A stretch of 64,000 nucleotides of DNA, taken from the IMG/VR virus record IMGVR_UViG_3300021185_003122, positions 16,260 through 80,259 of that record; one strand, written 5' to 3'. The notes beneath the pieces are model-generated. The model did no database searches. It had not been told where the DNA came from and saw only the letters and a list, made by a program, of their open reading frames with translations. This stretch comes from a virus. Within the stretch, counting starts at the first letter, position 1. Each line of letters starts with the position of its first letter. A program made the position numbers and the translations under genes. Below are positions 1 through 64,000 of this stretch, piece by piece.

Positions 1-696
1 GTTTACTCTTTTCCCTGTAGATGCTGCTGTTTTTTTAGCTTTAGGTGTAGAGCTTCCTCCGTTTCTTTTCCACATATCGTATTCAACTTTAGAGGCTAAG
101 AAGTCTGCACTGTGGAGTACTGATATGATAGATGTTTTTTGCCTAGACGTTTCAACATGACTGAAGAAGTAAGCTTCGTTTGCTTTATCAAATACTCCAT
201 CATGACATCTTATAGCTAAAAATTCTTTTTGACTAACCTTGATACCGAATTTCTGTAAAATAAATAAAGAACGGTCTGGGATTAACATAAAATCTAAATC
301 TGGATTAAATGTATACATCTCTGATAGCTTATCTTGTCTCCATTTATCAGTCTGAGGTATATAGTTTGGTTGTTCACCGTCTCCGAGTTTACCTAGATCG
401 TGAAATAATGCGGCAAATACAAGCTCTTCTACGGTGTAATCTATTGTTCCACCCATCTCTTGATATAACCTAGATTGTTTTACCGCATATTCCACTACTC
501 TATTGACATGATCGACATAACCTCCTGCAAAAGCACTATGATACCAAGACTTACCACTAGCAGGAGCCATTACGTAAATTTCTTCCATATGAGACATCAT
601 ATCTTTAATGGAATCTTTACGGTCACCTATGTAAGTGTCCACAATCTTAAGATGTTTTTCGTAGTTTTTTTGTATTTGTTCTGCCGATAATGACAT
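1..696 (-). CDS. HD-domain phosphohydrolase (YhaM-like), 3' end outside window
   Basis: Manual translation from ATG 696: MSLSAEQIQKN...WYHSAFAGGYVDH...ALFHDLGK...IRCHDG...LHSAD; open to position 1. Confidence 0.85.
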   Translation of the reverse strand, partial: MSLSAEQIQKNYEKHLKIVDTYIGDRKDSIKDMMSHMEEIYVMAPASGKSWYHSAFAGGYVDHVNRVVEYAVKQSRLYQEMGGTIDYTVEELVFAALFHDLGKLGDGEQPNYIPQTDKWRQDKLSEMYTFNPDLDFMLIPDRSLFILQKFGIKVSQKEFLAIRCHDGVFDKANEAYFFSHVETSRQKTSIISVLHSADFLASKVEYDMWKRNGGSSTPKAKKTAASTGKRVN

Positions 697-784
697 ATTA
701 GATTAATTTTATAGTTTATATTATATACTTTTATATTTATCTATATATATTTATATACTTATATATATATTTTTAATATATAAA

Positions 785-816
785 TTAAGATAATGATTTT
801 TTTTCAAAGAATCAAC
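785..816 (-). promoter_or_regulatory. Bacteroidetes-type promoter for the HD gene
   Basis: GTTG-N20-TATCTTAA on the minus strand. Confidence 0.55.
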
Positions 817-1415
817 TATTCTACAATAAATTTTGCAAAAATCTCTCTTCCTTTAGTTTCCATACCTGCTTCCCACCAAACTGTAGCTTTAATTTGTATA
901 GTATCACCTTTCATTTCGGGAGGAAATGGTCCTAAAATACGTTTTCCTGATACTCTTGCTTCGGAATACTTAGATAAAAGAATTCTATCTGACTGAACTA
1001 TAGGAAGTTCATCATTTTGAAACTCCCATGTAGTGTCTGTATCAAAAGTAGCTTGGACGACCGGGGATCCATTGTACCAATAGTCTTCGTTAGTAGTAGC
1101 AGCATCAACCAGTATACTAAACCTAGGGTAATACTGTCCGTTCCAATTTAAACTAACATGGTAAAAGCCATTTTCATCTTGTTTTTGTGAAAATACTAAA
1201 GAAGCACTACAATCTCCCGAATAACAAGTAGGAGCAGTAGTAAATTCTTCCTTAGAACAAGAAGTAAGCATAAATGATATAAGAAGTAGTAAAAGAAAGA
1301 ACAAACTAACATTAGTTACCTCACCATCTTCTTTATATGCTCTAAAAATACTGATAGTTACTAGAACTACTGGGAAAAATATCGCAAAAGCGAGTAAAAA
1401 GTGTAATAAATACAT
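816..1415 (-). CDS. hypothetical membrane/lipoprotein
   Basis: Two N-terminal hydrophobic segments, lipobox-like LTSC, own promoter. Confidence 0.6.
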   Translation of the reverse strand: MYLLHFLLAFAIFFPVVLVTISIFRAYKEDGEVTNVSLFFLLLLLISFMLTSCSKEEFTTAPTCYSGDCSASLVFSQKQDENGFYHVSLNWNGQYYPRFSILVDAATTNEDYWYNGSPVVQATFDTDTTWEFQNDELPIVQSDRILLSKYSEARVSGKRILGPFPPEMKGDTIQIKATVWWEAGMETKGREIFAKFIVE

Positions 1416-1433
1416 AACCTTAATTTTTATACT

Positions 1434-1465
1434 TAAATATAAGAAAAATAACTCAGTCAGGCAAC
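1434..1465 (-). promoter_or_regulatory. Bacteroidetes-type early promoter
   Basis: GTTG-N20-TATATTTA. Confidence 0.75.
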
Positions 1466-1469
1466 TATT

Positions 1470-1910
1470 TTAGTACCTTTCTTCGTTTATTTTTTGTACA
1501 GCAGCAATAGCTTGAGTAGGATGCATGTAAAACCCCTCTCTATTCTTACTTACTCTAAATTCTTTAAGGTATTCATGAGTTTTTTTCTCTAAATCATGTG
1601 CTTCGGTACATTCTACTGACCATTCTAGGTTCCATTTTTCAATTACACCTGTAGCAGAGTTAATTTCCTTAATCCTCTGCTGTGGAGACGTAGTAGTAAA
1701 ACCTATTTTAACTATTCCTGGCATAGATGGGTTAGTAAGTACGTAAACAAACTCTCCCCAAGTAGAAGAATATTCATCTAAACGTTCATTCATACCATTT
1801 AACCTCCATTGACAGTCATCTGCCATGGTAAGGTTACCTCTTTCAAGATAAACCTCTTTTCTTGTTCGCATTTCTGCTATTTCTGCCTTTAGCTCCGATA
1901 TTAGACTCAT
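1470..1910 (-). CDS. T5orf172/GIY-YIG family protein
   Basis: VYVLTNPSMPGIVKIGFT...R...E...H...REGF motifs. Confidence 0.85.
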   Translation of the reverse strand: MSLISELKAEIAEMRTRKEVYLERGNLTMADDCQWRLNGMNERLDEYSSTWGEFVYVLTNPSMPGIVKIGFTTTSPQQRIKEINSATGVIEKWNLEWSVECTEAHDLEKKTHEYLKEFRVSKNREGFYMHPTQAIAAVQKINEERY

Positions 1911-1929
1911 AACCTTAATTTTTATACTA

Positions 1930-1961
1930 TAAATATACGAATAATATCTCGGGGAGGCAAA
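1930..1961 (-). promoter_or_regulatory. Bacteroidetes-type early promoter
   Basis: TTTG-N20-TATATTTA. Confidence 0.7.
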
Positions 1962-2021
1962 GGTTTTTTATTAAAAGCGTTAGCTCGCCGCGCGAAACGC
2001 GCAAGCAGCACCGCGATTTTA

Positions 2022-2453
2022 CTATATAATAGTCTTAAAACTTCTTTTAGAAAGTAAATCTATGTATCTCTTTATAACAGCACACTTCTCATACTCTTCA
2101 AGTTTCTCATAATAGACTCTTAAGTGATCTAAACAGTAATCAACATCCTTCCTATCGAAAGACTCTCCTACCTTGTATATACTATCGAAGTTTGTAGAAT
2201 TAATTCGTGTTAGATAAGAGTATAGCTTATTGTAGTATTTGTACTTAGTAAGGTTTCTTATCTTCTTATAGGGACCTGGATACTGCTTTAGGTACATCAT
2301 ATCCATCATCTGGTAGTTCTCTATGCCTCTGAGTACCATACCCATAAGAACAAAAGGGTTATTGAGGGCATCCTCCATGCCGTGTTCCTTGTAGACTTGC
2401 TCGTCACCTTGCTCAAATATACTAAATAGAGTATTAGGGTCTATTGATTGCAT
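2022..2453 (-). CDS. hypothetical protein
   Basis: 143-aa ORF with CTATTTAT-N4-ATG start; C-terminal EEYEKCA (UVR-like) motif. Confidence 0.7.
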   Translation of the reverse strand: MQSIDPNTLFSIFEQGDEQVYKEHGMEDALNNPFVLMGMVLRGIENYQMMDMMYLKQYPGPYKKIRNLTKYKYYNKLYSYLTRINSTNFDSIYKVGESFDRKDVDYCLDHLRVYYEKLEEYEKCAVIKRYIDLLSKRSFKTII

Positions 2454-2512
2454 GATAATAAATAGGTGTTTCTATATAGCGAAATTTTTTCTCGGAAATT
2501 TTCCCGGTATTT

Positions 2513-2544
2513 CTTGTCTATTATACGAAAAGTTCTTATATTAT
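2513..2544 (+). promoter_or_regulatory. Bacteroidetes-type promoter for the plus-strand operon
   Basis: CTTG-N20-TATATTAT, 6 nt before ATG 2551. Confidence 0.6.
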
Positions 2545-2550
2545 TAATAT

Positions 2551-2712
2551 ATGATAAAGTTAGACGTAAACATAGGGGATACAATCCTAATGGGTAAGTT
2601 TAAAAATAAACGAGTTAAAATAAAAACTATAGAGTACGATGAGTTTGGTATGCCTCTCATCAATGGCAAACCTGGTTGTACTTTTAGAATGGTTCCTAAT
2701 CCAAGAAAATGA
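2551..2712 (+). CDS. small hypothetical protein (53 aa)
   Basis: MIKLDVNIGDTILMGKFKNKRVKIKTIEYDEFGMPLINGKPGCTFRMVPNPRK; ATGA overlap with next gene; below ORF-track cutoff. Confidence 0.7.
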   Translation: MIKLDVNIGDTILMGKFKNKRVKIKTIEYDEFGMPLINGKPGCTFRMVPNPRK

Positions 2713-2897
2713 GTCAAAGTTTTATTATTAGTGCTACTGTATTTGTTATCATAATGGTGATCTTCCACATCGTTAAAGATATCTTTCTCTCTACTTACCT
2801 TAGCTCTAGTATGCGCACCAGAGTTAACAGAAGGTGGCTTATAAGTACGGCAATAGGTTTAGTTATACTATATCTTGTATACGGTACTAACTACTAA
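2709..2897 (+). CDS. small membrane protein (2 TM)
   Basis: Two hydrophobic stretches; operon context. Confidence 0.65.
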   Translation: MSQSFIISATVFVIIMVIFHIVKDIFLSTYLSSSMRTRVNRRWLISTAIGLVILYLVYGTNY

Positions 2898-2900
2898 TAT

Positions 2901-3134
2901 ATGAAGAAGCTAATAGAATATATCTTTATAGGTCTTCTTATTATGTTATTTATCTTTGCAGCCTCATGTACTGATGATAATCTAATATGTTCTAAAGGAG
3001 AAGTAAATAATGGTGTTGTATGTGCAGAGATATATCAACCTATAAGAGCACCCGATGGTACTATATACTCTAATTCATGCTATGCAGAAGCAGATGGATG
3101 GGATAATAGCTGTTTAATATTAATCAATATATAA
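2901..3134 (+). CDS. lipoprotein with Kazal-like protease-inhibitor domain
   Basis: Signal peptide plus FAASC; CAEIYQPIRAPDGTIYSNSCYA resembles Kazal CxxxYxPVCGxDGxTYxNxC. Confidence 0.6.
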   Translation: MKKLIEYIFIGLLIMLFIFAASCTDDNLICSKGEVNNGVVCAEIYQPIRAPDGTIYSNSCYAEADGWDNSCLILINI

Positions 3135-3392
3135 ATATATACATATATATAACCTATATCACTAAAAATCATAAGCTAGAGGAAAATGAGACAAGCTCAC
3201 CCGAGCTCCTTACGAGCCCTTTAGGGAACAATACCGGCACTGTTATATCAATGTGACGTCAATATTACAGCAACCGGCTATCATCCCAGACGGAAGTATG
3301 AAAACCGTCCTATGTTTTTTTCTGGTGAGGTAGGAAAGGAATTATATATAAATAAATTAATACCTATATATAATCCTCTCTCTATTATATTA

Positions 3393-3857
3393 TTATTTAA
3401 CCAACCACAATCTATTATTAATATTAATCTTTTCTTTAATTAACATACCACTTCTTCTACACCAATTTTCAAACCTATCATTATAATCATTTACATTCCA
3501 CCTTCCACTTCTAAAATTATATAACAAACCAAATAAATTATTATTATCAAACCTATTCATAAATTCACTTAATAATACCTTTTTATTATCACCAATATAT
3601 TTCTTTAATATATCTTTAAATAATATATCCATATTATTATTCCCATATACCTTTTTATTCTTCACAACAATTACATCATATTTCTTTCTATTCATATAAT
3701 TATAATCCACTTCAACACAACATATATCATTATAACCTTCTAATTCATAATAATCATTCCATTTAACATCTTTAAATTTAACAATATCATTTCTAACATT
3801 ATCAAATTCATAACCTTTTTCAACAAAATAATTTAATACTTTTTCAAATCTTTTCAT
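3393..3857 (-). CDS. hypothetical protein encoded without cytosine (no A/P/T/Q/H)
   Basis: 154-aa ORF, own promoter at 3894-3925, AAAAGT-ATG start. Confidence 0.8.
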   Translation of the reverse strand: MKRFEKVLNYFVEKGYEFDNVRNDIVKFKDVKWNDYYELEGYNDICCVEVDYNYMNRKKYDVIVVKNKKVYGNNNMDILFKDILKKYIGDNKKVLLSEFMNRFDNNNLFGLLYNFRSGRWNVNDYNDRFENWCRRSGMLIKEKININNRLWLVK

Positions 3858-3893
3858 ACTTTTTAATTTTAATTATTATTAATTTTTATACTA

Positions 3894-3925
3894 TAAATAT
3901 ACAATTTTTATTTCAATTTACAAAC
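3894..3925 (-). promoter_or_regulatory. C-free variant of the early promoter
   Basis: GTTTG...ATTGTATATTTA; the C of the usual TTC(T/G)TATATTTA is absent. Confidence 0.7.
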
Positions 3926-3947
3926 TTTTTTAACATTTATTTTTAAA

Positions 3948-4364
3948 TTATTTATCATTTAAATAAATTTCCAAACCATCCATTAAACATTCTTCTTTTC
4001 CACTTATCACAATTCCACCAAATTCTTCCCTATTCTCTCCACACTTAATAAAATTAATCAACAAACTATTCATTTTATTATATTCAATATACCATTCTTC
4101 ACTATCATCACTCATATTCATAACAACAATATTTCTATCATCATTTCTTTCATACCTTCCAAATTCATCAATAATATATTCATACCCTTCATCAATACAT
4201 TCATTTTTAAAATCATTATACCAAATATCAAATATCTTATCATTCAATACAACATCTTCAAAATCTTCTTCACATCTACTTCCAAAATATAATTTAATAT
4301 ATTTTCTTTCAACACCATTTTTTAAAACCTCATTTCTTAATAATTCATTTTTAATCATTTCCAT
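3948..4364 (-). CDS. acidic hypothetical protein encoded without cytosine (no A/P/T/Q/H)
   Basis: 138-aa ORF downstream of promoter 4415-4446. Confidence 0.8.
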   Translation of the reverse strand: MEMIKNELLRNEVLKNGVERKYIKLYFGSRCEEDFEDVVLNDKIFDIWYNDFKNECIDEGYEYIIDEFGRYERNDDRNIVVMNMSDDSEEWYIEYNKMNSLLINFIKCGENREEFGGIVISGKEECLMDGLEIYLNDK

Positions 4365-4414
4365 ACTTTTTAAATTTAAATTAATTAATATAATATTCCC
4401 TTTTTATATTTATA

Positions 4415-4446
4415 TAAAGATAAGAAATAAAATTGTAACTACAAAC
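4415..4446 (-). promoter_or_regulatory. early promoter of the C-free unit
   Basis: GTTTG...TTCTTATCTTTA; the last coding-strand C (4419) lies inside the -7 box. Confidence 0.75.
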
Positions 4447-4465
4447 ATTTTATTAATATATTTGC

Positions 4466-4488
4466 TAATTTATAATCAATATAAATTA
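4466..4488. promoter_or_regulatory. palindromic operator-like site
   Basis: TAATTTATA-N5-TATAAATTA; related copy at 7463-7485 at the same distance from its promoter. Confidence 0.45.
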
Positions 4489-4496
4489 AAAATAAA

Positions 4497-4528
4497 GTTG
4501 GCTATATGAAATCTTATTCGTACATTTA
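4497..4528 (+). promoter_or_regulatory. divergent plus-strand promoter with no convincing gene
   Basis: GTTG-N20-TACATTTA preceded by TTCG. Confidence 0.55.
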
Positions 4529-4649
4529 GGTCATGATTTGTATTCAAAATTTAACTCTTAAATTATATAATAGTAGCTCTAAACCTACTATGGGAGTAAG
4601 ATGGGAAGGGAATACGAAATGCTTGATAGGCAGTTTCTTGATATACTGA

Positions 4650-4961
4650 TTAAGCAGCCAAAGAGCCTGATTCCGGAAGGATAGAGGCATCCACTAAACT
4701 TAAAGTATAAGTAGTCTTCTGAGACATCATATCAAATGTATACAAAGAGAGGCTAGTACGTCCAACCTTATTGACGTTCATACCACTAATACCATTCCAG
4801 ACACTATAGGACATTTTATTCTTATAACCCTCATAAGCTGATACCTTATACTCTTTTCCGGCATATGATATCTTAATCATTTCACCGTCCTTAAGGCCAT
4901 ATATAGCTTTAATGATTGGAGCGGCTTTCTTAACTTTATCTGAATATTTTAACTTTCTCAT
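4650..4961 (-). CDS. hypothetical protein
   Basis: 103-aa ORF, promoter at 4985-5016. Confidence 0.7.
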   Translation of the reverse strand: MRKLKYSDKVKKAAPIIKAIYGLKDGEMIKISYAGKEYKVSAYEGYKNKMSYSVWNGISGMNVNKVGRTSLSLYTFDMMSQKTTYTLSLVDASILPESGSLAA

Positions 4962-4984
4962 AACCCTTATTTTTTAAATATACC

Positions 4985-5016
4985 TTAATATACGAACTAT
5001 TATCCGTACTTCCAAC
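4985..5016 (-). promoter_or_regulatory. early promoter
   Basis: GTTG-N20-TATATTAA. Confidence 0.7.
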
Positions 5017-5139
5017 TGTTTAAGGGGTTATTTTAGGGGTCTATATAGAAAAAAAATAATAGTGACACACACAAACCTATCTCATTCTATCGATAATCCA
5101 TACACCTATCATACCTCATTCTACACATTAATCGGTATT

Positions 5140-5448
5140 TCATTGCTCGCTCGTTGCTCGTTTATTGCTCGTAATAGACGTTAGTTCATCAAAATAGAGG
5201 TTAGGATGGATCTTTAGGCCGTCCAATTGGTACTCTCTTATAATAAACATCTCTCTATCAATATCATCTTTTATATGTATAGAGGTGTTGTCAAAATCAT
5301 TCTCTTTAGCAGATACCTTCTCTACTAATTCCAGAATCCCAATACCTAATACCAGCAATATTAAAATAATAATCGACACTACAGCAATTTGATATGAAGT
5401 ACGGATGGAAGGACGATCATAATAAGGATGGTTGTTATTTTCTTTCAT
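5140..5448 (-). CDS. hypothetical membrane protein
   Basis: Single TM segment IAVVSIIILILLVLGIGIL. Confidence 0.6.
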   Translation of the reverse strand: MKENNNHPYYDRPSIRTSYQIAVVSIIILILLVLGIGILELVEKVSAKENDFDNTSIHIKDDIDREMFIIREYQLDGLKIHPNLYFDELTSITSNKRATSEQ

Positions 5449-5527
5449 AAACTTTTGTTAAATTCGCGCGTGACGACTTCGTCAAGAGAGAGAAAGGCGC
5501 ACCCAACTCTCCCCCTCCTCCTTTATC

Positions 5528-6037
5528 CTATTCAAATAAGCTCAATTGACCAAACTTATTCTCTTTCTCTATCAATTCATAAGCAGCCTGCACTTTAGTA
5601 GTTGGTTTGAATCCATTAGCTCTCCAATCAAATACCTCTCCATCTTTAACAGTTAAAGCATGATTAGCTATCATTACCATATAAGTACCAGTCAAATGAG
5701 AACTAATAAAACTCTTAAGCGTCTTTTTTCTGAAGATCACTTCTCCGTGCAACTTATATCTATTCTTTATCTCTCCTTTTCCTAACACTCTTACAGCAAA
5801 CTCTTTTCCTTCTAATTCAATTCCGGAAGTTTCAGCCATTAACATTTGAGAAACAATATTCATATTATTAGTTCCTCTTTTATTTTCTCTACCAAAAAAA
5901 TCTTTACAGAATTTATGAGCAGTTCTATAAGTAATATCAGCAGCAGATGCAACCGACCTTACAACACAATCATTTTTTTCATTTTTAGCTAAATCCGAAT
6001 CGAAAGAAGCATACTTTTTATTAACAGTTAAATACAT
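5528..6037 (-). CDS. phage protein with NDCVVR...H motif (possible papain-fold)
   Basis: NDCVVRSVA and HALTVKDG motifs; promoter at 6062-6093. Confidence 0.6.
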   Translation of the reverse strand: MYLTVNKKYASFDSDLAKNEKNDCVVRSVASAADITYRTAHKFCKDFFGRENKRGTNNMNIVSQMLMAETSGIELEGKEFAVRVLGKGEIKNRYKLHGEVIFRKKTLKSFISSHLTGTYMVMIANHALTVKDGEVFDWRANGFKPTTKVQAAYELIEKENKFGQLSLFE

Positions 6038-6061
6038 ATCTTTTTATTTTTTTATTATACC

Positions 6062-6093
6062 TTAATATACGAACTTTATATCAAACCGCCAAC
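6062..6093 (-). promoter_or_regulatory. early promoter
   Basis: GTTG-N20-TATATTAA. Confidence 0.7.
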
Positions 6094-6488
6094 TGTTCCA
6101 CTAACTTTTTTCCGTAATTATTTAAATTAGTTTTCTTATCCAGAAAGTACTTAACTTCATCCCAACCATTCTCTAGCGTTCTTAAGGAGAAATATTTAGA
6201 GTTAGGTTTAGTAGGTTGCTCTAACCAGTCAATAGGATAAGGAATATACTTATCAGATTCCCAAAACTTAATCCGTTTCATCTTACCATCATCAGATGGA
6301 GTATTATGAGATAAGAATTGATCTACATTCCAGTCTACTAATGCTTCAAAATCTGCTTCCGGATCTCCAATATCATTCCAATCAAACAATACTGAATCTA
6401 TTAACACATCTACATCATACTCATTTACATCCGCTTCATTCCTTACGAATGCTTTTACAATATAATCTTTTACATAACTTCTATCCAT
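6081..6488 (-). CDS. hypothetical protein
   Basis: Track ORF 6081-6524; start more likely ATG 6488, just after the upstream stop. Confidence 0.6.
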   Translation of the reverse strand: MDRSYVKDYIVKAFVRNEADVNEYDVDVLIDSVLFDWNDIGDPEADFEALVDWNVDQFLSHNTPSDDGKMKRIKFWESDKYIPYPIDWLEQPTKPNSKYFSLRTLENGWDEVKYFLDKKTNLNNYGKKLVEQLAV

Positions 6489-6489
6489 A

Positions 6490-6801
6490 TTATTCTTCAT
6501 ATAATTCATTACCGTTAACATCAAAATGATAACTATATCCTCCTTGCGAATCTCTAATATCTAATTTACAAGCAACATTCTCAAACGGAACATTCTTATC
6601 ATCCTCTATACTAAAGAAAGATTCATCTACATTCCAATCTCCTTCTTCATACTCTTTCCTTATCATATCATTATCATACAATCCAATAATCATTCCTCCA
6701 TCAGCATATTCAAACTCATCATGCATTCTGAATTTCAAATCACCAATACTAATACTTTCAATTCTTTCTTTACTACTTTTTTCTACAACAACATTTTTCA
6801 T
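6490..6801 (-). CDS. acidic hypothetical protein, C-poor coding sequence
   Basis: 103-aa ORF, promoter at 6824-6855. Confidence 0.7.
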   Translation of the reverse strand: MKNVVVEKSSKERIESISIGDLKFRMHDEFEYADGGMIIGLYDNDMIRKEYEEGDWNVDESFFSIEDDKNVPFENVACKLDIRDSQGGYSYHFDVNGNELYEE

Positions 6802-6823
6802 ATCTTTTATCTTTTTATTTACC

Positions 6824-6855
6824 TAAATATACGATTTTTATTTCGACTTACAAAC
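6824..6855 (-). promoter_or_regulatory. early promoter
   Basis: GTTTGTA...ATCGTATATTTA. Confidence 0.7.
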
Positions 6856-7137
6856 TTATTTAGTAATTATTTCAATAAATCTTCCCCACTCTTTATTATA
6901 ATCCTCAATCAAATCATAAGCACAATCATCATCCATACTGAAGAGAATATCAAACATCTCATCATCATTCTCACCTGCATAAAATGCTGGTCTGTCTTCA
7001 AATGCTTCTGAAACTTTATCAAACGTTTCCTTATCAACATTTTCTAAAATCTTTACATCTTCCGCATCATCCCCCCAAAAGAGAGCAGTATTAGCTTTTA
7101 ACTTTAAATCTTTAATAACTTTTCTTGAATCTGTCAT
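6856..7137 (-). CDS. acidic hypothetical protein
   Basis: 93-aa ORF, promoter at 7171-7202. Confidence 0.7.
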   Translation of the reverse strand: MTDSRKVIKDLKLKANTALFWGDDAEDVKILENVDKETFDKVSEAFEDRPAFYAGENDDEMFDILFSMDDDCAYDLIEDYNKEWGRFIEIITK

Positions 7138-7194
7138 AACCTTTATTTTTTATCTTTTAATTATTATACCTAAATATATGATTCTTTTATCGAA

Positions 7195-7389
7195 CTAGCA
7201 ACTTTCTTTTAAGTTATTTTTAAAAACTTTTGAATCGAAAAATAAATGACCAGCCAAATCTTCAGTATTATTAATACCAGCTTCTTCTGCTTCTAATACA
7301 ATTAAATTCTTTTCATCTTCAGTTAACCAATCAATCAAGTTAATTTTTAAAATTTCCTCTAAACCTTTTTTAAATTCTAATAATATCAT
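7195..7389 (-). CDS. hypothetical protein
   Basis: 64-aa ORF, promoter at 7412-7443. Confidence 0.65.
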   Translation of the reverse strand: MILLEFKKGLEEILKINLIDWLTEDEKNLIVLEAEEAGINNTEDLAGHLFFDSKVFKNNLKESC

Positions 7390-7511
7390 ATCTTTTAATT
7401 TTAATTACACCTTAATTTACGATTACTATTTCGACTTACAAACTTTTTTTACATTTATTTTTTAATTTATACTCATTCTAAATAAACCAATTTCCGGAAA
7501 GAAAGAGGTAC

Positions 7512-7541
7512 AAAAAAGAAAAAGGGAGCAAAAAGCTCCCC
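7512..7541 (-). terminator. intrinsic terminator
   Basis: GGGAGC-TTTTT-GCTCCC hairpin followed by a T-rich tract on the minus strand. Confidence 0.7.
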
Positions 7542-7658
7542 AATTCCATAATTAAAAAATAAAAGTATGTAGCAGTATGAAGATGGGTACTGCAAAACCC
7601 AATACTATTGTAGCAACAGTTGAAAACTTATCTATCCAATTTATAAATTTATCTTCCA

Positions 7659-8459
7659 TTATGCTATTCTATTTTTATTAACTCTTAAGAATGATTCTAC
7701 ATTATCAAATCTTATCATCTCAACATTTTGAGTTCTAAAAGTAAAATTATCTGAATCCCAATTCTTATATCGAGTTGTAATTTCTAAATCAACTGACTTT
7801 CCGGACGCACTTTTTCGAATACCTTTCAATTTACAAACATCTGAAATTCTCCAGTTATATTTAAGTTGAAGTTGAGGTAAGTAATTATCATCTTTATCAG
7901 AAGACAACTCAATTCCATTATCAGCAAATAACTTCTCTACTAAAGCTTCTGATTCCAGCTCTTTAATATCATCTTCTTGACTTCTAACAGACTTTCTTAT
8001 CTCTCTTCCTGATTCATAAAACGTATTCATTAACTTATTATACTTTACGGAATTGGAATTGAATTCAGCAATTATATCATCTTCAAAATCTACAACCAAT
8101 TGACTGAAATAAGTTAACATTTTATATCTCTTAATAACACTTTCATCCATTTTTTCAGGTCTGAAAGAACCAGTCGACATTTCTATTCTGCTAAACTTTT
8201 CTCCAACTTCTGTTTCCCAATTATGATGCAAGTAAAAATCTACTACTCCCCAATTAGAATCGGTATTAGTAATACTTACTCTTTCTCTTCCTATATTTAA
8301 TACGAACCCTTCATAAGAAGTTCCAAAATACTTTTCCAGAATTAACTTCTGTTGATTTTGCATTCTATTGCGCAACATATTAGTTCTTAATTCTAATACA
8401 TTTTGCTCTTTATAAAGTTGATCTAACCTTAAATTTAAAATTTCTACTCTTTTTGACAT
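7659..8459 (-). CDS. hypothetical protein
   Basis: 266-aa ORF, promoter at 8484-8515. Confidence 0.75.
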   Translation of the reverse strand: MSKRVEILNLRLDQLYKEQNVLELRTNMLRNRMQNQQKLILEKYFGTSYEGFVLNIGRERVSITNTDSNWGVVDFYLHHNWETEVGEKFSRIEMSTGSFRPEKMDESVIKRYKMLTYFSQLVVDFEDDIIAEFNSNSVKYNKLMNTFYESGREIRKSVRSQEDDIKELESEALVEKLFADNGIELSSDKDDNYLPQLQLKYNWRISDVCKLKGIRKSASGKSVDLEITTRYKNWDSDNFTFRTQNVEMIRFDNVESFLRVNKNRIA

Positions 8460-8502
8460 ATCTTTTATTTTTTTAATTATACCTTAATATAAGAACTAAT
8501 AA

Positions 8503-8892
8503 TCAAAAAGGCAACTTATTTTCGACTTTTTTTATCTCTTCTTCTATAAACTCAACAAAATCGCCAGCATAATCTTTTCCTCCAATATGCCATCTACTTC
8601 CAAATACAGATTTAGCTTCTTCTAAACTCCCAACTTCATTTCTAGCAAATTCAGGAGATTCAGACTTCCAATCATATATAGTAAATAACTGAATACCGTT
8701 TTCTTCAGTTTCAAACTCTACTACCCATTCATACATTACTTTACCATCACCACTATTTTCAGGTCCATAAGTCGGGTTGCCAAAATAATCTACTAAATCA
8801 TTATAAGTAATACCGTAACTTAATTTACTTTTTAAAGACGTTCCTGCAGTTTCAGGAGCATCCATTTCATCATAAGTTGTAATTTTTGTCAT
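8503..8892 (-). CDS. hypothetical phage protein
   Basis: 129 aa, DGKV..EW..FTIYDWK..WHIGG motifs; promoter at 8918-8949. Confidence 0.75.
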   Translation of the reverse strand: MTKITTYDEMDAPETAGTSLKSKLSYGITYNDLVDYFGNPTYGPENSGDGKVMYEWVVEFETEENGIQLFTIYDWKSESPEFARNEVGSLEEAKSVFGSRWHIGGKDYAGDFVEFIEEEIKKVENKLPF

Positions 8893-8952
8893 AACCTTTA
8901 TTTTTAATTTATATACCTAAATATATGATTACTTTTTCGAACAAGCAACTTT

Positions 8953-9195
8953 TTACTCAACTATTTTTAAATCTTTTTCCTTTTTCTCAAGCTTTATAAG
9001 TAGTCTGCTATACATTTCTCCTACAAAATCTTCAATATATAATGTTTTAAATGGACCAAACATTTGTCTTGAAGGAGTAGAATAAAGTTTGAAAAAATTA
9101 TTGATGTAGTTACGAGATGCATTTAAATGATCTTGATTAGTGCTTGATTCGATTACCTTGATAGACTTGCGATAGATTGATATAGCTGAATTCAT
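8953..9195 (-). CDS. hypothetical protein
   Basis: ORF in a tightly packed operon. Confidence 0.65.
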   Translation of the reverse strand: MNSAISIYRKSIKVIESSTNQDHLNASRNYINNFFKLYSTPSRQMFGPFKTLYIEDFVGEMYSRLLIKLEKKEKDLKIVE

Positions 9196-9389
9196 GAATA
9201 TTTAGTTTTATATTTGTAATAAAATTTACTTCCAACTCCTATATCTTGAATAATACAGTCCTTAGGAAGCTTGTTTGACCTAACTGAGAGTATAGAGTCA
9301 GGAGTTCTTTCGTTGAGGAACTCTTCAACATAGACTTTATTCCCATACTTCTTCTTATATGCTACTGCTATTGGAATTCTCTTTACCAT
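9192..9389 (-). CDS. hypothetical protein
   Basis: 4-nt overlap with the next gene. Confidence 0.65.
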   Translation of the reverse strand: MVKRIPIAVAYKKKYGNKVYVEEFLNERTPDSILSVRSNKLPKDCIIQDIGVGSKFYYKYKTKYS

Positions 9390-9547
9390 AATCCTTTGAA
9401 AAAGTTATATACAAAGATTGATAAACTAACAGGCCAGAGAGCAGTATGAAAGATTCTCTCTCTCCAGATCCAGGTATTCATTCCCATACTAGTTGTATAG
9501 TATTCTAACCACCAACACCATAATATTCCTACTAAGAGATATCCCAT
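9383..9547 (-). CDS. small membrane protein (54 aa)
   Basis: MGYLLVGILWCWWLEYYTT...ALWPVSLSIFVYNFFKGLW fills the operon gap. Confidence 0.6.
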   Translation of the reverse strand: MGYLLVGILWCWWLEYYTTSMGMNTWIWRERIFHTALWPVSLSIFVYNFFKGLW

Positions 9548-9966
9548 TCCTCTGCTGCTTGTTTAATATGTTTACACTTTCTATGACCAATATAACCCAT
9601 GCAATCACAGTAAAATCCGTTCTTACCTAGCTTGACCGTGTAGATCTTGTCACTGCTCGCACTCGCAAACTGACGGGGCTCGTATTTAGCCTGAGTGGGC
9701 TCGTTGCTCGGAAATATCTCGTCAAAAGGCTTCTTTTCTACCATTATGTCGTCGATCGTAGTCTGCTCGTGAACTTCAGTCCAACTAGGAGTATGAAACG
9801 TTCCATTAGCAGTTTTAAGTATACCTCCCTTACCTACATTAGTATAAGGTACAGTATAAGTAAATCTTCTAACCCATGTACCAGAGACAGGAGGAGATTG
9901 AGAATAAGCTCCATCCCTATACTCTATAGTAGTAGTTCCATTAAGTGTTACTTCCCACAACGCCAT
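9532..9966 (-). CDS. SWIM zinc-finger protein
   Basis: C-terminal YTV...CDC...CKH. Confidence 0.7.
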   Translation of the reverse strand: MALWEVTLNGTTTIEYRDGAYSQSPPVSGTWVRRFTYTVPYTNVGKGGILKTANGTFHTPSWTEVHEQTTIDDIMVEKKPFDEIFPSNEPTQAKYEPRQFASASSDKIYTVKLGKNGFYCDCMGYIGHRKCKHIKQAAEEWDIS

Positions 9967-9967
9967 A

Positions 9968-10198
9968 CTATCCTTTATATAAGTTACTACCCCATCCTAC
10001 TCTCTGATCCATCTTTCGAATAGTAGTAGCTGCTTCTACATCTTTTATTATCTCCGTTTCAGCATACTCAGTCTTTCCGGAAATAATATTCCTTACATAC
10101 CAAGCGCTAGTAGTAGAACACTTTACACAAGTCTTAGTACCAGGTAAAGCTTTTATCCTTAAAGGATTTATCTCCTCAGTACATTTACTACACTTCAT
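9968..10198 (-). CDS. DksA/TraR-like C4 zinc-finger protein
   Basis: CSKC...INPLRIKALP...CVKC. Confidence 0.7.
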   Translation of the reverse strand: MKCSKCTEEINPLRIKALPGTKTCVKCSTTSAWYVRNIISGKTEYAETEIIKDVEAATTIRKMDQRVGWGSNLYKG

Positions 10199-10451
10199 TA
10201 GCTTCGAATATTTTATCTATATCTTCTCTACTTAGCCATCCTTCTACTTCTCCATCAAACATAACCTCAAAAGAAGCTACATCTTTAACGTCAGTAACAG
10301 ACTCTCTTAAACCATTTCTACTACTAGAGTATAAACCTTCTCCAGCAACAATAGATAACTCCTTACCATTATCGAATCTATATTTCGCCATGATAGCCTT
10401 ATCAGGAATCATAGGATGCGAAACAAATACTAAATTTTTAAAACTTGCCAT
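10188..10451 (-). CDS. hypothetical protein
   Basis: 87 aa, promoter at 10476-10507. Confidence 0.7.
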   Translation of the reverse strand: MASFKNLVFVSHPMIPDKAIMAKYRFDNGKELSIVAGEGLYSSSRNGLRESVTDVKDVASFEVMFDGEVEGWLSREDIDKIFEANEV

Positions 10452-10506
10452 AACCTTTTAACTTTTATTTATATCTAAATATAAGAACTTTTAATGAGAA
10501 TACCAA

Positions 10507-11034
10507 CTACATCCACTTAATATTTTCATAAAAAGCTACTGATGAATGATGGCAAGGATTAATGTTACCTTCATTCAAATTCATCTTAATATTTAATTTA
10601 CCAGCATTAGGAATAGTTACTTGCTCTCTAAACTTCTTTCTTGTAAATAAAACAACTCCGTTAGGATCAAGAAGAGGAGAATAAAATGCTATGTGAGTAA
10701 ATATATACTTACCGTCTTCATCCTCCTTACATTTAATATTCTGGAAAGACACATACTTACTATCTGGTTTCCAGGAGGTTTTAACTTCTATAGAAACTTG
10801 TCCATCATCACTAAAAACATCGAAGCCATGTTGATTTACTAGAGGAGCTACTTTCATATCTCTTCTAAAGTAATGAGAAGCCCAGTTTTTAATAATTACC
10901 TCAGATAATTTTGGGAGGCCTCCTTCTTTTAATGCATCTCTTGCTTCTTGATCATCTCTTATGTATTTTTCTAGAATAGGTTTAGGAAATCCTAAATCAC
11001 TAGCATACATACTAAGTATCGGTTGCTCTTTCAT
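10507..11034 (-). CDS. PD-(D/E)XK endonuclease-like protein
   Basis: GFDV...IEVKT motif. Confidence 0.55.
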   Translation of the reverse strand: MKEQPILSMYASDLGFPKPILEKYIRDDQEARDALKEGGLPKLSEVIIKNWASHYFRRDMKVAPLVNQHGFDVFSDDGQVSIEVKTSWKPDSKYVSFQNIKCKEDEDGKYIFTHIAFYSPLLDPNGVVLFTRKKFREQVTIPNAGKLNIKMNLNEGNINPCHHSSVAFYENIKWM

Positions 11035-11399
11035 TATATAACCATTTTAAAATTAGATTCTTCTTTAAATGCTGCTACTTCATATGGGTGATTATCATAT
11101 CTATACCCCATACTATAATATCTAGTATACCAAGAAGGAGATTGAAGATAATGCTGATATTCATGAATGATAGTTTCAGCTAAATGCTTCTCATCTTCCA
11201 TATGCTTGTAGTATATAACTATAGTATTATAGTCATGTAACCACTCTGCCTGAGTATCATCATCTCCTGTATATTTAGACTTAAGAGAAGGTTCAAATTC
11301 TATATAAGGAGAACATTCATGGAACTTACTTAGCCCATAATGCTCTACTACTCTTTCTAAAATCTCTTTACTTAATCTTTTTGCTGTACGTAAATGCAT
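11034..11399 (-). CDS. HEXXH metallopeptidase-like protein
   Basis: TIIHEYQHYLQ...PYEVAA; promoter at 11416-11447. Confidence 0.65.
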   Translation of the reverse strand: MHLRTAKRLSKEILERVVEHYGLSKFHECSPYIEFEPSLKSKYTGDDDTQAEWLHDYNTIVIYYKHMEDEKHLAETIIHEYQHYLQSPSWYTRYYSMGYRYDNHPYEVAAFKEESNFKMVI

Positions 11400-11451
11400 A
11401 ACCTTTTATTTATACTAAATATAAGAAAAAAAATTGTAACTAGCAACTTTT

Positions 11452-12627
11452 TTATATTAAATTTGCTGCTTTATTTACTTTCATAAATAATCTATCAATA
11501 ACAGGAGCATGACCACAATTTTCAACACATAAAATACATTTGCCATCTTCTATAGATTTATCCCATCCTTTATAAAAGAAAGAATCAAACGTTTTAAAGA
11601 TATCTGAGTATTCAGTACTGTTTAAGTTTACTTTATCAGGTCCTCCTACTCCTTGAAGTAGTTGATTAGGAATTTCTGAACCAGCAGCATTATCTGCTAG
11701 AGCATATCCTGTATAACAACATGGAAGTAATACTCCGTTAGGAGTAAGGTATAGACCTTTATGCTTATCACTATCAACTTCACATTGAATTGAAGTATTA
11801 TCTAAATGAGAATATTTAGAGTAATCAATATCCATAGGTTTGTATTCAGGAAGTTTATTGTACTTTAAAATTTTATTTACATCAATTGAGTCACTTCCTT
11901 TTTTAATCTTCTTCATGCTTTTAGATAAATGAGATTTAGGAAGAGATATACTATAAACCTTTTTACCTTCTTTATCATATACAGGAGTATCCCATGTAAG
12001 ATTATTAACTTGATCTTCCATACCTAATGATCTTTTAGGAGCAAAAAACTTAAAACCAAGATTAGTAGATAATTTTTTAGCATCATCTATCTGATGTTCA
12101 TTATGTTCAAATGTAATAAAGTCCCACTGAGCTGTTCCACCATTATCAATAAATGCTTTTACATTGTCCATTAGTTTAGACCATTTAACATTTCTTCTAT
12201 AAAGGTGATTAGTATCTTCTAGTCCATCTATTCCAAAAATAACTAAATGAGATTTAAATAATTTAAGATAAGAAGCTAACTCTTTCCAGAATTTAGGATT
12301 ACGATTTCCTCCATTAGAATTAACTGATATGTGCATATCCTTTCTAATATTAGCTACATAACCAATTATATCTAAAATATATGGGTTAGAACAAGGATCT
12401 CCATAGTCTCCACATAATTTTAACTCTTTTACTTTTTTAATTATGTTTGGACCAAGCCATTTATCTAAATTTTCAACAGTTAAGTCTTCTAATTTAAGTT
12501 GAGGATGTTTTACAGGAGTTCCTGGAATAAATCTAGCACATATAGGACAAGCGGCATTACATCTAGTTGTTGCCTCAATATGAATGTAGTATTCTACTTC
12601 TGATCTATTATGGGAATTAGTCCACAT
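11452..12627 (-). CDS. radical SAM protein with C-terminal SPASM/twitch-like domain
   Basis: CNAACPIC motif; C-terminal C...PCC...CILCVENC. Confidence 0.85.
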   Translation of the reverse strand: MWTNSHNRSEVEYYIHIEATTRCNAACPICARFIPGTPVKHPQLKLEDLTVENLDKWLGPNIIKKVKELKLCGDYGDPCSNPYILDIIGYVANIRKDMHISVNSNGGNRNPKFWKELASYLKLFKSHLVIFGIDGLEDTNHLYRRNVKWSKLMDNVKAFIDNGGTAQWDFITFEHNEHQIDDAKKLSTNLGFKFFAPKRSLGMEDQVNNLTWDTPVYDKEGKKVYSISLPKSHLSKSMKKIKKGSDSIDVNKILKYNKLPEYKPMDIDYSKYSHLDNTSIQCEVDSDKHKGLYLTPNGVLLPCCYTGYALADNAAGSEIPNQLLQGVGGPDKVNLNSTEYSDIFKTFDSFFYKGWDKSIEDGKCILCVENCGHAPVIDRLFMKVNKAANLI

Positions 12628-13424
12628 TAATTACTTAGAGGAGCTTTTATAGATGGATGACTTTTGTAATTAATTAAATCTACATCGAAGTCTCCTGTAT
12701 AAATATTAAAGCAAACAACTTTAGCTTCCGGAAGGTCATAAGAATATCTGTCTAATTGCTTTTCTGCTTGCTCTAAATGATTGGTATATAAATGAACATC
12801 TCCAAAGTTGCCTATCAGCTCTCCAGGTTCTAATCTAGTCTCTTTACATAGTAACAACAGTAACAAACCGTAACTACTAATGTTAAACGGTACTCCTAAG
12901 AATAGGTCAGCACTTCTTTGATTCCACATAAGAGAGAGCTTACCATCTGCTACATAACATTGAAAAGAGTAATGGCATGGAGGAAGAGTCATCTTATCTA
13001 AATCTTCTACATTCCAACTATCAACCAAATGTCTTCTACTATCTGGATTGCTTATAATTCCTGTAATCAGATTCTCTAGCTGATCAATACCATTTATGTC
13101 TCTCCATTGCTTACCGTATATAGGTCCTAACTCTCCATCTGTTCTACCAGACTTCTTATAATCACCATCCCATATCTTACAGTTATTATCTTGAAGATAC
13201 TTAATATTAGTATCACCTCTTAAGAACCATTTCAACTCAGTAACCATAGTCTTAAATGCAATCTTCTTAGTAGTCAAGATAGGAAAACCATCTGACATAT
13301 CATGTCTGATTGATGCTCCGAAGATAGATTTAGTACCTGTTCCGGTCCTATCAGTTTTAACAACTCCTCTAGTAAGAACTTGTTTGAGAAGTTTCTGATA
13401 GTCGTTGTCTAAACTATTAGCCAT
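12627..13424 (-). CDS. thyA: thymidylate synthase
   Basis: DRTGTGT, LPPCH, QRSADLFLGVPFN (dUMP-specifying Asn), GDVHLYTNH. Confidence 0.97.
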   Translation of the reverse strand: MANSLDNDYQKLLKQVLTRGVVKTDRTGTGTKSIFGASIRHDMSDGFPILTTKKIAFKTMVTELKWFLRGDTNIKYLQDNNCKIWDGDYKKSGRTDGELGPIYGKQWRDINGIDQLENLITGIISNPDSRRHLVDSWNVEDLDKMTLPPCHYSFQCYVADGKLSLMWNQRSADLFLGVPFNISSYGLLLLLLCKETRLEPGELIGNFGDVHLYTNHLEQAEKQLDRYSYDLPEAKVVCFNIYTGDFDVDLINYKSHPSIKAPLSN

Positions 13425-13605
13425 ATATTAGGACTCTTTCTTGTTTAGCTTCATTTACTAAAGCTCTTTTAAGAGTTTTACCAAAAGGTCTTTTAGATAC
13501 CTGTTCGAAAGTTAATCCCTCTACCGTTATGTGATAGCCAGGAATGACTGATTCAGATATTCTAGCGTTTATTTTAGTTGGGGCTATAAAGTATAATTTT
13601 TGCAT
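13417..13605 (-). CDS. hypothetical protein
   Basis: 62 aa, promoter at 13623-13654. Confidence 0.6.
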   Translation of the reverse strand: MQKLYFIAPTKINARISESVIPGYHITVEGLTFEQVSKRPFGKTLKRALVNEAKQERVLIYG

Positions 13606-13653
13606 AACATTTTATTTATACTCTAATATAGGAATAAATTATATAACATCCAA

Positions 13654-14073
13654 CTATATCAACGAGGAATTTGGTTTAAGTTTAGTCCCCTCAAAGTCAA
13701 AATCTTCTATGCCATACTTATCATATTGATCTAGAGGAAGATTAATTAACTTAGCTACTTCTATATAGTCTACCGTTATTTCTTCATTCTCTTTTATAAG
13801 TTTAGTACTTATTAAGAATATATTATTACCTAGGAGAGACACCTTGCTATTAGGAGAGCTACTATGATTAGCATACCTTGCTATAGGAATAGATTCTATC
13901 CATCCATCATATAGAACTCTACCTTCTATAATAGGAATAAGATCCTTACTTAAATAAAATCCAATATTAGTTTCTGGAATGATGTTATAAGAGGCTAAAA
14001 GTCCTTTACCTCTTGGAGGAGTATCTCCAACTCTAAATAATACTTTTTGCTTGTTCAAAATGCTCTTCTTCAA
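13654..14073 (-). CDS. SET-domain protein (putative lysine methyltransferase)
   Basis: GKGLLA, RYANHSSSPN, IKENEEITVDY. Confidence 0.85.
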   Translation of the reverse strand: MKKSILNKQKVLFRVGDTPPRGKGLLASYNIIPETNIGFYLSKDLIPIIEGRVLYDGWIESIPIARYANHSSSPNSKVSLLGNNIFLISTKLIKENEEITVDYIEVAKLINLPLDQYDKYGIEDFDFEGTKLKPNSSLI

Positions 14074-14623
14074 AAAATATAATTAAAGCATACCTGCTTC
14101 CTTCAGTAACTTCAGTTACTAAATGTTCATAAGTAGGAGGAAACATAATACAGTTACCTAATTCTCTTCCTGCATCTCCATAGGTAGTCATTTTCAAAGT
14201 ACCTCCATTATATTCATCTGAGTCAGATAATTGAGCAGAAAAAGACCTATAGATTATTTGGCTTCCATATTTGGAGAAGTCAACATGCTTTGTTAACTTA
14301 TGACCGATTCCATACTTCATTATTTTGATAGTAGGACAGGAGCTGATGCCCCAATCCTGTAATCTATCTACTATAAAATCTTTGAGTGTTTGGTCTTCGG
14401 TTTCAATCCAAGTAGCGTTACTATCCTTTCGCCATCTTACAATAAGAGTACCATCAGCATTAACTTCTTCTTCTCCAATCTCTCTATTGTACTTAGCTCT
14501 TCCTTGTTTGATAGTATCTACTAAAGTGAGAGTATCATGTCCCTCAACCTCTTTAGAATTATCATAAAAACTTCTTATATACGCACAGTCTTCTGGCGAG
14601 AATAAAACCTTTTGTTGAAACAT
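14033..14623 (-). CDS. 2OG-Fe(II) oxygenase (prolyl-hydroxylase-like)
   Basis: Y...HVD...YNGG...FP...HLVTEVTEGSRY. Confidence 0.85.
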   Translation of the reverse strand: MFQQKVLFSPEDCAYIRSFYDNSKEVEGHDTLTLVDTIKQGRAKYNREIGEEEVNADGTLIVRWRKDSNATWIETEDQTLKDFIVDRLQDWGISSCPTIKIMKYGIGHKLTKHVDFSKYGSQIIYRSFSAQLSDSDEYNGGTLKMTTYGDAGRELGNCIMFPPTYEHLVTEVTEGSRYALIIFFEEEHFEQAKSII

Positions 14624-14626
14624 ATA

Positions 14627-14767
14627 TTACGAATGCTTAGCCTTGAAGTAAGTAATAAAGTTATTTAAGATACTAGCAGATTGAGTTTTCTTATCAGAAG
14701 CAGGTTCTGTAATACTTCTCTGCTGTACGTCTGTTTTCCAATTAAATGTTTTATATACGTTTGGCAT
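14627..14767 (-). CDS. small protein (46 aa)
   Basis: MPNVYKTFNWKTDVQQRSITEPASDKKTQSASILNNFITYFKAKHS fills the gap between neighbours. Confidence 0.65.
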   Translation of the reverse strand: MPNVYKTFNWKTDVQQRSITEPASDKKTQSASILNNFITYFKAKHS

Positions 14768-14769
14768 AA

Positions 14770-16986
14770 TTATACTAATTTATGATTTACTTTAAGGTCT
14801 TGTCTGTTGAATACTTCGTTAAGAGAGTCATTATCACCTAATCCTGATACTATATGACCATCAACTATAAAGTTGTGCTCACTTTCGAATAGCTTATCAC
14901 CATCTACTTCTAGGTTGTACCAGTTAGTAATATACATTTGCTCTACCTCTCCTACCTTATCTAGTGTAGTCCAGTTATTATCTACTAATACTGGGTGTTG
15001 AGGTTCTCCAATCATATTCTCTGTCTTAACTACATCTACTACTGCTTCAGTTGGGTGAACTAATGCTTTAGTAACTATACCTTCGACAAACTCTCCATTT
15101 CTAAATGATTTTACTTTATCTCCTTCTACTACTTCTCCAATTGGTTTAGTAGTTCCATCAAACATCTCTACTTGAGAATCGTAAGTAAAACATTTCCAGT
15201 TATGTACTAAGTATCCGTTAGCATAGAAATTATAGTTATCAGCAACGTCATCTAATCTATATACAGTTACTTCTCCTTCTTGAACTTCTATTCCTTTTAC
15301 TTCTACTTCGTTATTGTCTTTAGATACTAATTTATCTCCTTCTGTTAAGTCTTGAGCAACTGTCCAGCCTTTTCCAGCAACATATAATCTATGAAGAGGA
15401 GTAGAAATAATCTCATCTCCTTCTAGAGTTACCTTAATAACTTTATCTACTTGACTTGACTTAACACTTCCTACTGTAGCTGGCTCTCCTTCTCCTGTTT
15501 TTTCATTCCAAGATAAAAGCTCATCTCCTGATACTACATCTTCGATGTTTTTAGTATCTCCATTAGATAGAGTAATTACTGTACCTGCAGGGAAACAGTT
15601 GTGAGTTACAATCTTCAAGTGAGTGTTTTCATCTGCAAGGAAGAATGTATCTGTAGTTTCCATATCTACAACGTGTACATTATATGATCCGCTTAATACT
15701 TCAGCTTCATTACTAGCAATTGGAACTAATGAACCAGAACTATTAATTAATGAATGGACAGCTGGATCAACATCTACTAATGTTTCATACTTTAACTTAT
15801 TAGAACCTGACTCATGTACTAAGATAGCAGATGCTCCTGATATTCTAATAGGTCCACTTCCTGATGGTGTTAAGTTAAAGATAATTCCATATGGTAATGA
15901 AAGCTCTACGTTATTAATAAGAACTGAGCTAGTAATGTAAGAACCAGAAGGTAAATCTGAACCTGCATGTTCCCATTCTAGATATTCTGTAGCAACATCA
16001 CTATCAGGTGAACCTGAAATGAAATATGATTTAAATGTATCACTTACAGCTGCTCCTGAAATAGCTACGATAGTTCCATCATCTTTTACTAATTCTTCTT
16101 CTTCAAATATTCCACCGTAATCAGTTCCTACACCAAATACTGGAGTGTTAGTTGCAAATTCAAAGTAATGTTGATTACCAAATTGATGAGCTAATTGAGA
16201 GTCAGAAGCATCTGTAGAAGTTGGTTTTTCTAGAACTGCTTCAGTTTCTGTGTATGCAAGAATGCTTTGCGATAAAGCTGTACCATAAACAACACTGTAT
16301 AATCTAGTTGATACTGCTTTACTTCCAGAAACATTTTCGTAATAATTTTGAATTAATGAATTACCATCCTTAATTTCATCAATAAAATTAGTATATCTAT
16401 CATCTGAACCAGAAGTAGAATGACCAATCTTATAAAACTTTAATGGTTGGTACATAGTAGTAGTTGTATCTTTAACTACAATGTCAGGCATGTTAGATGA
16501 ATTAAAAGTTCTATCTAAAGTATCTACTACTCCTTCTGAAGAAGAATAGTAATAAGATGCTGCTGATCCTGAATCATTATTGTCATAAAATAATTCTAAT
16601 ATGTTTAGATTATTTTTTGCGTATGTACTGTCTAAGATTGCTGCTTCATCATATGCCAGTCTTAAAATAAACTTACTATCACTATCCGAAATAGATGTAG
16701 GATAGATAGTAGTTCCTTCTTCAATAGTTTTATTGAAGGTTAATGCTGAACCAGTATAGTCTGATGCTATACTAGATGAGAAGTGATTTACAAAGTCAGT
16801 TTGATGATCTTTGTAAACTACATGAATCTCAGTAATATTGTTTGAGTCCCATACTGGGTATAGGGATGAATAGTCGAAATGCGTAAAGGCAGCTGATGCA
16901 ATACCTGTATCAGTGTTTATTTCTAAAAGCCTTAGGTTATCCGAACTATCTGTTGCAAAGTCTGCTGAAAATAAGGTACCTTTCAT
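14770..16986 (-). CDS. multi-Hint (intein-like) protein with ATP-grasp-like N-terminus
   Basis: THN|C464FPAGT...STPLH...LVHN596; WK; C599FTYDS...QHP...IVSG; N-terminal DF...LLEINTD. Confidence 0.8.
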   Translation of the reverse strand: MKGTLFSADFATDSSDNLRLLEINTDTGIASAAFTHFDYSSLYPVWDSNNITEIHVVYKDHQTDFVNHFSSSIASDYTGSALTFNKTIEEGTTIYPTSISDSDSKFILRLAYDEAAILDSTYAKNNLNILELFYDNNDSGSAASYYYSSSEGVVDTLDRTFNSSNMPDIVVKDTTTTMYQPLKFYKIGHSTSGSDDRYTNFIDEIKDGNSLIQNYYENVSGSKAVSTRLYSVVYGTALSQSILAYTETEAVLEKPTSTDASDSQLAHQFGNQHYFEFATNTPVFGVGTDYGGIFEEEELVKDDGTIVAISGAAVSDTFKSYFISGSPDSDVATEYLEWEHAGSDLPSGSYITSSVLINNVELSLPYGIIFNLTPSGSGPIRISGASAILVHESGSNKLKYETLVDVDPAVHSLINSSGSLVPIASNEAEVLSGSYNVHVVDMETTDTFFLADENTHLKIVTHNCFPAGTVITLSNGDTKNIEDVVSGDELLSWNEKTGEGEPATVGSVKSSQVDKVIKVTLEGDEIISTPLHRLYVAGKGWTVAQDLTEGDKLVSKDNNEVEVKGIEVQEGEVTVYRLDDVADNYNFYANGYLVHNWKCFTYDSQVEMFDGTTKPIGEVVEGDKVKSFRNGEFVEGIVTKALVHPTEAVVDVVKTENMIGEPQHPVLVDNNWTTLDKVGEVEQMYITNWYNLEVDGDKLFESEHNFIVDGHIVSGLGDNDSLNEVFNRQDLKVNHKLV

Positions 16987-17028
16987 AGTGTTGTTAGTTA
17001 AATCTAGATTTACTTATAAATATCATGT

Positions 17029-17370
17029 TTAGGCAAATAAATGACGAATCCATGCAATTAATCCATTAATATTTAATGCAACCAAGTTCCATTGCTTTCT
17101 AGAAGCTGTTTGAATCATTACACAGACGAATCCTATAATATAAAATATAGGTTCTATAGTCCATTGAGCAGCTATTAAGAATCCTGTTCCCATATAGCCT
17201 ACCCTTGAAGCAAACTTCTCATATGAAGATAGTTTACGTCTATATGATAAATATCTTAAAAATGATCGATACCAACGAAACTCACACTGAGAGCAGGTGA
17301 GCTTTTTTGGAGTCTTGAAGTGTTTTTCAAGCTTTAGTTTATTACATTTGTTACATTTACGCTTAACCAT
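17029..17370 (-). CDS. hypothetical protein (CxxC pairs and C-terminal TM)
   Basis: 113-aa ORF. Confidence 0.6.
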   Translation of the reverse strand: MVKRKCNKCNKLKLEKHFKTPKKLTCSQCEFRWYRSFLRYLSYRRKLSSYEKFASRVGYMGTGFLIAAQWTIEPIFYIIGFVCVMIQTASRKQWNLVALNINGLIAWIRHLFA

Positions 17371-17506
17371 ATATGTTAATATAGCACTTTTTACACAATT
17401 GACCAGCGCCTTCTACATAAAAGTTTCTAAAGTGTATATTAGTACCTCTTGTATATTCTGTATCTTCCCAACAGGTAACACATTTTTCAAAAGTATCTGG
17501 TATCAT
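17363..17506 (-). CDS. small Zn-binding hypothetical protein
   Basis: CVTC...YVEGAGQLCKKC; start probably MIPD at 17506. Confidence 0.55.
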   Translation of the reverse strand: MIPDTFEKCVTCWEDTEYTRGTNIHFRNFYVEGAGQLCKKCYINIYG

Positions 17507-17534
17507 ATCTTCATCTATGTAATGAGCTCCTGAA

Positions 17535-17699
17535 CTACACATCGCAGTCTTCTTTATGTTTACTAAACCATCCTCCACACTTACATTTAATCCAGTAAGT
17601 CGTAGTAGCTATTAATGGTGAAGCAGCAGCGGCAGTCCAAATGTTTGGGTGCCAATGCTCTCCACAAAATCCTAACGTATGTCTTATAACTTCTACCAT
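17535..17699 (-). CDS. small hypothetical protein (54 aa)
   Basis: MVEVIRHTLGFCGEHWHPNIW...; TAATG coupling to the DUF932 gene. Confidence 0.55.
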   Translation of the reverse strand: MVEVIRHTLGFCGEHWHPNIWTAAAASPLIATTTYWIKCKCGGWFSKHKEDCDV

Positions 17700-18541
17700 T
17701 ATACTAATGCTGTAGCTAACTTAAACAACTCTTTATTTACTTTCATATCCTTCTCAAAGGATTTGATCTTTCTAACCTTTCTAACTTTAGCACCTCTCAA
17801 TGCAGCATGAAACTCTCCTTGAGTAATCTTCTCTTGAACTACATTGAAGACTCTCCAAAGGTCATCTCCTTTATCAGCATCTCTTTTAGGGTCTAAAATA
17901 TCTTCTATAGTTTCAGCATCATAATCAAACTTGGTAGCTTCTTCACTGCCTGGAGTAATATTAGCTCTAATTAACATAGCATCTAAAGCTAGTTTATTCT
18001 TCTCTTCTTGAGTAAGAACTCTATCCTTCATATCATTCATAACCTTAACCTTATTAGGAAGATCAGCTACAGCTTGATTGACTACGCCTCTCAACTCATC
18101 AAACGTATAACCTTTATGCTTAATCTTAAAGTCACTAAACTGTTCATCAGCAACAACTAAACCATTAGAACATACTAATCTAAATATACCAACGCTAAAC
18201 TTAAACGCTTGCATACCATCATGAGAGTTAGTCATAATAATTCTAGGAAAAGAATCATCACCGTCACTACCTTTAATTTTAATCTCAGGGTTCTGGAAAG
18301 CAATCATATGCTTACTAAATATAGTACCATTACCTCTGCCTTTTCTTTGAGCAGCTTGAACCGGTTTCCAACCTAACTTATCTAAATCATCTATAATCGT
18401 TTCAGTATTAACGAATAGATATCTTTTACTAACATCTGGGTTAGTAGGAGCCTCAGCGAACGCTAGAGGACAAACTTCTTTTAATTGTTCCTTACTCATA
18501 TAATCTTGAGCACTATTGAAACTTAACATAACATCTGACAT
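17699..18541 (-). CDS. DUF932/DUF945 family protein
   Basis: NSHDG...FRLVCSNG...LWRVFNVVQE; promoter at 18565-18596. Confidence 0.85.
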   Translation of the reverse strand: MSDVMLSFNSAQDYMSKEQLKEVCPLAFAEAPTNPDVSKRYLFVNTETIIDDLDKLGWKPVQAAQRKGRGNGTIFSKHMIAFQNPEIKIKGSDGDDSFPRIIMTNSHDGMQAFKFSVGIFRLVCSNGLVVADEQFSDFKIKHKGYTFDELRGVVNQAVADLPNKVKVMNDMKDRVLTQEEKNKLALDAMLIRANITPGSEEATKFDYDAETIEDILDPKRDADKGDDLWRVFNVVQEKITQGEFHAALRGAKVRKVRKIKSFEKDMKVNKELFKLATALV

Positions 18542-18603
18542 AACTTATTTATTTTTATTTATTATTAATATACGAATTATCTTTGTAACTACCAACTAAT
18601 TGA

Positions 18604-19344
18604 CTAACTTTCTGCACCTATAGTACCTTGCCAGCCAACTCTATTTCTATTCTGTAAGCTAAATAACCTTACAGACATATCTCCTCCTCTACGATTTTTA
18701 GAGAAGTAAAAGGTTCTTTCACCTTCTTTAGTCCATTCCATATGAGCCATTCCAGTCATCATATGTTTGAATCTATTACTTCCGGCAAACTCTCCACCTT
18801 TAGTAACTTGCTGAATAACTAGAAATGCAGTATTGATATTAGCATCGTTTTCACCTAAGTTATGTTTTTCGAATAAATTAAGTAATTCAGTTTCAGCTTT
18901 TTTAGATGACATCCATCCTTTGTGAGTATCTACTATAGCATTTTGAACCTCAGCCATAGAGTCAATTAGAACAACATCCCATCCTTTTGACAGAATATCA
19001 TTACATACATCTAAGGCATTCTCTTCAGCATAGTCACCCATAAATAAAATAGGAAGATCACCAAACTTAGGATATCTTTTCACATACCCGTACATATCTA
19101 TGCTATTCATCTCTCCGGAAATAAACAGTACCTTCTTACCTTGCTTTTCTAAGTCAGCTAACATATCCATCATAACAGTAGTCTTTCCTATTCCAGGATC
19201 ACCTACGATAGCATAGTTAGTTCCTTTCATCAAACCTCCTTGTGATGAAAAATGTGAATCAACGATTCGTCCTGATTTCATTGGACGAAATAGAGAAGGA
19301 TCGAATGTTACGTCCTTCATTTTTACAGTACTAATTGTTTTCAT
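18604..19344 (-). CDS. RadA/Sms-like P-loop ATPase
   Basis: GDPGIGKT, ISGE, LIDS, QVTKGGEFAG, KNR. Confidence 0.85.
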   Translation of the reverse strand: MKTISTVKMKDVTFDPSLFRPMKSGRIVDSHFSSQGGLMKGTNYAIVGDPGIGKTTVMMDMLADLEKQGKKVLFISGEMNSIDMYGYVKRYPKFGDLPILFMGDYAEENALDVCNDILSKGWDVVLIDSMAEVQNAIVDTHKGWMSSKKAETELLNLFEKHNLGENDANINTAFLVIQQVTKGGEFAGSNRFKHMMTGMAHMEWTKEGERTFYFSKNRRGGDMSVRLFSLQNRNRVGWQGTIGAES

Positions 19345-19394
19345 AACCTTTATTTGACATAAATATACGAACTTTATCTCAGTAAGCCAACTTT

Positions 19395-20654
19395 TTAACT
19401 GACTATTTTAATAAATTTTCCACCTGAGTATTTCCATTTTATATTATTAGAGAAATCATTTGAAGTAAAATAAATTTCTCCATCCTTATTATAAATGGAC
19501 ATCCAATAGATCCATCCCCTTTGTGGATTATCAACATAAGATCTTGCTTCATTGACTCCATAATCAAAATAGTTAAAAGTAACATCAGTCAATGTTGCTC
19601 CATCTATGACTTGAATAAATGTACTTTCATAAAATGGATCTATTTGAGTTCTAGTTAAAAATATTTCCATTATATTATCTCCATTCATATCATAAAAATC
19701 TATATCAGTTATAACACTCCAAGGAGATAGAGATGGAAGCTCTATTATATCATGATAACCTTCTGATGAGCCTTTAATAATAACAGATGGGGTAACGTCT
19801 CCTCCTAAGTAATCTTGTTCATGACCTGCTAGAAATATATCATTATATCCATCATTGTCATAATCAACTATCTCAGTAGAAAATTTCATCTGGAATTTAT
19901 ACTTATCATCATTACCTCCTATATAGTTATAGAATAAAATATTATTATTATCATAAGAATCATAAGTTTCTTGCCTTAACGGAACTAAATCGAAACTACC
20001 TCCATTATTATAAAGAATGTAAGACTTATCTATTCTAGGAGCTAAAGCAAGAATATCTAAATCACCATCGTTGTCTAAATCTCCTGAAGCAGTAGAATGA
20101 AAATATCCTATGTTACTTTCATATCTAGTTTCTGTAAAAGTACCGTCTCCATTATTCATAAGAAGTACATTATGCTCTCCAGGCCAAGGTTCGTAATCTA
20201 ATCCAGTACCAGCAAAAAACATATCAGGATAAGAATCTGAATTAAAGTCATTGACTATGCCTTTCCTACCATGAACTAATCCATTGAATGAACCAGGAGA
20301 GTAATTTGTACTGAAGGTATTGTCTTTGTTGCCTTTTAAAAATAGAAACTTATTAACATTAGTAGTACCGTAATCAGAGTTACTATCAACTATATCTAAT
20401 ATTCCATCATTATCAAAATCAAGCATAACTGCATCCAAAGGAGGACTCCAATTAGAAAACTCTCTGTAATTATAATCTACTTCCGGAAGCGGAATAGAAG
20501 TAAAGTAAGACGGTTTAGAATAATCTATATTAAAATTATCTATTAGTTTATTTTCTATTGGTATTGGAGTAGGAGTAGGAAGAGGTTCATAAACATCTTC
20601 TTTACTACATCCAATTAGAAAAATTAATATTATAGAAGTTAAAAATTTATTCAT
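19395..20654 (-). CDS. FG-GAP/VCBS repeat lipoprotein
   Basis: LIGC lipobox; repeated DxDxDGxxD motifs. Confidence 0.8.
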   Translation of the reverse strand: MNKFLTSIILIFLIGCSKEDVYEPLPTPTPIPIENKLIDNFNIDYSKPSYFTSIPLPEVDYNYREFSNWSPPLDAVMLDFDNDGILDIVDSNSDYGTTNVNKFLFLKGNKDNTFSTNYSPGSFNGLVHGRKGIVNDFNSDSYPDMFFAGTGLDYEPWPGEHNVLLMNNGDGTFTETRYESNIGYFHSTASGDLDNDGDLDILALAPRIDKSYILYNNGGSFDLVPLRQETYDSYDNNNILFYNYIGGNDDKYKFQMKFSTEIVDYDNDGYNDIFLAGHEQDYLGGDVTPSVIIKGSSEGYHDIIELPSLSPWSVITDIDFYDMNGDNIMEIFLTRTQIDPFYESTFIQVIDGATLTDVTFNYFDYGVNEARSYVDNPQRGWIYWMSIYNKDGEIYFTSNDFSNNIKWKYSGGKFIKIVS

Positions 20655-20655
20655 A

Positions 20656-21444
20656 TTATAATTTTACGTTTGTAAAGGTTTCATGAATAGCTTTTAATGA
20701 CTTTAATCTTACATCAGAAGATCTTCCTACTGCATGGTAAATAAATGATTCATATTTGAACCTATTATCTTTCAGTAACTTTTTATTAATAACAAAGTCC
20801 TGATTTCTCTGACTGTATTTAGTATATGGTTCATAATTACCATCTACATTCATTCTATTATATTTTGAATCTAATATTATTCTAGGAATATTTAACTTAA
20901 CTATTAGATAACAAAGAACCATTTGTTCTGGCCAGTGAGACATCCATGCTACTTTAGAAAACTTATCAGTAAGATTATCGTTATCAAACAAATGCTTCAT
21001 TTCTTTTGTGTAGACTACTACTCCGGAATTAAAACAAGATTCAATATCAAAATAATCTAGCCCAGTTCTAAACATCAATTCGGAATAATTTTGCATAAAG
21101 AATGAAATATCTAAATGAATCGAATTGGGAACTGCAGCAACATAGCCAGCAGGAACTTGTTCAAATAAATTAGGACAAATAGGATTTATATAGCATGTAT
21201 CATCCAACCAGAGAACTTTATCATATCTCTCTAATGCTTCTTTAACCCATAATAATTTTTTAAGGTATGCTTTATTATTACTTCTACCTATTTTAAAATT
21301 ATTTAGATCATCAGGAATTGTTATGTCACTACAAATGTGAACATCGGCATCTACTTTTTTAGCATACTCATACATTGAGTAATAAGAATACTTTTTAAAA
21401 GGTCTGTTGCCTATACTTCCAGTAAGAATAACTTTGTTCTTCAT
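20656..21444 (-). CDS. GT-A glycosyltransferase (GT8-like)
   Basis: VLWLDD, FNSGV, EQ, IYH motifs. Confidence 0.75.
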   Translation of the reverse strand: MKNKVILTGSIGNRPFKKYSYYSMYEYAKKVDADVHICSDITIPDDLNNFKIGRSNNKAYLKKLLWVKEALERYDKVLWLDDTCYINPICPNLFEQVPAGYVAAVPNSIHLDISFFMQNYSELMFRTGLDYFDIESCFNSGVVVYTKEMKHLFDNDNLTDKFSKVAWMSHWPEQMVLCYLIVKLNIPRIILDSKYNRMNVDGNYEPYTKYSQRNQDFVINKKLLKDNRFKYESFIYHAVGRSSDVRLKSLKAIHETFTNVKL

Positions 21445-21495
21445 ATATAACCTTTATTGACATAAAGATAAGAAAAAAAAGTCACTTATCCAACT

Positions 21496-22461
21496 TTATT
21501 TAAGTAATTCAGGAGATGGATTACTTATCTTTTTATTGATTTGTCTGTACCTTTGTATGAAGTAACTTGCTATGTCTTTATGAAACTCTTGATCATAATG
21601 AAGATAATCCCTAGACTTAGAATAAGTTCTTTTCATCTTAAACTTTTTACCTAAAGTAAGAGAGCAGTATTCTTCATATTCATGCCCATAATAATTTGGG
21701 TTAGGCATAAATATTAGATTAATATTATTAGATTCACATAAGTACTGAATAGCATTTATATTTCTTTTGAATGACAATGCCATACTTTCTTCAGTTAAAA
21801 AGTAATTCCTATAATTTTCTATAAGCTCTTTTCTTCTGGTATCTATACCATCTGGATCCTTATCGTACACATTTAAAATAGCAGGAGTCAAAGTAGTCTT
21901 TCTAACATAATTATAATCTTCCGACCAGTAGTAATAAAGCTCTCTTGCTCTTTCCGGAATCAAAAGCATTACTGTATCTATCTTCATCCTAGGAAGTTCA
22001 TATGCAAGAACTTTGTACGCCTCACTGAGCGAACCTCCAGGTATTCCTCCGTTTAAAACTGGTTTGTTCAAAGATTTAGAAACTAAATAAGGCCAGACTT
22101 TATCTTCAAAATTACCGGCACCGAAAGTATCACTGCACCCTAATGTAAGTATAGAGTTTTCTTTATGAACTACTTTGTCTGCTGTACATCTTCTATATCC
22201 GAACTTATTGTATCTATACCTTAAGTGAATGATGTCTCCATATTCATCTACCCAGCCTTTCTTTATATACTTTTTAAATAATTTTGGATCCTTGATGTCT
22301 TCTCTCAATTGATCAACTCCTTTTTGTTCAACATCTTCTTGCAACTTATTTTGAAACATATGATGCTTACCAAAAATGATTGGAGAGATATATGAAGAAC
22401 TAAAATTATCTGTGTTTAAAAAATTATTACAGGCTTTGTTTAAGGCTTCTATATCCTTCAT
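21496..22461 (-). CDS. SGNH-like hypothetical protein
   Basis: LGCSDTFG...N.G...DYLH. Confidence 0.55.
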   Translation of the reverse strand: MKDIEALNKACNNFLNTDNFSSSYISPIIFGKHHMFQNKLQEDVEQKGVDQLREDIKDPKLFKKYIKKGWVDEYGDIIHLRYRYNKFGYRRCTADKVVHKENSILTLGCSDTFGAGNFEDKVWPYLVSKSLNKPVLNGGIPGGSLSEAYKVLAYELPRMKIDTVMLLIPERARELYYYWSEDYNYVRKTTLTPAILNVYDKDPDGIDTRRKELIENYRNYFLTEESMALSFKRNINAIQYLCESNNINLIFMPNPNYYGHEYEEYCSLTLGKKFKMKRTYSKSRDYLHYDQEFHKDIASYFIQRYRQINKKISNPSPELLK

Positions 22462-22823
22462 TATTTAATACTTTCTAAAAGCTTCCAACAGTCAATTTGC
22501 TCATCAGCTAACTCCTCTACATGAAGGTGTTCTAGACAGCTTTCAAGAGCATTTCTCCATTGTGATTTAGGAAGAGATATTTCATACATAGTATCAGCTT
22601 CTTCAAATGTAATCTCAAATAAAGGAGCAGAACGTTTATCTTTTCTAAATGCAGTATCTATTCCATTAACAATTGATCTTGTAACTGATAGCGTCTTTCT
22701 TTTAAATAAACCTTCGAATTCGTTTGTGTTATTAAAATGTAATCTAACCACGGTTTTCTGATATTTTTCTAGCTTTATCCCAGATCTCATTCTTCTCAAA
22801 AGAACCTGTATCTGAAAAGTCAA
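22461..22823 (-). CDS. hypothetical protein
   Basis: ORF; start uncertain. Confidence 0.6.
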   Translation of the reverse strand: MTFQIQVLLRRMRSGIKLEKYQKTVVRLHFNNTNEFEGLFKRKTLSVTRSIVNGIDTAFRKDKRSAPLFEITFEEADTMYEISLPKSQWRNALESCLEHLHVEELADEQIDCWKLLESIK

Positions 22824-23061
22824 CTATGTTATTTGTGCCCCAAGTATAGACTGGGCCATGATATTCGTAAGTAGTCATAGGAACTACTACGTTACCTAGT
22901 TCAGCATAGTCTGGTTCTGTAATCCTTCTAGGACCGTTAAATGCTCTAAAGTCTTTTGTAGTAACTCTAGTCCATTTCTCATTAAAGAATATTTCTAATA
23001 CACCAGCAGTATTATATTCATTAATAAGACTCTGTTGTTCTAATCCTCTCTTTTCTGCCAT
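22744..23061 (-). CDS. hypothetical protein
   Basis: 105 aa, promoter at 23077-23108. Confidence 0.7.
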   Translation of the reverse strand: MAEKRGLEQQSLINEYNTAGVLEIFFNEKWTRVTTKDFRAFNGPRRITEPDYAELGNVVVPMTTYEYHGPVYTWGTNNIVDFSDTGSFEKNEIWDKARKISENRG

Positions 23062-23095
23062 AACCTTTTATTTAACTAAATATAAGAAAACTTAT

Positions 23096-23686
23096 TTAGA
23101 ATTCCAACTTATAGTCACTAAACTTTATCATATAAGAAGTCATTTTAGTTCCGTTACCGTCTTTAAATTCGTACCCTTTTCTAAAGAACTTCTTTACATT
23201 GCCTGGACCAGCTAAATGTGCTGCTGCTAATATACCAGACTCTGTAATAAAAATACCATTGACAGTTTCTCCATGATACTTTTCTATCTGCCTTCTTAAT
23301 ATATGTTTATTGTGATTTAATAAAGCATACATAGCCTCTTCTTGAATTGAAGCATTAGCTAAAAACTCTCTATTAGATACATCTTTATATCCTAATGCGT
23401 TAAGAGTTTTTCTACCAAACTGATACTTGCCTAAATATCCAAATTGGTTAACTGCTTTATAATTTCCGGAAGACTCTCTCATTCCTAAGTCTTCTAAAAA
23501 CTTTGTGTGATTTTTAATAATAAGCTCTACTTTTGGAGCTTCTATCTTTGGGGTAGTTTCGATCAAGGCCAAGGGCCTGAGAGGTTCTTCTACTACTGTT
23601 TCAACTGTCATTCTTGCCGCCATCGTAAATGCCATAACAAATGTAGATGCTAAAGACACACCGATGGTTAAAATTAAGTTTCTCAT
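23096..23686 (-). CDS. lysozyme-like/lytic transglycosylase with N-terminal signal
   Basis: RESSGNY...GKYQF...AAAHLAG. Confidence 0.75.
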   Translation of the reverse strand: MRNLILTIGVSLASTFVMAFTMAARMTVETVVEEPLRPLALIETTPKIEAPKVELIIKNHTKFLEDLGMRESSGNYKAVNQFGYLGKYQFGRKTLNALGYKDVSNREFLANASIQEEAMYALLNHNKHILRRQIEKYHGETVNGIFITESGILAAAHLAGPGNVKKFFRKGYEFKDGNGTKMTSYMIKFSDYKLEF

Positions 23687-23700
23687 AAAATAGTTTTAAA

Positions 23701-23850
23701 TTAAAATAGATCGAGGAAGTTTGTATCGATCTTTTTTTCCCTTAACTTATCGTTAAGTTCAGACTTCTTTACTAAGTCGTCTGCTACTCTTCTTTCAAGA
23801 GGTTTCTTTTTTTTCCAAGTCGAAAACTTATTATTTTTCTTTTTGGCCAT
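23701..23850 (-). CDS. small basic protein (49 aa)
   Basis: MAKKKNNKFSTWKKKKPLERR...; CTATTTAT-N4-ATG start. Confidence 0.6.
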   Translation of the reverse strand: MAKKKNNKFSTWKKKKPLERRVADDLVKKSELNDKLREKKIDTNFLDLF

Positions 23851-23864
23851 GTGTATAAATAGTT

Positions 23865-24500
23865 TTATAGTCTGGAAATGTATTCACTTCCATCCTCCTT
23901 ATTATCTTCTTCGTATAAACCTAAGCTTTTTAGATGTTCTATATGAGCTTCATCTAATTCCCAATCTGGTTCATCATCTTTAGTCTTAACGTAATCTTCC
24001 ATTGCCTCTGCTTGTTTCTCTTCTATAGGCGATGCTGCATATAGAAAGGAGCAATTGTAGCAGAGAAACTCTAAATTATCTAAATGCCAATTCTTTTTGT
24101 TGCCATCTATAAAATTTAAGATAACTGGAACTTTAGTATCTTTGATACGTCTTTCTGAAAATCCACAAGAGTTACATTTCTCTTCTATCATTCCTTCAAA
24201 GATTAATCTCTCTTTAATCTCTTTAGCTTTGAAATGCTCTATTGGTACTCTTCCTTCTAATAAATCCATAAGAGGAATCTGACTAGAACCTTTTAATGCA
24301 AACTTTGGAATACCTACTCCTGATTGATTCTTGTGAGCTTCTAATAAAGTAACCCCATCATCATTCTTGTACATCTTTGCATACTTTTTGTAATGATTAT
24401 AAGATACATGTAGGTATCTTGATGCGGCTAGATTAGATCTAGTCATCTTCATTGCACGGAGAATATCCTCCTTAGTAAGTATTTTAGTTGGAGTTGGCAT
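23865..24500 (-). CDS. HNH-like zinc-binding nuclease domain protein
   Basis: CNSCG...NFIDGNKKNWHLDNLEFLCYNC. Confidence 0.7.
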   Translation of the reverse strand: MPTPTKILTKEDILRAMKMTRSNLAASRYLHVSYNHYKKYAKMYKNDDGVTLLEAHKNQSGVGIPKFALKGSSQIPLMDLLEGRVPIEHFKAKEIKERLIFEGMIEEKCNSCGFSERRIKDTKVPVILNFIDGNKKNWHLDNLEFLCYNCSFLYAASPIEEKQAEAMEDYVKTKDDEPDWELDEAHIEHLKSLGLYEEDNKEDGSEYISRL

Positions 24501-24883
24501 TAATAGTCTATTCCTTCTATTCCTTCTTGTTCTTTATTAGGATCAAATGAATCATATTCTTCTTCTTCATCCTCAAGTACTTGATTTACTTTCTCTTTAA
24601 CTGATTGTGATATAGCTGATTCATCTGTATCTAGGTCAAGCATCTCAAGATGAACTTTCTTACCTGATAACTCAGCTTCTTTCTGTGCTATAGAAAAAGC
24701 TCTATCTTGATCCATAATAATAATATCATTATATGTATGGTCTCCTGAGCCTTCTACAGTGGTTATACCTACTACAGGTTTAGCTGTAGAACAATCAACA
24801 CATACGTGATAGCCTAACTCTTTTCTCTTTACTGGTAATCTGTCCTCGTTACATGCAGGACAATTAATCATTTCTAATTGCAT
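24500..24883 (-). CDS. TraR-like C4 zinc-finger protein with acidic tail
   Basis: CPAC...R..LG...CVDC; promoter at 24910-24941. Confidence 0.6.
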   Translation of the reverse strand: MQLEMINCPACNEDRLPVKRKELGYHVCVDCSTAKPVVGITTVEGSGDHTYNDIIIMDQDRAFSIAQKEAELSGKKVHLEMLDLDTDESAISQSVKEKVNQVLEDEEEEYDSFDPNKEQEGIEGIDY

Positions 24884-24928
24884 ATTATAACCGTTTTAAA
24901 TATTAGATATAAATATAAGAAGAATATA

Positions 24929-25930
24929 TTAAATAAACAACTTTTTACTACTATTTTTAGACTTAACTATCTCTTGTTTAGAGTACTTAATATACCAGTC
25001 TTCTATATACATTTCCTTAAATCTAAAAGGATTTTTCCTGCCTTTCATAGATGTTTTAATATAACCATTTACTATCATATTTAAATCTTTAATATCACCT
25101 ACTAAATTAGCAATAGGAACTCCACATTTTGGTTCTACTTCATTTGCAACATACCAATTGGTCATTGTTTCACTTAAAAAATTATCTCTATGACCTAAAG
25201 CAAAAGAACCATTCCAGACATTTTCATTAACAATATCATACTGAGTAGGATCATCATTATCAAAATATGCAGTTTGAAGATTTTTACCTCTCATACAATC
25301 TACTGGAAGCCATAAGTGACCATCATCACCTTTAATAGTAGAGTAATTAAAGTCGTCTTTTTCAAAATCTATTATAGGTTTATCTTTAAAGTTAAACATT
25401 AATTCCTCATATTGAAATCCTAAATGTCTAGGATTATCATAATGATAAAACTCTTCTATTTTATGAACTCCAGCATTTATAGACTCTAGTATTGATAATC
25501 TCTTAACTGAATCTAATAATGAAGCATCTCCTTTAACATCTCCACCCCATGATGTAAAGTTAGAATGGTACATATGAGTAAATGTTCTATGAAGATAGTT
25601 TAAAAACTGTCTCTTTTCTTCTGATTTACTTTTGAACTCTAATGTATCTATATCAATAGGATAATCTATACCTGTAAATTTAACTGCTGTCTTTATAGAT
25701 TGCTTTAGCTCTTCTGTAAGTTGGTCTATTTTGTTTTGATCCCAAGGTAAACCTCCTGCAGGTAAACTATAATTTTCTATAGTAGGTTGTGAGCTCTGAA
25801 TATTTTCATTTAAAACCTGAACAAATTTATGAGTAAAAAAATTATTCTGAAACTGAAAAGAAAGTATTTTTTCAGAAACATCAGGTTGCCCGTCTTTATA
25901 TCCTATGTAATCAAATACTAGGTGAAGCAT
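24929..25930 (-). CDS. hypothetical protein
   Basis: 333-aa ORF. Confidence 0.7.
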   Translation of the reverse strand: MLHLVFDYIGYKDGQPDVSEKILSFQFQNNFFTHKFVQVLNENIQSSQPTIENYSLPAGGLPWDQNKIDQLTEELKQSIKTAVKFTGIDYPIDIDTLEFKSKSEEKRQFLNYLHRTFTHMYHSNFTSWGGDVKGDASLLDSVKRLSILESINAGVHKIEEFYHYDNPRHLGFQYEELMFNFKDKPIIDFEKDDFNYSTIKGDDGHLWLPVDCMRGKNLQTAYFDNDDPTQYDIVNENVWNGSFALGHRDNFLSETMTNWYVANEVEPKCGVPIANLVGDIKDLNMIVNGYIKTSMKGRKNPFRFKEMYIEDWYIKYSKQEIVKSKNSSKKLFI

Positions 25931-26330
25931 TAGTATATGAGCTTATAACTTTCCAGACATCTTCTGGTGTCTTAAATGGATGAGTAGTTTCTTTTTGGTT
26001 TTTTTCTAGAGTAATAGTACCGTCCCATTCTTTATCAGGAGCTAGTTGATACAAATACATTTGAATTAATGCAAGCTGTTCCTTACTGAAGTGCATCTTC
26101 ATAAGGTTTTCTATAACATTAAAGAACTGATCTTCATATGCAGTCATATCCATTCCTATTTCATCTGCCATAAAATCTCTTCTGTCTTCTATTTTACGAA
26201 GCTGCAATATAACTTGAATAAATAATTTCTTATCCATAAATGATTTATCAGGAGATTTAATTTTAATTCGGTACGAAAGAGGATGAATTGAAAAAAGAGT
26301 TTGTCTTAATCTTTTTTTTGGGTCTATCAT
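25911..26330 (-). CDS. hypothetical protein
   Basis: 139-aa ORF overlapping its neighbours. Confidence 0.7.
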   Translation of the reverse strand: MIDPKKRLRQTLFSIHPLSYRIKIKSPDKSFMDKKLFIQVILQLRKIEDRRDFMADEIGMDMTAYEDQFFNVIENLMKMHFSKEQLALIQMYLYQLAPDKEWDGTITLEKNQKETTHPFKTPEDVWKVISSYTNASPSI

Positions 26331-26701
26331 AATTCTGGTTCTTCAGGTTCTACTTCGCTTGCTTCTGGGTTTTGATGTGATAATGCTTTTCTAATTATCT
26401 TATCAAAGTATTCGATGTAGATGAAGAATCCTATAATAGTTTTGTCTTTTAAATTACGATCTCTTTCGACTCTTAATTCAAACTCAGCTAAGCCTTGTTC
26501 TAGTCTTTCTTCTAATTCAATCGCAATGTCATTCTGTTGAGTAGGAGTAAGTGAACCGAACTCAGTTGGAATAAATTGAACTTTAACTCCTTTCTTCTGA
26601 GGGTCTTCATTTGTATCTACTTTGAGTAGAAAGCTATGACCGGCAAAGTTTATCTTTGCAGCCTCAGTAACCATGCTTATTAGTTCTTGTATTCTTTTCA
26701 T
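26327..26701 (-). CDS. hypothetical protein
   Basis: 124 aa; CTATTTAT-N4-ATG start. Confidence 0.7.
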   Translation of the reverse strand: MKRIQELISMVTEAAKINFAGHSFLLKVDTNEDPQKKGVKVQFIPTEFGSLTPTQQNDIAIELEERLEQGLAEFELRVERDRNLKDKTIIGFFIYIEYFDKIIRKALSHQNPEASEVEPEEPEL

Positions 26702-26713
26702 ATTAATAAATAG

Positions 26714-26887
26714 TTATCCAAACAGCATAGTTTTAGAATTAGCTGAACCTTCTTCTAATATTTTATGCTCTACGATGGATCTGTTTCTTTTCCATTGTTC
26801 GATAGACCACTCTAATCTATCAGTAGTAAGCTCTATTTCTACCTTTTTTCCGTCAGCGTGAGTAAATTCTACTATGTACTTTCTCAT
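26714..26887 (-). CDS. small hypothetical protein (57 aa)
   Basis: MRKYIVEFTHADGKKVEIELTTDRLEWSIEQW...; ATGA overlap. Confidence 0.6.
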   Translation of the reverse strand: MRKYIVEFTHADGKKVEIELTTDRLEWSIEQWKRNRSIVEHKILEEGSANSKTMLFG

Positions 26888-28092
26888 AATTTAATTAAGT
26901 CTTCTGTATAAGTTTTAAGCTTATGTATAGTAATAAATAGATTTCCTAACTGGAATTTACCTTCTTGTCCACTATCATCTAATATTTGAGTAAGCTTCTG
27001 CATATATTCAAAATCAGTATTGTTAAATAGTTTACCATTTACTTCAACTATTACATCATTAGTACATAAGTGAGCTAGTGAATGAACTCTATCCTGTAAA
27101 TTAATTTTAGTGTTAGGTTGCTCCTCTAGAATATAACTAGCAAAGTCTGAGTCTATACATATACAGTCACCCCATGGCTCTAATGCATGAAGAAGATTCT
27201 TGTTAGAGTTTTTTATTCTTATACCTATGTTATACTTATTAGGAACTATAGGTTTCATTAACGCATCATGCATGACAAAATGACCCCACTTACGAATAAA
27301 GTTACGAGTTGATCTTTGATTCTGTGCTAGCCATTCCGGACTGTCTTCATATATGTTTTTAGCCTTATCCAAAGTATTTCTTCTACTTCCTCTAGAAGTC
27401 ATATGGTATACAAATCCATCCCATACTTGCTTAAACTTAACTCCGTTCAATTGAAATCTATTAAATATATCTGAGTCTTCTTTTGATTGAGGAGCATATA
27501 AAGGATCATGTCCTCCTATCTCTTGAAAGTCTTTTCTATAAAATGCCCATGGAGCAAATATACCTTCAGTTACTTTAGAAGCATTCTTCATAGAAGGTAA
27601 CTGCTTAAGGAACTCCTCCTCTATAAATTCTTCTGGTTCTACTCCTCCGCTCCATAGTATCTTCTCTGGACCGTCTGGGTGTAATGGAGGTTCTATTCTA
27701 GTCAAAGATACTATAGTCTTCTCTTCTATCTCTCTTTCAACAGCATCTAATGCTCCAGGAGCTAAATACATATCGGCATGATAAATCATAGCGATATCAT
27801 TTGTTGCTACATCATTAACTAATGTATCATATAGTATTGTATGTCCTAATCTATCTGGTCCTTCATTTCTATGAGCTTTAAATAATGGATCTTTATCCAT
27901 CATCTCTATACACCAATCCCAAGTACCGTCTGTCGAAGCATCATCAGCTACACAAATTTCTACCTCATGGTTACCTTGATTCTTTCTTATAGCATCATAA
28001 GCCCACTTAAGATACTTTAAATTGTTCCTTCCAGGTTGTATTATACTTATCTTCATGGTAATATTTTTTATAATTGTCTTTAGCTGCTGCAC
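26884..28092 (-). CDS. GT2 glycosyltransferase
   Basis: ISIIQP, ADDASTDGT, HAD, EDSD; true start probably the internal MKISII. Confidence 0.85.
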   Translation of the reverse strand: MQQLKTIIKNITMKISIIQPGRNNLKYLKWAYDAIRKNQGNHEVEICVADDASTDGTWDWCIEMMDKDPLFKAHRNEGPDRLGHTILYDTLVNDVATNDIAMIYHADMYLAPGALDAVEREIEEKTIVSLTRIEPPLHPDGPEKILWSGGVEPEEFIEEEFLKQLPSMKNASKVTEGIFAPWAFYRKDFQEIGGHDPLYAPQSKEDSDIFNRFQLNGVKFKQVWDGFVYHMTSRGSRRNTLDKAKNIYEDSPEWLAQNQRSTRNFIRKWGHFVMHDALMKPIVPNKYNIGIRIKNSNKNLLHALEPWGDCICIDSDFASYILEEQPNTKINLQDRVHSLAHLCTNDVIVEVNGKLFNNTDFEYMQKLTQILDDSGQEGKFQLGNLFITIHKLKTYTEDLIKL

Positions 28093-28942
28093 TACAAAAG
28101 TTATAGTAAGCAGTATCTTCTTTTAATTTACGAATAATTTCTCTGGCTTCAGGAATATCTCCTAACTTTATTGTAGTATTAGGATGGCACTTCTGTTGAG
28201 TATCTAATCCTTCGTACCCTATACATGGTATACCTAAGTAAGCACAGTTAAGAGCAAATGTTCCTGCTGCATGAGTTCTCATCAAATGAACTGCATACTT
28301 AAAGTTATTGAGTTCTTTAATCCATTCAACCCAATTCATATAAGGAAGCTGGGTAATGCCTAGTTGAGCTTCTCCTTCTTGTCTTCTACCCATCATAGGG
28401 GAGTAGATTGGTTCTTCTAATGCAGAAGCTACTACAAATGAATCAAACCCTCCATACCAACTAACAAAGTTACCTCCTATCATTACTCCTTTTCTGTCAA
28501 CTCTAGGTAAATCTTTTATAGAGTCTTCTATCATAAGAGTAGGAAGTATTCTAACATCAGGATGATCTGTAATACCTTTGTAATATTCTTTATCTATTTC
28601 ATTATGAGCAAATAATATATCAGCTTTTCTGATAGTATTGTAATACCAAATTTGTTCGACTAAAGTATAGTCCTGAAAGCACCATTGAGGTCCTTCTTGC
28701 ATTATAGCTATCTTATCTGCATATGTTCTCATCTTATCGAATGTATTGTTAGCCATCCAACTACTTACATTCTTCTTAGGTATAACACACAATGCTAAGT
28801 CATATTTCTCAGAAGGAGTATGAGTATAAGGAAAACAATCAGCTTCTAAAGCACAAGGCCATGCTTGCTCTGTTCTCATCATTTCAAAGTTTCTGGGTAT
28901 CTTACCCATCATACCCATCTCAGTTACATAACATATTCTCAT
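28007..28942 (-). CDS. putative GT-B glycosyltransferase
   Basis: C-terminal GTFALNCAYLGIPCIG; cluster context. Confidence 0.5.
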   Translation of the reverse strand: MRICYVTEMGMMGKIPRNFEMMRTEQAWPCALEADCFPYTHTPSEKYDLALCVIPKKNVSSWMANNTFDKMRTYADKIAIMQEGPQWCFQDYTLVEQIWYYNTIRKADILFAHNEIDKEYYKGITDHPDVRILPTLMIEDSIKDLPRVDRKGVMIGGNFVSWYGGFDSFVVASALEEPIYSPMMGRRQEGEAQLGITQLPYMNWVEWIKELNNFKYAVHLMRTHAAGTFALNCAYLGIPCIGYEGLDTQQKCHPNTTIKLGDIPEAREIIRKLKEDTAYYNFCSAAAKDNYKKYYHEDKYNTTWKEQFKVS

Positions 28943-29781
28943 AATGACTTAATATAATCTATAATATTATATGTTGGTTTATATCCTAAGACATCTTTTG
29001 ATGTTGATATATCAGCTAGACCTTTTGGTCTATCTCCTCTCCTAGCATCTATAAATTCGAAATGATGATCGAATGCTGCTGCTATTTCTAAAACGCTATA
29101 GTCTTCACCAGTTCCTAATTGAAACTCCTGGTTACATATATTGTCTCCTGCTAGTACTAATCCATTTACTATATCATCTACATGAGTAAAATCTCTTCTT
29201 TGAGTTCCGTCTCCTGTAATGGTAAGAGGTCTTCCTTCTTCTCTTTGTCTCTTAAAAATATTAATTACTGATTGCCATTCATTATCCCAAGTGTCAGTTT
29301 TAGGACCATACACATTATAGAAGTAACATATGTTATATCTAATATCATACCAGTCTCCATATCCTTGTGTTAGTTTAGCTATCATTGATTTGAAAAAAGC
29401 ATAAGGTGAATGCATCTCACCAGGGTATGATAATTTAGTAGATGATCCTGCATACACTATCGGTATATTATTCTTTCTTATAGCTTCTAATAACTTAAAG
29501 CTTCCTAATATGTTATAAGTAAAAGCAGTAGATATATCATCAAATGAAGGAACTACTTTTGAATACTCTCCTAGGTGATAAACTAAATCATAATCATCTT
29601 GTAATGCTTCTATCGATTGAATGGTCGATATAGGATGATAATTTGCTCCTTCTATATGATTCTCAACTTTACCTGCAGAGTAATTATCCCAGCTGGTTAC
29701 TTTATGTCCATCTTTTACTAATCTTTCTATTAGATTAGATCCAACTGCTCCAGCTCCTCCGGTGACTAATATTTTTTTCAT
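28939..29781 (-). CDS. NAD-dependent epimerase/dehydratase
   Basis: TGGAGAVG, YAFFK, GDGTQRRDFTHV. Confidence 0.9.
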   Translation of the reverse strand: MKKILVTGGAGAVGSNLIERLVKDGHKVTSWDNYSAGKVENHIEGANYHPISTIQSIEALQDDYDLVYHLGEYSKVVPSFDDISTAFTYNILGSFKLLEAIRKNNIPIVYAGSSTKLSYPGEMHSPYAFFKSMIAKLTQGYGDWYDIRYNICYFYNVYGPKTDTWDNEWQSVINIFKRQREEGRPLTITGDGTQRRDFTHVDDIVNGLVLAGDNICNQEFQLGTGEDYSVLEIAAAFDHHFEFIDARRGDRPKGLADISTSKDVLGYKPTYNIIDYIKSL

Positions 29782-29782
29782 C

Positions 29783-30634
29783 TTAAAAGTATTTTTTATC
29801 TCCGTTAGGAAATATGTATTTAGTATTTCTTATATGTGTTTCTTTAAAATTAGGATAAGGAGTAAGAATAGTATTCTCTTTTCCGTTTCCTAATACTGCA
29901 TCATTTATTCCGGCATGATAACCTAAATTAAATTTAGCATAATACTTTACTGCTAGTTGCTCTCTCAAAGACAATTTTAAATCAGCAAAGTTTGTTTTAT
30001 TTTTAAATAACTCTCCCCAATCAGTACCCTCTAAATCAAACTCACTATAGTAAAAGACTGGATAGTCTTTATACTTAGTAGCTTCATCATAAAGAAAGGT
30101 ATCAAATTCCCATCTACCTTTTAAGTTATTTATTCTACTACCAAAAAGTAAACACCCGTATACCTCACCATTAGTAATTTCATTTACTTTATCTATTTCC
30201 TCTTGAGTAAAGTACAATTTTGGAGTACAGTCTTCTTCTTTTAACTCTTCTGGAGTAAATCCAAATCTATGTAGTATCTTTTCAGCTAAAGGAACTTCGT
30301 TATCTAATTGAGCTCTAAAATGATCATTTACTCCTTCACCATTATATTCATCTACTAACTCTACATTAGGGTTATTATCATAAATTAAATTGATATAACT
30401 AGAAGGATCAAAGTCAGGACTATAAGACCAATTCATATAGTTTGGTGCAAGTGACTTTAATAACTTAGGAGAAGGAATTTTAAACTCTACTTCTGGGTAA
30501 TGTTTTTTAAGCACTTCAAATACTCCGCTAATGTTAGACCAATCGCCTATACTGTAGCTATGATATCTGGTAAAGAAAAATGTATCTTTAAGTTGATATC
30601 TTGGAGTATCTTTTTCGTACTTTATACCAATCAT
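29783..30634 (-). CDS. putative glycosyltransferase (GT9-like)
   Basis: IGD motif, NNPNV, PKLYF; cluster context. Confidence 0.45.
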   Translation of the reverse strand: MIGIKYEKDTPRYQLKDTFFFTRYHSYSIGDWSNISGVFEVLKKHYPEVEFKIPSPKLLKSLAPNYMNWSYSPDFDPSSYINLIYDNNPNVELVDEYNGEGVNDHFRAQLDNEVPLAEKILHRFGFTPEELKEEDCTPKLYFTQEEIDKVNEITNGEVYGCLLFGSRINNLKGRWEFDTFLYDEATKYKDYPVFYYSEFDLEGTDWGELFKNKTNFADLKLSLREQLAVKYYAKFNLGYHAGINDAVLGNGKENTILTPYPNFKETHIRNTKYIFPNGDKKYF

Positions 30635-31743
30635 TAACCTTCATATTTGTTTACTACGTCAACAATCTTATTTCTATCTTCTTCTGTTACCCACCATCCA
30701 CAAGGAATGTTAATCATCTTTCTACTAAACTCATCTAATCCTGGTTGAGGTCTTCTATAGTTCTTAAAGACAGAGTACTCATCATTTCTAACATGTGCAA
30801 CGTCTGATGCTATATCATTAGCTTTAAGATAATCTTGAAACTTTCTTTTATCTTCTACTAAAATAGAATAAAGCCAGTAACTAGATGTTCCATTAGATAC
30901 TCTTCTAGGAATAACAACGTTAGGGTTAGAAATATTTTCATCATAGAACTTACCATTGTTAACATGTCCATCAATAACATTATCAATGTACTTTAAATTC
31001 TCTATTCCAATAGCTGCATTGACATTATTCATATGAAACTTATAACCAGATTCAGTTATATCTTGTTCCCATCTAGATGCTGGTGCTTCACCAGGAGGTG
31101 ATTTGTAATGTCTATCTAATCCAAACCATCTTAATTTTCTAGCTCTTTCAGCATCTGCTTCTGACTTACATGCAATTGCTCCTCCATCTACACATGTAAG
31201 ATGTTTGACTGCTTGAAAAGAAAAGCATACATAATCACTATGACTACCAATTCTTATATCTTTGTAAGTAGACCTTAATGCATGAGCTGCATCTTCAATA
31301 GTTTTGATACCATTAGCTTGAGCAAGATTATTTATTTCATCTAACTCACATGGCTGACCTGCCCAATGGACCATCATGATTGCTTTAGTATTGTCATCTA
31401 TCAACTCTTTGATAGAATTAACATCTATGTTTCCAGTATCAGGCTCTACATCAGCAAATCTAATCTCTACTCCCATATTATGAAATGGTTCATTAGTTGC
31501 CATACAAGTCATAGCTGTTGATATAACATTATCGCCTGGTTTAAAGTCACACATATGAGCTGCAAGAGTAAGAGCTGATGTTCCGCTATTAACTAATCTT
31601 ACGTTAGGGTTACCAATATACTCTCCAAATTGTTTTTCAAATTCATCAGAGTATTCTCCTTCGGTTAAGAAACCTGTGTCAAATACTTTCTGTACTACCT
31701 CCCCTATATTAGGAGGAGTATGTACTTTCATTAGTGGTATCAT
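30634..31743 (-). CDS. DegT/DnrJ/EryC1/StrS aminotransferase
   Basis: NSGTSAL, EDAAHA, SFQAVKHL. Confidence 0.92.
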   Translation of the reverse strand: MIPLMKVHTPPNIGEVVQKVFDTGFLTEGEYSDEFEKQFGEYIGNPNVRLVNSGTSALTLAAHMCDFKPGDNVISTAMTCMATNEPFHNMGVEIRFADVEPDTGNIDVNSIKELIDDNTKAIMMVHWAGQPCELDEINNLAQANGIKTIEDAAHALRSTYKDIRIGSHSDYVCFSFQAVKHLTCVDGGAIACKSEADAERARKLRWFGLDRHYKSPPGEAPASRWEQDITESGYKFHMNNVNAAIGIENLKYIDNVIDGHVNNGKFYDENISNPNVVIPRRVSNGTSSYWLYSILVEDKRKFQDYLKANDIASDVAHVRNDEYSVFKNYRRPQPGLDEFSRKMINIPCGWWVTEEDRNKIVDVVNKYEG

Positions 31744-32738
31744 TAATATTCGTATTTAGAGTTAACATTTAAAAAGTATTCTAACATTCTAATAATTCCA
31801 GTCTTAAAGTCAACTGTTGGAATTATATTTGTTTGAGCTACTACTTTATCTATATTAGGACATCTTCTTAATGGTTCATCAGAAGGATAGTCATCAGGGT
31901 ACGAAATAAGATCATAGTTAGGTTCTACACCTAATGATTCGTAAAACTTATCAGCTAACTCAATCATATTTAATTCAGGAGATGGATTCCCTACATTATA
32001 AATCTCACCATCTTTACCAGATAGAAGCAACTGAGTAATCATCGCTATACCATCACCAGCATAACAGAATGTTCTAGTCTGTTTACCATCTCCGTATATT
32101 TTAATTTTTTCTTGACGTAAATGAGCTCTCATCCAATTTGATAAAACTCTATTGTCATTGATTCCCATATAGGTTCCATAGAAGTTAAATGGTCTTACTA
32201 CCTTTACCGGTACATTATATTCGTTGTAATAAATGTTACATAATGTCTCTAGTACTTGTTTTCCTATATCATAACAACTTCTATTACTCATTGTAGGAAT
32301 AGCTCCTATGTAAGTCTCTTTAGTAGGAATAGCTCTAGGGTCTGGAGTACCATAAACCTCACTAGAACTAAACATAATAACTGATTCAACGTTTTTCTCT
32401 CTAACATAATCAAGTACGTTACGAGTACCTATGTACGATATATCCATCGTAAGTACAGGCTGCTTCATATACTTCTCAGGGCTAGCTATACCTGCACAGT
32501 TAATAACATAATCATATCTAGGAAGACTCATCAAAGCCTCTTTATTATTTATGTCATGTTCTGGATTAATTGAAGGATCGAAAGCTAAGTACTCTACTTT
32601 CAAATGTTCGAATAAGTCTACAAACCAATTTCCTAAGAAACCATTTGAACCTATTAGTAAAACTGTTTTATTTTTAAATTGATCTACATCTACTCTTGAA
32701 GTAATACTATTTAGATCTTGTTCATTTACGTAATTCAT
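31743..32738 (-). CDS. UDP-glucuronate decarboxylase-like SDR enzyme
   Basis: GSNGFLG, SSSEVYG, RSCYDIGK, GDGKQTRTFCY. Confidence 0.85.
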   Translation of the reverse strand: MNYVNEQDLNSITSRVDVDQFKNKTVLLIGSNGFLGNWFVDLFEHLKVEYLAFDPSINPEHDINNKEALMSLPRYDYVINCAGIASPEKYMKQPVLTMDISYIGTRNVLDYVREKNVESVIMFSSSEVYGTPDPRAIPTKETYIGAIPTMSNRSCYDIGKQVLETLCNIYYNEYNVPVKVVRPFNFYGTYMGINDNRVLSNWMRAHLRQEKIKIYGDGKQTRTFCYAGDGIAMITQLLLSGKDGEIYNVGNPSPELNMIELADKFYESLGVEPNYDLISYPDDYPSDEPLRRCPNIDKVVAQTNIIPTVDFKTGIIRMLEYFLNVNSKYEY

Positions 32739-33177
32739 AATCTAGTTGCATTATTATACTATTGCCGTTATCTGTAATATAGGAACTATTTAGAATAAAT
32801 CCTAATTTTTTATATAGAGAGTATGCAATTAAATTATGCTCCATAACCTCTAATTTAAATACTTTTATACCGTACTCTTCATTTAAGTACTTCATAAACT
32901 CTTCATAAGCAGGAACAGATAGTTTTTTACCTCTATAGTCTTTATGTATATCTAATCCTATATAACAAGAGTCCTCTGTCCAGTTAGAAGTTCTAAAATA
33001 ACCTATCGGTTTATTTTCTAGTTGATATATAAAAAAGGGATTGTTATTATTCTCAAACCATTTATAACTTTCCTGCAGAGTATATGTCTGAGGGTTATGT
33101 AACATTTGATGACATTCATTCCTTACTGTGTTGAAGAATGGAATATCTGTAACAGTTAACTTTCTTATATTATTCAC
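32722..33177 (-). CDS. GNAT acetyltransferase
   Basis: YRGKK...N..A..LYKKLGF. Confidence 0.8.
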   Translation of the reverse strand: MNNIRKLTVTDIPFFNTVRNECHQMLHNPQTYTLQESYKWFENNNNPFFIYQLENKPIGYFRTSNWTEDSCYIGLDIHKDYRGKKLSVPAYEEFMKYLNEEYGIKVFKLEVMEHNLIAYSLYKKLGFILNSSYITDNGNSIIMQLDYELRK

Positions 33178-33985
33178 TTACCGCTCTACTACCAATTTCG
33201 TTCCAATCAGCTTCAGGTCTAACCTCTAAATTAGTCTTCCATGCTGCTTTTAATACATGCATGTCTACATTTTGCTTATCTGCTAATGACATAAAAGCAT
33301 TGATATCTTTTGGAAAACAAGCACCACCAAATCCCATCTTGCCGTCTGGTCCTGGTACTTGCATATGGCTATCGCCTACTCTACCATCTGCTGCAAACCC
33401 ATGCATGGCCGTTCTCCAATCGATGCCCATAGTATCTGCTAACCTCTTATACTCATTAAGCAGCGATACTTTCGTGGCAAAGAAACAGTTGTTCATGTAC
33501 TTAATGAACTCTGCTGTGGTAGAATCTGTATGAATAAAATGTCTATTCATAAATCTACCCTCATATAATTTTTGTACTTTATCAGTTAATTCTTTATCAC
33601 CACCAAATATAATTCTTGCCTGCATCATCATATCTAACTTAGCTATTCTCTCAGTAAGGAACTCAGGACTAAATACTATATTTAGTTCTGGATATTTCTC
33701 TTGTAGAGACGCTGTAGTACCTGGTAGTACCGTTGATTTAATAATGTATATAGGGCCTTTCCTTGCATGTGTAAAGACTGAGTCTATATATTTTGTATCC
33801 TGTGTACCGTCCTTAAACATAGGAGTAGGCACTGCTACAAATATAAAGTCTGCTGTATGTACTTCTTCTAAAGTGTTGAATGATCTCTTAGGATCTGTGT
33901 CGTAAATTAAAACTTTGTTTGATAAAGAGAATGCAAATGCTTGTGCTTCTCCAACAAAACCATTACCAATAATACCTACTTTCAT
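33170..33985 (-). CDS. ugd: UDP-glucose/GDP-mannose dehydrogenase family protein
   Basis: GNGFVG, KSTVLPG, PEFL, GFGGACFPKD. Confidence 0.85.
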   Translation of the reverse strand: MKVGIIGNGFVGEAQAFAFSLSNKVLIYDTDPKRSFNTLEEVHTADFIFVAVPTPMFKDGTQDTKYIDSVFTHARKGPIYIIKSTVLPGTTASLQEKYPELNIVFSPEFLTERIAKLDMMMQARIIFGGDKELTDKVQKLYEGRFMNRHFIHTDSTTAEFIKYMNNCFFATKVSLLNEYKRLADTMGIDWRTAMHGFAADGRVGDSHMQVPGPDGKMGFGGACFPKDINAFMSLADKQNVDMHVLKAAWKTNLEVRPEADWNEIGSRAVSE

Positions 33986-34512
33986 TAAAACATATCTGAT
34001 TTAGTTCGTGTAACTTTCTTCTTTTCTACTTTAGTAAAGAAGGTTCTTCTTATAATATAAGAAATATTTTCTAATTTAAATACAGATGCATCAGTTTTAA
34101 TTTGATTTATATACTGATCAATTGCATCGTTGTAATCTCTAATTATAATAACTCCACCTTTAGACATTCTAGGTAATAATGTCTTTACACCTTCATAGTT
34201 ATTATCTCCCAAATCTAACTGGGCTAATCCTATTGCTGGTAATGATAGAGGAGAGCTTCCTAATCGGTGTTTGATATAATCTCCTTTCTTATCTAATCTA
34301 TTTATAGACTCATTACATAAATCTTGAGCTTTCTGCCATATACCTTGATTGCCTCCTTCAAAAAGATCTACATAGATACTATCTCTTCTTTTAATTTCTT
34401 CAGATAACATTAGTTTGAATATCTCCCTAGCATCTCTACCAGTTCCAAATCCTAGGTCAACAAATATTCCATCAATGTTATCAGCCAGTTGGGCAATCTC
34501 TACTAGTTTCAT
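33985..34512 (-). CDS. TylF-like methyltransferase-fold protein
   Basis: FVDLGFGTG...GGVIIIRDY. Confidence 0.5.
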   Translation of the reverse strand: MKLVEIAQLADNIDGIFVDLGFGTGRDAREIFKLMLSEEIKRRDSIYVDLFEGGNQGIWQKAQDLCNESINRLDKKGDYIKHRLGSSPLSLPAIGLAQLDLGDNNYEGVKTLLPRMSKGGVIIIRDYNDAIDQYINQIKTDASVFKLENISYIIRRTFFTKVEKKKVTRTKSDMF

Positions 34513-34524
34513 GTATATAAATAG

Positions 34525-35154
34525 TTACGTTAAAGTATCGTAATAAGCATTTTGTTTCTCCTGTTTATCTATTTCTTTTGGATGGTAAAGAGATAGTTCT
34601 TCTTTAGCAGGTAATGGTGCATAAGTCTTAAAGCCGTCTAATACTTCATGGACTTTATTCTTCCATCTAATCTCTGGTTTGTTTTTCCAAATACGCCATT
34701 GATAGTCTGGATAGTTAACCCATCCTTTATCATCTACTTTCCAACCCCATTTAGTTATATGCTCTTCAGTTAAACCTTCTACTGTATTAACTCTAGGAAT
34801 TAAATAAACATCATTGTCAGGATTAGATTCTAGTATTATAGGTAGAGCTGTAAGAAGAGATTTATGAGGAAATTCATCTGCATCTATTTGAAAGATATAA
34901 TCACCATTGCAGTAATCAGTAAGCTGATTTTTCCAGTTAGCAAAATGACCATTGAAGTCTAAGCCTCTCCAAAACTGTATGTTTGGGTACTTATTTTGTT
35001 TCGTAAGCCAGGCAGCTATTTCTTCACTACCGTTTTTTTGATCATACAAGATAACTATTTCATCCTGCTGTCTTTTGTTCTTTCTTAAAAGTTCAACAAG
35101 CTTCTGAATTTCTACGAATTCATTACATACTGTTATTGCATAACTAATTACCAT
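34525..35154 (-). CDS. GT2 glycosyltransferase
   Basis: ISYAITVCNE, IDADE, VHE. Confidence 0.85.
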   Translation of the reverse strand: MVISYAITVCNEFVEIQKLVELLRKNKRQQDEIVILYDQKNGSEEIAAWLTKQNKYPNIQFWRGLDFNGHFANWKNQLTDYCNGDYIFQIDADEFPHKSLLTALPIILESNPDNDVYLIPRVNTVEGLTEEHITKWGWKVDDKGWVNYPDYQWRIWKNKPEIRWKNKVHEVLDGFKTYAPLPAKEELSLYHPKEIDKQEKQNAYYDTLT

Positions 35155-35605
35155 AGAAATCTATAACCTCTAATGCATCCATAAAGTCTTTTGGAGCAAA
35201 CTTCTTAGCTTGCTTAACATCCATTTTAAATGTTTGACCCTCTGGGAATTTACCTGATTTAATTTCTTCTTCAGTTAACGGAATAGCTTTAACTGCAGAC
35301 CATTGCCAGTCTTTAGTAGATGTTCCATCAACAAACACCATTCCTTTTTCTGGAAGAGTGATAGTAGCAGGAAACCATATTCTGCCTTCCTTATCTTTAT
35401 GCATTAAGTCTTTATATAGTTCAGGAGATGTTTCTAATAAGTCTTGTACTGGTTTAGAACCTTCTGTCATAAGTGTAGAAGTTGTATAACCACTACCAAA
35501 ACATAACCATGTTTTTATCTCTTGATTGTCTTGATTGAAGGTCTGTTCATAACAAGCATTGCTACCGAAAGGACCTTCTACTAATTGATCTTTTTCTAAT
35601 TTCAT
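35144..35605 (-). CDS. hypothetical protein
   Basis: 153-aa ORF in operon. Confidence 0.7.
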   Translation of the reverse strand: MKLEKDQLVEGPFGSNACYEQTFNQDNQEIKTWLCFGSGYTTSTLMTEGSKPVQDLLETSPELYKDLMHKDKEGRIWFPATITLPEKGMVFVDGTSTKDWQWSAVKAIPLTEEEIKSGKFPEGQTFKMDVKQAKKFAPKDFMDALEVIDFYGN

Positions 35606-36873
35606 ACCTTTGTAAGTTTAGGAAGTTCTAGTTCAGGCATTTTTAATTCTACCTTAACTGCAAATTCTGGTACGTACTTATCATTGTAACCTTTAAGTAT
35701 CTCTACCATTTTTTCAAACGAAAAGTTTTTCTTATTTACGTTCTTTAATTGTTTAGCAGGTCTAACATAATCTTTATACTTCTTAAATACTTCTGTTAGT
35801 GCTTTACCAACTTGAGCATCGTCAGGAGTAAACCATTTAGACTGTTCAAGTATCATATCTTTTACTGCTGCTGATTTATCTACATTAGTTAACGAACCTC
35901 CTATTAGTACTGCTTTGTCTTTATCTAAAAAGTCTACCTGACCAGACCATGCTGATGCTATAATAGGTTTACCTGTTAAGCTAAACTCTAGTAACGGTCT
36001 ACCAAATCCTTCTCCTTTTGTAAAGCTAATCATAGCTTTTACTTTAGGATTATTGTATAACTGATTAATTTGTTCGTCAGTTAATTCTCCTGTTACTAGG
36101 TAGATGTTAGGTAACTTACCTTTAACTGTCTTTCTAATGCCATCTATCTTATCTAGTATGCGTTCCTTATCTAATAAAGATGAACCTACCTGTTGTGTTT
36201 TAAGAATAAGTCCAGGAGCCTTTTGTTTGTTCTTAAACGTTTCTAGGAATGCCTTTATCATATAGCCTACATTCTTTCTATCCTGTCCCATATTACCTTG
36301 CATCCAGTGTCCAACAAATAGATAATTAAAGCTTTCTTCTACTGATGATAAATCAAATGCAGTTGTAGATTCAGCAAAGTATTTAGTTAAATCTGCTCCT
36401 TCTAATAGTATTTCTATTGGCTTATCTAACGTTATAGTCTTTACTACCTTATCAGAGTTATTTTCTTTCATTTCATATCGTGTACCTTTAAACACATCTA
36501 ATGAATGTTTAGAAGAGGTTAGAATAAGATCCATTCTATTACAACCTTCCAACCAAGTCTGGTGTACTAATGTTGATTCCATTCCAGCTGTAACACCTAT
36601 GTTATAATTACCAACGGCTTGGAATTCATTAGGTACAGTAATCTGTATCCACAAATCAGGCTTCTTTGGTAGTTGAGGTATAATTGTGCTTGATAGTAAA
36701 TCCTCTTTATGGTCAGCTAAATAACCAAATCTAGTATTACCCCATCTCTGTGATAAAGTCTTTACTTCGTATTTATCTAATGCTATGAGAGCTTTAACGA
36801 AATCTCTTGCTCTTGCTCCATAACCGGAATATGTATCTAAAGGGCAGCTTACAACTGCTAATGGTTTGTTCAT
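35602..36873 (-). CDS. GT4 glycosyltransferase
   Basis: SGYG, RKN, EGFGRPLLE. Confidence 0.85.
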   Translation of the reverse strand: MNKPLAVVSCPLDTYSGYGARARDFVKALIALDKYEVKTLSQRWGNTRFGYLADHKEDLLSSTIIPQLPKKPDLWIQITVPNEFQAVGNYNIGVTAGMESTLVHQTWLEGCNRMDLILTSSKHSLDVFKGTRYEMKENNSDKVVKTITLDKPIEILLEGADLTKYFAESTTAFDLSSVEESFNYLFVGHWMQGNMGQDRKNVGYMIKAFLETFKNKQKAPGLILKTQQVGSSLLDKERILDKIDGIRKTVKGKLPNIYLVTGELTDEQINQLYNNPKVKAMISFTKGEGFGRPLLEFSLTGKPIIASAWSGQVDFLDKDKAVLIGGSLTNVDKSAAVKDMILEQSKWFTPDDAQVGKALTEVFKKYKDYVRPAKQLKNVNKKNFSFEKMVEILKGYNDKYVPEFAVKVELKMPELELPKLTKV

Positions 36874-36874
36874 T

Positions 36875-38317
36875 TTAATAACCTATTAATTTATGTTTAA
36901 CTCGTTTTGAAGGTCTAGGTCCTATCTTTTCTATTTCATAGATTGGTCTTGGAACAAAGTTATCAAAACCTTTCTCAACAGACTCTATAATCCTTTTACA
37001 CATGTAGGGTGAAGACATATTAGATTCGTCTGAAAGAACCCATTCATGTCCTTTACTACCTCTTCTGTCTCTTTCTTCTGGACCTAAATCATATATAGTT
37101 TTTATAGCATCAGCTACATCTTCAGGTTTACATCTATCGTCAAATATGTATGGAGTTAATGGTGAACCCATCATTGACATATTAGATGGAAATACTGGTA
37201 CTGCCCACTCACCATGCTCTTTATATGTACCCCTATGGTTAGATGGTATATCAGCTGAAGGTGTAAACCATTCGCCGTTATCATCTAAGAATTTAACCTG
37301 ATCTTGCATACCTCCTGTTACGTTAGGTATAATCATAGTACCAGTCATCATAGCTTCTGTTAGCGAAAGTCCCCATCCTTCATTAGACGACATAAGAACA
37401 TTTACATCTGCTATGTTATATAGTAAGTTCATTTGCTCTGGTGAAAGCTTTTCAGTATTAAAGAATACATTTACATATTCAGGATCACAGAATGTATCTT
37501 TTATAGCTTTCAAATCAGTTCCGTGTTGAGATGATATCTCAGTTTTCATAACTAAAGCACACTTCTTTGCTTTTTCTTTACCTATCATCTCACAGAATTG
37601 AGTATAAGCTAATACAACGTCTCCAGGATGTTTACGTTGGATGTTTCTTGAGTTAAAGAATACTACATACTCTATATCTCTTCCGTTAAACATACTCTTT
37701 TTAAACTCTTGAAGTTTCTCAAAGTGAGGGTTATCTTTTTTAATTGGAAAGAAGTACTTAGGGTTTATACCATGAGGAACATATTCTAATACTTTATTCT
37801 TTGCATCATCACCTAATACTAATTCATTAATTAGTTTAGTCTGTTTAGAGATAGCCATTAAAGTATCTACTGAGTTATAATAATGTTTGTTGTACATAGG
37901 AGCAGGAAACTCATCCCATATGTTTAACCACATGATTGGAATTTTGCTTCTTATCTCTCTTTCTATATCAAATAACCAAATCCAATATCTAGGATCAGTA
38001 AAAATAAAAATAGCATCAGGTTTCTGCTGCTTTATCAACGTTCTAATAGCTGTAGCATCTCCATATCCATTGCTTGGCATGACCATAACACTAGCGTCTG
38101 GAGTACCAATAGTTTTATCTACATCAGCAGATATGTCAAATACTTTTCCTACTTCAGGATGCTTCAATGCTGCTCCTAAATTAAACCAATTGAACCTATG
38201 AGAGGTTCCTACAACTATTTCTCTAGCCATAGTTGCTACTCCGGAATGCATTCGTATATCATCACAGAGAAGTAATATTTTTTTCCTTTCTGCTTTTGGA
38301 ATATAACCTTCTATCAT
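36875..38317 (-). CDS. GT4 glycosyltransferase
   Basis: VPHG, RK, EGWGLSLTEA. Confidence 0.85.
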   Translation of the reverse strand: MIEGYIPKAERKKILLLCDDIRMHSGVATMAREIVVGTSHRFNWFNLGAALKHPEVGKVFDISADVDKTIGTPDASVMVMPSNGYGDATAIRTLIKQQKPDAIFIFTDPRYWIWLFDIEREIRSKIPIMWLNIWDEFPAPMYNKHYYNSVDTLMAISKQTKLINELVLGDDAKNKVLEYVPHGINPKYFFPIKKDNPHFEKLQEFKKSMFNGRDIEYVVFFNSRNIQRKHPGDVVLAYTQFCEMIGKEKAKKCALVMKTEISSQHGTDLKAIKDTFCDPEYVNVFFNTEKLSPEQMNLLYNIADVNVLMSSNEGWGLSLTEAMMTGTMIIPNVTGGMQDQVKFLDDNGEWFTPSADIPSNHRGTYKEHGEWAVPVFPSNMSMMGSPLTPYIFDDRCKPEDVADAIKTIYDLGPEERDRRGSKGHEWVLSDESNMSSPYMCKRIIESVEKGFDNFVPRPIYEIEKIGPRPSKRVKHKLIGY

Positions 38318-38502
38318 TATTTTAATTTAACGTTGTTAATTTTGTGTACTAATTCTTTAAAGTCCTTATCAGTAAGATACAAATAAATTGCACGATCTGC
38401 AAGCTTTTTAAAAGAAAAATTATCTTCCAAGCAGGCCATTTTAAATTTGTCGAAAAGGGGTTGTGTAATTTTTACCGAGGTTAGTTTCTCTTCTTTTGTC
38501 AT
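38317..38502 (-). CDS. small ribbon-helix-helix-like DNA-binding protein
   Basis: LTSVKI strand followed by two helices. Confidence 0.5.
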   Translation of the reverse strand: MTKEEKLTSVKITQPLFDKFKMACLEDNFSFKKLADRAIYLYLTDKDFKELVHKINNVKLK

Positions 38503-38541
38503 AACTTATAATTAATATATCTATATATAAATATATATGTT

Positions 38542-39453
38542 TTACAAAAACGGCTGACAATGTTCACATTTTCCGAAAGGGTTAGTACATTTATAGTCTT
38601 TATCAATGTATGCACCATTCTCATCTAAAACCTCTGATATCATTTTATTCATCGAATCAATAACCTGTTTAGTCTTTCTAGGTCCTGATGATGGACTAAA
38701 CTGTTGAACTCTTTTCTGCATAGAGGCAAACTCAGCATCCTTAGGTACTCTTCTCTTTACTATAAAGAACTCTACATCTATCTTATCTTTATCTATATCA
38801 AATTGCTTTGCAAAGAACTCTCTATATAGTATAACCTGAGCAGTTAAGTTAGGATTTTTCTTCTGGTTATCTCTCCATCCTGAAGTAGAAGTTTTAATAT
38901 CCATCACAGTCCATCTATCACTATTAGGATGGTAGAATACTAAATCAACTAGTCCTTTAAACATAACGCCAGGTCGTAACTCTTGGTATAAGAGCGTCTC
39001 TATACCTGCCAATTGCATGGTCTTAGTACTAAAGTACCCTCCTCTTTTCTTAGTTAAAAAGTCTAAAATGTGTTTACCATCTAACCAAAATTGAGTTAGC
39101 TCTTCTTGAGTAGAAAAATGTTCATAGTTCATTTGAGCCTTTCCTTGCTTATAAGCTTTCACCATATTATCATAGAGTAGTTGATGTAGGTTCATTTCAT
39201 TAGCAGCTTTTACCTTATCATGATACATAACCTCAAGCCATGATTGCATAGTCTCGTGCATAGCAGTACCAAAGCAAGTATAGATATTCTGAGTAAAAGG
39301 TACAGCGTTACGCATATACTGGAGTTCCCATAGCTTAGGACATTTATTATATGTACTTATTGAACTATACGATATGTGTTTATTTTTAGAAGGTGATTGT
39401 TTAATTTTAGACTCCCATACCTTCTTAACTATGCCTTTTAGCTTCTTCGCCAT
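38542..39453 (-). CDS. PD-(D/E)XK RecB/Cas4-like exonuclease
   Basis: SYS..Y.KCP, GTAMH, GLVDL, DIKT, Q...Y, C-terminal Cys cluster. Confidence 0.85.
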   Translation of the reverse strand: MAKKLKGIVKKVWESKIKQSPSKNKHISYSSISTYNKCPKLWELQYMRNAVPFTQNIYTCFGTAMHETMQSWLEVMYHDKVKAANEMNLHQLLYDNMVKAYKQGKAQMNYEHFSTQEELTQFWLDGKHILDFLTKKRGGYFSTKTMQLAGIETLLYQELRPGVMFKGLVDLVFYHPNSDRWTVMDIKTSTSGWRDNQKKNPNLTAQVILYREFFAKQFDIDKDKIDVEFFIVKRRVPKDAEFASMQKRVQQFSPSSGPRKTKQVIDSMNKMISEVLDENGAYIDKDYKCTNPFGKCEHCQPFL

Positions 39454-39604
39454 AATTTCTTTTTAAATCTTTTTTTGCTCTTTCATAATCGAAAGTTTTA
39501 CCTAAGTAAGGATAAAAGTGTTTTTCTTCCCAGTGCATTCGATAATCATAACCGTTTTCAAACTCCTCACTGCATTGACTGCACATGATGATTTTCTTCC
39601 CCAC
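39425..39604 (-). CDS. small C2H2 zinc-finger protein (59 aa)
   Basis: GTG start; CSQC-SEEFENGYDYRM-H-WEEK-H. Confidence 0.6.
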   Translation of the reverse strand: MGKKIIMCSQCSEEFENGYDYRMHWEEKHFYPYLGKTFDYERAKKDLKRNYGEEAKRHS

Positions 39605-39605
39605 A

Positions 39606-39977
39606 TTACTTATCTTTCCACTTACCTTTAAATACTATTTGACTGATAATACCATAATTGGTAATGTCTTGAAAAGTATCTATAAGAGTTTCGTTTTGAG
39701 CCTTACGACCAGTTAGTATCATATTCTTCCATCTATTGATCTTATCTGATAGTCTATACCATAAGCCGGTCATAGCAAAATCAGTCTCTTCTTGATTGAC
39801 TAACTGCGTACCAGCTGATACATTGCCCATACCGTAATCGAGATGCTTTTTAGCAAACAGTTCAAACTGTTCGTCTGCTATCTCTTTGTAAGCGTTGTAA
39901 ATTGTTGGATATTCTCTCTCTAGAATTTCTCTTGCCGAAGGAGGATTCTTGGCATTCATGATTTCTCTATCGCTCAT
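39606..39977 (-). CDS. nucleotide modification associated domain 1 (DUF1599-like)
   Basis: KHLDYG...RLSDKINR...ETLIDTFQDITNY. Confidence 0.75.
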   Translation of the reverse strand: MSDREIMNAKNPPSAREILEREYPTIYNAYKEIADEQFELFAKKHLDYGMGNVSAGTQLVNQEETDFAMTGLWYRLSDKINRWKNMILTGRKAQNETLIDTFQDITNYGIISQIVFKGKWKDK

Positions 39978-40022
39978 AGCATAACTTATTTATATAAAGA
40001 TACGAAAAATATTCTAAATAAC

Positions 40023-41096
40023 CTAGAGATAAGTTATTTTATTTTCGTCTTCTTTATCTATCCACCCTTCAGAACCATCTTCAAATTCTACTCTTCTTCT
40101 TGAAGGAGTTTTTTGTAGTATTCTTTTTACTTTTTTTTCTTCTTCTTCATCAACTACCTTCCAATCTTCTGGAGCTTCTACTATACTATAGTCAACGTCC
40201 ATATCTCTTACGTCAGTTTCTTCTTCATCAATATCGTCCCACAAGTCCTCTGGTACTTCATCTTCATATTCATTATAAAGATTCTTTCTATTAGCTTGAT
40301 CAAATGCAAAGTTAGCTGCTACTACTAATGATATTGCAAGAGGATCAAATACAAATATGATTACTAATAAAAGAATATTAATAATCTTATCCATAGGAGT
40401 GCCTGTTAGACCAGAAAGATACTCTAATGGACCTAACTCACCTGCTACGTCTGTATTGTTTTCTAAATCTAATATAGCTAGTTGATATTTCTGTAAGCTA
40501 TCTGCTACTTGTTCTCTTTTCGCTTGTATAGCCGCTCTATTTTCTTCTTCAACATTAATACGACTTTGGGATAATCTAAGTTCGGCAGTACTAACTGTTG
40601 ATCGAAAGCCTGTAGATGATGTCGTGTCTCGTACTTGAATCGAGGTCGCTTTCGCATTAGATAAAGTAGAAATGTTATTAGAGATTCTTTCGAGTTCCTC
40701 ATCATACCTTGCCACATCCTTTCCATAAAAATCTGTCTTTTGTTCTAGAAATGCTACTTGATTATTCTTAACTGTTAACTGTCTGTAAGTATCTTGATAT
40801 GCTGCACTTAAAAAGCCGTATATACCCATACTAGTAATCAATACCAATACTACCGCAGCAATAGAGAGATACGTTCTAAGAAGCTTATTGATAGTGTCCC
40901 AATACTGATATAAGAGAGAAGCTATGACAAGTTTAGCTACTTCTAATGAACCAGCCATTATAATAACTTCAAATGTAGCTCCAGCAAATAGTTTAGATAA
41001 TCCACTAACAGAATAGAAAGCAGCAGATGCACTAACAGATAATGCTGAGAGTGCTATAATAGAAGGGAATATGTTTCTTTTTATTCTATTGATCAT
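40023..41096 (-). CDS. multi-TM coiled-coil membrane protein
   Basis: Three N-terminal TMs, coiled coil, IIFVFDPLA TM. Confidence 0.75.
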   Translation of the reverse strand: MINRIKRNIFPSIIALSALSVSASAAFYSVSGLSKLFAGATFEVIIMAGSLEVAKLVIASLLYQYWDTINKLLRTYLSIAAVVLVLITSMGIYGFLSAAYQDTYRQLTVKNNQVAFLEQKTDFYGKDVARYDEELERISNNISTLSNAKATSIQVRDTTSSTGFRSTVSTAELRLSQSRINVEEENRAAIQAKREQVADSLQKYQLAILDLENNTDVAGELGPLEYLSGLTGTPMDKIINILLLVIIFVFDPLAISLVVAANFAFDQANRKNLYNEYEDEVPEDLWDDIDEEETDVRDMDVDYSIVEAPEDWKVVDEEEEKKVKRILQKTPSRRRVEFEDGSEGWIDKEDENKITYL

Positions 41097-41521
41097 TGTA
41101 CTAACAGTAGTAAGACTGCTGCAGCACCAACTGTAGTTCCTATTTTATAGAGTTTTTTGGCACGAGCTTCCTTTTTTAATTGTATTTGTAATTGTTCAGA
41201 TAACTCAGAACTAGTACCCAGCTGTAGATCTTTTTGATCAATAATACTCTGGTAATTTAAGACTTGACTTTCAAGATTAGTAACTAATTGAGACTGTGTT
41301 TCAAGTTTATTGTTAGTTTCTACTAACAATTCATTTAATGTTTTAACCTCTAATTTTAAACCGTCACCTGTAATAAGATCTTTTACTACTAACTTAGCTA
41401 TAGGTTTAGTTAATTGTATCGTTGTACTGTCCGTAACGTTTTGTGAAGTAGCGTTCCAGCTCATCATCAGTAAGGTCATTAACAGCATCAAGTTTCTTAT
41501 TTGTTTCTTTTTTGATAACAT
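41093..41521 (-). CDS. putative spanin-like coiled-coil protein
   Basis: Signal segment, coiled coil, C-terminal hydrophobic tail; overlaps upstream gene; adjacent to amidase. Confidence 0.45.
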   Translation of the reverse strand: MLSKKKQIRNLMLLMTLLMMSWNATSQNVTDSTTIQLTKPIAKLVVKDLITGDGLKLEVKTLNELLVETNNKLETQSQLVTNLESQVLNYQSIIDQKDLQLGTSSELSEQLQIQLKKEARAKKLYKIGTTVGAAAVLLLLVQ

Positions 41522-41753
41522 TTATACTATAGTTTAAATTACGAATCTTTTTATCATACTCAACTATCTGTATTTCCAGAGAGTCAGCTTGTTTATCTAA
41601 AATAGTATTCTTTGAATGTAAAGAATCTACTTTTTTTTCTAACATATCTATCTTATCAAGATAGGATTGTACGTCTATATCTTCTTTTTTATTTATAATC
41701 CAGAAGATACATAACGTAGTAATACATAAAAGTATAACTGATATACGGTTCAT
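41406..41753 (-). CDS. putative spanin-like TM coiled-coil protein
   Basis: N-terminal TM plus heptad repeats. Confidence 0.45.
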   Translation of the reverse strand: MNRISVILLCITTLCIFWIINKKEDIDVQSYLDKIDMLEKKVDSLHSKNTILDKQADSLEIQIVEYDKKIRNLNYSINVIKKETNKKLDAVNDLTDDELERYFTKRYGQYNDTIN

Positions 41754-41780
41754 TTCATTAATATACTAAATTTATTTCGA

Positions 41781-42272
41781 TTAAGCAACTAATAGTTGTT
41801 TAAATCTCTCCCAATCAAATGCTGAACCTGGATCAGTTTTACCTTTGCCTTTTCCTCTAACATGATCTCCACTACAATCAGAATGTCTAACAATATTCTG
41901 GATTGATATACTATACTCATCCATCCAGTACTTAACTACTTCAACAGATGTATTCATTTGTTCTTCAGAATAAGTCCCCTCAGTCTCTATAGCTTTTGAA
42001 AAGCTTCCGAAATCATGTGTACCTGGAACTAATAATTCGAAACCTAAAAAATGAGAGTTCAATCCTGATAATCCATTCCATTCTGATTTACCTGCATGAA
42101 ATGCTTTACCAGGTGAACTAACCATCTTTTCGTATGTTCCATCAGGTTTAATAAAACCATGTACTGATAATCCTATAGACTTTAAAAAGTCATGGGCATA
42201 CATTGGTCCGTCATCTAACTTTAGATACTCAGACATTGAGTGTACTATTACTCCTTTTGGTTTAATTGGCAT
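41781..42272 (-). CDS. N-acetylmuramoyl-L-alanine amidase (endolysin)
   Basis: VIVH, SVH, AFHAG, GFE, HSD, KTDPG. Confidence 0.88.
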   Translation of the reverse strand: MPIKPKGVIVHSMSEYLKLDDGPMYAHDFLKSIGLSVHGFIKPDGTYEKMVSSPGKAFHAGKSEWNGLSGLNSHFLGFELLVPGTHDFGSFSKAIETEGTYSEEQMNTSVEVVKYWMDEYSISIQNIVRHSDCSGDHVRGKGKGKTDPGSAFDWERFKQLLVA

Positions 42273-42274
42273 AA

Positions 42275-42505
42275 TTATTCTTTTTTACCACCGAAAATTT
42301 TACCTGCTTCAGCTATTCCAAATGAACCTAATACAATCCATACAAAAGAGTTGTATATAAATTCGTTGATTACAAGGTCTTTACCTACGTATCCAGTAAT
42401 CAAATCCACTAAAGCAAATAATACTATAATTACAAATGATGCGAATCCGACTACTGTCTTTTCGTTAATATCATTTTTATCGTTAAATAAGTCTTTAAAA
42501 GCCAT
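42275..42505 (-). CDS. holin-like protein (2 TM)
   Basis: Two TMs directly upstream of the amidase. Confidence 0.55.
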   Translation of the reverse strand: MAFKDLFNDKNDINEKTVVGFASFVIIVLFALVDLITGYVGKDLVINEFIYNSFVWIVLGSFGIAEAGKIFGGKKE

Positions 42506-42510
42506 TATAA

Positions 42511-42837
42511 TTAGTTTTTGTTTTTATTGTAAGCTTGTGTTCCAAAGAACGCTGCAACAATAGCTGCAACAGAAACAAAATAAGTTGCTGCCATATCACC
42601 AAGTATTTGTGATGCTTGATCTAAACCTATTAGATTAGCTAGCACTACTGCAAATGGATAAAGTAACATACCAAATAAAGCAAACCATGCCATCTTACGT
42701 TGAGCATCTCTCATTGCATCTTGGTCATCAAGTTCTTTTCTCTTGAACTCTAGATACATATCATGTTCTGCCTTTGATACTTTACCGTCTCCGTTAGTAT
42801 CTGCTGGGTGTAAAGCTTTTTTCTCTTTTTCTTCCAT
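42511..42837 (-). CDS. holin-like 2-TM protein with EF-hand-like motif
   Basis: DTNGDGKVSKAE followed by two TMs. Confidence 0.55.
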   Translation of the reverse strand: MEEKEKKALHPADTNGDGKVSKAEHDMYLEFKRKELDDQDAMRDAQRKMAWFALFGMLLYPFAVVLANLIGLDQASQILGDMAATYFVSVAAIVAAFFGTQAYNKNKN

Positions 42838-42849
42838 ATTAATAAATAG

Positions 42850-44727
42850 TTAAAAACTTAATCTACCTCCAATCATAAAGTTTACCATAGTAGGAAAATC
42901 TTTTATAGTGGCATCGATTACAGTTGTTCCTAATGTTAACCCAAATCTTTGAGTAAACATATAATTAAAATTTGTTCCTCCTATAACCATTACATCTGTA
43001 TTCCAAGTTGTATCATAATTAGTTAAACTCTGAGTAATAAATGGAGATGATACAGCTACCATAGGACTAATAGTTAATCTATCATTGTATTTAAAAGACT
43101 TAGTAGCAAAACCAGTTAATGAACCAGCAAGCACTATGTCATCATAGTATATGTATCCTTCTCTTACATCAAGTTCTACAGATGTTATAGTAGTTCCTAA
43201 TGCAAATCCACCTACTAGACCTTTCTTACCTAAAAATACTAGTGAATGGTTCATAGTACCCATATAGGATGTAAACATTTTCATCCCTCCTACAGCGGCT
43301 GAATATACTCTGTTAACTCTTCCTTCATCATTTACATGAACTCTAGAATAATTAAGGTTTAACATAAACTGTTCTAAATTGTCATACACCATTAAGTTAG
43401 CACCAAATGTTTCAGTACCTAGCAAAGTAGTCTGGCTTATGCCGAACATTGTAGCATAGGAATATTTTCCGTCAACTCCTTGTTGAGATAGTACGTTAGC
43501 GGCAAGGACTGGAGGAGCAAAAGCTCTTTTTTTCTTTTCATCCTCATCATCTTCCTCTTCGTCTTCGTTTGAAGTTTCTTCTTCTTCGCTTTCTTCCTCA
43601 TCATCCTCAGATTCTTCTTCGTCAGACTCCTCTTCATCTGATTCTTCTTCACTGTCCTCTTCTGACTCCTCGTCTGATTCTGATTCTTCTTCTGACTCTT
43701 CTTCTGATTGTTCTTCATCTGATTCTTCGTTTTCTGATTCTTCTTCGGTTGACTCTTCTTCAGTGGATTCCTCCTCTGTAGATTCTTCTTCTGTAGTTTC
43801 ATCTGATTCAGATTCACTTTCACTTTCAGTTTCTGATTCAGATTCACTTTCAGTACTATCATCAGATTCACTCTCTGTAGATTCACTTTCACTTTCTGAT
43901 GATTCTGATTCTGTGCTTTCACTTTCGGTACTTTCTGATTCAGTAGATTCAGTTTCAGTTGATTCTGTTTCTGTTGATTCAGTTTCAGTACTCTCTGTAG
44001 ACTCGGTACTTTCTACTTCTGTAGATTCTGATGAACTTTCTTGAGACGTTTCTTGCGAGCTTTCTCCGCCAGATGACGTTTCGGATGAAGAAGCTTCTGT
44101 AGACGTTTCTGTACTTTGCGTTTCTGTTGAAGCAGTTCCTTCAGTACTAGTTGTGTCTGGTTGCGAACTCCCCTGGCTCGATTCAGTTGTTGTGGGTTGT
44201 GATGTAGACGTATCAGGAGTACTCGTGTCTGGTGTTGATGTAGTTGTATCCGGTACGCTAGTATCAGGAGCCGAAGTCGTAGTATCTGGAACAGTAGTCG
44301 TAGGTGCTTCAGTAGTAGCGGGAACGTTAACATTAGTAGATGTTGCATCGGGTATAGTATTTGTCGTAGCAGTTTGATTCGCAACGTTAGTAGCATTAGC
44401 TGCTGCTTCTGTAGCCTGCTGCGTGGTTTGTTGAGTTTGTTGAGTTGTATTTACTACAGTACCTCCAGTAGTTGAACATGGACTAAGAGCATTCCACCAC
44501 AGCCAGGTTTCTTCTAGCCATGCTTGTAATTCACCATTTTGGAATTCTGCTGCTGTAAATGTACGGGACTTGTTATAGAATGCTACAACAGTCTGTCCAT
44601 TCATAGGTACACTAAATACAGAGACTGCTCCTGTACACCTATCTACATAGGTTTGGATCAGGGCCTGTGAGTAGGCCCGACCCATCCCCATCGCAGTAAT
44701 TACTATAATTAATAGCAACCTTCTCAT
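42850..44727 (-). CDS. secreted protein with T/S/E/D-rich stalk and C-terminal beta-rich (OM barrel-like) domain
   Basis: Signal peptide, about 300-aa low-complexity region, amphipathic strands ending in terminal Phe. Confidence 0.7.
   Translation of the reverse strand: MRRLLLIIVITAMGMGRAYSQALIQTYVDRCTGAVSVFSVPMNGQTVVAFYNKSRTFTAAEFQNGELQAWLEETWLWWNALSPCSTTGGTVVNTTQQTQQTTQQATEAAANATNVANQTATTNTIPDATSTNVNVPATTEAPTTTVPDTTTSAPDTSVPDTTTSTPDTSTPDTSTSQPTTTESSQGSSQPDTTSTEGTASTETQSTETSTEASSSETSSGGESSQETSQESSSESTEVESTESTESTETESTETESTETESTESESTESESTESESSESESESTESESDDSTESESESETESESESESDETTEEESTEEESTEEESTEEESENEESDEEQSEEESEEESESDEESEEDSEEESDEEESDEEESEDDEEESEEEETSNEDEEEDDEDEKKKRAFAPPVLAANVLSQQGVDGKYSYATMFGISQTTLLGTETFGANLMVYDNLEQFMLNLNYSRVHVNDEGRVNRVYSAAVGGMKMFTSYMGTMNHSLVFLGKKGLVGGFALGTTITSVELDVREGYIYYDDIVLAGSLTGFATKSFKYNDRLTISPMVAVSSPFITQSLTNYDTTWNTDVMVIGGTNFNYMFTQRFGLTLGTTVIDATIKDFPTMVNFMIGGRLSF
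43540..44300 (-). repeat. coding low-complexity repeats (PDT, TESTE, ESE, EEES)
   Basis: Degenerate gattca and ttcttc units. Confidence 0.75.
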
Positions 44728-44732
44728 AACAA

Positions 44733-45512
44733 TTAGTGATCAAAAATTCCTTTTCGTATCATTCTCTTCACTATCTTTGCGACTGCAGTCTCTAATGCTT
44801 TTCGAGTAGATACACCCACTGAGGAGGAATTGAATTTTACTTCATCTAAATTGTCTGAGTTAGTTAAGGTTAGCTCTCTAGTAGTAATTGCTTTACCTAA
44901 TCCTGATCCGGTCATATAAAGGCCAGTTTCAGAATCAACTGCTCTGATTTGTAGTCCTAGTCTGGTAACTAGTTTGTTTTTAATCCCATCTTTAAGATTT
45001 ATAGTTTCATCTTCTGATACAGAGTAGTCATATACTTCAACATAAATAAAATATTTAGCTAAAGTAATGTTACCTTTGATATCGATATCATTAGCTGTAA
45101 ATCCTTTTTGGGATGCTTTATATTGAGTCACCATTCTATTCTTGATTTCATCTCGAGTTTCGACAAATTCGAATCTCCAAGTTTCGTCAAGGAATGCTAC
45201 AGTAATGTTAGTCAGACCTAAACCTACTCTATTATCCCTTAATTCAGGATATTGGTTTAGAACGTCTTCTGTAACTCCAATATTAAGGAGAGCTACTGGT
45301 ACTGGATCACCATCATATTCTGGTATTGAGTATAACGAGGCTTGTTTCTCAAAATCCGCCTGATAATCCTCTGTAGTAGTCTTTCCTATTTGTTGTGCCG
45401 ATATAGAAGTACTAAATAATAGTAGTACTAATAATCTTTTAACCAAGGGTATCGAAGATGCCCCAAGTTGCGTTGTCAAATGTAGCTGGGTTAGTAACAA
45501 GTTCCCATACAA
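44733..45512 (-). CDS. CsgG/HfaB-like protein
   Basis: Signal-like KRLLVLLLFSTSISAQ (real start about 45446); VALL...RFEFVE...LGLQIRAVDSETG...ALETAV. Confidence 0.6.
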   Translation of the reverse strand: MYGNLLLTQLHLTTQLGASSIPLVKRLLVLLLFSTSISAQQIGKTTTEDYQADFEKQASLYSIPEYDGDPVPVALLNIGVTEDVLNQYPELRDNRVGLGLTNITVAFLDETWRFEFVETRDEIKNRMVTQYKASQKGFTANDIDIKGNITLAKYFIYVEVYDYSVSEDETINLKDGIKNKLVTRLGLQIRAVDSETGLYMTGSGLGKAITTRELTLTNSDNLDEVKFNSSSVGVSTRKALETAVAKIVKRMIRKGIFDH

Positions 45513-45654
45513 TAGTAGAAAATCCTACTAAAAATAGAGAAGATAGTGTTAAAAACCAGGCTGCAAAAAATAATACTAAACTTTTTCGTGTAAAAGTTGT
45601 AGCTTCGAGATATTCTTCTTTTATTAAAGAATAAGGGTTTACGTAATTGTTCAT
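45439..45654 (-). CDS. small membrane protein
   Basis: 71 aa, single TM. Confidence 0.6.
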   Translation of the reverse strand: MNNYVNPYSLIKEEYLEATTFTRKSLVLFFAAWFLTLSSLFLVGFSTIVWELVTNPATFDNATWGIFDTLG

Positions 45655-45690
45655 AGTTTCAATTTTAATGGTTACAAATTAATTCTTATC

Positions 45691-45724
45691 GGAGCCGATA
45701 GTTGCCGCTATCGGTTCCTTTTTT
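45691..45724 (+). terminator. strong hairpin/terminator
   Basis: GGAGCCGATAG-TTGCCG-CTATCGGTTCC followed by T6 on the plus strand. Confidence 0.5.
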
Positions 45725-45738
45725 CTACTGCGATATAA

Positions 45739-46029
45739 CTACCAATCTAAACCTGCCTTCTTCCTTTTTTCGGTTTCAGTAAGTTTAGGTTTGGCTTTAA
45801 TAAACACCTTCTTTACGACGGTATCTTTCTTTTGTTCCGGAATAGTAATATTGATTGTAGGGCCTTCCACATTAACGTTTTGTTCTTGCTTAACCTCTAC
45901 TGCCGAATCATCACTTTCTACTCCGAAAAACTCTTCTACTTTATCTGTAAAAACTGTACCTAAAGTTGTAAGTACAATTGCTACACCTGCAGTTATCTGA
46001 GCCTTAACGTTTTTTAATAGATTTTTCAT
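45739..46029 (-). CDS. hypothetical membrane-anchored protein
   Basis: 96 aa, N-terminal TM. Confidence 0.65.
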   Translation of the reverse strand: MKNLLKNVKAQITAGVAIVLTTLGTVFTDKVEEFFGVESDDSAVEVKQEQNVNVEGPTINITIPEQKKDTVVKKVFIKAKPKLTETEKRKKAGLDW

Positions 46030-46031
46030 AT

Positions 46032-46709
46032 TTAATCATCACTGACTGGAGTCTCATCTGGAGCACATCCTTCAGCATTTACATTGTTTATTTGAGTTAT
46101 AGGAGTATCTGGGCATTTATCTAATGCGTTAATAACACCGTCATAGTCATAATCTGCTACTGCAACTAATTGATCAACTCCTTCACCCACTTCTTGTAAA
46201 GAGGCTAAAAGTTCTTCTACTTGTGCTTTAGTAGCTTTAGTTTTCATTGTAGCTAGTATATCTTGTAGTCCTAATTTAATGTTAGCTATTTGTAAAAAGA
46301 TACCTGCCCATTGATTACCTTCATCATATAATGTCTGAAGTCCTTCTAAGGAGCTAACTACTCCGTTCAGGATATCGTCTATTTCAGATAAAAATTCTTC
46401 ATTAACAAGCATTGCTTCTTCGTAAGCTAACATAGCATCATTATACTCTAACATAGCTTCATTATACTCTGCAAGATGAGCATTATACTCCATTACTGCA
46501 TCGTGATAATTCTGTACTCCCTCAACGATAACTTCTAAATCCATTACGATTTGTTCCATATCGGAAGTAATTTGAGGAATGTTTAATGCTTCAAACGAAT
46601 TAACTACTTCTTGTAGCGATTCATTTAATCTAGCAAATCCTCTTTCCATCGAAGGGTTGGTACACCCTAATAATAATAAAACACTTAGTACTGCGAATAC
46701 GTTTTTCAT
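46032..46709 (-). CDS. coiled-coil lipoprotein with TSP3-like Ca-binding motif
   Basis: LLGC lipobox; EYN heptads; DYDYDGVINALDKCPDTP. Confidence 0.65.
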   Translation of the reverse strand: MKNVFAVLSVLLLLGCTNPSMERGFARLNESLQEVVNSFEALNIPQITSDMEQIVMDLEVIVEGVQNYHDAVMEYNAHLAEYNEAMLEYNDAMLAYEEAMLVNEEFLSEIDDILNGVVSSLEGLQTLYDEGNQWAGIFLQIANIKLGLQDILATMKTKATKAQVEELLASLQEVGEGVDQLVAVADYDYDGVINALDKCPDTPITQINNVNAEGCAPDETPVSDD

Positions 46710-47086
46710 TTTACAAACAATTTAACTGACTGTTTTTCATTCCCACTTTCATCTAAAAACTTAAATGTATAGTCTCCAGTTTCAAGTACTCTGGTGTATA
46801 TCGTATAAACGTTATCACCTTCCGTTACCTTTAAGGTATTTCTACTAACCAATTGTTTAGCTAAGTCTAATATTTCAACTGTGTATGTTCCGTCAACGTC
46901 TGTTTTTATATTAAACTTTGCTCCATCATAAACACTATTGTCATCAAACTGCAAGCCAGTAGTCTCTTCTATTTTTAACTCACTAGCTACCCATTGAGTA
47001 ACTGTAAAGTCATATTCATCTGGTGCACATGCTAAAAATAATGTGAACAAGATTGTATAATACCATTTTTGAAAATTGTAGCTCAT
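46706..47086 (-). CDS. lipoprotein with Ig-like/T9SS-CTD-like beta domain
   Basis: FLAC lipobox; YTVEILDL...LETGDYTFK...KLFVK. Confidence 0.5.
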   Translation of the reverse strand: MSYNFQKWYYTILFTLFLACAPDEYDFTVTQWVASELKIEETTGLQFDDNSVYDGAKFNIKTDVDGTYTVEILDLAKQLVSRNTLKVTEGDNVYTIYTRVLETGDYTFKFLDESGNEKQSVKLFVK

Positions 47087-47089
47087 TTT

Positions 47090-48910
47090 TTATTCTATAT
47101 TTAATTGTACTCTAACTGCATCCATATCTGAAGCATCAGTACTTGTTAATATTATTAATCCTGTAACACCGTTAATCTGTGCGGTCTTACTAAAAGTTAC
47201 AGTATATGTTGTATCTGACATAGAATCACCTAGAGTATTAATTGAACCAAAGTTTACTCTATTTTCAGTTACTTTAGCAAAATTAGTAGTAGTGTTTCCT
47301 GAATCAGCTTTTACAGAATCAAAAGATAATCTTGAATCATCAAAATTTAATCTTATTTGTGCTGCAGATAAATTACTTTCTGGTATTGATATTGTTGCTA
47401 CTACTTTATCTCCATCTTCTTCTACTATCATAGTACCATTAACCAAATCTATTTGAGCTCCTCCTACTCCTGTAAACATATTTACTGTTGATCTACCAGA
47501 TGGAGAAGATGCAAATGAAATAGATACTGCATCATTTACTATACCGTTACTAACACTTGGTGAATGAGAAAGATTTACATCACCTTTCCAAGTACCGTAT
47601 ACTTCAAATGTTTGACCTGAAGAGATATTGCTAAAGTTTACATCTATTTCAGTTAATGATCCGTTATGTGTTATACCATTTGCTTCATATGACTCTGCCG
47701 TTGTATTTGTATATGTACTACCGTCTGTAGATCTAAAGAAGTTTACACCGTTATTATTAGCATCAGTGTCATCTACATCTCCATCACTATCAATATCAAC
47801 ATACAACTCACTCACACCCATTACGTGAGCTAATAACTTATAAGTATCAGAATCGTCTAATATGTTATCATTAGCCCCATTAGTTCCTCCTGCTACATCA
47901 GCATTAAATTTTGATATACCTGCATTAATTGCTCCTGCACCATGTGTTGCTAGTTCTTTAAGAGCTAACTGTACATCTGATATAGTTAATATATCTTCAT
48001 ATAAAGTTTTAAAATTATTATTACCATCATCTACAGGTAAACCATAGTTCCATATTACTCCGTAATCTTCTGAAGTACTAGTAATATAAGAAGTAATATC
48101 TACTGATCCATCTGAAGGAACATTTAACCAGTAAGTGTTACCTGATATTAAATTAACCCAATTATCTCCATCTTTTTTAACTGGTACTAATTTAAACTTG
48201 GTCATATCAACGTTACTACCCATATTAAGTTTAGCAGTAATACCTTGCACGTCTATATCTTCTAATGGTGTATTTGTAAAGTCTTGATTTTCATATGCAT
48301 AAACTGGGCTATAAACTTTCGTTGTACCGTTTGTTAAATTAGCAGTTATCCTACCCATAGTAATCATTATGTTATCAGTATAGTCATGATTTGTACCAGC
48401 ATCTTTAACCTTGAACTTTAATTTTACAAAGTAATCTAGTTCTCCTAAATCACCACCAGTTGTTTGTGTCTGAGGGTGTAGGTTATTCCAACCAGTATTT
48501 TGACCATAGCTACCATTCTGCCATTGAGCCCATATATCGTATGCTTCATGGTTACTATTAAACGTCATCTTATATCCAGTCATTTCAAATAGACTGTTCT
48601 GTGGGTTGTCACTTGACGGTGCCATATATTCCGTTCCTAAATACGTATATGCTGCATTATTATACTCAACATCAATGTGAGCATAAGTTATGTCATGAGT
48701 ATCAGATAACCAATTCGTTAATTTGATACCAAATACAATAGTATCATTAACTTCTACATCTGCTATAGCTAAATTAGAGTTAGATGGTGAACCTAACCAC
48801 ACAAGGCCAGCTGCTCCTTCTCCATCTGCTACATCAGTAGAACTAGGTCCAGACAACTGTCCAATAGACAATGCTGGGATTAGAGTTAATAATAGTAAGA
48901 GTTTTCTCAT
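47090..48910 (-). CDS. large secreted beta-rich protein (cohesin/dockerin-like motifs)
   Basis: Signal peptide; LTISDV, ADV, GDVNLS motifs; beta-rich ends. Confidence 0.6.
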   Translation of the reverse strand: MRKLLLLLTLIPALSIGQLSGPSSTDVADGEGAAGLVWLGSPSNSNLAIADVEVNDTIVFGIKLTNWLSDTHDITYAHIDVEYNNAAYTYLGTEYMAPSSDNPQNSLFEMTGYKMTFNSNHEAYDIWAQWQNGSYGQNTGWNNLHPQTQTTGGDLGELDYFVKLKFKVKDAGTNHDYTDNIMITMGRITANLTNGTTKVYSPVYAYENQDFTNTPLEDIDVQGITAKLNMGSNVDMTKFKLVPVKKDGDNWVNLISGNTYWLNVPSDGSVDITSYITSTSEDYGVIWNYGLPVDDGNNNFKTLYEDILTISDVQLALKELATHGAGAINAGISKFNADVAGGTNGANDNILDDSDTYKLLAHVMGVSELYVDIDSDGDVDDTDANNNGVNFFRSTDGSTYTNTTAESYEANGITHNGSLTEIDVNFSNISSGQTFEVYGTWKGDVNLSHSPSVSNGIVNDAVSISFASSPSGRSTVNMFTGVGGAQIDLVNGTMIVEEDGDKVVATISIPESNLSAAQIRLNFDDSRLSFDSVKADSGNTTTNFAKVTENRVNFGSINTLGDSMSDTTYTVTFSKTAQINGVTGLIILTSTDASDMDAVRVQLNIE

Positions 48911-49004
48911 TTCTTTTTTCCTAAATTTTTGTTACTTACACCGTACATATCTCTTAGACCGTCATCAATCCAATCGAAAAAGCGAAGTAGCTTTTTTATT
49001 ATTT

Positions 49005-49475
49005 TCATATTTTTAATTTATCTATCAACTGCTCACATAGTTTCTTAATTGCTGTAGAAACGTTAGCTTGTGAAAACTTACCTCCTTCGTCTACTAATAA
49101 GGTGGCTGTTGATATAGATTTAGCAGTACCTTTCGCTACTACTTGTTTTTTCTTTTTTCCATTTTTCTTCAATGTTGCTCTAGCAATGATCTGATAAAGG
49201 TCTACGTTTTTGTTGTAAACAGCTAACTGAACATTATTCTTCTTTACATCGAAGTATAATATGTCTACAGTAATTTCGAGTTCTGAGTTTGGATTAAGAT
49301 CGTATCCATAGTCCTGGATAACTTCTTCTAACATATTGGTTACTCCAAAAGTTAGATCTCTATTCCCGACTAAGTCGCCGAGTTGTATCTTATTCTCAAC
49401 TGTTCCTAATTTAATTTCTTGTGCTGTTAAGCAGAAACTAAATAGGAAACTTAATAAAAAAAGTAAAAGCCTCAT
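49005..49475 (-). CDS. secreted hypothetical protein
   Basis: Signal peptide; first gene of the secreted module. Confidence 0.65.
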   Translation of the reverse strand: MRLLLFLLSFLFSFCLTAQEIKLGTVENKIQLGDLVGNRDLTFGVTNMLEEVIQDYGYDLNPNSELEITVDILYFDVKKNNVQLAVYNKNVDLYQIIARATLKKNGKKKKQVVAKGTAKSISTATLLVDEGGKFSQANVSTAIKKLCEQLIDKLKI

Positions 49476-49561
49476 ATTACTGCGATTTCAAGGCAACCAT
49501 TATGTTAACACTTACACGACAATTATGAAACTTCTTATATTGATAAATAGATATATAAAAC

Positions 49562-49583
49562 AAAAAAAGGGGCCGAAGCCCCT
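49562..49583 (-). terminator. intrinsic terminator
   Basis: GGGGC-TTCG-GCCCC followed by T7. Confidence 0.85.
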
Positions 49584-49603
49584 CTAATTAAACTATTGTA
49601 TTA

Positions 49604-49843
49604 TTACATTGACTTATTCTTAAGTATGTGATACAATACAAAAGCGCCTACTAATCCGAGTAGACCTTCATTGCTTAAACCACCAATAATAGCCATTACA
49701 TTGTCTACTACTGATACTTCAGGCCAGAAAGGGATATTAGCGCCTTTGAATAGTACTTCTAATACTATACCAAGTGCAATAATTGTTACACCCACATCTG
49801 TCAGTTTCTTAGCCCAAGAGCTAAAAGTTTCTAAAAAATTCAT
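49604..49843 (-). CDS. small membrane protein (2 TM), monocistronic
   Basis: 79 aa between two terminators, with its own CTATTTAT motif. Confidence 0.7.
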   Translation of the reverse strand: MNFLETFSSWAKKLTDVGVTIIALGIVLEVLFKGANIPFWPEVSVVDNVMAIIGGLSNEGLLGLVGAFVLYHILKNKSM

Positions 49844-49911
49844 ATGTTGATTTTTAATTAGACATATAAAACTGTCCGACTTTGGATAGGAATTCCGTCT
49901 TATAAATAGGC

Positions 49912-49938
49912 AAAAAAAAAAGAGGCCCGAAGGCCTCT
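49912..49938 (-). terminator. intrinsic terminator
   Basis: AGAGGCC-TTCG-GGCCTCT followed by T9. Confidence 0.88.
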
Positions 49939-49970
49939 GTTATTCATATTCGTGAATCCCGGGGTAAGCA

Positions 49971-50192
49971 TCAGTCAATGGATTGAATTTCCTTTGGGAG
50001 GAATTCAGCATTGACGTGTCCACATTCGACACATTTGAAGATTGGGATTGGGATATAAGAAGGTTTGGACTGACCTGTAAGGAGTCCTGAAGCCTTTCTG
50101 ATAATGAGAGCTTGGTCGAAGTAGACTCCTCCGCACTCTTCACATGTAACTGATTGTGTTTGATTGATGTCGACATTAATATTCTGCTGCAT
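49971..50192 (-). CDS. zinc-ribbon protein
   Basis: CEECG...CVECG. Confidence 0.7.
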   Translation of the reverse strand: MQQNINVDINQTQSVTCEECGGVYFDQALIIRKASGLLTGQSKPSYIPIPIFKCVECGHVNAEFLPKEIQSID

Positions 50193-50482
50193 TATTTAGT
50201 GGTTTTCTTAGCACGAGGCTTTCTACCTTTTCTTGGTTTACCTTTAACAGCTCCGGCAACATCTCCGGCTTGATCAACTACATCTTTTGCAGCATCAGCA
50301 ACGTCTTTAAGCTCTTCTTTTACTCTCTTAGCTCTACGTTTGACTTCTTTAACAGTATCCTCAACTTTATCAGGAATACCATCTTTGTCATCATCTTTAG
50401 TAAGTCCGAAAAACTTCGTACCTACCCATACTGCTCCAGCAACTGCTGCCAAAACCAGTACAATAATTAGAATTGTTTTCAT
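50192..50482 (-). CDS. membrane-anchored YtxH-like protein with basic tail
   Basis: TM plus charged helix; promoter at 50515-50546. Confidence 0.6.
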   Translation of the reverse strand: MKTILIIVLVLAAVAGAVWVGTKFFGLTKDDDKDGIPDKVEDTVKEVKRRAKRVKEELKDVADAAKDVVDQAGDVAGAVKGKPRKGRKPRAKKTTK

Positions 50483-50527
50483 TTATAAATTATTTAATTA
50501 ACGTTAATATACTATAAATATAAGAAG

Positions 50528-51127
50528 TTAAACTAAGGTTACCAACTTTTGACTACCTTTTTTTAATTTTGTCGCCCAAAATATTTCATTTAACTCTTCA
50601 CCTATATCTATCATTTCAAATTCTTTATTAACTTCTTCCATGTCTACATCAGTAATATCACACCAATTCCACTTTTTATCTTTAATATTTTCATTAAAGT
50701 ATTCTGTAGAAGTAAAGTAATCATGAACTGCAATAACATCATTTGGTTTAATAAATCTAACGAATTTTCTATACTGATGAATTTTATTAAAAGCATCACA
50801 TAAGACTAATGTTCTACCAGGAAGAGATATAAAAGGAAGTAGTATAGTATTGACAAAATTTATATCAAAAAAATCTCCAATATAAACATCAGCAATGTTA
50901 TATGTTCTGCTATCTATAATCGTTTTTTCTTTTTCGACAGTTAGTATAGGAACATCGGTATAATCTCTTAGTATTTTTGTTAAACCACCATTAGCAGTTC
51001 CTAACTCTAATATTCTTTCCGGCTTAATTATATTTAGGTACCTTTCAAAGTATTCAGAGCATTGAGGGTCTTGCTGTAATCTGTATCCGTCAACTATGTT
51101 ATATCCGTCCTTGAGTAAGTTGCTCAT
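50528..51127 (-). CDS. class I SAM-dependent methyltransferase (CmcI-like)
   Basis: ILELGTANGG...VHD. Confidence 0.7.
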   Translation of the reverse strand: MSNLLKDGYNIVDGYRLQQDPQCSEYFERYLNIIKPERILELGTANGGLTKILRDYTDVPILTVEKEKTIIDSRTYNIADVYIGDFFDINFVNTILLPFISLPGRTLVLCDAFNKIHQYRKFVRFIKPNDVIAVHDYFTSTEYFNENIKDKKWNWCDITDVDMEEVNKEFEMIDIGEELNEIFWATKLKKGSQKLVTLV

Positions 51128-52202
51128 AATTAATACCTATTTTACTTAAAAATACTTTATCTATAATTTTTTTCTTATGTTCTTTAGATAGTAATAGATT
51201 TTTATTATACTCACATATAGTTTTAACTTCGTCACTATCGTAGTATTTTACTAACTCTTGGGCAGCATCGATTACCCGCTTATACCTGTCTATATTATTT
51301 GCGTTATCATAACTTTCATCTATAATAGAAGAGAAAGTTTTAAACCCTAGCTTTTTCAACTCTTCTAAAAATCCTTTTGTACTATTAACTACGAAAGGTT
51401 TTTCCATTAGAATAGATTTAAATATCTTTTCAGTCATGTGACATTGATCATCTTCAAAATAATAAGTTTCATTTACTATTTCAACTTTACAGTTATGATA
51501 CCATTTAGGATTAAACCCATACAAAAATGTTCCATCATCTTTTGCAATATGCTCTCCATAAGATAGGTCTCCTTCAGGTTGTCTTTTATCTATAATATCT
51601 TTATCTGTAGTAACTAGATTATCTGATACGTAAGAGTATAATGTGTTTTTAAGTAAATCTCTTTCTTTAAGTTCTTTTAATACCAAGAGCTTACCGTCTC
51701 TCATTCTTCTGTTAAGACATAGAAAGTCATATTCTTTAACTGTATGATTATCTTCTATGTTAAATAATTTAAATTTATATCCAGTAGAAATAAAAAAATG
51801 AGGAAAGAAAATAGAACGTATATTGTAACCTCCGTATTGATTATCTACTGAAGGATTTAGTTTACTATTGTTAAATGCTAAAAATACTTTATTGAAATCT
51901 ATATTATTGCTCTGGAGAAAGTTAAGATACTTCCTAATTGAATTATTTATAACAGATCCTTCCATTGTAGCATCAAGTATAATAGTATTACCTTGATCTA
52001 TAAAATCTCTAATGGTTTTTATAAAGAGAGGACTAGTAATAAATTTATTCCAATCAGAAAACTTTTTATGGTATGTATCTTTAGAGGATGAAAAGTAAGT
52101 ATTTATTTCGACTACTATAAGAGAATGAGTTATATCAAGATGAATCAAATCATCTATCATTCCGTTTATATCTAATCGCTTAACAGCATCTTTCATCTGC
52201 AA
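51099..52202 (-). CDS. hypothetical protein (glycosyltransferase-like)
   Basis: FLCLNRR...ET...TEKIFK...GFKTF...DESYD. Confidence 0.55.
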   Translation of the reverse strand: MQMKDAVKRLDINGMIDDLIHLDITHSLIVVEINTYFSSSKDTYHKKFSDWNKFITSPLFIKTIRDFIDQGNTIILDATMEGSVINNSIRKYLNFLQSNNIDFNKVFLAFNNSKLNPSVDNQYGGYNIRSIFFPHFFISTGYKFKLFNIEDNHTVKEYDFLCLNRRMRDGKLLVLKELKERDLLKNTLYSYVSDNLVTTDKDIIDKRQPEGDLSYGEHIAKDDGTFLYGFNPKWYHNCKVEIVNETYYFEDDQCHMTEKIFKSILMEKPFVVNSTKGFLEELKKLGFKTFSSIIDESYDNANNIDRYKRVIDAAQELVKYYDSDEVKTICEYNKNLLLSKEHKKKIIDKVFLSKIGINYEQLTQGRI

Positions 52203-52719
52203 ATACTAAATTAGAAGGTCTGTTATTATCTCTCAACCTCCATCCTCTTAGCCCAAACCTCTTTTCCATCTTATCGTAGAATGAAAGTATAGATGTATTA
52301 GGTTTAGCAGATTCTCTATCGTACTGTTCTTTAGTCATATTGAACTCTAATACAAAAGCCTTCTTAAGAGCTTCTAACTTAATCTTCTCGTCTTTATCTC
52401 TATCTTCTTGAAGTCTCTTTATACGAGCTTTATCAATCTGAGTATCTTCTCTGAAAGTATCTTCGTGTTTATGTATTAAGAACTTCTCATTTATTCTATG
52501 CTGAGCTAGTTCTATTTCAAATATATAGGGACCTAAATCGAAATCACCATTCTCTATTCTTGTACGAAGAGGAGATATATCCGGTAAAGGTTTCTTCTTG
52601 AGACTATAAGAACGCCACCACATAAAGCGGTCGTACTTTTTTTTGAAGTAGTTAGCACCAAGGTGCTTCTCTAACCACTTTTTTTCATGTATAGGTTTAT
52701 AAGGAAGAAGTTGTATCAT
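52180..52719 (-). CDS. hypothetical protein
   Basis: 179-aa ORF. Confidence 0.65.
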   Translation of the reverse strand: MIQLLPYKPIHEKKWLEKHLGANYFKKKYDRFMWWRSYSLKKKPLPDISPLRTRIENGDFDLGPYIFEIELAQHRINEKFLIHKHEDTFREDTQIDKARIKRLQEDRDKDEKIKLEALKKAFVLEFNMTKEQYDRESAKPNTSILSFYDKMEKRFGLRGWRLRDNNRPSNLVFADERCC

Positions 52720-52721
52720 AT

Positions 52722-53345
52722 CTAAATATAGTAATTTTTATTCAGACTACCAACTAAATTAAACTGTTTTTGTACCCATAATGCAAACTGTATGTTACCA
52801 TTTTCGTTCCAATGATAATCGTCAACTACACCACTAGACTTAGATTTATATGATTCAAATAATGTCCATCTTTCTTCTTCATAAGGTATATGGAAAAAAC
52901 TAACATCTATATTTTCAAAGTAAACTTTTAAATCAAGAAAAATACTAGAATAAAATGCTATAAATTTATCAGCATATTGATGTCTATGTTCATAGGTGTA
53001 ATTAACTAATGAGTGTTTTTTCTCTTTAGGTAAAAAATCATATTTGTCTATATTGGCAATCATTCTTGCAGTTGTAGGAACAACCTTATCTAATTTTTCA
53101 CTATACACCTCAGTTCTAACTGGGTCAGTTTCTAACACAAATACTTTATCTCCTTTTTTTATATTAGGTAAATTAGATATTATTTCTTTTATGATGAATA
53201 GCTGAGAGGCTCCTCCTTTACCTGTGTTTATATAGTTATATTCTGGATATAATGTATGTATAAGTCTAGGCCATATTTTATCAGTACCTTTTAACTTATG
53301 ACCTTCAGTAAATGAATCACCAAAAAAGAAAATACAATTTTTCAT
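52722..53345 (-). CDS. SGNH-like protein
   Basis: FFGDSFT...N.G.GG...DYHWN. Confidence 0.6.
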   Translation of the reverse strand: MKNCIFFFGDSFTEGHKLKGTDKIWPRLIHTLYPEYNYINTGKGGASQLFIIKEIISNLPNIKKGDKVFVLETDPVRTEVYSEKLDKVVPTTARMIANIDKYDFLPKEKKHSLVNYTYEHRHQYADKFIAFYSSIFLDLKVYFENIDVSFFHIPYEEERWTLFESYKSKSSGVVDDYHWNENGNIQFALWVQKQFNLVGSLNKNYYI

Positions 53346-54058
53346 ATTATAGAAGGATTAGCTAATTTAAATTCCCATCCAAGTTTAGAGTAAATATTAA
53401 CTAATTTATCTCTAACTGGTTTATGAGTGGGGTATCTCCATTGAGCTGCATCATCTACTCCTCTTTGACCTACAGACATATCTTGCCAGGAGTCTATGTT
53501 ACTTTTATCACTATTTAGTACATAGGTAGGAATATTTTCCTTATAACATATAAACCCTAAATGTATATCTTCGCCCCATTTATCGTCATGTATTTTATAC
53601 TTACAGTACTCTCTTAAAAGTTCAGTTTTAAAAAGATAACCCTGTCCGCCCATATCAACCTGTCTAGGTTTATTTAAATGTATATCTGCTGATATTCGTT
53701 CCTTTACATTGTAGCTGGTTGAGCCTTCTTCAAATATCATTCCGTAGTTTACTATACAAGCATCTTTTTTTTCTAAAAAATTTATACACCTTTCTAAATA
53801 CCTCTTACCAGGAAGTATATCGTCATCGCATATGAAAACATAAGGAGTATCAATATTCAATGAAGAAATAAACCTGTTGTACAAAGGTGCACTTTTATGT
53901 TGATTACGATAAATTATAGCAGGATAATCTAACATATAATCATCTTTCCTATTCCAGTGTATTAGTATTTTACTTTCAATAGATTGATTACGGATAGCTT
54001 TTAATTGACTTGGTAGATAATCTAATCTATCCATTACGGTTAAAACTGTTGTTATCAT
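53342..54058 (-). CDS. GT2-like glycosyltransferase
   Basis: ICDDD, GEDI. Confidence 0.7.
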   Translation of the reverse strand: MITTVLTVMDRLDYLPSQLKAIRNQSIESKILIHWNRKDDYMLDYPAIIYRNQHKSAPLYNRFISSLNIDTPYVFICDDDILPGKRYLERCINFLEKKDACIVNYGMIFEEGSTSYNVKERISADIHLNKPRQVDMGGQGYLFKTELLREYCKYKIHDDKWGEDIHLGFICYKENIPTYVLNSDKSNIDSWQDMSVGQRGVDDAAQWRYPTHKPVRDKLVNIYSKLGWEFKLANPSII

Positions 54059-54525
54059 ATTAAATCTGTTTGAATATCATACCCTAAGTAAATATGTAAA
54101 ATATAGTCCGATTGAACTTCTAATCTCTCATGAGGTATCTTAGTTCCTCTAAAATAACATCCTTCACCTTCTTGTAAATTAACTACAATTGTATTGTTAT
54201 CATAAAATACTAATGAGTTATCTTTTTTATCAGATTGTTTAACTATAATAGAAATAGCAAACTCTGCAGCATCGTCTGTATGTTTTTTTAACTTATCTCC
54301 TTTTTTATACATTCTTATACCTGAGAATCTATTAGTAAGGTTAAATCCAGTTTCTTTTTCTAATATAGGTTTAATTTTATTAAGATAAGGAATAAAAAAT
54401 TTATCTTGTCTAATTGCTTTAGTACCAACGGCCTGATGATCGTCTGGTTTATTTTTATATGTAATCCACCAATCGTGTATTAGATTTCTATCCTCTTCAG
54501 TAAGTAAATTTTTTAATACTTTCAT
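54055..54525 (-). CDS. 2OG-Fe(II) oxygenase
   Basis: RMY...LKKHTD...HER. Confidence 0.7.
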   Translation of the reverse strand: MKVLKNLLTEEDRNLIHDWWITYKNKPDDHQAVGTKAIRQDKFFIPYLNKIKPILEKETGFNLTNRFSGIRMYKKGDKLKKHTDDAAEFAISIIVKQSDKKDNSLVFYDNNTIVVNLQEGEGCYFRGTKIPHERLEVQSDYILHIYLGYDIQTDLI

Positions 54526-55205
54526 ATGAGTGGTTTATTGCCGTATTCGTCTATTACCTCCTGTAATCCTTTTGTAGGATAAAAACCAAATTCCTCTAAT
54601 TTTCTTCCTTGTTTATTTATCTTTCTATAGGTCTCTACTCTTTCAATTGACTTTTCCAATCTTCCCCTAACCCATCTATAATGATCAATATCAATATAAT
54701 CATCTGAAGGTTCTATATTTTCTAAATGATGAGGAGATGTAAATTTTATGTCATAAGGAAATAAACAAGGTTTCATAAGATTCCTACCCCATTTGCTTTT
54801 ATCACTTATAACAGGAAATTGCTCCTCTAAACCTTTATCAGTAATAAATGATAAAGAAGAATCTAATGACTCTCTATCTCTTAACTTACCCCATACTGTA
54901 CCTTCTAAAGGTCTATCCCATATCTGGTATTCATCTACATCTGCTGTTAAAATTAGTCCTTCTGTTTGTAATTGATTTAGTTTATCCATTTTTTGATCAC
55001 AACTAAACTCTCCTACCCAGGTAAATATTTCAACTTTGTCACCTAAAGGTTTTAGTAGATGTTCAAACTTCGATGAATAAAATTTAAATTTAGAATGAAA
55101 AATTAACTTATAACGATCTATATCTAACTTACTATAGTGCTTTACAAAATGAGGAAGTAAAGGTAAATCATAATCAACGCTAATACAAGATGTAAGAGTA
55201 ATCAT
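54522..55205 (-). CDS. GT-A glycosyltransferase-like protein
   Basis: LPHFVKHY...ADVDE...HYRW. Confidence 0.6.
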   Translation of the reverse strand: MITLTSCISVDYDLPLLPHFVKHYSKLDIDRYKLIFHSKFKFYSSKFEHLLKPLGDKVEIFTWVGEFSCDQKMDKLNQLQTEGLILTADVDEYQIWDRPLEGTVWGKLRDRESLDSSLSFITDKGLEEQFPVISDKSKWGRNLMKPCLFPYDIKFTSPHHLENIEPSDDYIDIDHYRWVRGRLEKSIERVETYRKINKQGRKLEEFGFYPTKGLQEVIDEYGNKPLI

Positions 55206-55669
55206 ATAACTGAAATTTTTTCGTCAAAAAATACTGATATAGTCTGTCTAAAGCCTTCTGTGATTTCAGTTACACTATGAGGGTTTTTTGCACCGTTAAA
55301 TATCAGATAGTCTCCATTAGATTTAAAATTATCTACAATAGTACCATTTAAAACTAACTCACCACCTTTAAAATTATCTTCAGTAATTATAACTAAAGTA
55401 AGAGCAGATAAATCTCTATGTTCGTTAATAAGTTCTCCTGGTCTATAATTAACTATGTGAATATTTTTTACTTTTAATGTATCTTGTTTGGCAACATCGC
55501 ATAAAAAATTTACCAATTCTTTATTCTCAAAACTAACTGGAATAAATTGGGTTTTTAATCTCTTTTTATTAGGACCTTGTATAGTTGTATACTTACTATA
55601 TCCTTCAGTCTTAACATCGGACATAAGACCTTTTAGTTTAGTAAACTGCTCTGTAGTTAGTTTATTCAT
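55202..55669 (-). CDS. 2OG-Fe(II) oxygenase
   Basis: HRD...FKGGEL...HSVTEITEGFR. Confidence 0.8.
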   Translation of the reverse strand: MNKLTTEQFTKLKGLMSDVKTEGYSKYTTIQGPNKKRLKTQFIPVSFENKELVNFLCDVAKQDTLKVKNIHIVNYRPGELINEHRDLSALTLVIITEDNFKGGELVLNGTIVDNFKSNGDYLIFNGAKNPHSVTEITEGFRQTISVFFDEKISVI

Positions 55670-56199
55670 ATTAAGTACTTATACTCCTCCCCTCCACATC
55701 TCAAGGTGTATCTTTCAGTAACTGTATTCCAGTTGTCGAAGTAAATATAAATAGTTTTTTTAAGACTGTAGTCTAATATAGCTCTGTATCCGTTAGTATA
55801 GAATATTCTACCTGAATTATTTTCAGGTCTTAAATCTATAGGCATAAAAGCACCTCCTACAAAAACTACCTTACTTTCGTTTAAAGGCTGGTAAGAAGAT
55901 TTCCAATCTGTAGTAACTACATCTGTATTAAACCAAGTCCAACCTTTAGTATCACCATCAAAGTTCCACAATTCACATATAGAACCAAATTTAAGTCTGT
56001 CTATAACATCATCTAAATTGGGTCTTTCTTTCCAATCTGAAAGTCTTAAATCAGAATAGTGTATAAGTTTTTCAAATACATCAAGATAGTATTGAAAATT
56101 TTCACTGGTAACGAAATCAAAAGAATATCTATCGTCAGGAACTTTATCAATTAGATTCTTTTTATCAATCTTAAATTGAGTAATTTCTGATAGATTCAT
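55666..56199 (-). CDS. hypothetical protein (possible GNAT fold)
   Basis: 177-aa ORF. Confidence 0.55.
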   Translation of the reverse strand: MNLSEITQFKIDKKNLIDKVPDDRYSFDFVTSENFQYYLDVFEKLIHYSDLRLSDWKERPNLDDVIDRLKFGSICELWNFDGDTKGWTWFNTDVVTTDWKSSYQPLNESKVVFVGGAFMPIDLRPENNSGRIFYTNGYRAILDYSLKKTIYIYFDNWNTVTERYTLRCGGEEYKYLI

Positions 56200-56459
56200 T
56201 CACCAATATCCAAAATTTTAGCAGCCATCCGAATAACATCTTCATCATACTCAACAAGTAATCCATATGCTTTTTTCTTTAACGCTGATGTTGGATGTTG
56301 AATTACTTCTCTACCGTCAATACCCCTATCAAATGGTCTTCTTGTTACAGTCTCACCACCGTCTGGAGATTCATAGATAAAAGTACCAGCTGATGTAGCT
56401 GTTTGAGTACTTTTCTTTGCCTCCTGCATTTCATGCCATTTTTTTACTGAATCACTCAT
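56196..56459 (-). CDS. hypothetical phage protein
   Basis: IYESPDGGETV motif. Confidence 0.65.
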   Translation of the reverse strand: MSDSVKKWHEMQEAKKSTQTATSAGTFIYESPDGGETVTRRPFDRGIDGREVIQHPTSALKKKAYGLLVEYDEDVIRMAAKILDIGE

Positions 56460-56460
56460 A

Positions 56461-57408
56461 TTATAACCAATTAAAATTATTTCCCATATGCCCCCATTCA
56501 GCTGTTTTACTGAATATAGGCTTCTTTAAATCTAAAAACTCTATTACACCCTTTGGAGATAAATCATATCCTTCAACTTCTCTTTTAACTCCATCTATAA
56601 TAGCTGTAGCTTCTAAAGGTTGATCATGACCAATTGCATAAGCAAGTCTAACTAGTACTTCTTCTGCTTTATATCTTCTTAAATATTCAACTGCGATTGC
56701 TCTAGCCATGTAAGCTGCAGATCTATCTACTTTAGTCGCATCTTTACCTGAGAATGCTCCGCCACCTAAAGGAACTCTAGGACCATAATTATCTACTGCT
56801 AGTTTTCTTCCTGTTAGTCCAGCATCTGCATCGAATCCACCTAATAACCAATCACCGGCTGGGTTACAATGTAAGTCTTCTATTCTGTAATCAGGATATT
56901 GATCGAAAAATTCAACCACTAGGTCTTTAAGAATATTAGTAGGAGTGCAGCAAAATGAAGCTACTACCCTTAATGAGTTACCATTCATAGTAACTTGAGT
57001 TTTTCCATCGTACGGATACTTTTCGTATATATGTTGTGCTAATTTGCGAGCTAAGTAATACTCTTGAGGAACGTATTCTTCATTGTCGTTACAAGCATAT
57101 CCTATCATAATACCTTGATCTCCTGCTCCTCCTGTATCGACTCCTTGAGCAATTTCTGGTGATTGTCTAACTATGTTAGTCTGTACTCCGATATCCTTAC
57201 CGTATACTCTTTTAACTACCTCTGGTACATCTACAAATGCTTTAGTTGTCAACTCTCCAGTGACAGTTATAATCCCATGACCGCCCATCGTTTCGATAGC
57301 CGCTCTTGTATCTGGATCTTGTTTAAGACATTCGTCTAATATTGCATCTGAAATTCTATCACAGATCTTGTCTGGATGATTTGGTGTTACTACTTCTGCT
57401 GTTCTCAT
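56461..57408 (-). CDS. metK: S-adenosylmethionine synthetase
   Basis: HPDKICD, GAGDQG, GLTGRK, GGGAFSGKDATKVDRS. Confidence 0.95.
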   Translation of the reverse strand: MRTAEVVTPNHPDKICDRISDAILDECLKQDPDTRAAIETMGGHGIITVTGELTTKAFVDVPEVVKRVYGKDIGVQTNIVRQSPEIAQGVDTGGAGDQGIMIGYACNDNEEYVPQEYYLARKLAQHIYEKYPYDGKTQVTMNGNSLRVVASFCCTPTNILKDLVVEFFDQYPDYRIEDLHCNPAGDWLLGGFDADAGLTGRKLAVDNYGPRVPLGGGAFSGKDATKVDRSAAYMARAIAVEYLRRYKAEEVLVRLAYAIGHDQPLEATAIIDGVKREVEGYDLSPKGVIEFLDLKKPIFSKTAEWGHMGNNFNWL

Positions 57409-57425
57409 AACTGTAATATACGAAA

Positions 57426-58718
57426 TTAATTTAAATTAAACAAGCTTTTTATTCTACTTGTTATTGGTCTTTTAGCATGAACAGGTATATTATATTTTTC
57501 AATAAGTAGTCTACTAAATATTACCCAGTTCTCTATAGTAAATAAGTATTCATTATTATCGGTCATACCTAACAGTTCTTTGTACTGACCTATGGTCTTA
57601 GGTTTAAAAGTAAAATCATTATTAAGTAACTTATAAAGGTTATTCGGAATAGGTGATGTAAATTGATCCCTCCAAAATGGGGTATCGTCTTTTATACTTA
57701 AATAATGATATTTGAGATGGATCATTATCTGATCATTTACTCGTCTGAAATAATCATTGTATTCCTTATGTTTAACATTCTGTAAAGTTCTACTTTTGGT
57801 AAAGTAGAGTAGTTGTTGACATACAGTCATTAATGATGTAGCTTCAAGAGGTTCAAAAAATCCACCACTTAATCCAATAGCAAAAGTATTACCTCTATAT
57901 AAATCTTTATAGTAACCAGATTCAAAATGTATAATTCTACTACTAAATCTATTGAATAATTTTTGACCCATATATTCCTCTAACTCTGCTCTAGCATCAT
58001 CGTCAGATATTCTAGTGTTATCGAATACATACCCACAACCATAACGATGTTGTAAGGGTATCTGCCATAACCATCCATGTTTCATAGCAACAGCATCTGT
58101 GTATGTTTTAGCAAGAGGATTATCAGATTTTCTTTCAATTGAAAAAGGTATTGCACTATTAACAGGAAGGTATTTTTTAGTTGATATCCATTTAGTATTA
58201 TATTCCTTACCAATAAGCAATCTAGCAAAACCAGAGCAATCAAAATAATGTTCAGCGGATATGTTACCGGTTTTTTCTAAATAAACTCTTGTTATATTTT
58301 CACCATTTCTTTCGCACCCAGTATACTTATCTATAATATGAATTATACCTCTTGATTTGGCTATACCTTTGAGAAAAGCAATAATTAAAGCACTATCAAA
58401 ATGATAAGCATAATTTATTCTTCTATTTGTAAAAAATAAGTTTTGAAAAGAATCATTATTACCAGACCAATTAGTAAACCTAACTCCAAATTTTTTAGTT
58501 CCATTAGTTTTACGTAGAAATTCTTCCTCTGTGATACCTAAACTCTTTAGTATACCAACTATTTGAGGAGTAGTACCCTCTCCTGCTCCTACTGATGGTA
58601 TTTTGTCACTTTAACTAAAAGCTATAGTCTGCCCAGGGTTATACTTCTGCATGTATAATGCAGTAAGCCAACCAGCTGTTCCTCCACCAATAATTAAAGC
58701 TGCATAATGATTATTCAT
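57426..58718 (-). pseudogene. tryptophan-halogenase-family flavoprotein with in-frame TAA at codon 36 (pseudogene or sequence error)
   Basis: IIGGGTAGW...SVGAGEGT...DCSGF...GWLWQIP...FEPLEAT in one frame; stop at 58611-58613. Confidence 0.75.
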
Positions 58719-59271
58719 TTATGTATTTACTTTTAAATATTTCTTTAAAATTACTATAACCAGCAGCAGCGTTCTCTTCCCATGCAGATTTACTTCCATC
58801 GTCACTTACCCATTTATATATGGATACCTTTACTCCTTCATTTTTTGCAACCTTAGCTATAGAATATCCCTCCATATCTACTAAATTACATTTTTTAATC
58901 ATATTATTATAATGTAGGCTATAATAATTATTAGTATCATAAAAAGTATCTGTGGTGAATAACTTAATATCTGAGTTGTTAATTCTTATAGGATCATGTT
59001 CCGGTACTACACATCCGTAAAAATCATCATGTACCTCTCCTACTTCTAATACATCTCCTACCTTATGATCTTTTAAATTACCGCAAGAACCAAAATTAAT
59101 TATACAGTCAGGTCTTCCTCCTGCGTTTTCTAATTTATATTGTTCTATTAATTTTTTAGTATTTAAGGCTGCTTCAACCTTTCCAATACCTATAATATGA
59201 ATAGGTATACCGAATAGAGAATCATCATGATGTTCTAAACGAGTTGCTGATATTAATAAGATACGAGACAT
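58711..59271 (-). CDS. MTA/SAH nucleosidase-like protein (PNP_UDP_1)
   Basis: GIGKVEAA, NFGSCG, VDME, VSD. Confidence 0.8.
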   Translation of the reverse strand: MSRILLISATRLEHHDDSLFGIPIHIIGIGKVEAALNTKKLIEQYKLENAGGRPDCIINFGSCGNLKDHKVGDVLEVGEVHDDFYGCVVPEHDPIRINNSDIKLFTTDTFYDTNNYYSLHYNNMIKKCNLVDMEGYSIAKVAKNEGVKVSIYKWVSDDGSKSAWEENAAAGYSNFKEIFKSKYINE

Positions 59272-59744
59272 TTGATATCATGATTTTTTAAGATTCCTAT
59301 ATCTAACAAACATAGAGAATCTATAACTTGATATCCTGCGTTTGTGGCTAGTTGTTCAGATGCTCTCATCGTACCACCGGTCGCGAGTACATCATCAACT
59401 AAAATTACATTACCCCATCCTTTTTCCATCTGTATAACATCTGTGCTATATTCAGTATCATATGATATAGTCTCTAAATTATCAGGAGGTAGCTTGCCTT
59501 GCTTTCTTATTAATTTAAAACCAGAGTTTGTTATCCACGCCAAAGCTGTCGCGAATATAAATCCTCTAGATTCAATACCTACAAAATAATCAATTTTATC
59601 ATATGATACGTCAATTAAGTCAGTCATTGCTTGTATTGCATCTTCAAATGCTTGTGGATCGGCAAGTAACGGTTGAATATCTCTAAATAAAATCCCTTCT
59701 TTTGGGTGGTCGGGTATGTCTTTTATAAACTGTTTAAATAACAT
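59253..59744 (-). CDS. apt: adenine phosphoribosyltransferase
   Basis: GILFRDI, ESRGF, RKQGKLP, VDDVLATGGT. Confidence 0.92.
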   Translation of the reverse strand: MLFKQFIKDIPDHPKEGILFRDIQPLLADPQAFEDAIQAMTDLIDVSYDKIDYFVGIESRGFIFATALAWITNSGFKLIRKQGKLPPDNLETISYDTEYSTDVIQMEKGWGNVILVDDVLATGGTMRASEQLATNAGYQVIDSLCLLDIGILKNHDIKCLVSY

Positions 59745-59878
59745 TAATCTTGTTTACCAACTGCAGTAAAAGCTATTTTAAAAAGCGCGAGTATTCTCTT
59801 CCATAACGGAAGTTTTTCATTCTCGAACTGCTTTTTAGCATCTCTTCTTTTTGCTTGTTTTGTTTTGAATATGTTCAT
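59744..59878 (-). CDS. small basic protein (44 aa)
   Basis: MNIFKTKQAKRRDAKKQF...; TAATG coupling to apt. Confidence 0.55.
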   Translation of the reverse strand: MNIFKTKQAKRRDAKKQFENEKLPLWKRILALFKIAFTAVGKQD

Positions 59879-59916
59879 ATTAATAAATATAAGAAAAATA
59901 ACTAATGAATCCTAAT

Positions 59917-60684
59917 TTATATAATAAGATCCGGATTATCTGCTCCGATTAACTTTAAAATAGGATTATAAGTAGACCAAAACTTTTTTTGCATTTTTGG
60001 GTCAGTCACCCAGTGATTAGGCGTTCGCAATTCTATCATTATCTCCCCTTCATCCGCCATTTTTCTATCTTCAGCAAAGTAATCCAATTGTAAATGATAG
60101 AACGACTCTGCTGTTGGTTGGGTTCCTTTTTGCCAAAACTTAGAATCTTCATATTGAGATCTATTAATAGAATAAAAGTAAATAACGTTTTTAGTAGGTA
60201 GGTTAGGAAGAATATTAGTAATTATATTATTAGCTACTGATATATAATCTTGCATAAAAACATGACTATCGTATAGATGTCTTATATACCTATCATAAGC
60301 ATTTAAAGTATCAAGTACTTTCATTTGAGAATCTATAGAACGTAAATCTTCCCAAGTTACATTTAACTCACGCACGAATTCATTCTCTATCATCCCATAT
60401 GGACTCATATCTAAATGCTTTACGTCTGGTCTACGCACCATATGTTCCATCAAATGCAATTTACCTAAGTAATGACGAGTTGGGTCTGTGATTGCCACTA
60501 CTACGTAATCTTCTTTTTTCATTCTTGGACCACAAGTATGCAATCTATCAAGTAAGTACGAAGTACTACTACCTCCTGCTCCTAACTCTTGTATTTTAGC
60601 CTTACATCTATCTGCTACATATCTAACCCAATTGTCATCATGTTCAATGTAACTATCTCCAAAAAACCAAATATTTCTTCTCAT
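59917..60684 (-). CDS. SGNH-like hypothetical protein
   Basis: FFGDSY...GAGGSS...NH. Confidence 0.6.
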   Translation of the reverse strand: MRRNIWFFGDSYIEHDDNWVRYVADRCKAKIQELGAGGSSTSYLLDRLHTCGPRMKKEDYVVVAITDPTRHYLGKLHLMEHMVRRPDVKHLDMSPYGMIENEFVRELNVTWEDLRSIDSQMKVLDTLNAYDRYIRHLYDSHVFMQDYISVANNIITNILPNLPTKNVIYFYSINRSQYEDSKFWQKGTQPTAESFYHLQLDYFAEDRKMADEGEIMIELRTPNHWVTDPKMQKKFWSTYNPILKLIGADNPDLII

Positions 60685-60696
60685 ATAAATAAATAT

Positions 60697-60724
60697 AAAA
60701 AAAACCCTTCCGGAAAGGGAAGGG
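60697..60724 (-). terminator. intrinsic terminator of the chaperone operon
   Basis: CCCTTCC/GGAAGGG stem plus T-tract on the minus strand. Confidence 0.7.
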
Positions 60725-60770
60725 CTTGTAAAAAATGCGCGTGGCGACTTCGTCGGGGAGGAAAAACGCC

Positions 60771-60944
60771 CTACCCCTTCACAGCATCCATGTTCGCTTT
60801 CTTGTAAGGTGTAATCAATTTCTTGATCTCACCAGCAGCTTTTCTAGCTCTTGCTTGAGAAGCTTTTGTAGTTCCACCGTTTTCGGCTTCTAAAATAGCA
60901 TACTGCTCTGCAATCTGCTCAAATAATTCTTGTTTTGCACTCAT
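60771..60944 (-). CDS. histone H1-like (Hc1-family) small protein (57 aa)
   Basis: MSAKQELFEQI...KASQARARKAAGEIKKLITPYKK; missed by the ORF track. Confidence 0.7.
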   Translation of the reverse strand: MSAKQELFEQIAEQYAILEAENGGTTKASQARARKAAGEIKKLITPYKKANMDAVKG

Positions 60945-60960
60945 AATTAATTAATTAAAT

Positions 60961-62619
60961 TTAACCTAACAACATGTTTGGATCAACTCCATCTGTTGTT
61001 TTCTTTTTATTCTTTCCTGTTGAGACTACTGCTTCAGTAATTAGTAAAGTACCAGCTACTGATGCTGCATTTTCTAAGGCTAGTCTCGTTACCTTAGTAG
61101 GGTCTATAATACCCTCTTTAAACATATCAAAGTAATCTTCTTCTCTTGGATTGTAACCAAACCAAAACTCTCCGTTAACTTTAATATAGCTTTCTATATC
61201 TCCTATCTGATCATTGTTATAACCTGCATTCTCTAATATTTTAAAAAAAGGTCTTTCTACAGCATTTATAACTATATCATACCCTACTGCAACGTCTCCT
61301 TCTGGAGGAGGTGTTTCATCAAGGTCGTTTTGAAGTGTACCGACTAACCATAATGCAGCATTAAGTAAAGCTATTCCTCCTCCGGGAAGTATACCTTCTT
61401 CGATTGCTGCTTTGGTAGCATGAAGAGCATCATCTACTCTATCTTTCTTTTCTTTCATTTCTACTTCAGTATGACCACCTACATGTACTATAGCAACTCC
61501 TCCTACAAATTTAGATAATCTATCTTGAAGTTTTTCTTTTTCATATGGAGAAGTAGATTCTTCTATTTGAGTTTTAATCTCTTCTACTCTCTGTACTATA
61601 GCATCTTGATCACCTTTAGCATCTACAATAGTAGTTATCTCTTTACCGACAGTTACTTTATTTGCTTTACCTAACCAGTTAGTATCAAACTTATCTAATC
61701 TCATACCTTTTTCAGAAGATATAACCTGACCTCCTGTGAGTACTGCGATATCCTCTAAGCTTTGTTTTCTTCTATCACCAAACTCAGGAGCACCTACTGC
61801 AGCACAAGGAAGTATACCTCTCATCTTATTAACTACCATAGTAGATAACGCCTCTCCTGATATATCATCTGCAATGATAAGAAGAGGTTTATTCTGTTGA
61901 GATATAGCTTCTAGTAAAGGAAGTAGCTCTTTTACCTGACTAAGTTTTTTATCAGTAATAAGAATAAAAGGATCACTGAGAACAGCCTGCATTGAATTGT
62001 TGTCAGTAACGAAGTATGGAGACTTATAACCGCGATTGAATTGCATACCCTCAACAGTTTCAAGGTATGTCTCTCCAGTTTTTGATTCTTCGATTGCGAC
62101 AACACCATCAGTCCCAACTTTATCCATGGCAGTAGAAATTAACTCACCAACTTCTTGATCGTTATTGGCTGAAATTGTAGCTATCTGCTTAAGCTGTTCT
62201 TCATCTGTGATCTCTTTTGATTCTACGGCTAGATAGCCTGTTATGTCTTGAACTGCTTGTTCAATACCTTTTTTGATGTCAACTGCATTTGAACCTGCAG
62301 ACATTCTATCAATACCTTCACTTAAAATAGATTGAGCTAATAATGTAGAAGTAGTAGTTCCATCTCCTGCTTGTTCAGCAGTTTTTATAGATGCCTGTTT
62401 AACTATCTGTGCTCCTAAGTTTTCAACTTTATCTTTAAGTTCAATGGACTTAGCTACAGTAACCCCATCTTTAGTTGATACGGGATTACCCATATCTTGT
62501 TCTATAATAACATTACGTCCGGATGGACCTAATGTTGCCGTAACTGCATTTGCTAGTTTATCGACTCCGTCAGCTAGTTTATTTCTAGCTTCTTTTGAAA
62601 ATGTAATTTTTTTACTCAT
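60961..62619 (-). CDS. groEL: chaperonin GroEL
   Basis: [25 protein letters not shown]. Confidence 0.97.
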
Positions 62620-62621
62620 AA

Positions 62622-62948
62622 CTAATCTTCTTCAAATCCTACTGGTGGTTCCTGTTCTACTACTGCAAGTACTTCTCTATCAGAGGCAATATAGTACTCT
62701 TCTCCTTCAAAGTCTATTCTTAACGTACCAATCTTAGGTACTAAAATTATATCCCCTACTTTACAAGAACGTACGTGATTAATAACTCCTGTAGCAGTCC
62801 AAGCTCCTGGTCCTACTGCTAGTACTTGGCCCATCTCAGGCTTTTCTTTTCCCATATCAGGGATAACTATTGAACCATATGTCTGTTCACCTTCATCAAT
62901 AGGTTTTAACAGTATACGATCGTTAGTTGGTTTTAATTGTTTTGCCAT
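62622..62948 (-). CDS. groES: co-chaperonin GroES
   Basis: LKPTNDRIL, AVGPG; promoter at 62966-62997. Confidence 0.95.
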   Translation of the reverse strand: MAKQLKPTNDRILLKPIDEGEQTYGSIVIPDMGKEKPEMGQVLAVGPGAWTATGVINHVRSCKVGDIILVPKIGTLRIDFEGEEYYIASDREVLAVVEQEPPVGFEED

Positions 62949-63014
62949 TTATATAACGTTTATTATTAATATAAGATAATTTATTTGAAAGACAAACTCG
63001 AGAGCATAAAAAAT

Positions 63015-63425
63015 TTAGCTAATTTTCAAAGTTTTTAACTCTGATCCTTTAGCAAAAGGAATTGTAACTGTTAATAGTCCGTCTATAAACTCAGCTTTTG
63101 CTTTACTAAGTTCAAACTTGCTATCAATTTTCCAGCCTAGATTAAAAGATCTTTTAGCTATACCTTTATGGATATAGTCTTTATTATCTTCGTTACTAGA
63201 CTTATCGTAATTAACTCTCAATGTACTATTTTGAGTCTGAATTTGAATATCCTCTTTTGAGATTCCTGTAGCCGCTATGTCGAATACTAAATCTGTATCC
63301 GTCGTATAAATGTCTACTGGGTGAGGAACTTTGGTTTCTGCAAGCGGAGAAAAAGTGCTTGCGTCTTGAAAAAAATTTCTAACTAAAATGTCGAACGGTG
63401 TACGTTCATAAAATAATGTACTCAT
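63015..63425 (-). CDS. Hsp20/alpha-crystallin small heat-shock protein
   Basis: PVDI...YIHKGIAKRSF...DGLLTVTIP. Confidence 0.92.
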   Translation of the reverse strand: MSTLFYERTPFDILVRNFFQDASTFSPLAETKVPHPVDIYTTDTDLVFDIAATGISKEDIQIQTQNSTLRVNYDKSSNEDNKDYIHKGIAKRSFNLGWKIDSKFELSKAKAEFIDGLLTVTIPFAKGSELKTLKIS

Positions 63426-63516
63426 ATCATTAAAATTTATGATGCCCTAGGGTCATCGGTTAATAAAAAAATTAAAATCGCTCTCGAGTCGATCTCTCAT
63501 TTAAAATAAATAGGCT

Positions 63517-63999
63517 CTAATGCCCTTCTCTCCAGTTATCAGCTATCTCTGGAGGTGCTTTTAAAGTAACTCCGGGTAGTTTAGTTGTGTTTTCCATAAT
63601 CTCTTGTACATAAGGTGCAAACGTTTCTGCATCCTTTTCATCAATATTAATAATCAACTGGTCATGTACTTGAGCTTGAACTATAGCATCTATACCTAAT
63701 TCTTTAGCCTTCAAGTTAATCTTTAAAGCTGCTCTATTTACTACAGCAGCAGCTAATGACTGAAGCTGGAAGTTAAGACAGTTATTGAGTCCGTTACGAT
63801 AGTCTCTATAAGCTTGAGTAACTTGATCTCTAGGAGAAATAGTCTTAACTATCTCCCCATCTTTCTTAACATACTTAGGAGGTATCTGAGATTCTAGCTC
63901 TTTACGGAATCTCCAATCCATCATTCTATCACCAACCTTACTATAAAGCTTCTGAACTTTAGGTAAATGACGTACTCTACCGACATGGTTTTCAATCTG
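63517..63999 (-). CDS. polA: family A DNA polymerase, C-terminal part
   Basis: GRVRH, NFQLQSLAA, QVHDQL (motif C); open to the window end. Confidence 0.85.
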   Translation of the reverse strand, partial: QIENHVGRVRHLPKVQKLYSKVGDRMMDWRFRKELESQIPPKYVKKDGEIVKTISPRDQVTQAYRDYRNGLNNCLNFQLQSLAAAVVNRAALKINLKAKELGIDAIVQAQVHDQLIINIDEKDAETFAPYVQEIMENTTKLPGVTLKAPPEIADNWREGH

Positions 64000-64000
64000 A

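Follow-up and report, generated by a model that had tools for sequence, protein, structure and literature searches.

A natural phage transcription unit written without cytosine, from promoter to terminator hairpin

Transcribed regions that lack one nucleotide are familiar as laboratory constructs. Synthetic G-less and C-less cassettes, gene-free stretches of 20-400 nt used as tools for in vitro transcription, can be copied without the corresponding NTP, and the polymerase halts where the missing letter first occurs. Viruses also evade their hosts through composition, as in restriction-site avoidance, the logic of T7 gene 0.3 and T5, CpG depletion against ZAP, or APOBEC footprints. In these cases the hostile factor finds no target and the counter-defence genes expressed first are best protected, but what is removed are motifs or dinucleotides, and no such case is known in which a transcript loses an entire letter. 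In architecture alone, a further comparison is offered by the promoter-early/stem-loop (PeSL) cassettes of T4-type phages, reportedly described by Arbiol et al. in 2010: small early genes with their own early promoters and an end stem-loop, in shuffled order. In Rho-avoiding purine bias, the fate of the nascent RNA shapes the sense strand and C is disfavoured, as a genome-wide threshold of C < G (PMC13323073). Finally, Flavobacterium phage immuto has no dG in its DNA, all G being replaced by fdPreQ1 according to published work (bioRxiv 10.1101/2023.04.13.536721). That study treats the modification and its enzymes, linking DpdA3 to complete replacement of G, as in Campylobacter phage CP220, which has DpdA3 and 100% dADG; it makes no mention of transcription or of base-avoiding genes.

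Here we describe a transcription unit from which one letter is excluded altogether. It lies in the window, a 64,000-nt stretch (positions 16,260 to 80,259) of the IMG/VR virus record IMGVR_UViG_3300021185_003122. On the plus strand, positions 3340-4418 hold zero G over 1079 nt (A 402, T 468, C 209), so that the base count bears out an original prediction, made from the sequence alone, that no plus-strand G would be found between 3339 and 4419. A scan for the longest run free of each letter, proposed with that prediction and run on the entire 80,259-nt record, gave 102 nt for the second-longest G-free run and a maximum of 47 nt for runs free of A, C or T. The chance of such a run had been put at ~1e-49 for 10% G, which is of the right order; at the window's own frequency of 13.3% G the arithmetic gives ~1e-67. 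The features of the tract are as follows.

3340-4418, minus strand: C-free transcribed tract, equivalent to a G-free template strand, 1079 nt (base-run scan)
4415-4446, minus strand: first promoter, with GTTTG at 4446-4442, a 19-nt spacer and the -7 box TTATCTTTA at 4423-4415 (repeated motif)
3948-4364, minus strand: gene F2, an ORF of 138 aa, pI 4.3, net charge -17
3894-3925, minus strand: internal promoter, with GTTTG at 3925-3921, a 19-nt spacer and TATATTTA at 3901-3894
3393-3857, minus strand: gene F1, an ORF of 154 aa, pI 9.2
3331-3384, minus strand: terminator hairpin, fold -21.4 kcal/mol, z -4.5, with 0 of 200 shuffles equally stable
3324-3339, minus strand: C/U-rich stretch CCTTTCCTACCTCACC, overlapping the base of the descending hairpin arm and extending just past it

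The C-free unit is one transcription unit, from promoter to terminator hairpin, and its borders can be read to within a few bases from the sequence alone. The last C of the sense strand, at 4419, lies within the -7 box of the first promoter, and C is frequent directly upstream of this border. At the other end, the first Cs of the RNA (3339 and 3338) fall in the descending arm of the hairpin, which is A/U-rich followed by CC..UUUCC and faces an ascending arm of GAGAGG and A/U-rich sequence. In fact, the same layout recurs widely: at ~35 distinct loci the start of the C-free run falls within the -7 box or next to it, and the hairpin is kept in at least 25 loci, at -16 to -25 kcal/mol and with some compensatory changes. 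Most loci have a C/U-rich run after the hairpin, and relatives carry similar stretches of the CCTCC type. The promoters are Bacteroidota-type, the motif GTT(T/G)(G/C)-N19-TATATTTA preceding at least 10 small minus-strand genes. Every internal promoter of a tract is C-free; here, the spacer of the internal promoter is a C-to-T version of the consensus (gtaagtCgaaataaaaatCg to gtaaattgaaataaaaattg). The cassette is thus modular, each gene having its own C-free promoter, and differs from PeSL cassettes in its promoter type, in carrying the stem-loop only on the last gene of a tract and in letter exclusion, which is not described for PeSL. Read from the sequence, the closest analogue, though not a natural family, would be the C-less cassette, since the RNA lacks C from +1 to a defined stop, the letter first occurs in the terminator arm, and transcription up to the hairpin should be possible without CTP. 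Those cassettes are laboratory constructs, whereas natural C-free tracts span 0.56-1.9 kb, encode conserved proteins and are kept by selection in many lineages. Rho-related purine bias differs again, being a threshold over whole genomes as against total exclusion in one unit.

The exclusion acts on nucleotides. Two intact ORFs of 138 and 154 aa had been predicted within the tract, and both are there. Of the 27 codons without C, the pair employs 25: Ser is encoded only by AGT, Arg only by AGA or AGG and Leu only by TTA or TTG, and Ala, Pro, Thr, Gln and His are absent from both, all as anticipated. The leader (54 nt), spacer (90 nt) and trailer (53 nt) proved C-free as well, which rules out selection at the level of tRNAs or codons. 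The earlier view that the constraint falls on nucleotides rather than on amino acids or tRNAs is further supported by the way the exclusion follows the transcription unit and by the homologues, which are C-free too. For gene F1, 62 distinct copies amounting to 27,705 nt contain 4 C in all; for F2, 44 distinct copies (16,434 nt) contain 0 C. Among six F1 copies, down to 65% nucleotide identity, pairwise differences are A/G (748), A/T (647) and G/T (278), and none involves C. Likewise, strain variants in contigs from RNA libraries, read on the plus strand, show T>C 28 times and A>G never. The five residues are missing from 116/120 cluster representatives of F1 and from 46/50 of F2. Decay of this copy by C-to-T change from homologues of normal composition, raised at the outset as an alternative, is therefore not what we find. 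An assembly artefact or a converted template, also raised, is ruled out by the many independent samples (most of the stretch is present in at least 9 independent marine DNA studies), by the uniform behaviour of all relatives and by the conserved proteins. The tract is internal in the record, with 19.6 kb between it and one contig end and 59.6 kb between it and the other, and is flanked by a metabolic array and baseplate genes. Selection maintains this three-letter transcription unit.

How far C is depleted depends on where a gene lies. Three small accessory families, the basic F1 and the very acidic F2 and F3, are shuffled among related marine phages. Members of F3 hold 0-1 C within tracts versus 10-26 C per ~306 nt in paralogs outside, so that C content is set by position more than by family. 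Neighbouring early genes show a graded depletion at codon positions 1 and 3, with C at 3.8-10% versus ~14% elsewhere. Other genes with the same promoter type contain 9-17% C. The window holds the following early genes of low C content outside the tract.

6490-6801, minus strand: F3-family paralog outside the tract, 103 aa, 12 C (3.8%)
6856-7389, minus strand: two further small acidic genes with early promoters, C 7.4% and 5.6%

What the cassette proteins do can be approached through models. F2 has a confident predicted fold (pLDDT 90, pTM 0.84) with no known match, its best structural Z being 4.5 (VIA-align). The F1 model (pLDDT 85) gave weak winged-helix-like matches at residues 67-154 (Z 5-5.8, VIA-align), and the C-terminal half of the protein thus looks somewhat like a winged helix. 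Neither model had a match in the PDB (Foldseek, E <= 0.001). By sequence, neither protein matched Pfam or PHROGs, the ESM Atlas gave nothing usable, and among cultured phages tblastn and blastn detected no counterpart of the tract or of F1. Similarity of F1-F3 to known inhibitors was not found in sequence and fold searches. Small acidic proteins of the F2/F3 kind are often enzyme inhibitors. Whichever cause applies, F1-F3 are prime candidates for counter-defence proteins. As for expression, both ORFs are covered in part by contigs from four marine RNA runs, none of which reaches into 4391-4887. This hints only weakly at expression, since contigs reveal neither the strand nor the ends nor the level of a transcript and may stem from carried-over DNA. 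A 183,831-nt ENA contig encodes an F1 homologue (P0121). A search for relatives through a 738-aa protein found none.

By sequence, the tract-bearing phage is of a marine, Flavobacterium type and belongs to the immuto-like group. Its closest cultured relative is immuto, with which it is grouped by GroEL, by PolA and by the order of genes: GroEL shares 65% identity with that of immuto and 79-81% with those of contigs G011, G012 and G016, and SAM synthetase, GroEL, GroES and PolA are collinear. In the three nearest relatives the order is GroEL-GroES-PolA-QueF-DpdN-DpdA3-FolE, and QueF, DpdN, DpdA3 and FolE stand directly upstream of PolA, beyond the end of our contig.

63517-64000, minus strand: family-A DNA polymerase (PolA), C-terminal part, cut by the contig end

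DpdA3 and the genes of the preQ1 pathway were not found on the 80-kb record, which ends inside PolA, and we infer DpdA3 in this phage from synteny. Searched with the immuto protein, DpdA3 is present in 5/5 complete and 11/13 partial relatives. The Pfam TGT profile (PF01702) was negative everywhere, including the annotated immuto DpdA that served as a control; its negatives were discarded and the immuto protein used instead. The window also contains a radical SAM enzyme beside ThyA, two 2OG-Fe(II) oxygenases, sugar-nucleotide and glycosyltransferase genes, a SAM synthetase and a Trp-halogenase-like fragment, and among these no other base-modification gene could be tied to DNA. Because it is free of G and the phage is kin to immuto, in which all G is replaced, with synteny pointing to DpdA3, the template strand of the tract probably carries no modified base.

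To explain these results we tentatively propose that each modified G in the template is a hazard at its own site. This reading ranks first; close behind it comes a risk tied to C in the RNA or to the supply of CTP. A Bacteroidota-type promoter would start a message without C until the last bases of the terminator hairpin. Each C of the RNA, which is a G of the template, may carry a modest and independent risk that the message is left unfinished, and if the cassette genes cannot afford that risk, selection would remove every C at the cost of five amino acids. If the phage, like immuto, swaps every G for a 7-deazaguanine of the fdPreQ1 type through DpdA3, the G-free template would be the sole stretch of the incoming DNA in which transcription meets ordinary bases alone. 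Such a stretch could still be read where the host RNA polymerase slows at the modified base, and equally where a host enzyme attacks or binds that base. In that case the cassette proteins could serve in counter-defence or takeover, being made ahead of everything else. The missing letter alone cannot point to G, because A, U and G are all required for AUG and the stop codons, which leaves C as the one letter that an mRNA can do without.

The hazard cannot be a plain block to transcription. It had been suggested that a bulky modified G in virion DNA stalls the host RNA polymerase, so that the first genes need a G-free template. The premise of a modified G gains support from the immuto-like kinship with DpdA3, and simple stalling does not hold. 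F genes are absent from four complete relatives with DpdA3, whose base-free runs reach at most 116 nt and in which no gene falls below 5.6% C, and in CP220 the longest C-free run is 78 nt and the lowest gene C is 6.4%. Full replacement of G is thus insufficient for the C-free trait. Simple stalling is also at odds with the C content of the other early-promoter genes and with the Cs of the terminator, which are transcribed. In favour of a hazard at template G, immuto itself carries an F2 homologue, at 68330-68686, that contains 5 C and is preceded by the same promoter. Mid-sized 7-substituents on 7-deazaguanine also give the strongest inhibition of the E. coli and B. subtilis RNA polymerases, but chiefly at initiation and not at elongation (PMC4838386).

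Alternatively, the hazard may lie in the RNA or its substrate, as scarcity of CTP, a chain terminator such as viperin's ddhCTP, or a C-dependent RNase or toxin; the cassette would encode the counter-measure and hence would itself have to be immune. CTP is the scarcest of the NTPs, and marine Bacteroidota are among the bacteria with prokaryotic viperins. We regard this explanation as possible, if somewhat doubtful. It predicts the same borders, from the transcription start site to the terminator, with Cs tolerated only past the final stop codon, where an unfinished message does no harm; the graded depletion in neighbouring genes fits a risk per C, and the trait tracks particular accessory families and not the whole DpdA3 group. 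However, no such defence was tied to these hosts in this analysis, the literature holds no link between ddhCTP or CTP and C-poor phage genes, the lack of similarity between F1-F3 and known inhibitors counts against it, and the occurrence of the trait within a G-replacing lineage would be a coincidence.

The hazard at template G can also be cast more generally. Phages that replace a base may keep "bootstrap" genes whose template lacks that base, at which a host factor fails or which it attacks, and F2 and F3 would then be Ugi-like inhibitors. We consider this extension unlikely, though worth stating. The host factor might be an unadapted RNA polymerase, or a base-excision or binding defence against 7-deazaguanine DNA. 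RNA polymerase ignores lesions of the non-coding strand, and a G-free template could thus keep counter-defence genes readable on damaged DNA.

Much less probable is an escape from Rho, which loads on naked RNA that is rich in C and poor in G, so that a C-free message would avoid early termination and the C/U-rich stretch past the hairpin, seen in most loci, would be a deliberate Rho site. In bacteria with runaway transcription, purine-rich sense strands do avoid Rho, and Rho bars foreign genes; Rho targeting requires C > G over >150 nt (PMC13323073). In this phage, G already exceeds C in all genes. Losing the last few Cs would bring no benefit on this account, and still C is close to zero (4 in all) over the 44,000 nt of F1 and F2 copies.

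It is very improbable that the target is the exposed non-template strand, attacked by a single-strand cytosine deaminase or deaminating spontaneously under very heavy transcription, so that nothing but C-free sequence would be stable and the effect may be partly mutational and not adaptive. Damage of this kind would likewise be confined to the sense strand of the transcribed region. But Cs persist, conserved and covarying, in the transcribed terminator arm, and also in the -7 box, whose strands are parted in the open complex; F3 paralogs with the same promoter type keep theirs, and conserved proteins with confident folds made without five amino acids argue for long-term selection.

Avoidance of restriction or recognition sites in first-entering DNA, as for T7 gene 0.3 or T5 first-step-transfer DNA, is barely credible: a G-free strand cannot, by simple reasoning, hold a palindromic site with G or C, and 7 of 8 F1-bearing IMG/VR contigs break off in or close to the tract, a possible sign of a genome end, but those breaks are equally explained by variable cassette order and repeated promoters, this tract lies far inside its record, and site avoidance would neither strip every G of one strand nor set the borders, within a few bases, at a -7 box and a terminator arm. 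Avoidance of UV dimers is ruled out, as the template strand is pyrimidine-rich, and so is evasion of Cas13b-type flanking sites, since C-free RNA would be more targetable, not less.

Literature searches found no published description of C-free phage genes, in agreement with the earlier remark that no equivalent had been described. These three-letter genes mean that selection on the making of a message can override the amino-acid alphabet, to the point where five residues are given up. If the cause is a modified G, they would show for the first time that a hypermodified base in phage DNA comes at a transcriptional cost or is targeted by the host, and would also reveal the phages' way round this. 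If the cause is CTP or ddhCTP, they would represent a new escape from nucleotide-based immunity. A cultured test system is at hand in immuto, with its F2 homologue, on Flavobacterium sp. LMO8, and we envision that natural C-free cassettes may serve as orthogonal expression units.

Base counting and an ORF check bear out what the original prediction had described at 3340-4418 of the window: over 1079 nt the plus strand holds no G (A 402, T 468, C 209), so its minus-strand message lacks C, and two intact ORFs of 138 and 154 aa (F2 and F1) lie within it. When the entire 80,259-nt IMG/VR record (CheckV 45% complete; the window covers bases 16260-80259) is scanned for base-free runs, the longest other run without G measures 102 nt and the runs free of A, C or T are all 47 nt or shorter. 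By our arithmetic, the chance of such a run is ~1e-67 at the window G frequency of 13.3%. Together the ORFs use 25 of the 27 codons of the C-free set; codon and base counts agree with the further claims that neither product contains Ala, Pro, Thr, Gln or His and that C is also missing from leader, spacer and trailer. The unit is laid out as follows:

GTTTG 4446-4442 and TTATCTTTA 4423-4415, minus strand: first promoter of the unit, repeated-promoter motif
3948-4364, minus strand: F2 ORF, intact, 138 aa
3925-3894, minus strand: internal promoter, consensus spacer in a C-to-T version
3393-3857, minus strand: F1 ORF, intact, 154 aa
3331-3384, minus strand: conserved terminator hairpin closing the tract, -21.4 kcal/mol, z -4.5

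The repeated motif, GTT(T/G)(G/C)-N19-TATATTTA with an ATG ~25-40 nt further on, precedes at least 10 small genes of the minus strand in the region 800-13,600 and conforms to the Bacteroidota -33 TTTG / -7 TAnnTTTG type. Leaders of these early-promoter genes are A-rich and without Shine-Dalgarno; one gene (1470-1910) encodes a 146-aa protein, likely, judged by eye, the source of a T5orf172 / MUG113 (GIY-YIG-like) match for which the Pfam scan names no ORF. The last C upstream of the tract, 4419, falls within the -7 box. Wherever the 5' edge is complete (~35 distinct loci), the last C always lies in or directly adjoining this box and C is common immediately upstream; the edge forms (slash, C-free start) are TTATC/TTTA, C/TATATTTAG, CCC/TATATTAAGG and TATATTGC/. 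At the other end, the ascending arm of the hairpin is GAGAGG plus an A/U run, whose Gs pair with descending-arm bases that are the earliest Cs in the RNA. At least 25 loci share this design, with folding energies of -16 to -25 kcal/mol, and some show compensatory changes; in tracts that end with F3, a third small acidic family, the first Cs again come from a hairpin, but of a different type (GGGTTTG...CAAACCC). Every internal promoter of a multi-gene tract lacks C, and no strong hairpin comes after any of them. With the last C at the -7 box and the first Cs in the terminator arm, the C-free state therefore spans the start site to the last transcribed bases, and the tract reads as one transcription unit.

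All window genes run on the minus strand apart from three small plus-strand ORFs (2551-3134), two with membrane-like segments, which converge on this terminator and have homologues at the same position in F1-encoding contigs L011 and L012. In an oligo-dT RNA-seq contig (run X15), a T run precedes 3996 on the plus strand, that is, As past that point on the sense strand, which may reflect internal priming on an A-rich message or polyadenylation.

Diverged homologues, proposed earlier as a check, do stay C-free: the sense strand lacks C around every F1-relative locus, 8 from IMG/VR and 63 from JGI metagenome contigs, at protein identities down to 43%. Only 4 Cs occur in 62 distinct copies of F1 (27,705 nt total) and 0 in 44 of F2 (16,434 nt total). 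Pairwise comparison of six F1 genes, with nucleotide identity as low as 65%, gives 748 A/G, 647 A/T and 278 G/T differences, and C takes part in none of them. Ala, Pro, Thr, Gln and His are absent from 116/120 F1 cluster representatives (4 such residues in 18,937) and 46/50 F2 representatives in a 5.8-billion-protein collection. Most of the stretch is present in at least 9 independent marine DNA studies, and strain variants in RNA-library contigs are, on the plus strand, T>C 28 times and A>G never. Together, these results rule out an artefact and the recent decay of a single copy. We conclude from these comparisons that the tract is real and maintained by selection.

The unit is a modular cassette. 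Tract length groups by gene number in related loci: ~560-610 nt for one gene, 950-1050 nt for two, 1365-1560 nt for three and 1890 nt for four. Three gene families and one extra 73-aa gene occur, in the orders F1; F2-F1; F3-F1; F2-F3-F1; F2-F1-F3; F1-F3; F2-F1-F2-F3; and F2-F1-F4. Seven of the eight F1-carrying IMG/VR contigs start or stop in the C-free tract or within ~1 kb of it; these are probably assembly breaks, brought about by low complexity, the repeated promoters and a cassette order that varies, or less probably a genome end. F3 offers a natural experiment: its copies have 0-1 C within a tract, versus 10-26 C in a paralog ~2 kb upstream with its own promoter (6490-6801 in the window). 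Small early-promoter genes nearby have 3.8-10% C against ~14% elsewhere, the loss falling chiefly on the first and third codon positions. A C thus carries a graded cost, absolute only inside the tract unit.

F2 is very acidic (pI 4.3) with a confidently predicted fold (pLDDT 90, pTM 0.84), for which structure comparison returned no match. F1 is basic (pI 9.2); its model has an alpha/beta N-terminal part and a weakly winged-helix-like C-terminal half (Z 5-5.8). Searches of protein families, PHROGs and the Atlas gave no lead. A profile search of 1.84 billion representatives yields only 10 F2 clusters, most without the five C-requiring residues; one of them, the distant homologue P0172 (E 1e-11), makes free use of Gln, Ala and Thr, placing at least one family member outside the constraint.

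The closest cultured relative is Flavobacterium phage immuto (MW353175.1; GroEL 65%), which carries an F2 homologue (68330-68686, 118 aa, 5 C) behind the same TTCTTATCTTTAG promoter. Immuto DNA has no dG by LC-MS, fdPreQ1 being complete, and its transglycosylase subfamily, DpdA3, makes complete, post-replicative replacements (bioRxiv 10.1101/2023.04.13.536721). A search with the immuto protein finds DpdA3 in 5/5 complete and 11/13 partial relatives; the Pfam TGT model (PF01702) is negative everywhere, uninformatively, as it also misses immuto's annotated DpdA3 (34089-34883). The three nearest contigs (GroEL 79-81%) read GroEL-GroES-136 aa-PolA-QueF-DpdN-DpdA3-FolE, and our record ends within PolA (63517-64000, a '135-aa ORF' that is the C-terminal portion of a family-A DNA polymerase truncated by the contig end), before the QueF-DpdN-DpdA3-FolE position, so this phage very probably carries the set.

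Baseplate genes occupy the downstream part of the record; the upstream part carries an extended series of genes for replication, sugar nucleotides, GroEL/GroES and SAM synthetase. A large sugar-nucleotide and glycosyl-transfer block (26884-38317: epimerases, GDP-mannose dehydratase-like, UDP-glucose dehydrogenase, DegT aminotransferase, GT1, GT2) is partly missing from relatives and may act on DNA, the virion or the host surface. The regions 11452-13424 and 14033-14623 encode a 391-aa radical SAM protein, a thymidylate synthase of canonical appearance immediately downstream of it and, close by, a 2OG-Fe(II) oxygenase; complete relatives have no homologues of the radical SAM and oxygenase genes. 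A 219-aa ORF (57426-58085), which is a fragment or else belongs to a split gene, aligns with tryptophan halogenase over the C-terminal half alone (profile positions 258-414). An alignment-mode Pfam scan also gives a Hint/Vint match (PF14623, E 2e-15) from one window ORF it does not name, which may be an intein.

How could modified G favor such a tract? If all G were modified, a G-free template strand would be the one stretch of incoming DNA in which only ordinary bases are read. Of the major-groove changes tested on E. coli and B. subtilis RNA polymerases, 7-substituents of middle size on 7-deazaguanine inhibit most strongly, chiefly at initiation (PMC4838386). Of the original proposal that modified virion G stalls host RNA polymerase, G replacement is supported by kinship with immuto, but several findings speak against a simple block. 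In four complete relatives with DpdA3, F genes are absent, base-free runs do not exceed 116 nt and every gene has at least 5.6% C; such features are missing from closer partial relatives too, and Campylobacter phage CP220 (DpdA3, 100% dADG) has nothing comparable. Other genes with this promoter type contain 9-17% C. The Cs of the terminator, too, are transcribed, and they pair. Rather than an absolute block, the hazard is thus a modest one at each site; it counts only for these accessory genes, and full G replacement is insufficient for the trait.

C is the only letter wholly dispensable in mRNA, AUG and stop codons requiring A, U and G, and because only C can be absent, the identity of the missing letter cannot alone point to guanine. 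The same pattern is expected from three molecular targets: G in the template, C in the RNA (or the supply of CTP) and, on the exposed non-template strand, C again. We tentatively place a hazard at template G first because of the phage's kinship; one at C in RNA or from CTP supply comes a close second, and the sequence cannot decide between the two. The survival of Cs in the -7 box and in the terminator arm, which is transcribed, makes the exposed-strand target unlikely. Rho evasion is improbable as the main cause, since it acts by a threshold and the genome as a whole is already past it (PMC13323073), and DNA-level site avoidance does not fit tract borders that track promoter and terminator.

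As the original prediction held, no equivalent seems to be described: a full-text literature search found no description of natural letter-free genes, and a methods paper calls long stretches without one nucleotide rare in natural nucleic acids (PMC6526412). New here are the borders mapped at base level in tens of loci, the modular cassette of three families, the in-tract versus out-of-tract contrast of F3, the link from the cassette to a gene of a cultured phage and the demonstration that full G replacement does not suffice for the trait. Under the template-G and RNA/CTP readings alike, the cassette proteins would most simply be counter-defence or takeover factors, needed while other messages fail.

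Follow-up and report, generated by a model that had tools for sequence, protein, structure and literature searches.

The window, i.e., the whole stretch of 64,000 nucleotides that was analyzed, belongs to an uncultured marine phage of flavobacteria, whose GroEL is 65% identical to that of the Flavobacterium phage immuto. Over some 54 kb (39.8 to 93.4 kb), the contig has the same gene order as immuto. A preliminary description had reported a zone without cytosine in this DNA, and the zone is real: the longest G-free run on the plus strand extends from position 3340 to 4418 and comprises 1079 nt, whereas the runner-up in the 64 kb is only 102 nt long. The minus strand is the coding strand for nearly all genes, and the zone therefore represents a coding strand without C. 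It spans two open reading frames, ORF1 (3948-4364, minus strand) and ORF2 (3393-3857, minus strand), together with the leader, a 90-nt spacer and 53 nt past the last stop codon. In the 80-kb record, most genes outside the zone have 12-16% C on the coding strand, while the proportion is reduced to 5.6-10% in the genes located directly upstream of the zone (5528-8892, minus strand); this partial depletion looks like a graded form of the same pressure.

ORF1 encodes an acidic protein of 138 amino acids and is a member of a family that includes gp143 of immuto, and ORF2 encodes a protein of 154 amino acids with a conserved WCRRSG motif and homologs in marine metagenomes. Both proteins consist of 15 amino acids only: proline, histidine, glutamine, threonine and alanine, which make up 20% of ordinary proteins, are found in none of the 292 residues of ORF1 and ORF2, and the C-free genes use 27 of the 64 codons (24 sense and 3 stop codons). 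No match to either protein was found in Pfam or PHROG or by tblastn among 50,697 phage records, and the AlphaFold2 models had no Foldseek match in the PDB. The models reached pLDDT values of 88 for ORF1 and 78 for ORF2, and with these values the C-free proteins provide working examples of folded proteins made from 15 amino acids. There are 177 homologs of ORF2 in marine metagenomes and 50 homologs of ORF1, and all five amino acids are missing from 116 of the 120 ORF2 homologs among those listed. Full-text literature searches aimed at natural C-free genes yielded no description of such genes. A protein-coding unit of natural origin that dispenses with one base, and thus with five amino acids, represents a sequence constraint of a new kind.

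The upstream promoter of the zone is composed of the -33 element TTTG (4442-4445, minus strand) and the -7 box TATCTTTA (4415-4422, minus strand), which are separated by 19 nt, the same spacing as in other copies and in the relatives. It had been claimed that this promoter keeps its Cs and that the last of them lies in the -7 box, and this could be read directly from the minus strand: positions 4426-4415 are TTCTTATCTTTA, with Cs at 4424 and 4419, and 4419 is the last C ahead of the zone. The internal promoter (3894-3924, minus strand) has the same geometry, with TTTG at 3924-3921, a 19-nt spacer and the box TATATTTA at 3901-3894; positions 3905-3894 of the minus strand read ATTGTATATTTA, and the promoter contains no C. 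In the start-site map of Flavobacterium psychrophilum, the box TAnnTTTG is found at -12 to -5, and a variant termed SM5, TAnnTTGY, has a pyrimidine at -5 (PMC9723704). Since the box occupies -12 to -5 in this published map (PMC9723704), transcription of the first C-free cistron is predicted to start 5 nt after the box end, at or near the A at position 4410 (minus strand), which falls within the range of 4405-4412 expected in the preliminary description and puts the last upstream C (4419) at about -9; the start of the internal promoter is predicted at around 3889.

Both promoters are copies of a motif that is used throughout the phage. The motif TTNKTATMTTTA was observed 16 times in the window compared to 1.8 expected copies, 14 of the 16 copies are located on the minus strand, and these mostly sit just ahead of start codons. 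Each copy is part of a Bacteroidota-type promoter (TTTG or GTTG, 19 nt, TAT(A/C)TTTA), and the last box base is A rather than the G of TAnnTTTG in all 14 minus-strand copies. The C at motif position 3 (the C of TTC) is present in 12 of these 14 copies, the two without it being those at 18181, which lies within an ORF, and at 60690. Downstream of the other 13 boxes, the first C follows after 4-41 nt, compared to 1076 nt downstream of the box at 4415. Ordinary promoters often have a C right after the box (tgtC in the window, GGTATC in immuto), whereas the C-free genes have A, G or T at these places. At 59876-59895 of the window (minus strand), the box TTCTTATATTTA is followed by an ATG after 5 nt; with the box at -12 to -5, a message starting from this promoter would be leaderless.

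Scans of viral and metagenome contigs identified 73 loci. The C-free zone is present in every distinct related locus whose contig allows its detection and in all 68 related marine loci; complete zones in the relatives have a length of 1.0-1.93 kb and contain 2-4 small genes. Approximately 61 kb of distinct zone sequence contain two stray Cs outside promoter windows. The preliminary description had proposed that the boundaries of the zone track transcription, and the comparison of boundaries in homologous loci had been set beforehand as a refuting test. In this comparison, in which only C-free runs of at least 120 nt were counted, 46 of 49 distinct run starts were promoter-bound, at offset -1, 0, +4 or +8 of the -7 box, and the proposal withstood the test. 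The edge has the forms TTC/TTATATTTA, C/TATATTTA, TATC/TTTA and TATATTGC/ (the slash marks the edge), the last of which fits the published TAnnTTGY (PMC9723704). With the box set at -12 to -5, the last C before the start codon is found at -15, -14, -13, -9 or -5. One outlier record has its last C at +82 in start-site coordinates, and it is suspected that the box was mis-picked in this record or that it contains tandem promoters. The leaders of the C-free genes contain no C in about 2900 nt, compared to 3.2% in ordinary leaders of the same genomes, and at positions -4 to -1, C occurs in 0 of 284 cases in promoters of C-free genes versus 7 of 272 in ordinary promoters. Furthermore, the edge precedes three gene families and uses three box types and is therefore not a single inherited junction.

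Several other features of the related loci were observed. A second box type, CCCTATATTGC or CCCTATATTAAGG, drives the C-free genes in some relatives (L006:1-30, L036, L039, L041, L058 and L065) and is internal in L003, L016 and L021; it matches the SM5 motif TAnnTTGY (PMC9723704) and, judged by this resemblance, may be read by another sigma factor. Tandem promoters are located ahead of the first C-free gene in L014 (230-480) and L029 (1440-1690), where the upstream promoter contains Cs and the second one, about 95 nt further on, does not. Many metagenome contigs start or end inside the zone (L002-L005, L007, L008, L010, L016, L018, L020 and others), which suggests either assembly breaks at a variable cassette of low complexity or a real genome end nearby.

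The relatives also reveal what happens between two C-free genes. A C at -16 to -5 is kept in 68 of 68 ordinary promoters and in 18 of 20 promoters that are the first in a zone, but only in 13 of 51 internal promoters (Fisher's exact test for internal promoters, 1e-6 against first-in-zone and 3e-20 against ordinary promoters). It had been stated that the internal promoter, which is itself transcribed, has lost its C. This is true for the box at 3901-3894 of the window; in the relatives, however, the loss is a tendency only, with the mentioned 13 of 51 internal promoters keeping a C. The retained Cs are found at the usual box positions, e.g., CCC-TATATTAAGG or CTTATC-TTTA. Thus, C is tolerated from the stop codon of one cistron to the start site of the next, while it never occurs between a box and the next stop codon, apart from a few exceptions: a C in the leader of L035, a C in the -33 flank of L015 and, in coding sequence, an alanine codon in L056 and an alanine codon three codons before the stop codon in L001. 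As a quarter of the internal promoters of the relatives contain a C, the constraint applies to each cistron, from the start site to past the stop codon, rather than to one unbroken block.

At its 3' edge, the zone runs into a conserved hairpin (3331-3384, minus strand), in which a 5' arm rich in G is followed by an AU core, a loop and the descending arm. Beyond the zone, the first Cs (from 3339 onward) pair with the G run of the 5' arm, and the zone ends in the descending arm at 29 distinct sites. The minimum free energy of the hairpin is -21.1 kcal/mol in the window and ranges from -16 to -24.5 kcal/mol in all 29 homologous sites. The mean free energy of the native sequences is -20.6 kcal/mol, compared to -17.7 kcal/mol for chimeras with halves swapped between loci, -12.9 kcal/mol for the opposite strand and -12.4 kcal/mol for hairpins cut before the first C. 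Each hairpin contains around three G.U pairs, and the alignment pair 29-66 has changed on both sides. Strand-specific stability, G.U pairs and covariation together identify the hairpin as a fold of the RNA that has the coding-strand sequence. A clear U tract is missing from it; CCTTTCC follows in the window, and AATTTT precedes in some relatives. Downstream of the hairpin, a conserved GC-rich structured block of about 150 nt (3176-3339, minus strand) is shared by at least 19 loci. Covariation is seen in its stems (GACGG/CCGTC, GCCGG/CCGGC and GGCCG/CGGCC), and the block is flanked by TATATA-rich motifs and contains a canonical terminator-like site (3208-3193, minus strand). This block may represent a 3' UTR with secondary structure, a small RNA or a site that acts as DNA; no Rfam family was found within positions 3050-4500 of the window.

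RNA libraries from several marine studies contain contigs of the zone. Four runs yielded contigs over positions 3341-4385 and none over 2500-3331, in a set of runs chosen for containing the zone and from assembled contigs, which cannot show transcript ends. One RNA contig of a relative reads through the hairpin. Pieces of the zone are also contained in marine libraries prepared by oligo-dT selection (runs X2, X3, X8 and X9), and the A-rich C-free message may have been captured through internal A runs.

How is this composition maintained? At synonymous NNY sites, C is found in 0 of 135 cases in ORF1 and ORF2, compared to 25.4% in ordinary genes. C is replaced by A, T and G in the C-free genes, and none of the seven Cs in coding sequence (in L001, in L056 and five in immuto gp143) occupies a third codon position. 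The preliminary description had favored selection on the transcript or the transcribed template over a regional mutation bias, and the complete lack of C at NNY sites, the two Cs in around 61 kb and the five missing amino acids bear this out. Since the boundaries coincide with the -7 box and an RNA hairpin, the pressure acts on the transcript or on the transcribed template strand. The C-free stretch therefore very probably consists of transcription units, in which purifying selection excludes C from each cistron individually, from the -7 box of the promoter to the hairpin. C appears to be tolerated only upstream of about -4 from the predicted start, in or just 5' of a sigma-A-type -7 box. The C-free constraint is held by selection across dozens of diverged marine phages, and the boundary findings reduce the candidates for its cause to a small number of hazards that can be tested.

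C is avoided regardless of its sequence context, as every C is gone, and the avoidance starts at the predicted start site; both observations point to a hazard of the polymerization step, which would act at each template G or incoming C. We consider the chances that the cause belongs to this class to be about even. During early infection, host RNA polymerase may fail wherever a template G is read and a C is added. The few genes needed under this condition would then be written without such positions, and the C-free proteins would be the first responders, which enable the rest of the phage program. However, the conserved pairing of the first Cs of the hairpin implies that these Cs are transcribed at least sometimes.

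Such a hazard could lie in the template. The infecting DNA might carry a bulky 7-deazaguanine in place of G, and a G-free template would never present the modified base to the polymerase. By itself this is a possible rather than a probable cause, but it is the leading candidate of this class because of the kinship with immuto: in the DNA of this phage, which is collinear with the contig, every G is replaced by fdPreQ1 via DpdA3 (PMC10516641). The ORF1-family gene of immuto, gp143 (around 68.29-68.72 kb), has a C content of 1.4% and the edge TTCTTATC/TTTA, as in the zone; its assignment to the family is based on inspection and the FGSR motif. Moreover, bacterial RNA polymerases are inhibited in vitro when 7-deazaguanine carries bulky groups at position 7; this block, however, looked like an effect on initiation or the promoter, as no short transcripts were formed (PMC4838386). 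Further observations speak against modified G: immuto has a single nearly C-free gene, which still contains 5 Cs, and its other early genes contain about 10% C; the promoters of the zone keep the G of the -33 element; and phages CP220 and phiST replace all G, yet have no gene-length C-free run.

The genes for such a modification would be expected beyond the end of the contig if the order of genes is as in immuto, where a cluster of DpdA3, DpdN, QueC/D/E/F and FolE is located directly upstream of polA. The record is about 45% complete and ends inside its family A DNA polymerase gene (polA, 63517-63999), which matches immuto gp199, and thereby stops short of the place where immuto has the modification cluster. 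Tblastn with the Que and DpdA proteins of immuto found none of them in the contig, while the polA and GroEL controls matched the contig end. The Pfam families TGT, QueC and FolE had no match in the contig and five viral records, all of which are fragments. However, DpdA3 goes undetected by the Pfam TGT model PF01702 in immuto (W01), CP220 (W02) and phiST (W03), all known to encode it, and negative Pfam screens of phage contigs for DNA guanine transglycosylase are therefore uninformative. In a small sample of other phages, no gene-length C-free run was found, neither in CP220, phiST and Youna2, the latter having only a weak DpdA3 match, nor in the Bacteroidota phages DAC20, Calle_1 and elemoE, which lack DpdA3. 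The genome of the Bacteroides phage DAC20 has 8.7% C on its plus strand, and a stretch of 419 nt (L101:10827-11245) has at most 6 Cs per 300-nt window and includes a C-free run of 153 nt; this stretch may be a weak counterpart of the zone, here from a gut phage.

Alternatively, the hazard could lie in the incoming nucleotide, either because chain-terminating ddhCTP is produced by prokaryotic viperins or because CTP is in short supply. Bernheim et al. reportedly found in 2021 that prokaryotic viperins make ddhCTP. This second version would fit the pattern equally well but is doubtful, and the host is not known to have a viperin or a CTP-depleting system.

The main rival of a polymerization hazard is immunity at the RNA level. 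According to this explanation, an endoribonuclease of the host or the phage, which needs single-stranded C, destroys the ordinary early messages, while the C-free messages survive and encode the antidote; candidates are toxins of the MazF/PemK, ChpBK or MqsR type as well as some HEPN or CRISPR-associated RNases. A C-dependent RNase predicts the same boundaries and best accounts for the pairing of the first Cs past the zone, which are enclosed in a hairpin whose stability is confined to the RNA-like strand. It would also fit the quarter of internal promoters in which a C is kept between cistrons, where cuts would be harmless, and the small and acidic ORF1, which resembles many inhibitor proteins in these properties. 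ACA-less messages are said to escape MazF, a finding attributed to Suzuki et al. in 2005. However, the known toxins read motifs, so that it would suffice to avoid these motifs, and the loss of every C would be excessive unless many nucleases are faced; we know of no bacterial RNase that is purely C-specific. Nor does this explanation account for the link to a G-modifying lineage, and it does not predict the apparent purge of C at the untranscribed positions -4 to -1. All in all, a C-dependent RNase is rather unlikely to be the cause.

The remaining explanations are far less plausible. At the level of translation, the phage might avoid certain codons or tRNAs, for instance in response to tRNA cleavage, or might require an unstructured mRNA for initiation of the Bacteroidota type. 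The restriction to 15 amino acids and 27 codons would be in line with this idea, as would the weak structure of C-free RNA, which cannot form G-C pairs. However, C is equally absent from untranslated sequence, namely from spacers, 3' UTRs and the roughly 2900 nt of leader, which rejects codon or tRNA usage as the sole cause; in addition, lysine, asparagine, aspartate and tyrosine, the targets of known anticodon nucleases, are heavily used, and a low degree of structure does not need zero C. A cause at the level of translation is therefore very improbable. Avoidance of restriction or other sites in the DNA, by which the first-expressed genes would be shielded, is at least as hard to believe. 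While the zone is, by its composition, free of any site that combines G and C on one strand, the edge matches the -7 box and no DNA landmark, and these promoter-bound edges rule out site avoidance as the sole cause; furthermore, the internal promoter Cs of the relatives create sites such as GAATTC (L003), the phage would not survive cuts made outside the zone, and the 3' structure is strand-specific and RNA-like. Finally, a transcription-associated mutation bias, in which C is deaminated to U on the exposed non-template strand and no selection is involved, would likewise leave edges where transcription starts and ends and could explain the partly C-depleted neighboring early genes, but it is barely credible and ruled out as the sole cause by 0 of 135 Cs at NNY sites and two Cs in about 61 kb among lineages with down to 43% protein identity, which would require almost no fixation of T-to-C changes, and it is at odds with the surrender of five amino acids, the replacement of C by A, T and G instead of T alone, the lack of third-position Cs among the seven coding Cs and the G.U pairs that stand in place of G-C pairs in the hairpin.

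The C-free proteins are probably the first tools that the phage directs against its host. It is quite conceivable, though somewhat short of an even bet, that the zone represents a general viral strategy, in which a few first-expressed genes for counter-defense or take-over are written in three letters, so that the weapon cannot read the antidote. If this is true, transcription or the message would be insensitive to whatever targets C in the RNA or G in the template, and the weapons covered would include modified parental DNA, base-excising or chain-terminating defenses and C-dependent RNases; promoters and terminator hairpins would set the limits of the three-letter text. A cultured entry point is available with immuto and its host, Flavobacterium sp. 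LMO8, as this phage has a nearly C-free homolog, gp143, whose promoter edge is the same.

The zone shares individual traits with several known systems. Its promoters have the box, the -33 element, the fixed 19-nt spacing and the placement ahead of short A-rich leaders in common with the sigma-A promoters of Bacteroidota (-33 TTTG, -7 TAnnTTTG); unlike other promoters of this type, they border a stretch that is wholly without C. The 7-deazaguanine phages with DpdA3 (immuto with fdPreQ1, phiST with dDG and CP220 with dADG; PMC10516641) display a peculiarity of G in the same lineage, but the modification has not been linked to gene composition in the literature, and CP220 and phiST have no C-free genes. 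The PeSL cassettes of T4-type phages contain, as here, small early genes of unassigned function with their own repeated promoters, and they are not described as lacking a base in the available parts of the two reports (PMC2839356, PMC4122927). Similar to these cassettes, the number of C-free genes varies from 2 to 4 among the relatives, and promoter-like sites precede both ORFs here and most C-free ORFs in the relatives. According to the same parts of these reports, a stem-loop follows each ORF of a PeSL cassette, whereas there is none between ORF1 and ORF2, and the hairpin is found only at the end of the unit. With viperin-derived ddhCTP and with MazF and ACA-less messages, the zone would share the principle that C in the message is the point of attack and that a message without C is immune; to our knowledge, no natural message that escapes by lacking all C has been described. 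A further parallel is synthetic: G-less and C-less cassettes for in vitro transcription, reportedly introduced by Sawadogo and Roeder in 1985, allow RNA to be made without one NTP, and this RNA ends at the first position that needs the missing NTP. These cassettes, however, are non-coding laboratory constructs, whereas the zone is natural, protein-coding and conserved in around 60 distinct loci.

Follow-up and report, generated by a model that had tools for sequence, protein, structure and literature searches.

A large uncultured phage, represented by an IMG/VR record, carries a gene for a 738-aa protein in which a predicted ATP-dependent ligase is followed by three tandem Hint domains. We consider it about an even chance (roughly 0.5) that the product of this gene is the catalytic core of a modification enzyme specific to phages, one that would mature by cutting off its own tail and operate as a holoenzyme of the ligase and a 46-aa "clamp" encoded next to it. 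The gene lies in a window of 64,000 nucleotides, meaning the whole stretch of DNA analyzed (positions 16,260 to 80,259 of record IMGVR_UViG_3300021185_003122), and its features are collected in Table 1. A chance ORF is ruled out by the existence of more than 780 homologues with the identical layout. What is new here is a large virus-restricted family with a near-universal His-Asn end to its core, zero to three orthologous Hints (in distant members an S74 match instead) behind that core, a partner gene, a 2OG oxygenase neighbor, and an end-tag on neighboring proteins. The last four of these features constrain the function best. Our literature search found no paper on an ATP-grasp ligase fused to Hint domains.

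Table 1. Features of the ligase-Hint locus, in window coordinates, and the basis for each.
Feature	Position	Strand	Basis
Whole ORF, 738 aa plus stop (ATP-grasp, Hint-1, Hint-2, Hint-3)	14770..16986	(-)	more than 780 homologues with the same layout; full-length model pLDDT 83.7
Predicted minimal circularly permuted ATP-grasp ligase domain, residues 1-282	16141..16986	(-)	structural alignments, D..ExN motif, invariant columns
Hint-1 (predicted fold), residues 285-463	15598..16134	(-)	fold match to 2lwy, 1at0 and 6y75; ends H462-N463
Hint-2, BIL-type mini Hint, residues 464-596	15199..15597	(-)	C464, T529-x-x-H532, H595-N596, Trp at +1
W-K linker between Hint-2 and Hint-3, residues 597-598	15193..15198	(-)	length and sequence variable in orthologues
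Hint-3, Vint-type, residues 599-715	14842..15192	(-)	C599, H664; S714-G715 at the canonical His-Asn position
Tail of the Vint-type Hint, residues 716-738	14773..14841	(-)	motif L-G-D-N..L-N....R-Q..; short predicted helix 720-726
46-aa partner gene	14627..14767	(-)	start almost directly 3' of the Hint-gene stop codon (14770-14772)
2OG-Fe(II) oxygenase, P4H/PKHD type, ends ...K-S-I-I	14033..14623	(-)	Pfam 2OG-FeII_Oxy_3, 8.6e-8
SET-domain protein, ends ...S-S-L-I, looser neighbor	13654..14073	(-)	Pfam SET, 7.7e-8
Radical SAM enzyme, ends ...A-N-L-I, looser end-tagged neighbor	11452..12627	(-)	PHROG radical SAM, 3.3e-17

An earlier note on this DNA, made from its letters, had likened the N-terminus of the protein to circularly permuted ATP-grasp ligases and the segment behind it to a degenerate Hint domain, and structure prediction recovered both folds in the model of residues 1-463 (pLDDT 88.6, pTM 0.85). 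By VIA Z-score, the predicted head aligned to glutathione synthetase (GS), YgiC, and GspS at 8.7-9.5 (5oeu, 9.5; YgiC 7uka, 9.4; GspS 2io7, 8.7) and to 9cjn at 8.0. All four of these permuted ligases aligned from model residue 1 onward, with GspS pairing model residues 1..282 with chain residues 310..608, whereas unpermuted ATP-grasps, and RimK-type chains likewise, reached Z 5-6 only, with the unpermuted alignments beginning at about residue 50. The N-terminal stretch ...A-D9-F...L-L-E22-I-N24-T-D, in which the earlier note had seen a D...ExN motif, bore out that resemblance. D9, E22, and N24 aligned with D318, E330, and N332 of GspS (E. coli gss sequence), which we take to be its Mg-binding residues. 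Moreover, the ligase domain has about 30 invariant columns, mostly polar (45-115 sequences), including D9, E22, N24, K59, R109, Y112-D113-E114, D119, N162, D168, K172, and R228.

Profile searches saw none of this. Pfam and PHROGs placed residues 1-463 in no family, with Pfam returning nothing even at E-values up to 1; GSP_synth and CP_ATPgrasp were among the ATP-grasp models that failed to recognize the head. Against PDB sequences, a profile built from 45 N-domains drew only chance matches (E near 0.8-0.9), and a protein atlas comparison gave an uninformative top score of 0.79. The ATP-grasp assignment thus rests on a predicted fold at middling Z together with one motif; within those terms, there is strong support for the head being an amide ligase of the GS/GspS/YgiC structural type, a minimal and circularly permuted ATP-grasp with its Mg/ATP motif intact. 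The head has the fold order of eukaryotic glutathione synthetase, E. coli GspS and YgiC, trypanothione synthetase, and fungal Cp1B (Z 8-9.5), and its D..ExN motif stands at the same place as in GspS. In contrast to these enzymes, it is far smaller (282 aa versus 370-600 aa), is without detectable sequence-profile similarity to them, carries Ser7 where GspS has R316, has a Hint domain fused to it, and would, by prediction, depend on a 46-aa clamp. Cp1B acts in E-64 biosynthesis beside an Fe/2OG oxygenase (PMC12568646); a close analogy to that pathway was considered and set aside, the resemblance being structural and distant (Z 8.0).

The segment behind the head is strongly supported as a Hint domain that has lost its N-terminal nucleophile and block-B His and kept a C-terminal His-Asn, as far as the predicted model allows. 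In that model, Hint-1 matched the Clostridium thermocellum BIL 2lwy at Z 17.8 (rmsd 1.6 Å over 138 residues), Hedgehog 1at0 at Z 16.3, and BIL2 6y75 with a Foldseek E-value of 1.7e-8, while more than 25 inteins, BILs, and Hog domains matched at Z 12-17. An invariant Gly292 occupies the Cys1 position, leaving block A without its nucleophile, much as the earlier note had proposed in describing residues of about 292-463 as a Hint lacking C1. The block-B His is missing as well, the sequence at T352 reading T-S-S-V, and the block-F acidic residues D441, E443, and D446 are conserved. Asp446 stands where inteins carry the block-F His, and Asn cyclization by Hint-1 is only putative. The core, meaning the ligase plus Hint-1, has a terminal His-Asn in 254 of 261 proteins, regardless of what comes next. 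The suggestion that the +1 residue of Hint-1 is at the same time the C1 of Hint-2 holds for the protein of the window (N463 followed by C464) and fails as a family feature, the residue after the core's Asn being Cys in only 132 of 254 proteins and something else in the other 122.

Class 2 inteins such as Mja KlbA (2jnq), which are without an N-terminal nucleophile, resemble Hint-1 (Z 14.3) in their Gly at position 1 and terminal His-Asn, and in the window's clade also in a Cys at +1. Hint-1 differs from them in that the block-B His is gone, in that +1 is a non-nucleophile in almost half of the family, and in that, by prediction, it contributes to a stable interface with the clamp. For these same reasons, the idea that Hint-1 is a class 2 intein that splices itself out was rejected.

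Hint-2 has every residue that had been read from the sequence, namely C1, TxxH, the terminal HN, and Trp at +1, and Pfam PT-HINT covers residues 464-596 at 42.5 bits (cut-off 27.7; 1e-10). Its fold is that of A-type BILs, with Z 21.7 and 24% identity to BUBL BIL2 (6tmm; the same domain as 6y75) and Z 21.1 and 29% identity to C. thermocellum 2lwy; at 133 aa, with Cys1, T-x-x-H, a terminal His-Asn, W597 at +1, and no endonuclease insert, it has the features by which that type is defined. BIL domains without a +1 nucleophile mainly undergo cleavage (PMC7664689), and BIL2 of the Tetrahymena BUBL locus makes a Lys isopeptide without ATP (PMC8616854). By analogy, cleavage or acyl transfer, rather than clean splicing, would be the expected outcome for Hint-2 (PMC7664689, PMC8616854), and its sequence features agree with the earlier view that cleavage is likelier than canonical splicing. 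The phage BIL differs from known ones in its setting: known BILs belong to variable proteins of bacteria (surface proteins or toxins) or lie between ubiquitin-like domains, whereas this one comes after a ligase and a Cys-less Hint, has a further Hint behind it, and carries next to no C-terminal cargo.

Two residues after Hint-2, Hint-3 begins at C599 and ends in IVSG with no Asn, as had been described, and Pfam assigns residues 599-719 to Vint (57.2 bits against a cut-off of 27; 2.3e-15). It also matches the Tetrahymena Vint 8r2c at Z 14.6 (rmsd 2.5 Å over 124 residues). C599 and H664 are invariant, and the C-terminal splicing motifs are absent, block G reading G-H-I-V-S714-G715 where canonical Hints have G-I-L-V-H-N. 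Vint-type Hints in general keep motifs A and B alone (PMC2362128). The subtype recurs in 33 of 254 proteins of the family, and its tail motif is seen again in many clades. Hedgehog/Hog and Vint proteins (1at0, 8r2c) are comparable in having N-terminal chemistry only (Cys1 and the block-B His) and a short conserved tail, and Hedgehog also in carrying its cargo on the N-terminal side of the Hint. The phage protein differs from them in its viral context, in the replacement of the block-B Thr by Glu in the window's clade, in a tail of about 23 aa that is not of sterol-recognition size, and in having neither VWA/Vwaint nor Hedge domains; the VWA-Vwaint-Vint order of eukaryotes does not apply, with no VWA domain found by Pfam and a ligase plus two Hints lying upstream.

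Taken as a whole, the protein departs from a canonical (class 1) intein. Trp stands at +1 of Hint-2, Hint-3 has no terminal Asn, and the Pfam Intein_splicing match (30.8 bits) falls under the cut-off of 35.8. Moreover, what occupies the "C-extein" position in the family is a variable linker or a single Lys and not a conserved half of a host protein. The Hints are small, and Pfam finds no homing-endonuclease domain in the 738-aa protein, in keeping with the earlier note. Given the conserved catalytic residues, self-processing of the protein is plausible.

Abundant in aquatic viromes and carried on phage contigs of up to 326 kb, the family falls into 242 clusters at 50% identity and into more than 780 at 90%. 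When 50,697 deposited phage records were searched by tblastn, the whole protein returned only Hint-only matches, in four gut phages, and neither the ligase domain alone nor the 46-aa peptide alone returned any match. A search of 185,579 species genomes gave, among the matches listed, one 2.8-kb contig of a Cyanobium-labeled MAG that is probably viral. From these sequence searches, and among the matches listed, the family appears to be virus-restricted and practically absent from cellular genomes. Public records call its members only "hypothetical" or "intein/homing endonuclease".

What trails the core varies in number, and in every case it is either a short tail or a module of a self-cleaving kind. 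An HMM tally of 254 proteins counted no Hint behind the core in 18, one in 61, two in 156, and three in 19, with the Hint-less forms ending in HN-K, HN-AKEEV, and others. In proteins with two trailing Hints, the first unit matched another first unit in 134 of 156 cases, and the two in the window are only 26% identical to each other, so the trailing Hints are positional orthologues and not recent duplicates. In four distant members (P0213, P0245, P0251, and P0257), a Peptidase_S74 match takes the place of the Hints, always at the C-terminal end, although its scores of 16.4-18.8 bits are below the Pfam cut-off of 22; three of the four (P0213, P0251, and P0257) have an S74-like start, S-D-[LV]-[NS]-x-K-[KE]-[DN]-[VI]. 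The S74 chaperone domains of phage tail fibers and endosialidases are likewise self-cleaving C-terminal modules that are removed once their job is done, but their fold and chemistry (a Ser-Lys dyad) are unrelated to those of Hints, and the window's protein has none.

Directly downstream of the ligase-Hint gene, a 43-49-aa homologue of the 46-aa partner was found in 78 of 80 loci (51 distinct sequences), synteny here being taken from IMG/VR loci. Tyr5 of the partner is invariant, Lys6 and Phe37 are nearly so, and the basic C-terminal end is conserved. Prediction of the complex of core and partner gave an ipSAE of 0.85, against 0.00 for the best of three controls; of 80 solved complexes, 58 attain the mark applied, as do 2 of 110 mismatched pairs, counts that carry over only roughly to this case, where custom alignments were used and ATP/Mg was included. 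The runs had at least 94% of their contacts in common, with a partner pLDDT of at least 90. In the predicted complex, the N-terminal strand of the partner (Tyr5-Lys6) lies on the Hint-1 strand 428-431 and its C-terminal helix packs on the ATP-grasp domain, such that the partner is predicted to clamp the two domains together. Core residues 294 and 296, adjoining the position-1 Gly of Hint-1, are in the predicted interface; putative catalytic residues are not named in it and their strand neighbors are, residues left unnamed being uncertain. Instead of being a subunit, the 46-aa peptide may serve as a substrate. Among its homologues, no conserved acceptor/donor pair was found in the variable middle.

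Beyond the partner, a 2OG oxygenase homologue is present in 53 of 79 loci, mostly directly after the small partner gene. The window's SET copy has a blastp homologue in only 6 loci; SET families with the same end-tag recur at other loci, and the tagged radical-SAM family is found in related loci.

The reading that we favor would bring these parts together as follows. Hint-1 would cyclize Asn463, aided by an N-S acyl shift at Cys464, and so cut the chain after residue 463; Hint-2 would cut between N596 and W597; and the Vint-type Hint-3 would form a thioester at K598-C599 only. If the three Hints act in this way, the trailing ones would be self-removing appendages, and the mature product would be a 52-kDa ligase-Hint-1 core with its bound clamp. 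This holoenzyme would then activate a carboxylate with ATP and join it to an amine on some peptide, protein, or metabolite, working alongside the co-encoded 2OG hydroxylase and other tailoring enzymes with K-x-L-I-like ends. That the Hints are merely disposable is, at the same time, hard to square with their retention in about 93% of the proteins and with their old positional orthology.

Hint domains are known as inteins, as the lipid-transfer modules of Hedgehog-type proteins, as BILs that release toxins, and as an ATP-free ubiquitin dispenser. In the phage family, structure prediction suggests that one has turned into a fixed part of an ATP-dependent ligase, and we propose that further Hints (or S74) serve as self-removing tails. 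The near-constant 46-aa partner and the end-tagged tailoring enzymes point to a whole viral modification pathway. Working out this pathway could reveal a further enzymatic role for the Hint fold that is new, supply protein engineering with compact modules that cleave themselves and ligate, and account for the many orphan 2OG oxygenase genes in marine phages.

Several other readings deserve weighing against this one. The Hints could act as a Hedgehog- or BUBL-like acyl-transfer device, activating the carbonyl with which the core ends, as a thioester (N463-C464 or K598-C599) or as a succinimide (N463). A specific nucleophile would capture it, one candidate being Lys6 of the clamp and another some target in host or phage, with the result that the ligase core becomes covalently attached in a step needing no ATP. 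The best structural matches of Hint-1 and Hint-2 include BUBL BIL2, the ATP-free isopeptide former (PMC8616854). Hint-3 is Vint/Hog-like with N-terminal chemistry only, and its conserved tail of about 23 aa could serve as an adduct-recruiting region; Tyr5-Lys6 of the clamp is predicted to lie on Hint-1, with core residues 294 and 296 near the position-1 Gly also in the interface; and the old positional orthology of the Hints argues for a role past disposal. However, of 254 proteins, 18 are without a trailing Hint and 122 without a Cys at core +1, so a thioester at N463 cannot be a universal step, and the conserved ATP-grasp site is given no role; we regard this device as possible but unlikely. 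Much the same must be said of a RiPP-like pathway in which the 46-aa product is the precursor handled by the ligase through leader-like contacts and is then tailored by the 2OG, SET, and radical-SAM neighbors. The order of ligase, small peptide, and oxygenase is kept in most loci, the neighbors are classic tailoring enzyme types, and the peptide is predicted to bind by a strand and a helix, which is how leader peptides bind in graspetide and microviridin systems. Yet the peptide conserves only anchor-like residues (Y5, K6, F37, and the basic C-terminal end), with no conserved Thr/Ser/Lys and Asp/Glu cross-link sites of the graspetide/microviridin kind; putative catalytic residues go unnamed in the predicted interface, uncertain as unnamed residues are; and the ligase is of the GS/GspS type and not the RimK/MdnC type of graspetides, RimK-type chains aligning at Z 5-6.

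It is also conceivable that the trailing Hints are selfish or neutral mini-intein/BIL cassettes that have piled up in a permissive ligase C-terminal tail, one already closing with a Hint-like His-Asn, and do nothing for the phage. Their copy number runs from 0 to 3 among relatives, they are small and without endonucleases, and they sit exactly at the tail, and a protein stripped of them would end much as the Hint-less forms do (HN-K, HN-AKEEV). Such cassettes, though, having neither a +1 nucleophile nor a homing endonuclease, could not move or splice cleanly, and positional orthology together with low within-protein identity marks them as old and maintained. Their presence in about 93% of proteins, despite the size constraints on phage genomes, and S74 at the same position in distant members (as matches below the Pfam cut-off), which points to selection for a self-removing appendage, make the cassette reading distinctly improbable. 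Least credible, and in our estimation highly improbable, is the ordered polyprotein that the earlier note had envisaged, with tiny peptides (WK) between the Hints as functional outputs. A cut between N596 and W597 and hydrolysis of the K598-C599 thioester would formally free W-K, but the linker ranges in orthologues from 1 to about 13 unrelated residues (K, WK, FKY, FKY plus a Gly-rich stretch, or a Pro/Gly-rich stretch of about 13 residues) and is missing altogether from one-Hint and no-Hint forms; a defined WK dipeptide product was rejected on this ground. A broader proposal, and to us a quite unlikely one, is a viral platform for modifying proteins or peptides, of a kind so far undescribed, in which the permuted ligase and Hint acyl intermediates (a thioester or succinimide at Asn463) jointly link molecules covalently, e.g., via Tyr5-Lys6 of the clamp, and in which a shared C-terminal K-x-L-I tag either brings tailoring enzymes (2OG hydroxylases, SET methyltransferases, radical-SAM enzymes, and glycosyltransferases) to the platform or marks them for processing there.

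A K-x-L-I-like C-terminal end is, in any case, common to the neighboring tailoring enzymes. Ile is the last residue in 32% of co-oriented neighbors, a 3.9-fold enrichment, and the end-tag occurs in about 15 families, among them 2OG oxygenases, radical SAM enzymes, SET proteins, and a glycosyltransferase. A codon artifact of ATGA stop/start overlaps was rejected as its sole cause, such overlaps being present in only 120 of 355 tagged genes and the tag being bimodal by family, and AT-rich gene junctions could contribute part of its strength. As regards the platform proposal, GS/GspS-like ligases activate substrates of the kind that the free carboxylate of the K-x-L-I tag represents.

Four folds are strongly supported by modelling in the 738-aa product of the ligase-Hint ORF (see the table), namely a ligase head (residues 1-282), Hint-1 (285-463), Hint-2 (464-596) and Hint-3 (from C599). 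These bear out the four domain calls of the earlier note, and the residues it named are all present in the ORF (D9, E22-I-N24, C464, T529-P-L-H532, H595-N596, W597-K598 and C599). The Pfam Hint models match at 464-596 (PT-HINT, 1e-10) and 599-719 (Vint, 2.3e-15) and nowhere else in the ORF, residues 1-463 (here, the core) have no Pfam match whatsoever, and Pfam finds no endonuclease domain in the protein.

The core was modelled from a 115-row alignment (pLDDT 88.6, pTM 0.85). In structural comparisons of this model, the head superposes from its first residue on circularly permuted ATP-grasp ligases, including a GS-like protein (5oeu, Z 9.5), YgiC (7uka, Z 9.4), GspS (2io7, Z 8.7), and Cp1B (9cjn) and Mfla_0391 (Z 8.0). 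In contrast, alignments with unpermuted ATP-grasps (LysX/ArgX, RimK, TTLL and Ddl; Z 5-6) begin only at about residue 50, a late start that is expected under circular permutation. Moreover, the ATP-grasp motif of the head is intact. In a comparison with E. coli gss, taken from the K-12 genome, G-R316-M-D318-F...E330-Y-N332-A-D-S aligns with phage S7-A-D9-F...E22-I-N24-T-D-T with one indel, in agreement with the superposition, where model residue 1 corresponds to chain residue 310. Alignments of 45-115 sequences reveal about 30 invariant, mostly polar columns in the ligase domain (among them D9, E22, N24, K59, R109, Y112-D113-E114, D119, N162, D168, K172 and R228), a pattern that we read as that of an active enzyme.

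Foldseek (E 1.7e-8) and an independent aligner concur that the predicted model of Hint-1 has a Hint fold, with matches to the Clostridium thermocellum BIL domain 2lwy (Z 17.8, rmsd 1.6 Å, 138 residues), Tetrahymena BIL2 (Z 17.6) and Hedgehog 1at0 (Z 16.3). Because an invariant Gly292 occupies the Cys1 position, the block-B His is absent, and D441, E443, D446 and T447 are conserved in a block-F-like V-D-M-E-T-T-D-T-F-F-L, the domain looks, from its sequence, like a Hint retaining only the C-terminal (Asn) chemistry. In the full-length model (pLDDT 83.7), Hint-2 resembles BIL2 (Z 21.7, 24% identity) and 2lwy (Z 21.1), and the structure nearest to Hint-3 is the Tetrahymena Vint domain 8r2c (Z 14.6 over 124 residues). 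The two domains are 26% identical to each other, and block G of Hint-3 is G-H-I-V-S714-G715, as against G-I-L-V-H-N in canonical Hints.

The small partner gene next to the ligase-Hint gene is clearly conserved. Among 80 related viral loci, on contigs of up to 326 kb, 78 carry an ORF of 43-49 aa that starts at most 60 nt past the ligase-Hint stop, and its 51 distinct sequences have in common an invariant Tyr, an adjacent and nearly invariant Lys, a central Arg/Lys and a C-terminal F..F.K.K-H-x end. When the core was modelled with ATP, Mg and the 46-aa protein, ipSAE was 0.85 (runs of 0.83, 0.88 and 0.85) and that of the best of three controls 0.00; the mark applied is attained by 58 of 80 solved complexes and 2 of 110 mismatched pairs, a calibration that is rough for a prediction with its own alignments and ligands present. 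The runs had at least 94% of contacts in common, with a partner pLDDT of at least 90, and this confident predicted complex supports binding of the core by the peptide. Peptide residues 3-8 are predicted to pair with Hint-1 strand 428-431, and the peptide helix (about 30-41) to lie against ligase helix 129-142 and strand residues 10 and 20; Hint-1 residues 294 and 296, beside the position-1 Gly, would also make contact. The interface list holds strand neighbours 8, 10, 12, 23, 227 and 229 and lacks the putative catalytic D9, E22, N24 and R228, absence from the list marking a residue as uncertain rather than excluded. With the putative catalytic residues unlisted and their neighbours listed, the peptide would cover the back of the sheet and bridge the ligase and Hint-1 domains, presumably as a clamp subunit and not a substrate in the active site.

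Relatives of the core number more than 780 when clustered at 90% identity (242 clusters at 50%), and every match begins at residue 1 in both proteins. Length classes are about 460-475, 600-650, 730-790 and 900-935 aa; one 935-aa member, P0171, has an insertion of ~190 aa separating the ATP-grasp domain from Hint-1. Of 261 proteins, 254 have a core that terminates in His-Asn, strongly supporting this ending as universal in the family. In these 254, the Hints trailing the core, counted by HMM, number none in 18 proteins, one in 61, two in 156 and three in 19. Directly behind the core Asn, 132 of them have Cys and 49 Ala, and Pro, Leu, Tyr, Ser, Ile and Val account for most of the others. Hint-less forms keep His-Asn and add a tail of 1-13 residues. 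A canonical ...V-H-N with at most four further residues, usually a single Lys, ends 192 of the proteins, and 33 have the end seen in the window, S-G-L-G-D-N...R-Q. In 134 of 156 cases, the first of two Hint units pairs with the first of two from another protein, and Vint-type ends match Vint-type ends in 23 of 27. Since units thus match those at the same position, sequence comparison indicates that the trailing Hints are positional orthologues and that their ordered layout is old. The linker between Hint-2 and Hint-3 varies among relatives, which disfavours the dipeptide product (WK) proposed in the earlier note.

In four distant members (P0213, P0245, P0251 and P0257), a Peptidase_S74-like intramolecular-chaperone domain takes the place of the Hints, scoring 16-19 bits in each, just under the 22-bit cut-off; its diagnostic start, S-D...K-x-N-I, is visible in all three sequences read. 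As Hints and S74 are unrelated self-cleaving modules at the same position, we argue that selection favours having a self-removing appendage behind the core. P0251 and P0257 also possess a Cys-rich stretch of 60-90 aa ahead of the S74-like domain, a stretch that cleavage at its two ends would release. Other distant members (P0240, P0246, P0254-P0256, P0259 and P0260) have nothing behind the core His-Asn except 30-85 aa of Cys-rich sequence that Pfam does not recognise, and such tails may be a released cargo peptide.

Proteins encoded near the module often share a C-terminal tag. The tag was examined in 950 distinct ORFs of the related loci, all co-oriented and 80 aa or longer. Of their products, 32% end in Ile (3.9 times its internal frequency), 28% have Leu as the penultimate residue (3.4 times) and 27% have Lys at position -3 (3.5 times), and [ST][LIVM][ILV] forms the end of 14%, versus 0.7% for this tripeptide class internally. 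On many enzymes of tailoring type close to the module the tag is K-x-[LI]-[IL]-like, in the window as in loci L002-L081. The tag is bimodal by family, occurring in at least 60% of members in about 15 of the 60 larger families and never in many co-located ones. Among the tagged families are 2OG oxygenases, radical-SAM enzymes, SET methyltransferases, a GT64/GT2-like glycosyltransferase and several without a Pfam match. An ATGA stop/start overlap was ruled out as the whole cause, since only 120 of 355 tagged genes have one. Ligases of the GS/GspS type act on a free C-terminal carboxylate, as established for glutathione synthetase and GspS, and this makes a link between tag and ligase an attractive idea, by analogy.

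Features of the window (minus sign, minus strand)
Feature	Coordinates	Strand	Detail
Ligase-Hint ORF	14770-16986	-	738 aa
Partner (clamp) gene	14627-14767	-	46 aa; its first base immediately follows the ligase-Hint stop codon
Tagged genes	11034-14623		
121-aa protein adjoining module			tagged
2OG oxygenase			tag ...K-S-I-I
SET protein			tag ...S-S-L-I
Radical-SAM enzyme			tag ...A-N-L-I
Tag occurrence	2022-2453		
Second tagged run	53342-56199		five consecutive genes
Further tagged gene	59917-60684		
Small protein	13417-13605		62 aa
Small protein	17363-17578		71 aa
DUF932 protein and RecA/KaiC-like ATPase	17699-19344		upstream of module; DUF932 5.2e-32
FG-GAP repeat protein	19395-20654		419 aa; Pfam FG-GAP_3, 3.1e-15
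ORF at GC rise	42850-44727		625 aa
GC rise	44001-46000		GC up to 0.38
Phage GroEL	60961-62619		
Gene adjoining GroEL	62622-62948		108 aa

We give about even odds to the proposal that a self-trimmed ligase-Hint-1 core, together with its clamp, performs ATP-dependent amide ligation in a pathway with the hydroxylase and the other tagged enzymes. Asn463 would cyclise and cut off everything behind the core, assisted by an N-S acyl shift of Cys464 where that residue follows. Hint-2, a BIL without a +1 nucleophile, would mainly cleave at both of its own ends, as is known for such BILs (PMC7664689), and Hint-3 would make an N-terminal thioester only, as Hog domains and Vint-type Hints do (for the latter, PMC2362128). 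The mature product would then be the core plus clamp.

Three main rivals are conceivable. The activated Asn463 carbonyl could instead be captured by a specific amine, such as Lys6 of the clamp, in a BUBL/Hedgehog-like acyl transfer, and BIL2 does form Lys isopeptides without ATP (PMC8616854). A RiPP-like system would make the 46-aa product the substrate, a role less in keeping with its presumed position on the back of the sheet. Finally, the Hints could be selfish cassettes, to be weighed beside the selection argued for a self-removing tail.

The individual parts of the ligase-Hint protein are known folds. Literature searches turned up no account of ATP-grasp domains fused to Hints, nor of tandem BILs in phages. 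What appears to be undescribed is the way the folds are combined, along with the C-terminal-only Hint inside an enzyme, the obligate putative clamp, the self-cleaving tail that can be exchanged and the set of tagged enzymes; the system as a whole stands a real chance of being new. Public records name the members 'hypothetical protein' or 'intein/homing endonuclease'. Neither ligase domain nor peptide was found in 50,697 deposited phage records, and the matches listed from 185,579 species genomes scanned included one short MAG contig only.

The source virus record is 80 kb, with a CheckV completeness of 45%. A scan of the minus strand of the window (GC ~32%) gave 96 ORFs of 60 aa or more, none of them nested; for the plus strand, no ORF of 120 aa or longer is listed, and tRNA genes were not found. 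Where GC rises, GC skew is near zero, and elsewhere GC is ~0.32 with negative skew; the 625-aa ORF there matches nothing in Pfam or PHROGs. The phage GroEL shares 65% identity with its counterpart in 160-kb Flavobacterium myophages (vB_FspM_immuto), a likeness that hints at a Bacteroidota host, and the adjoining 108-aa gene could be a co-chaperonin. A homologue of the P4H/PKHD-type 2OG-Fe(II) oxygenase occurs in 53 of 79 loci, mostly directly after the small gene, and none of the remaining window neighbours recurs in more than 17. DUF932 homologues are found in 15 related loci, and the FG-GAP protein begins with what resembles a lipoprotein signal (L-I-G-C at around residue 16). Finally, the 62-aa and 71-aa proteins, the latter Cys-rich, both end in I-Y-G and have homologues in 17 and 11 related loci, respectively.
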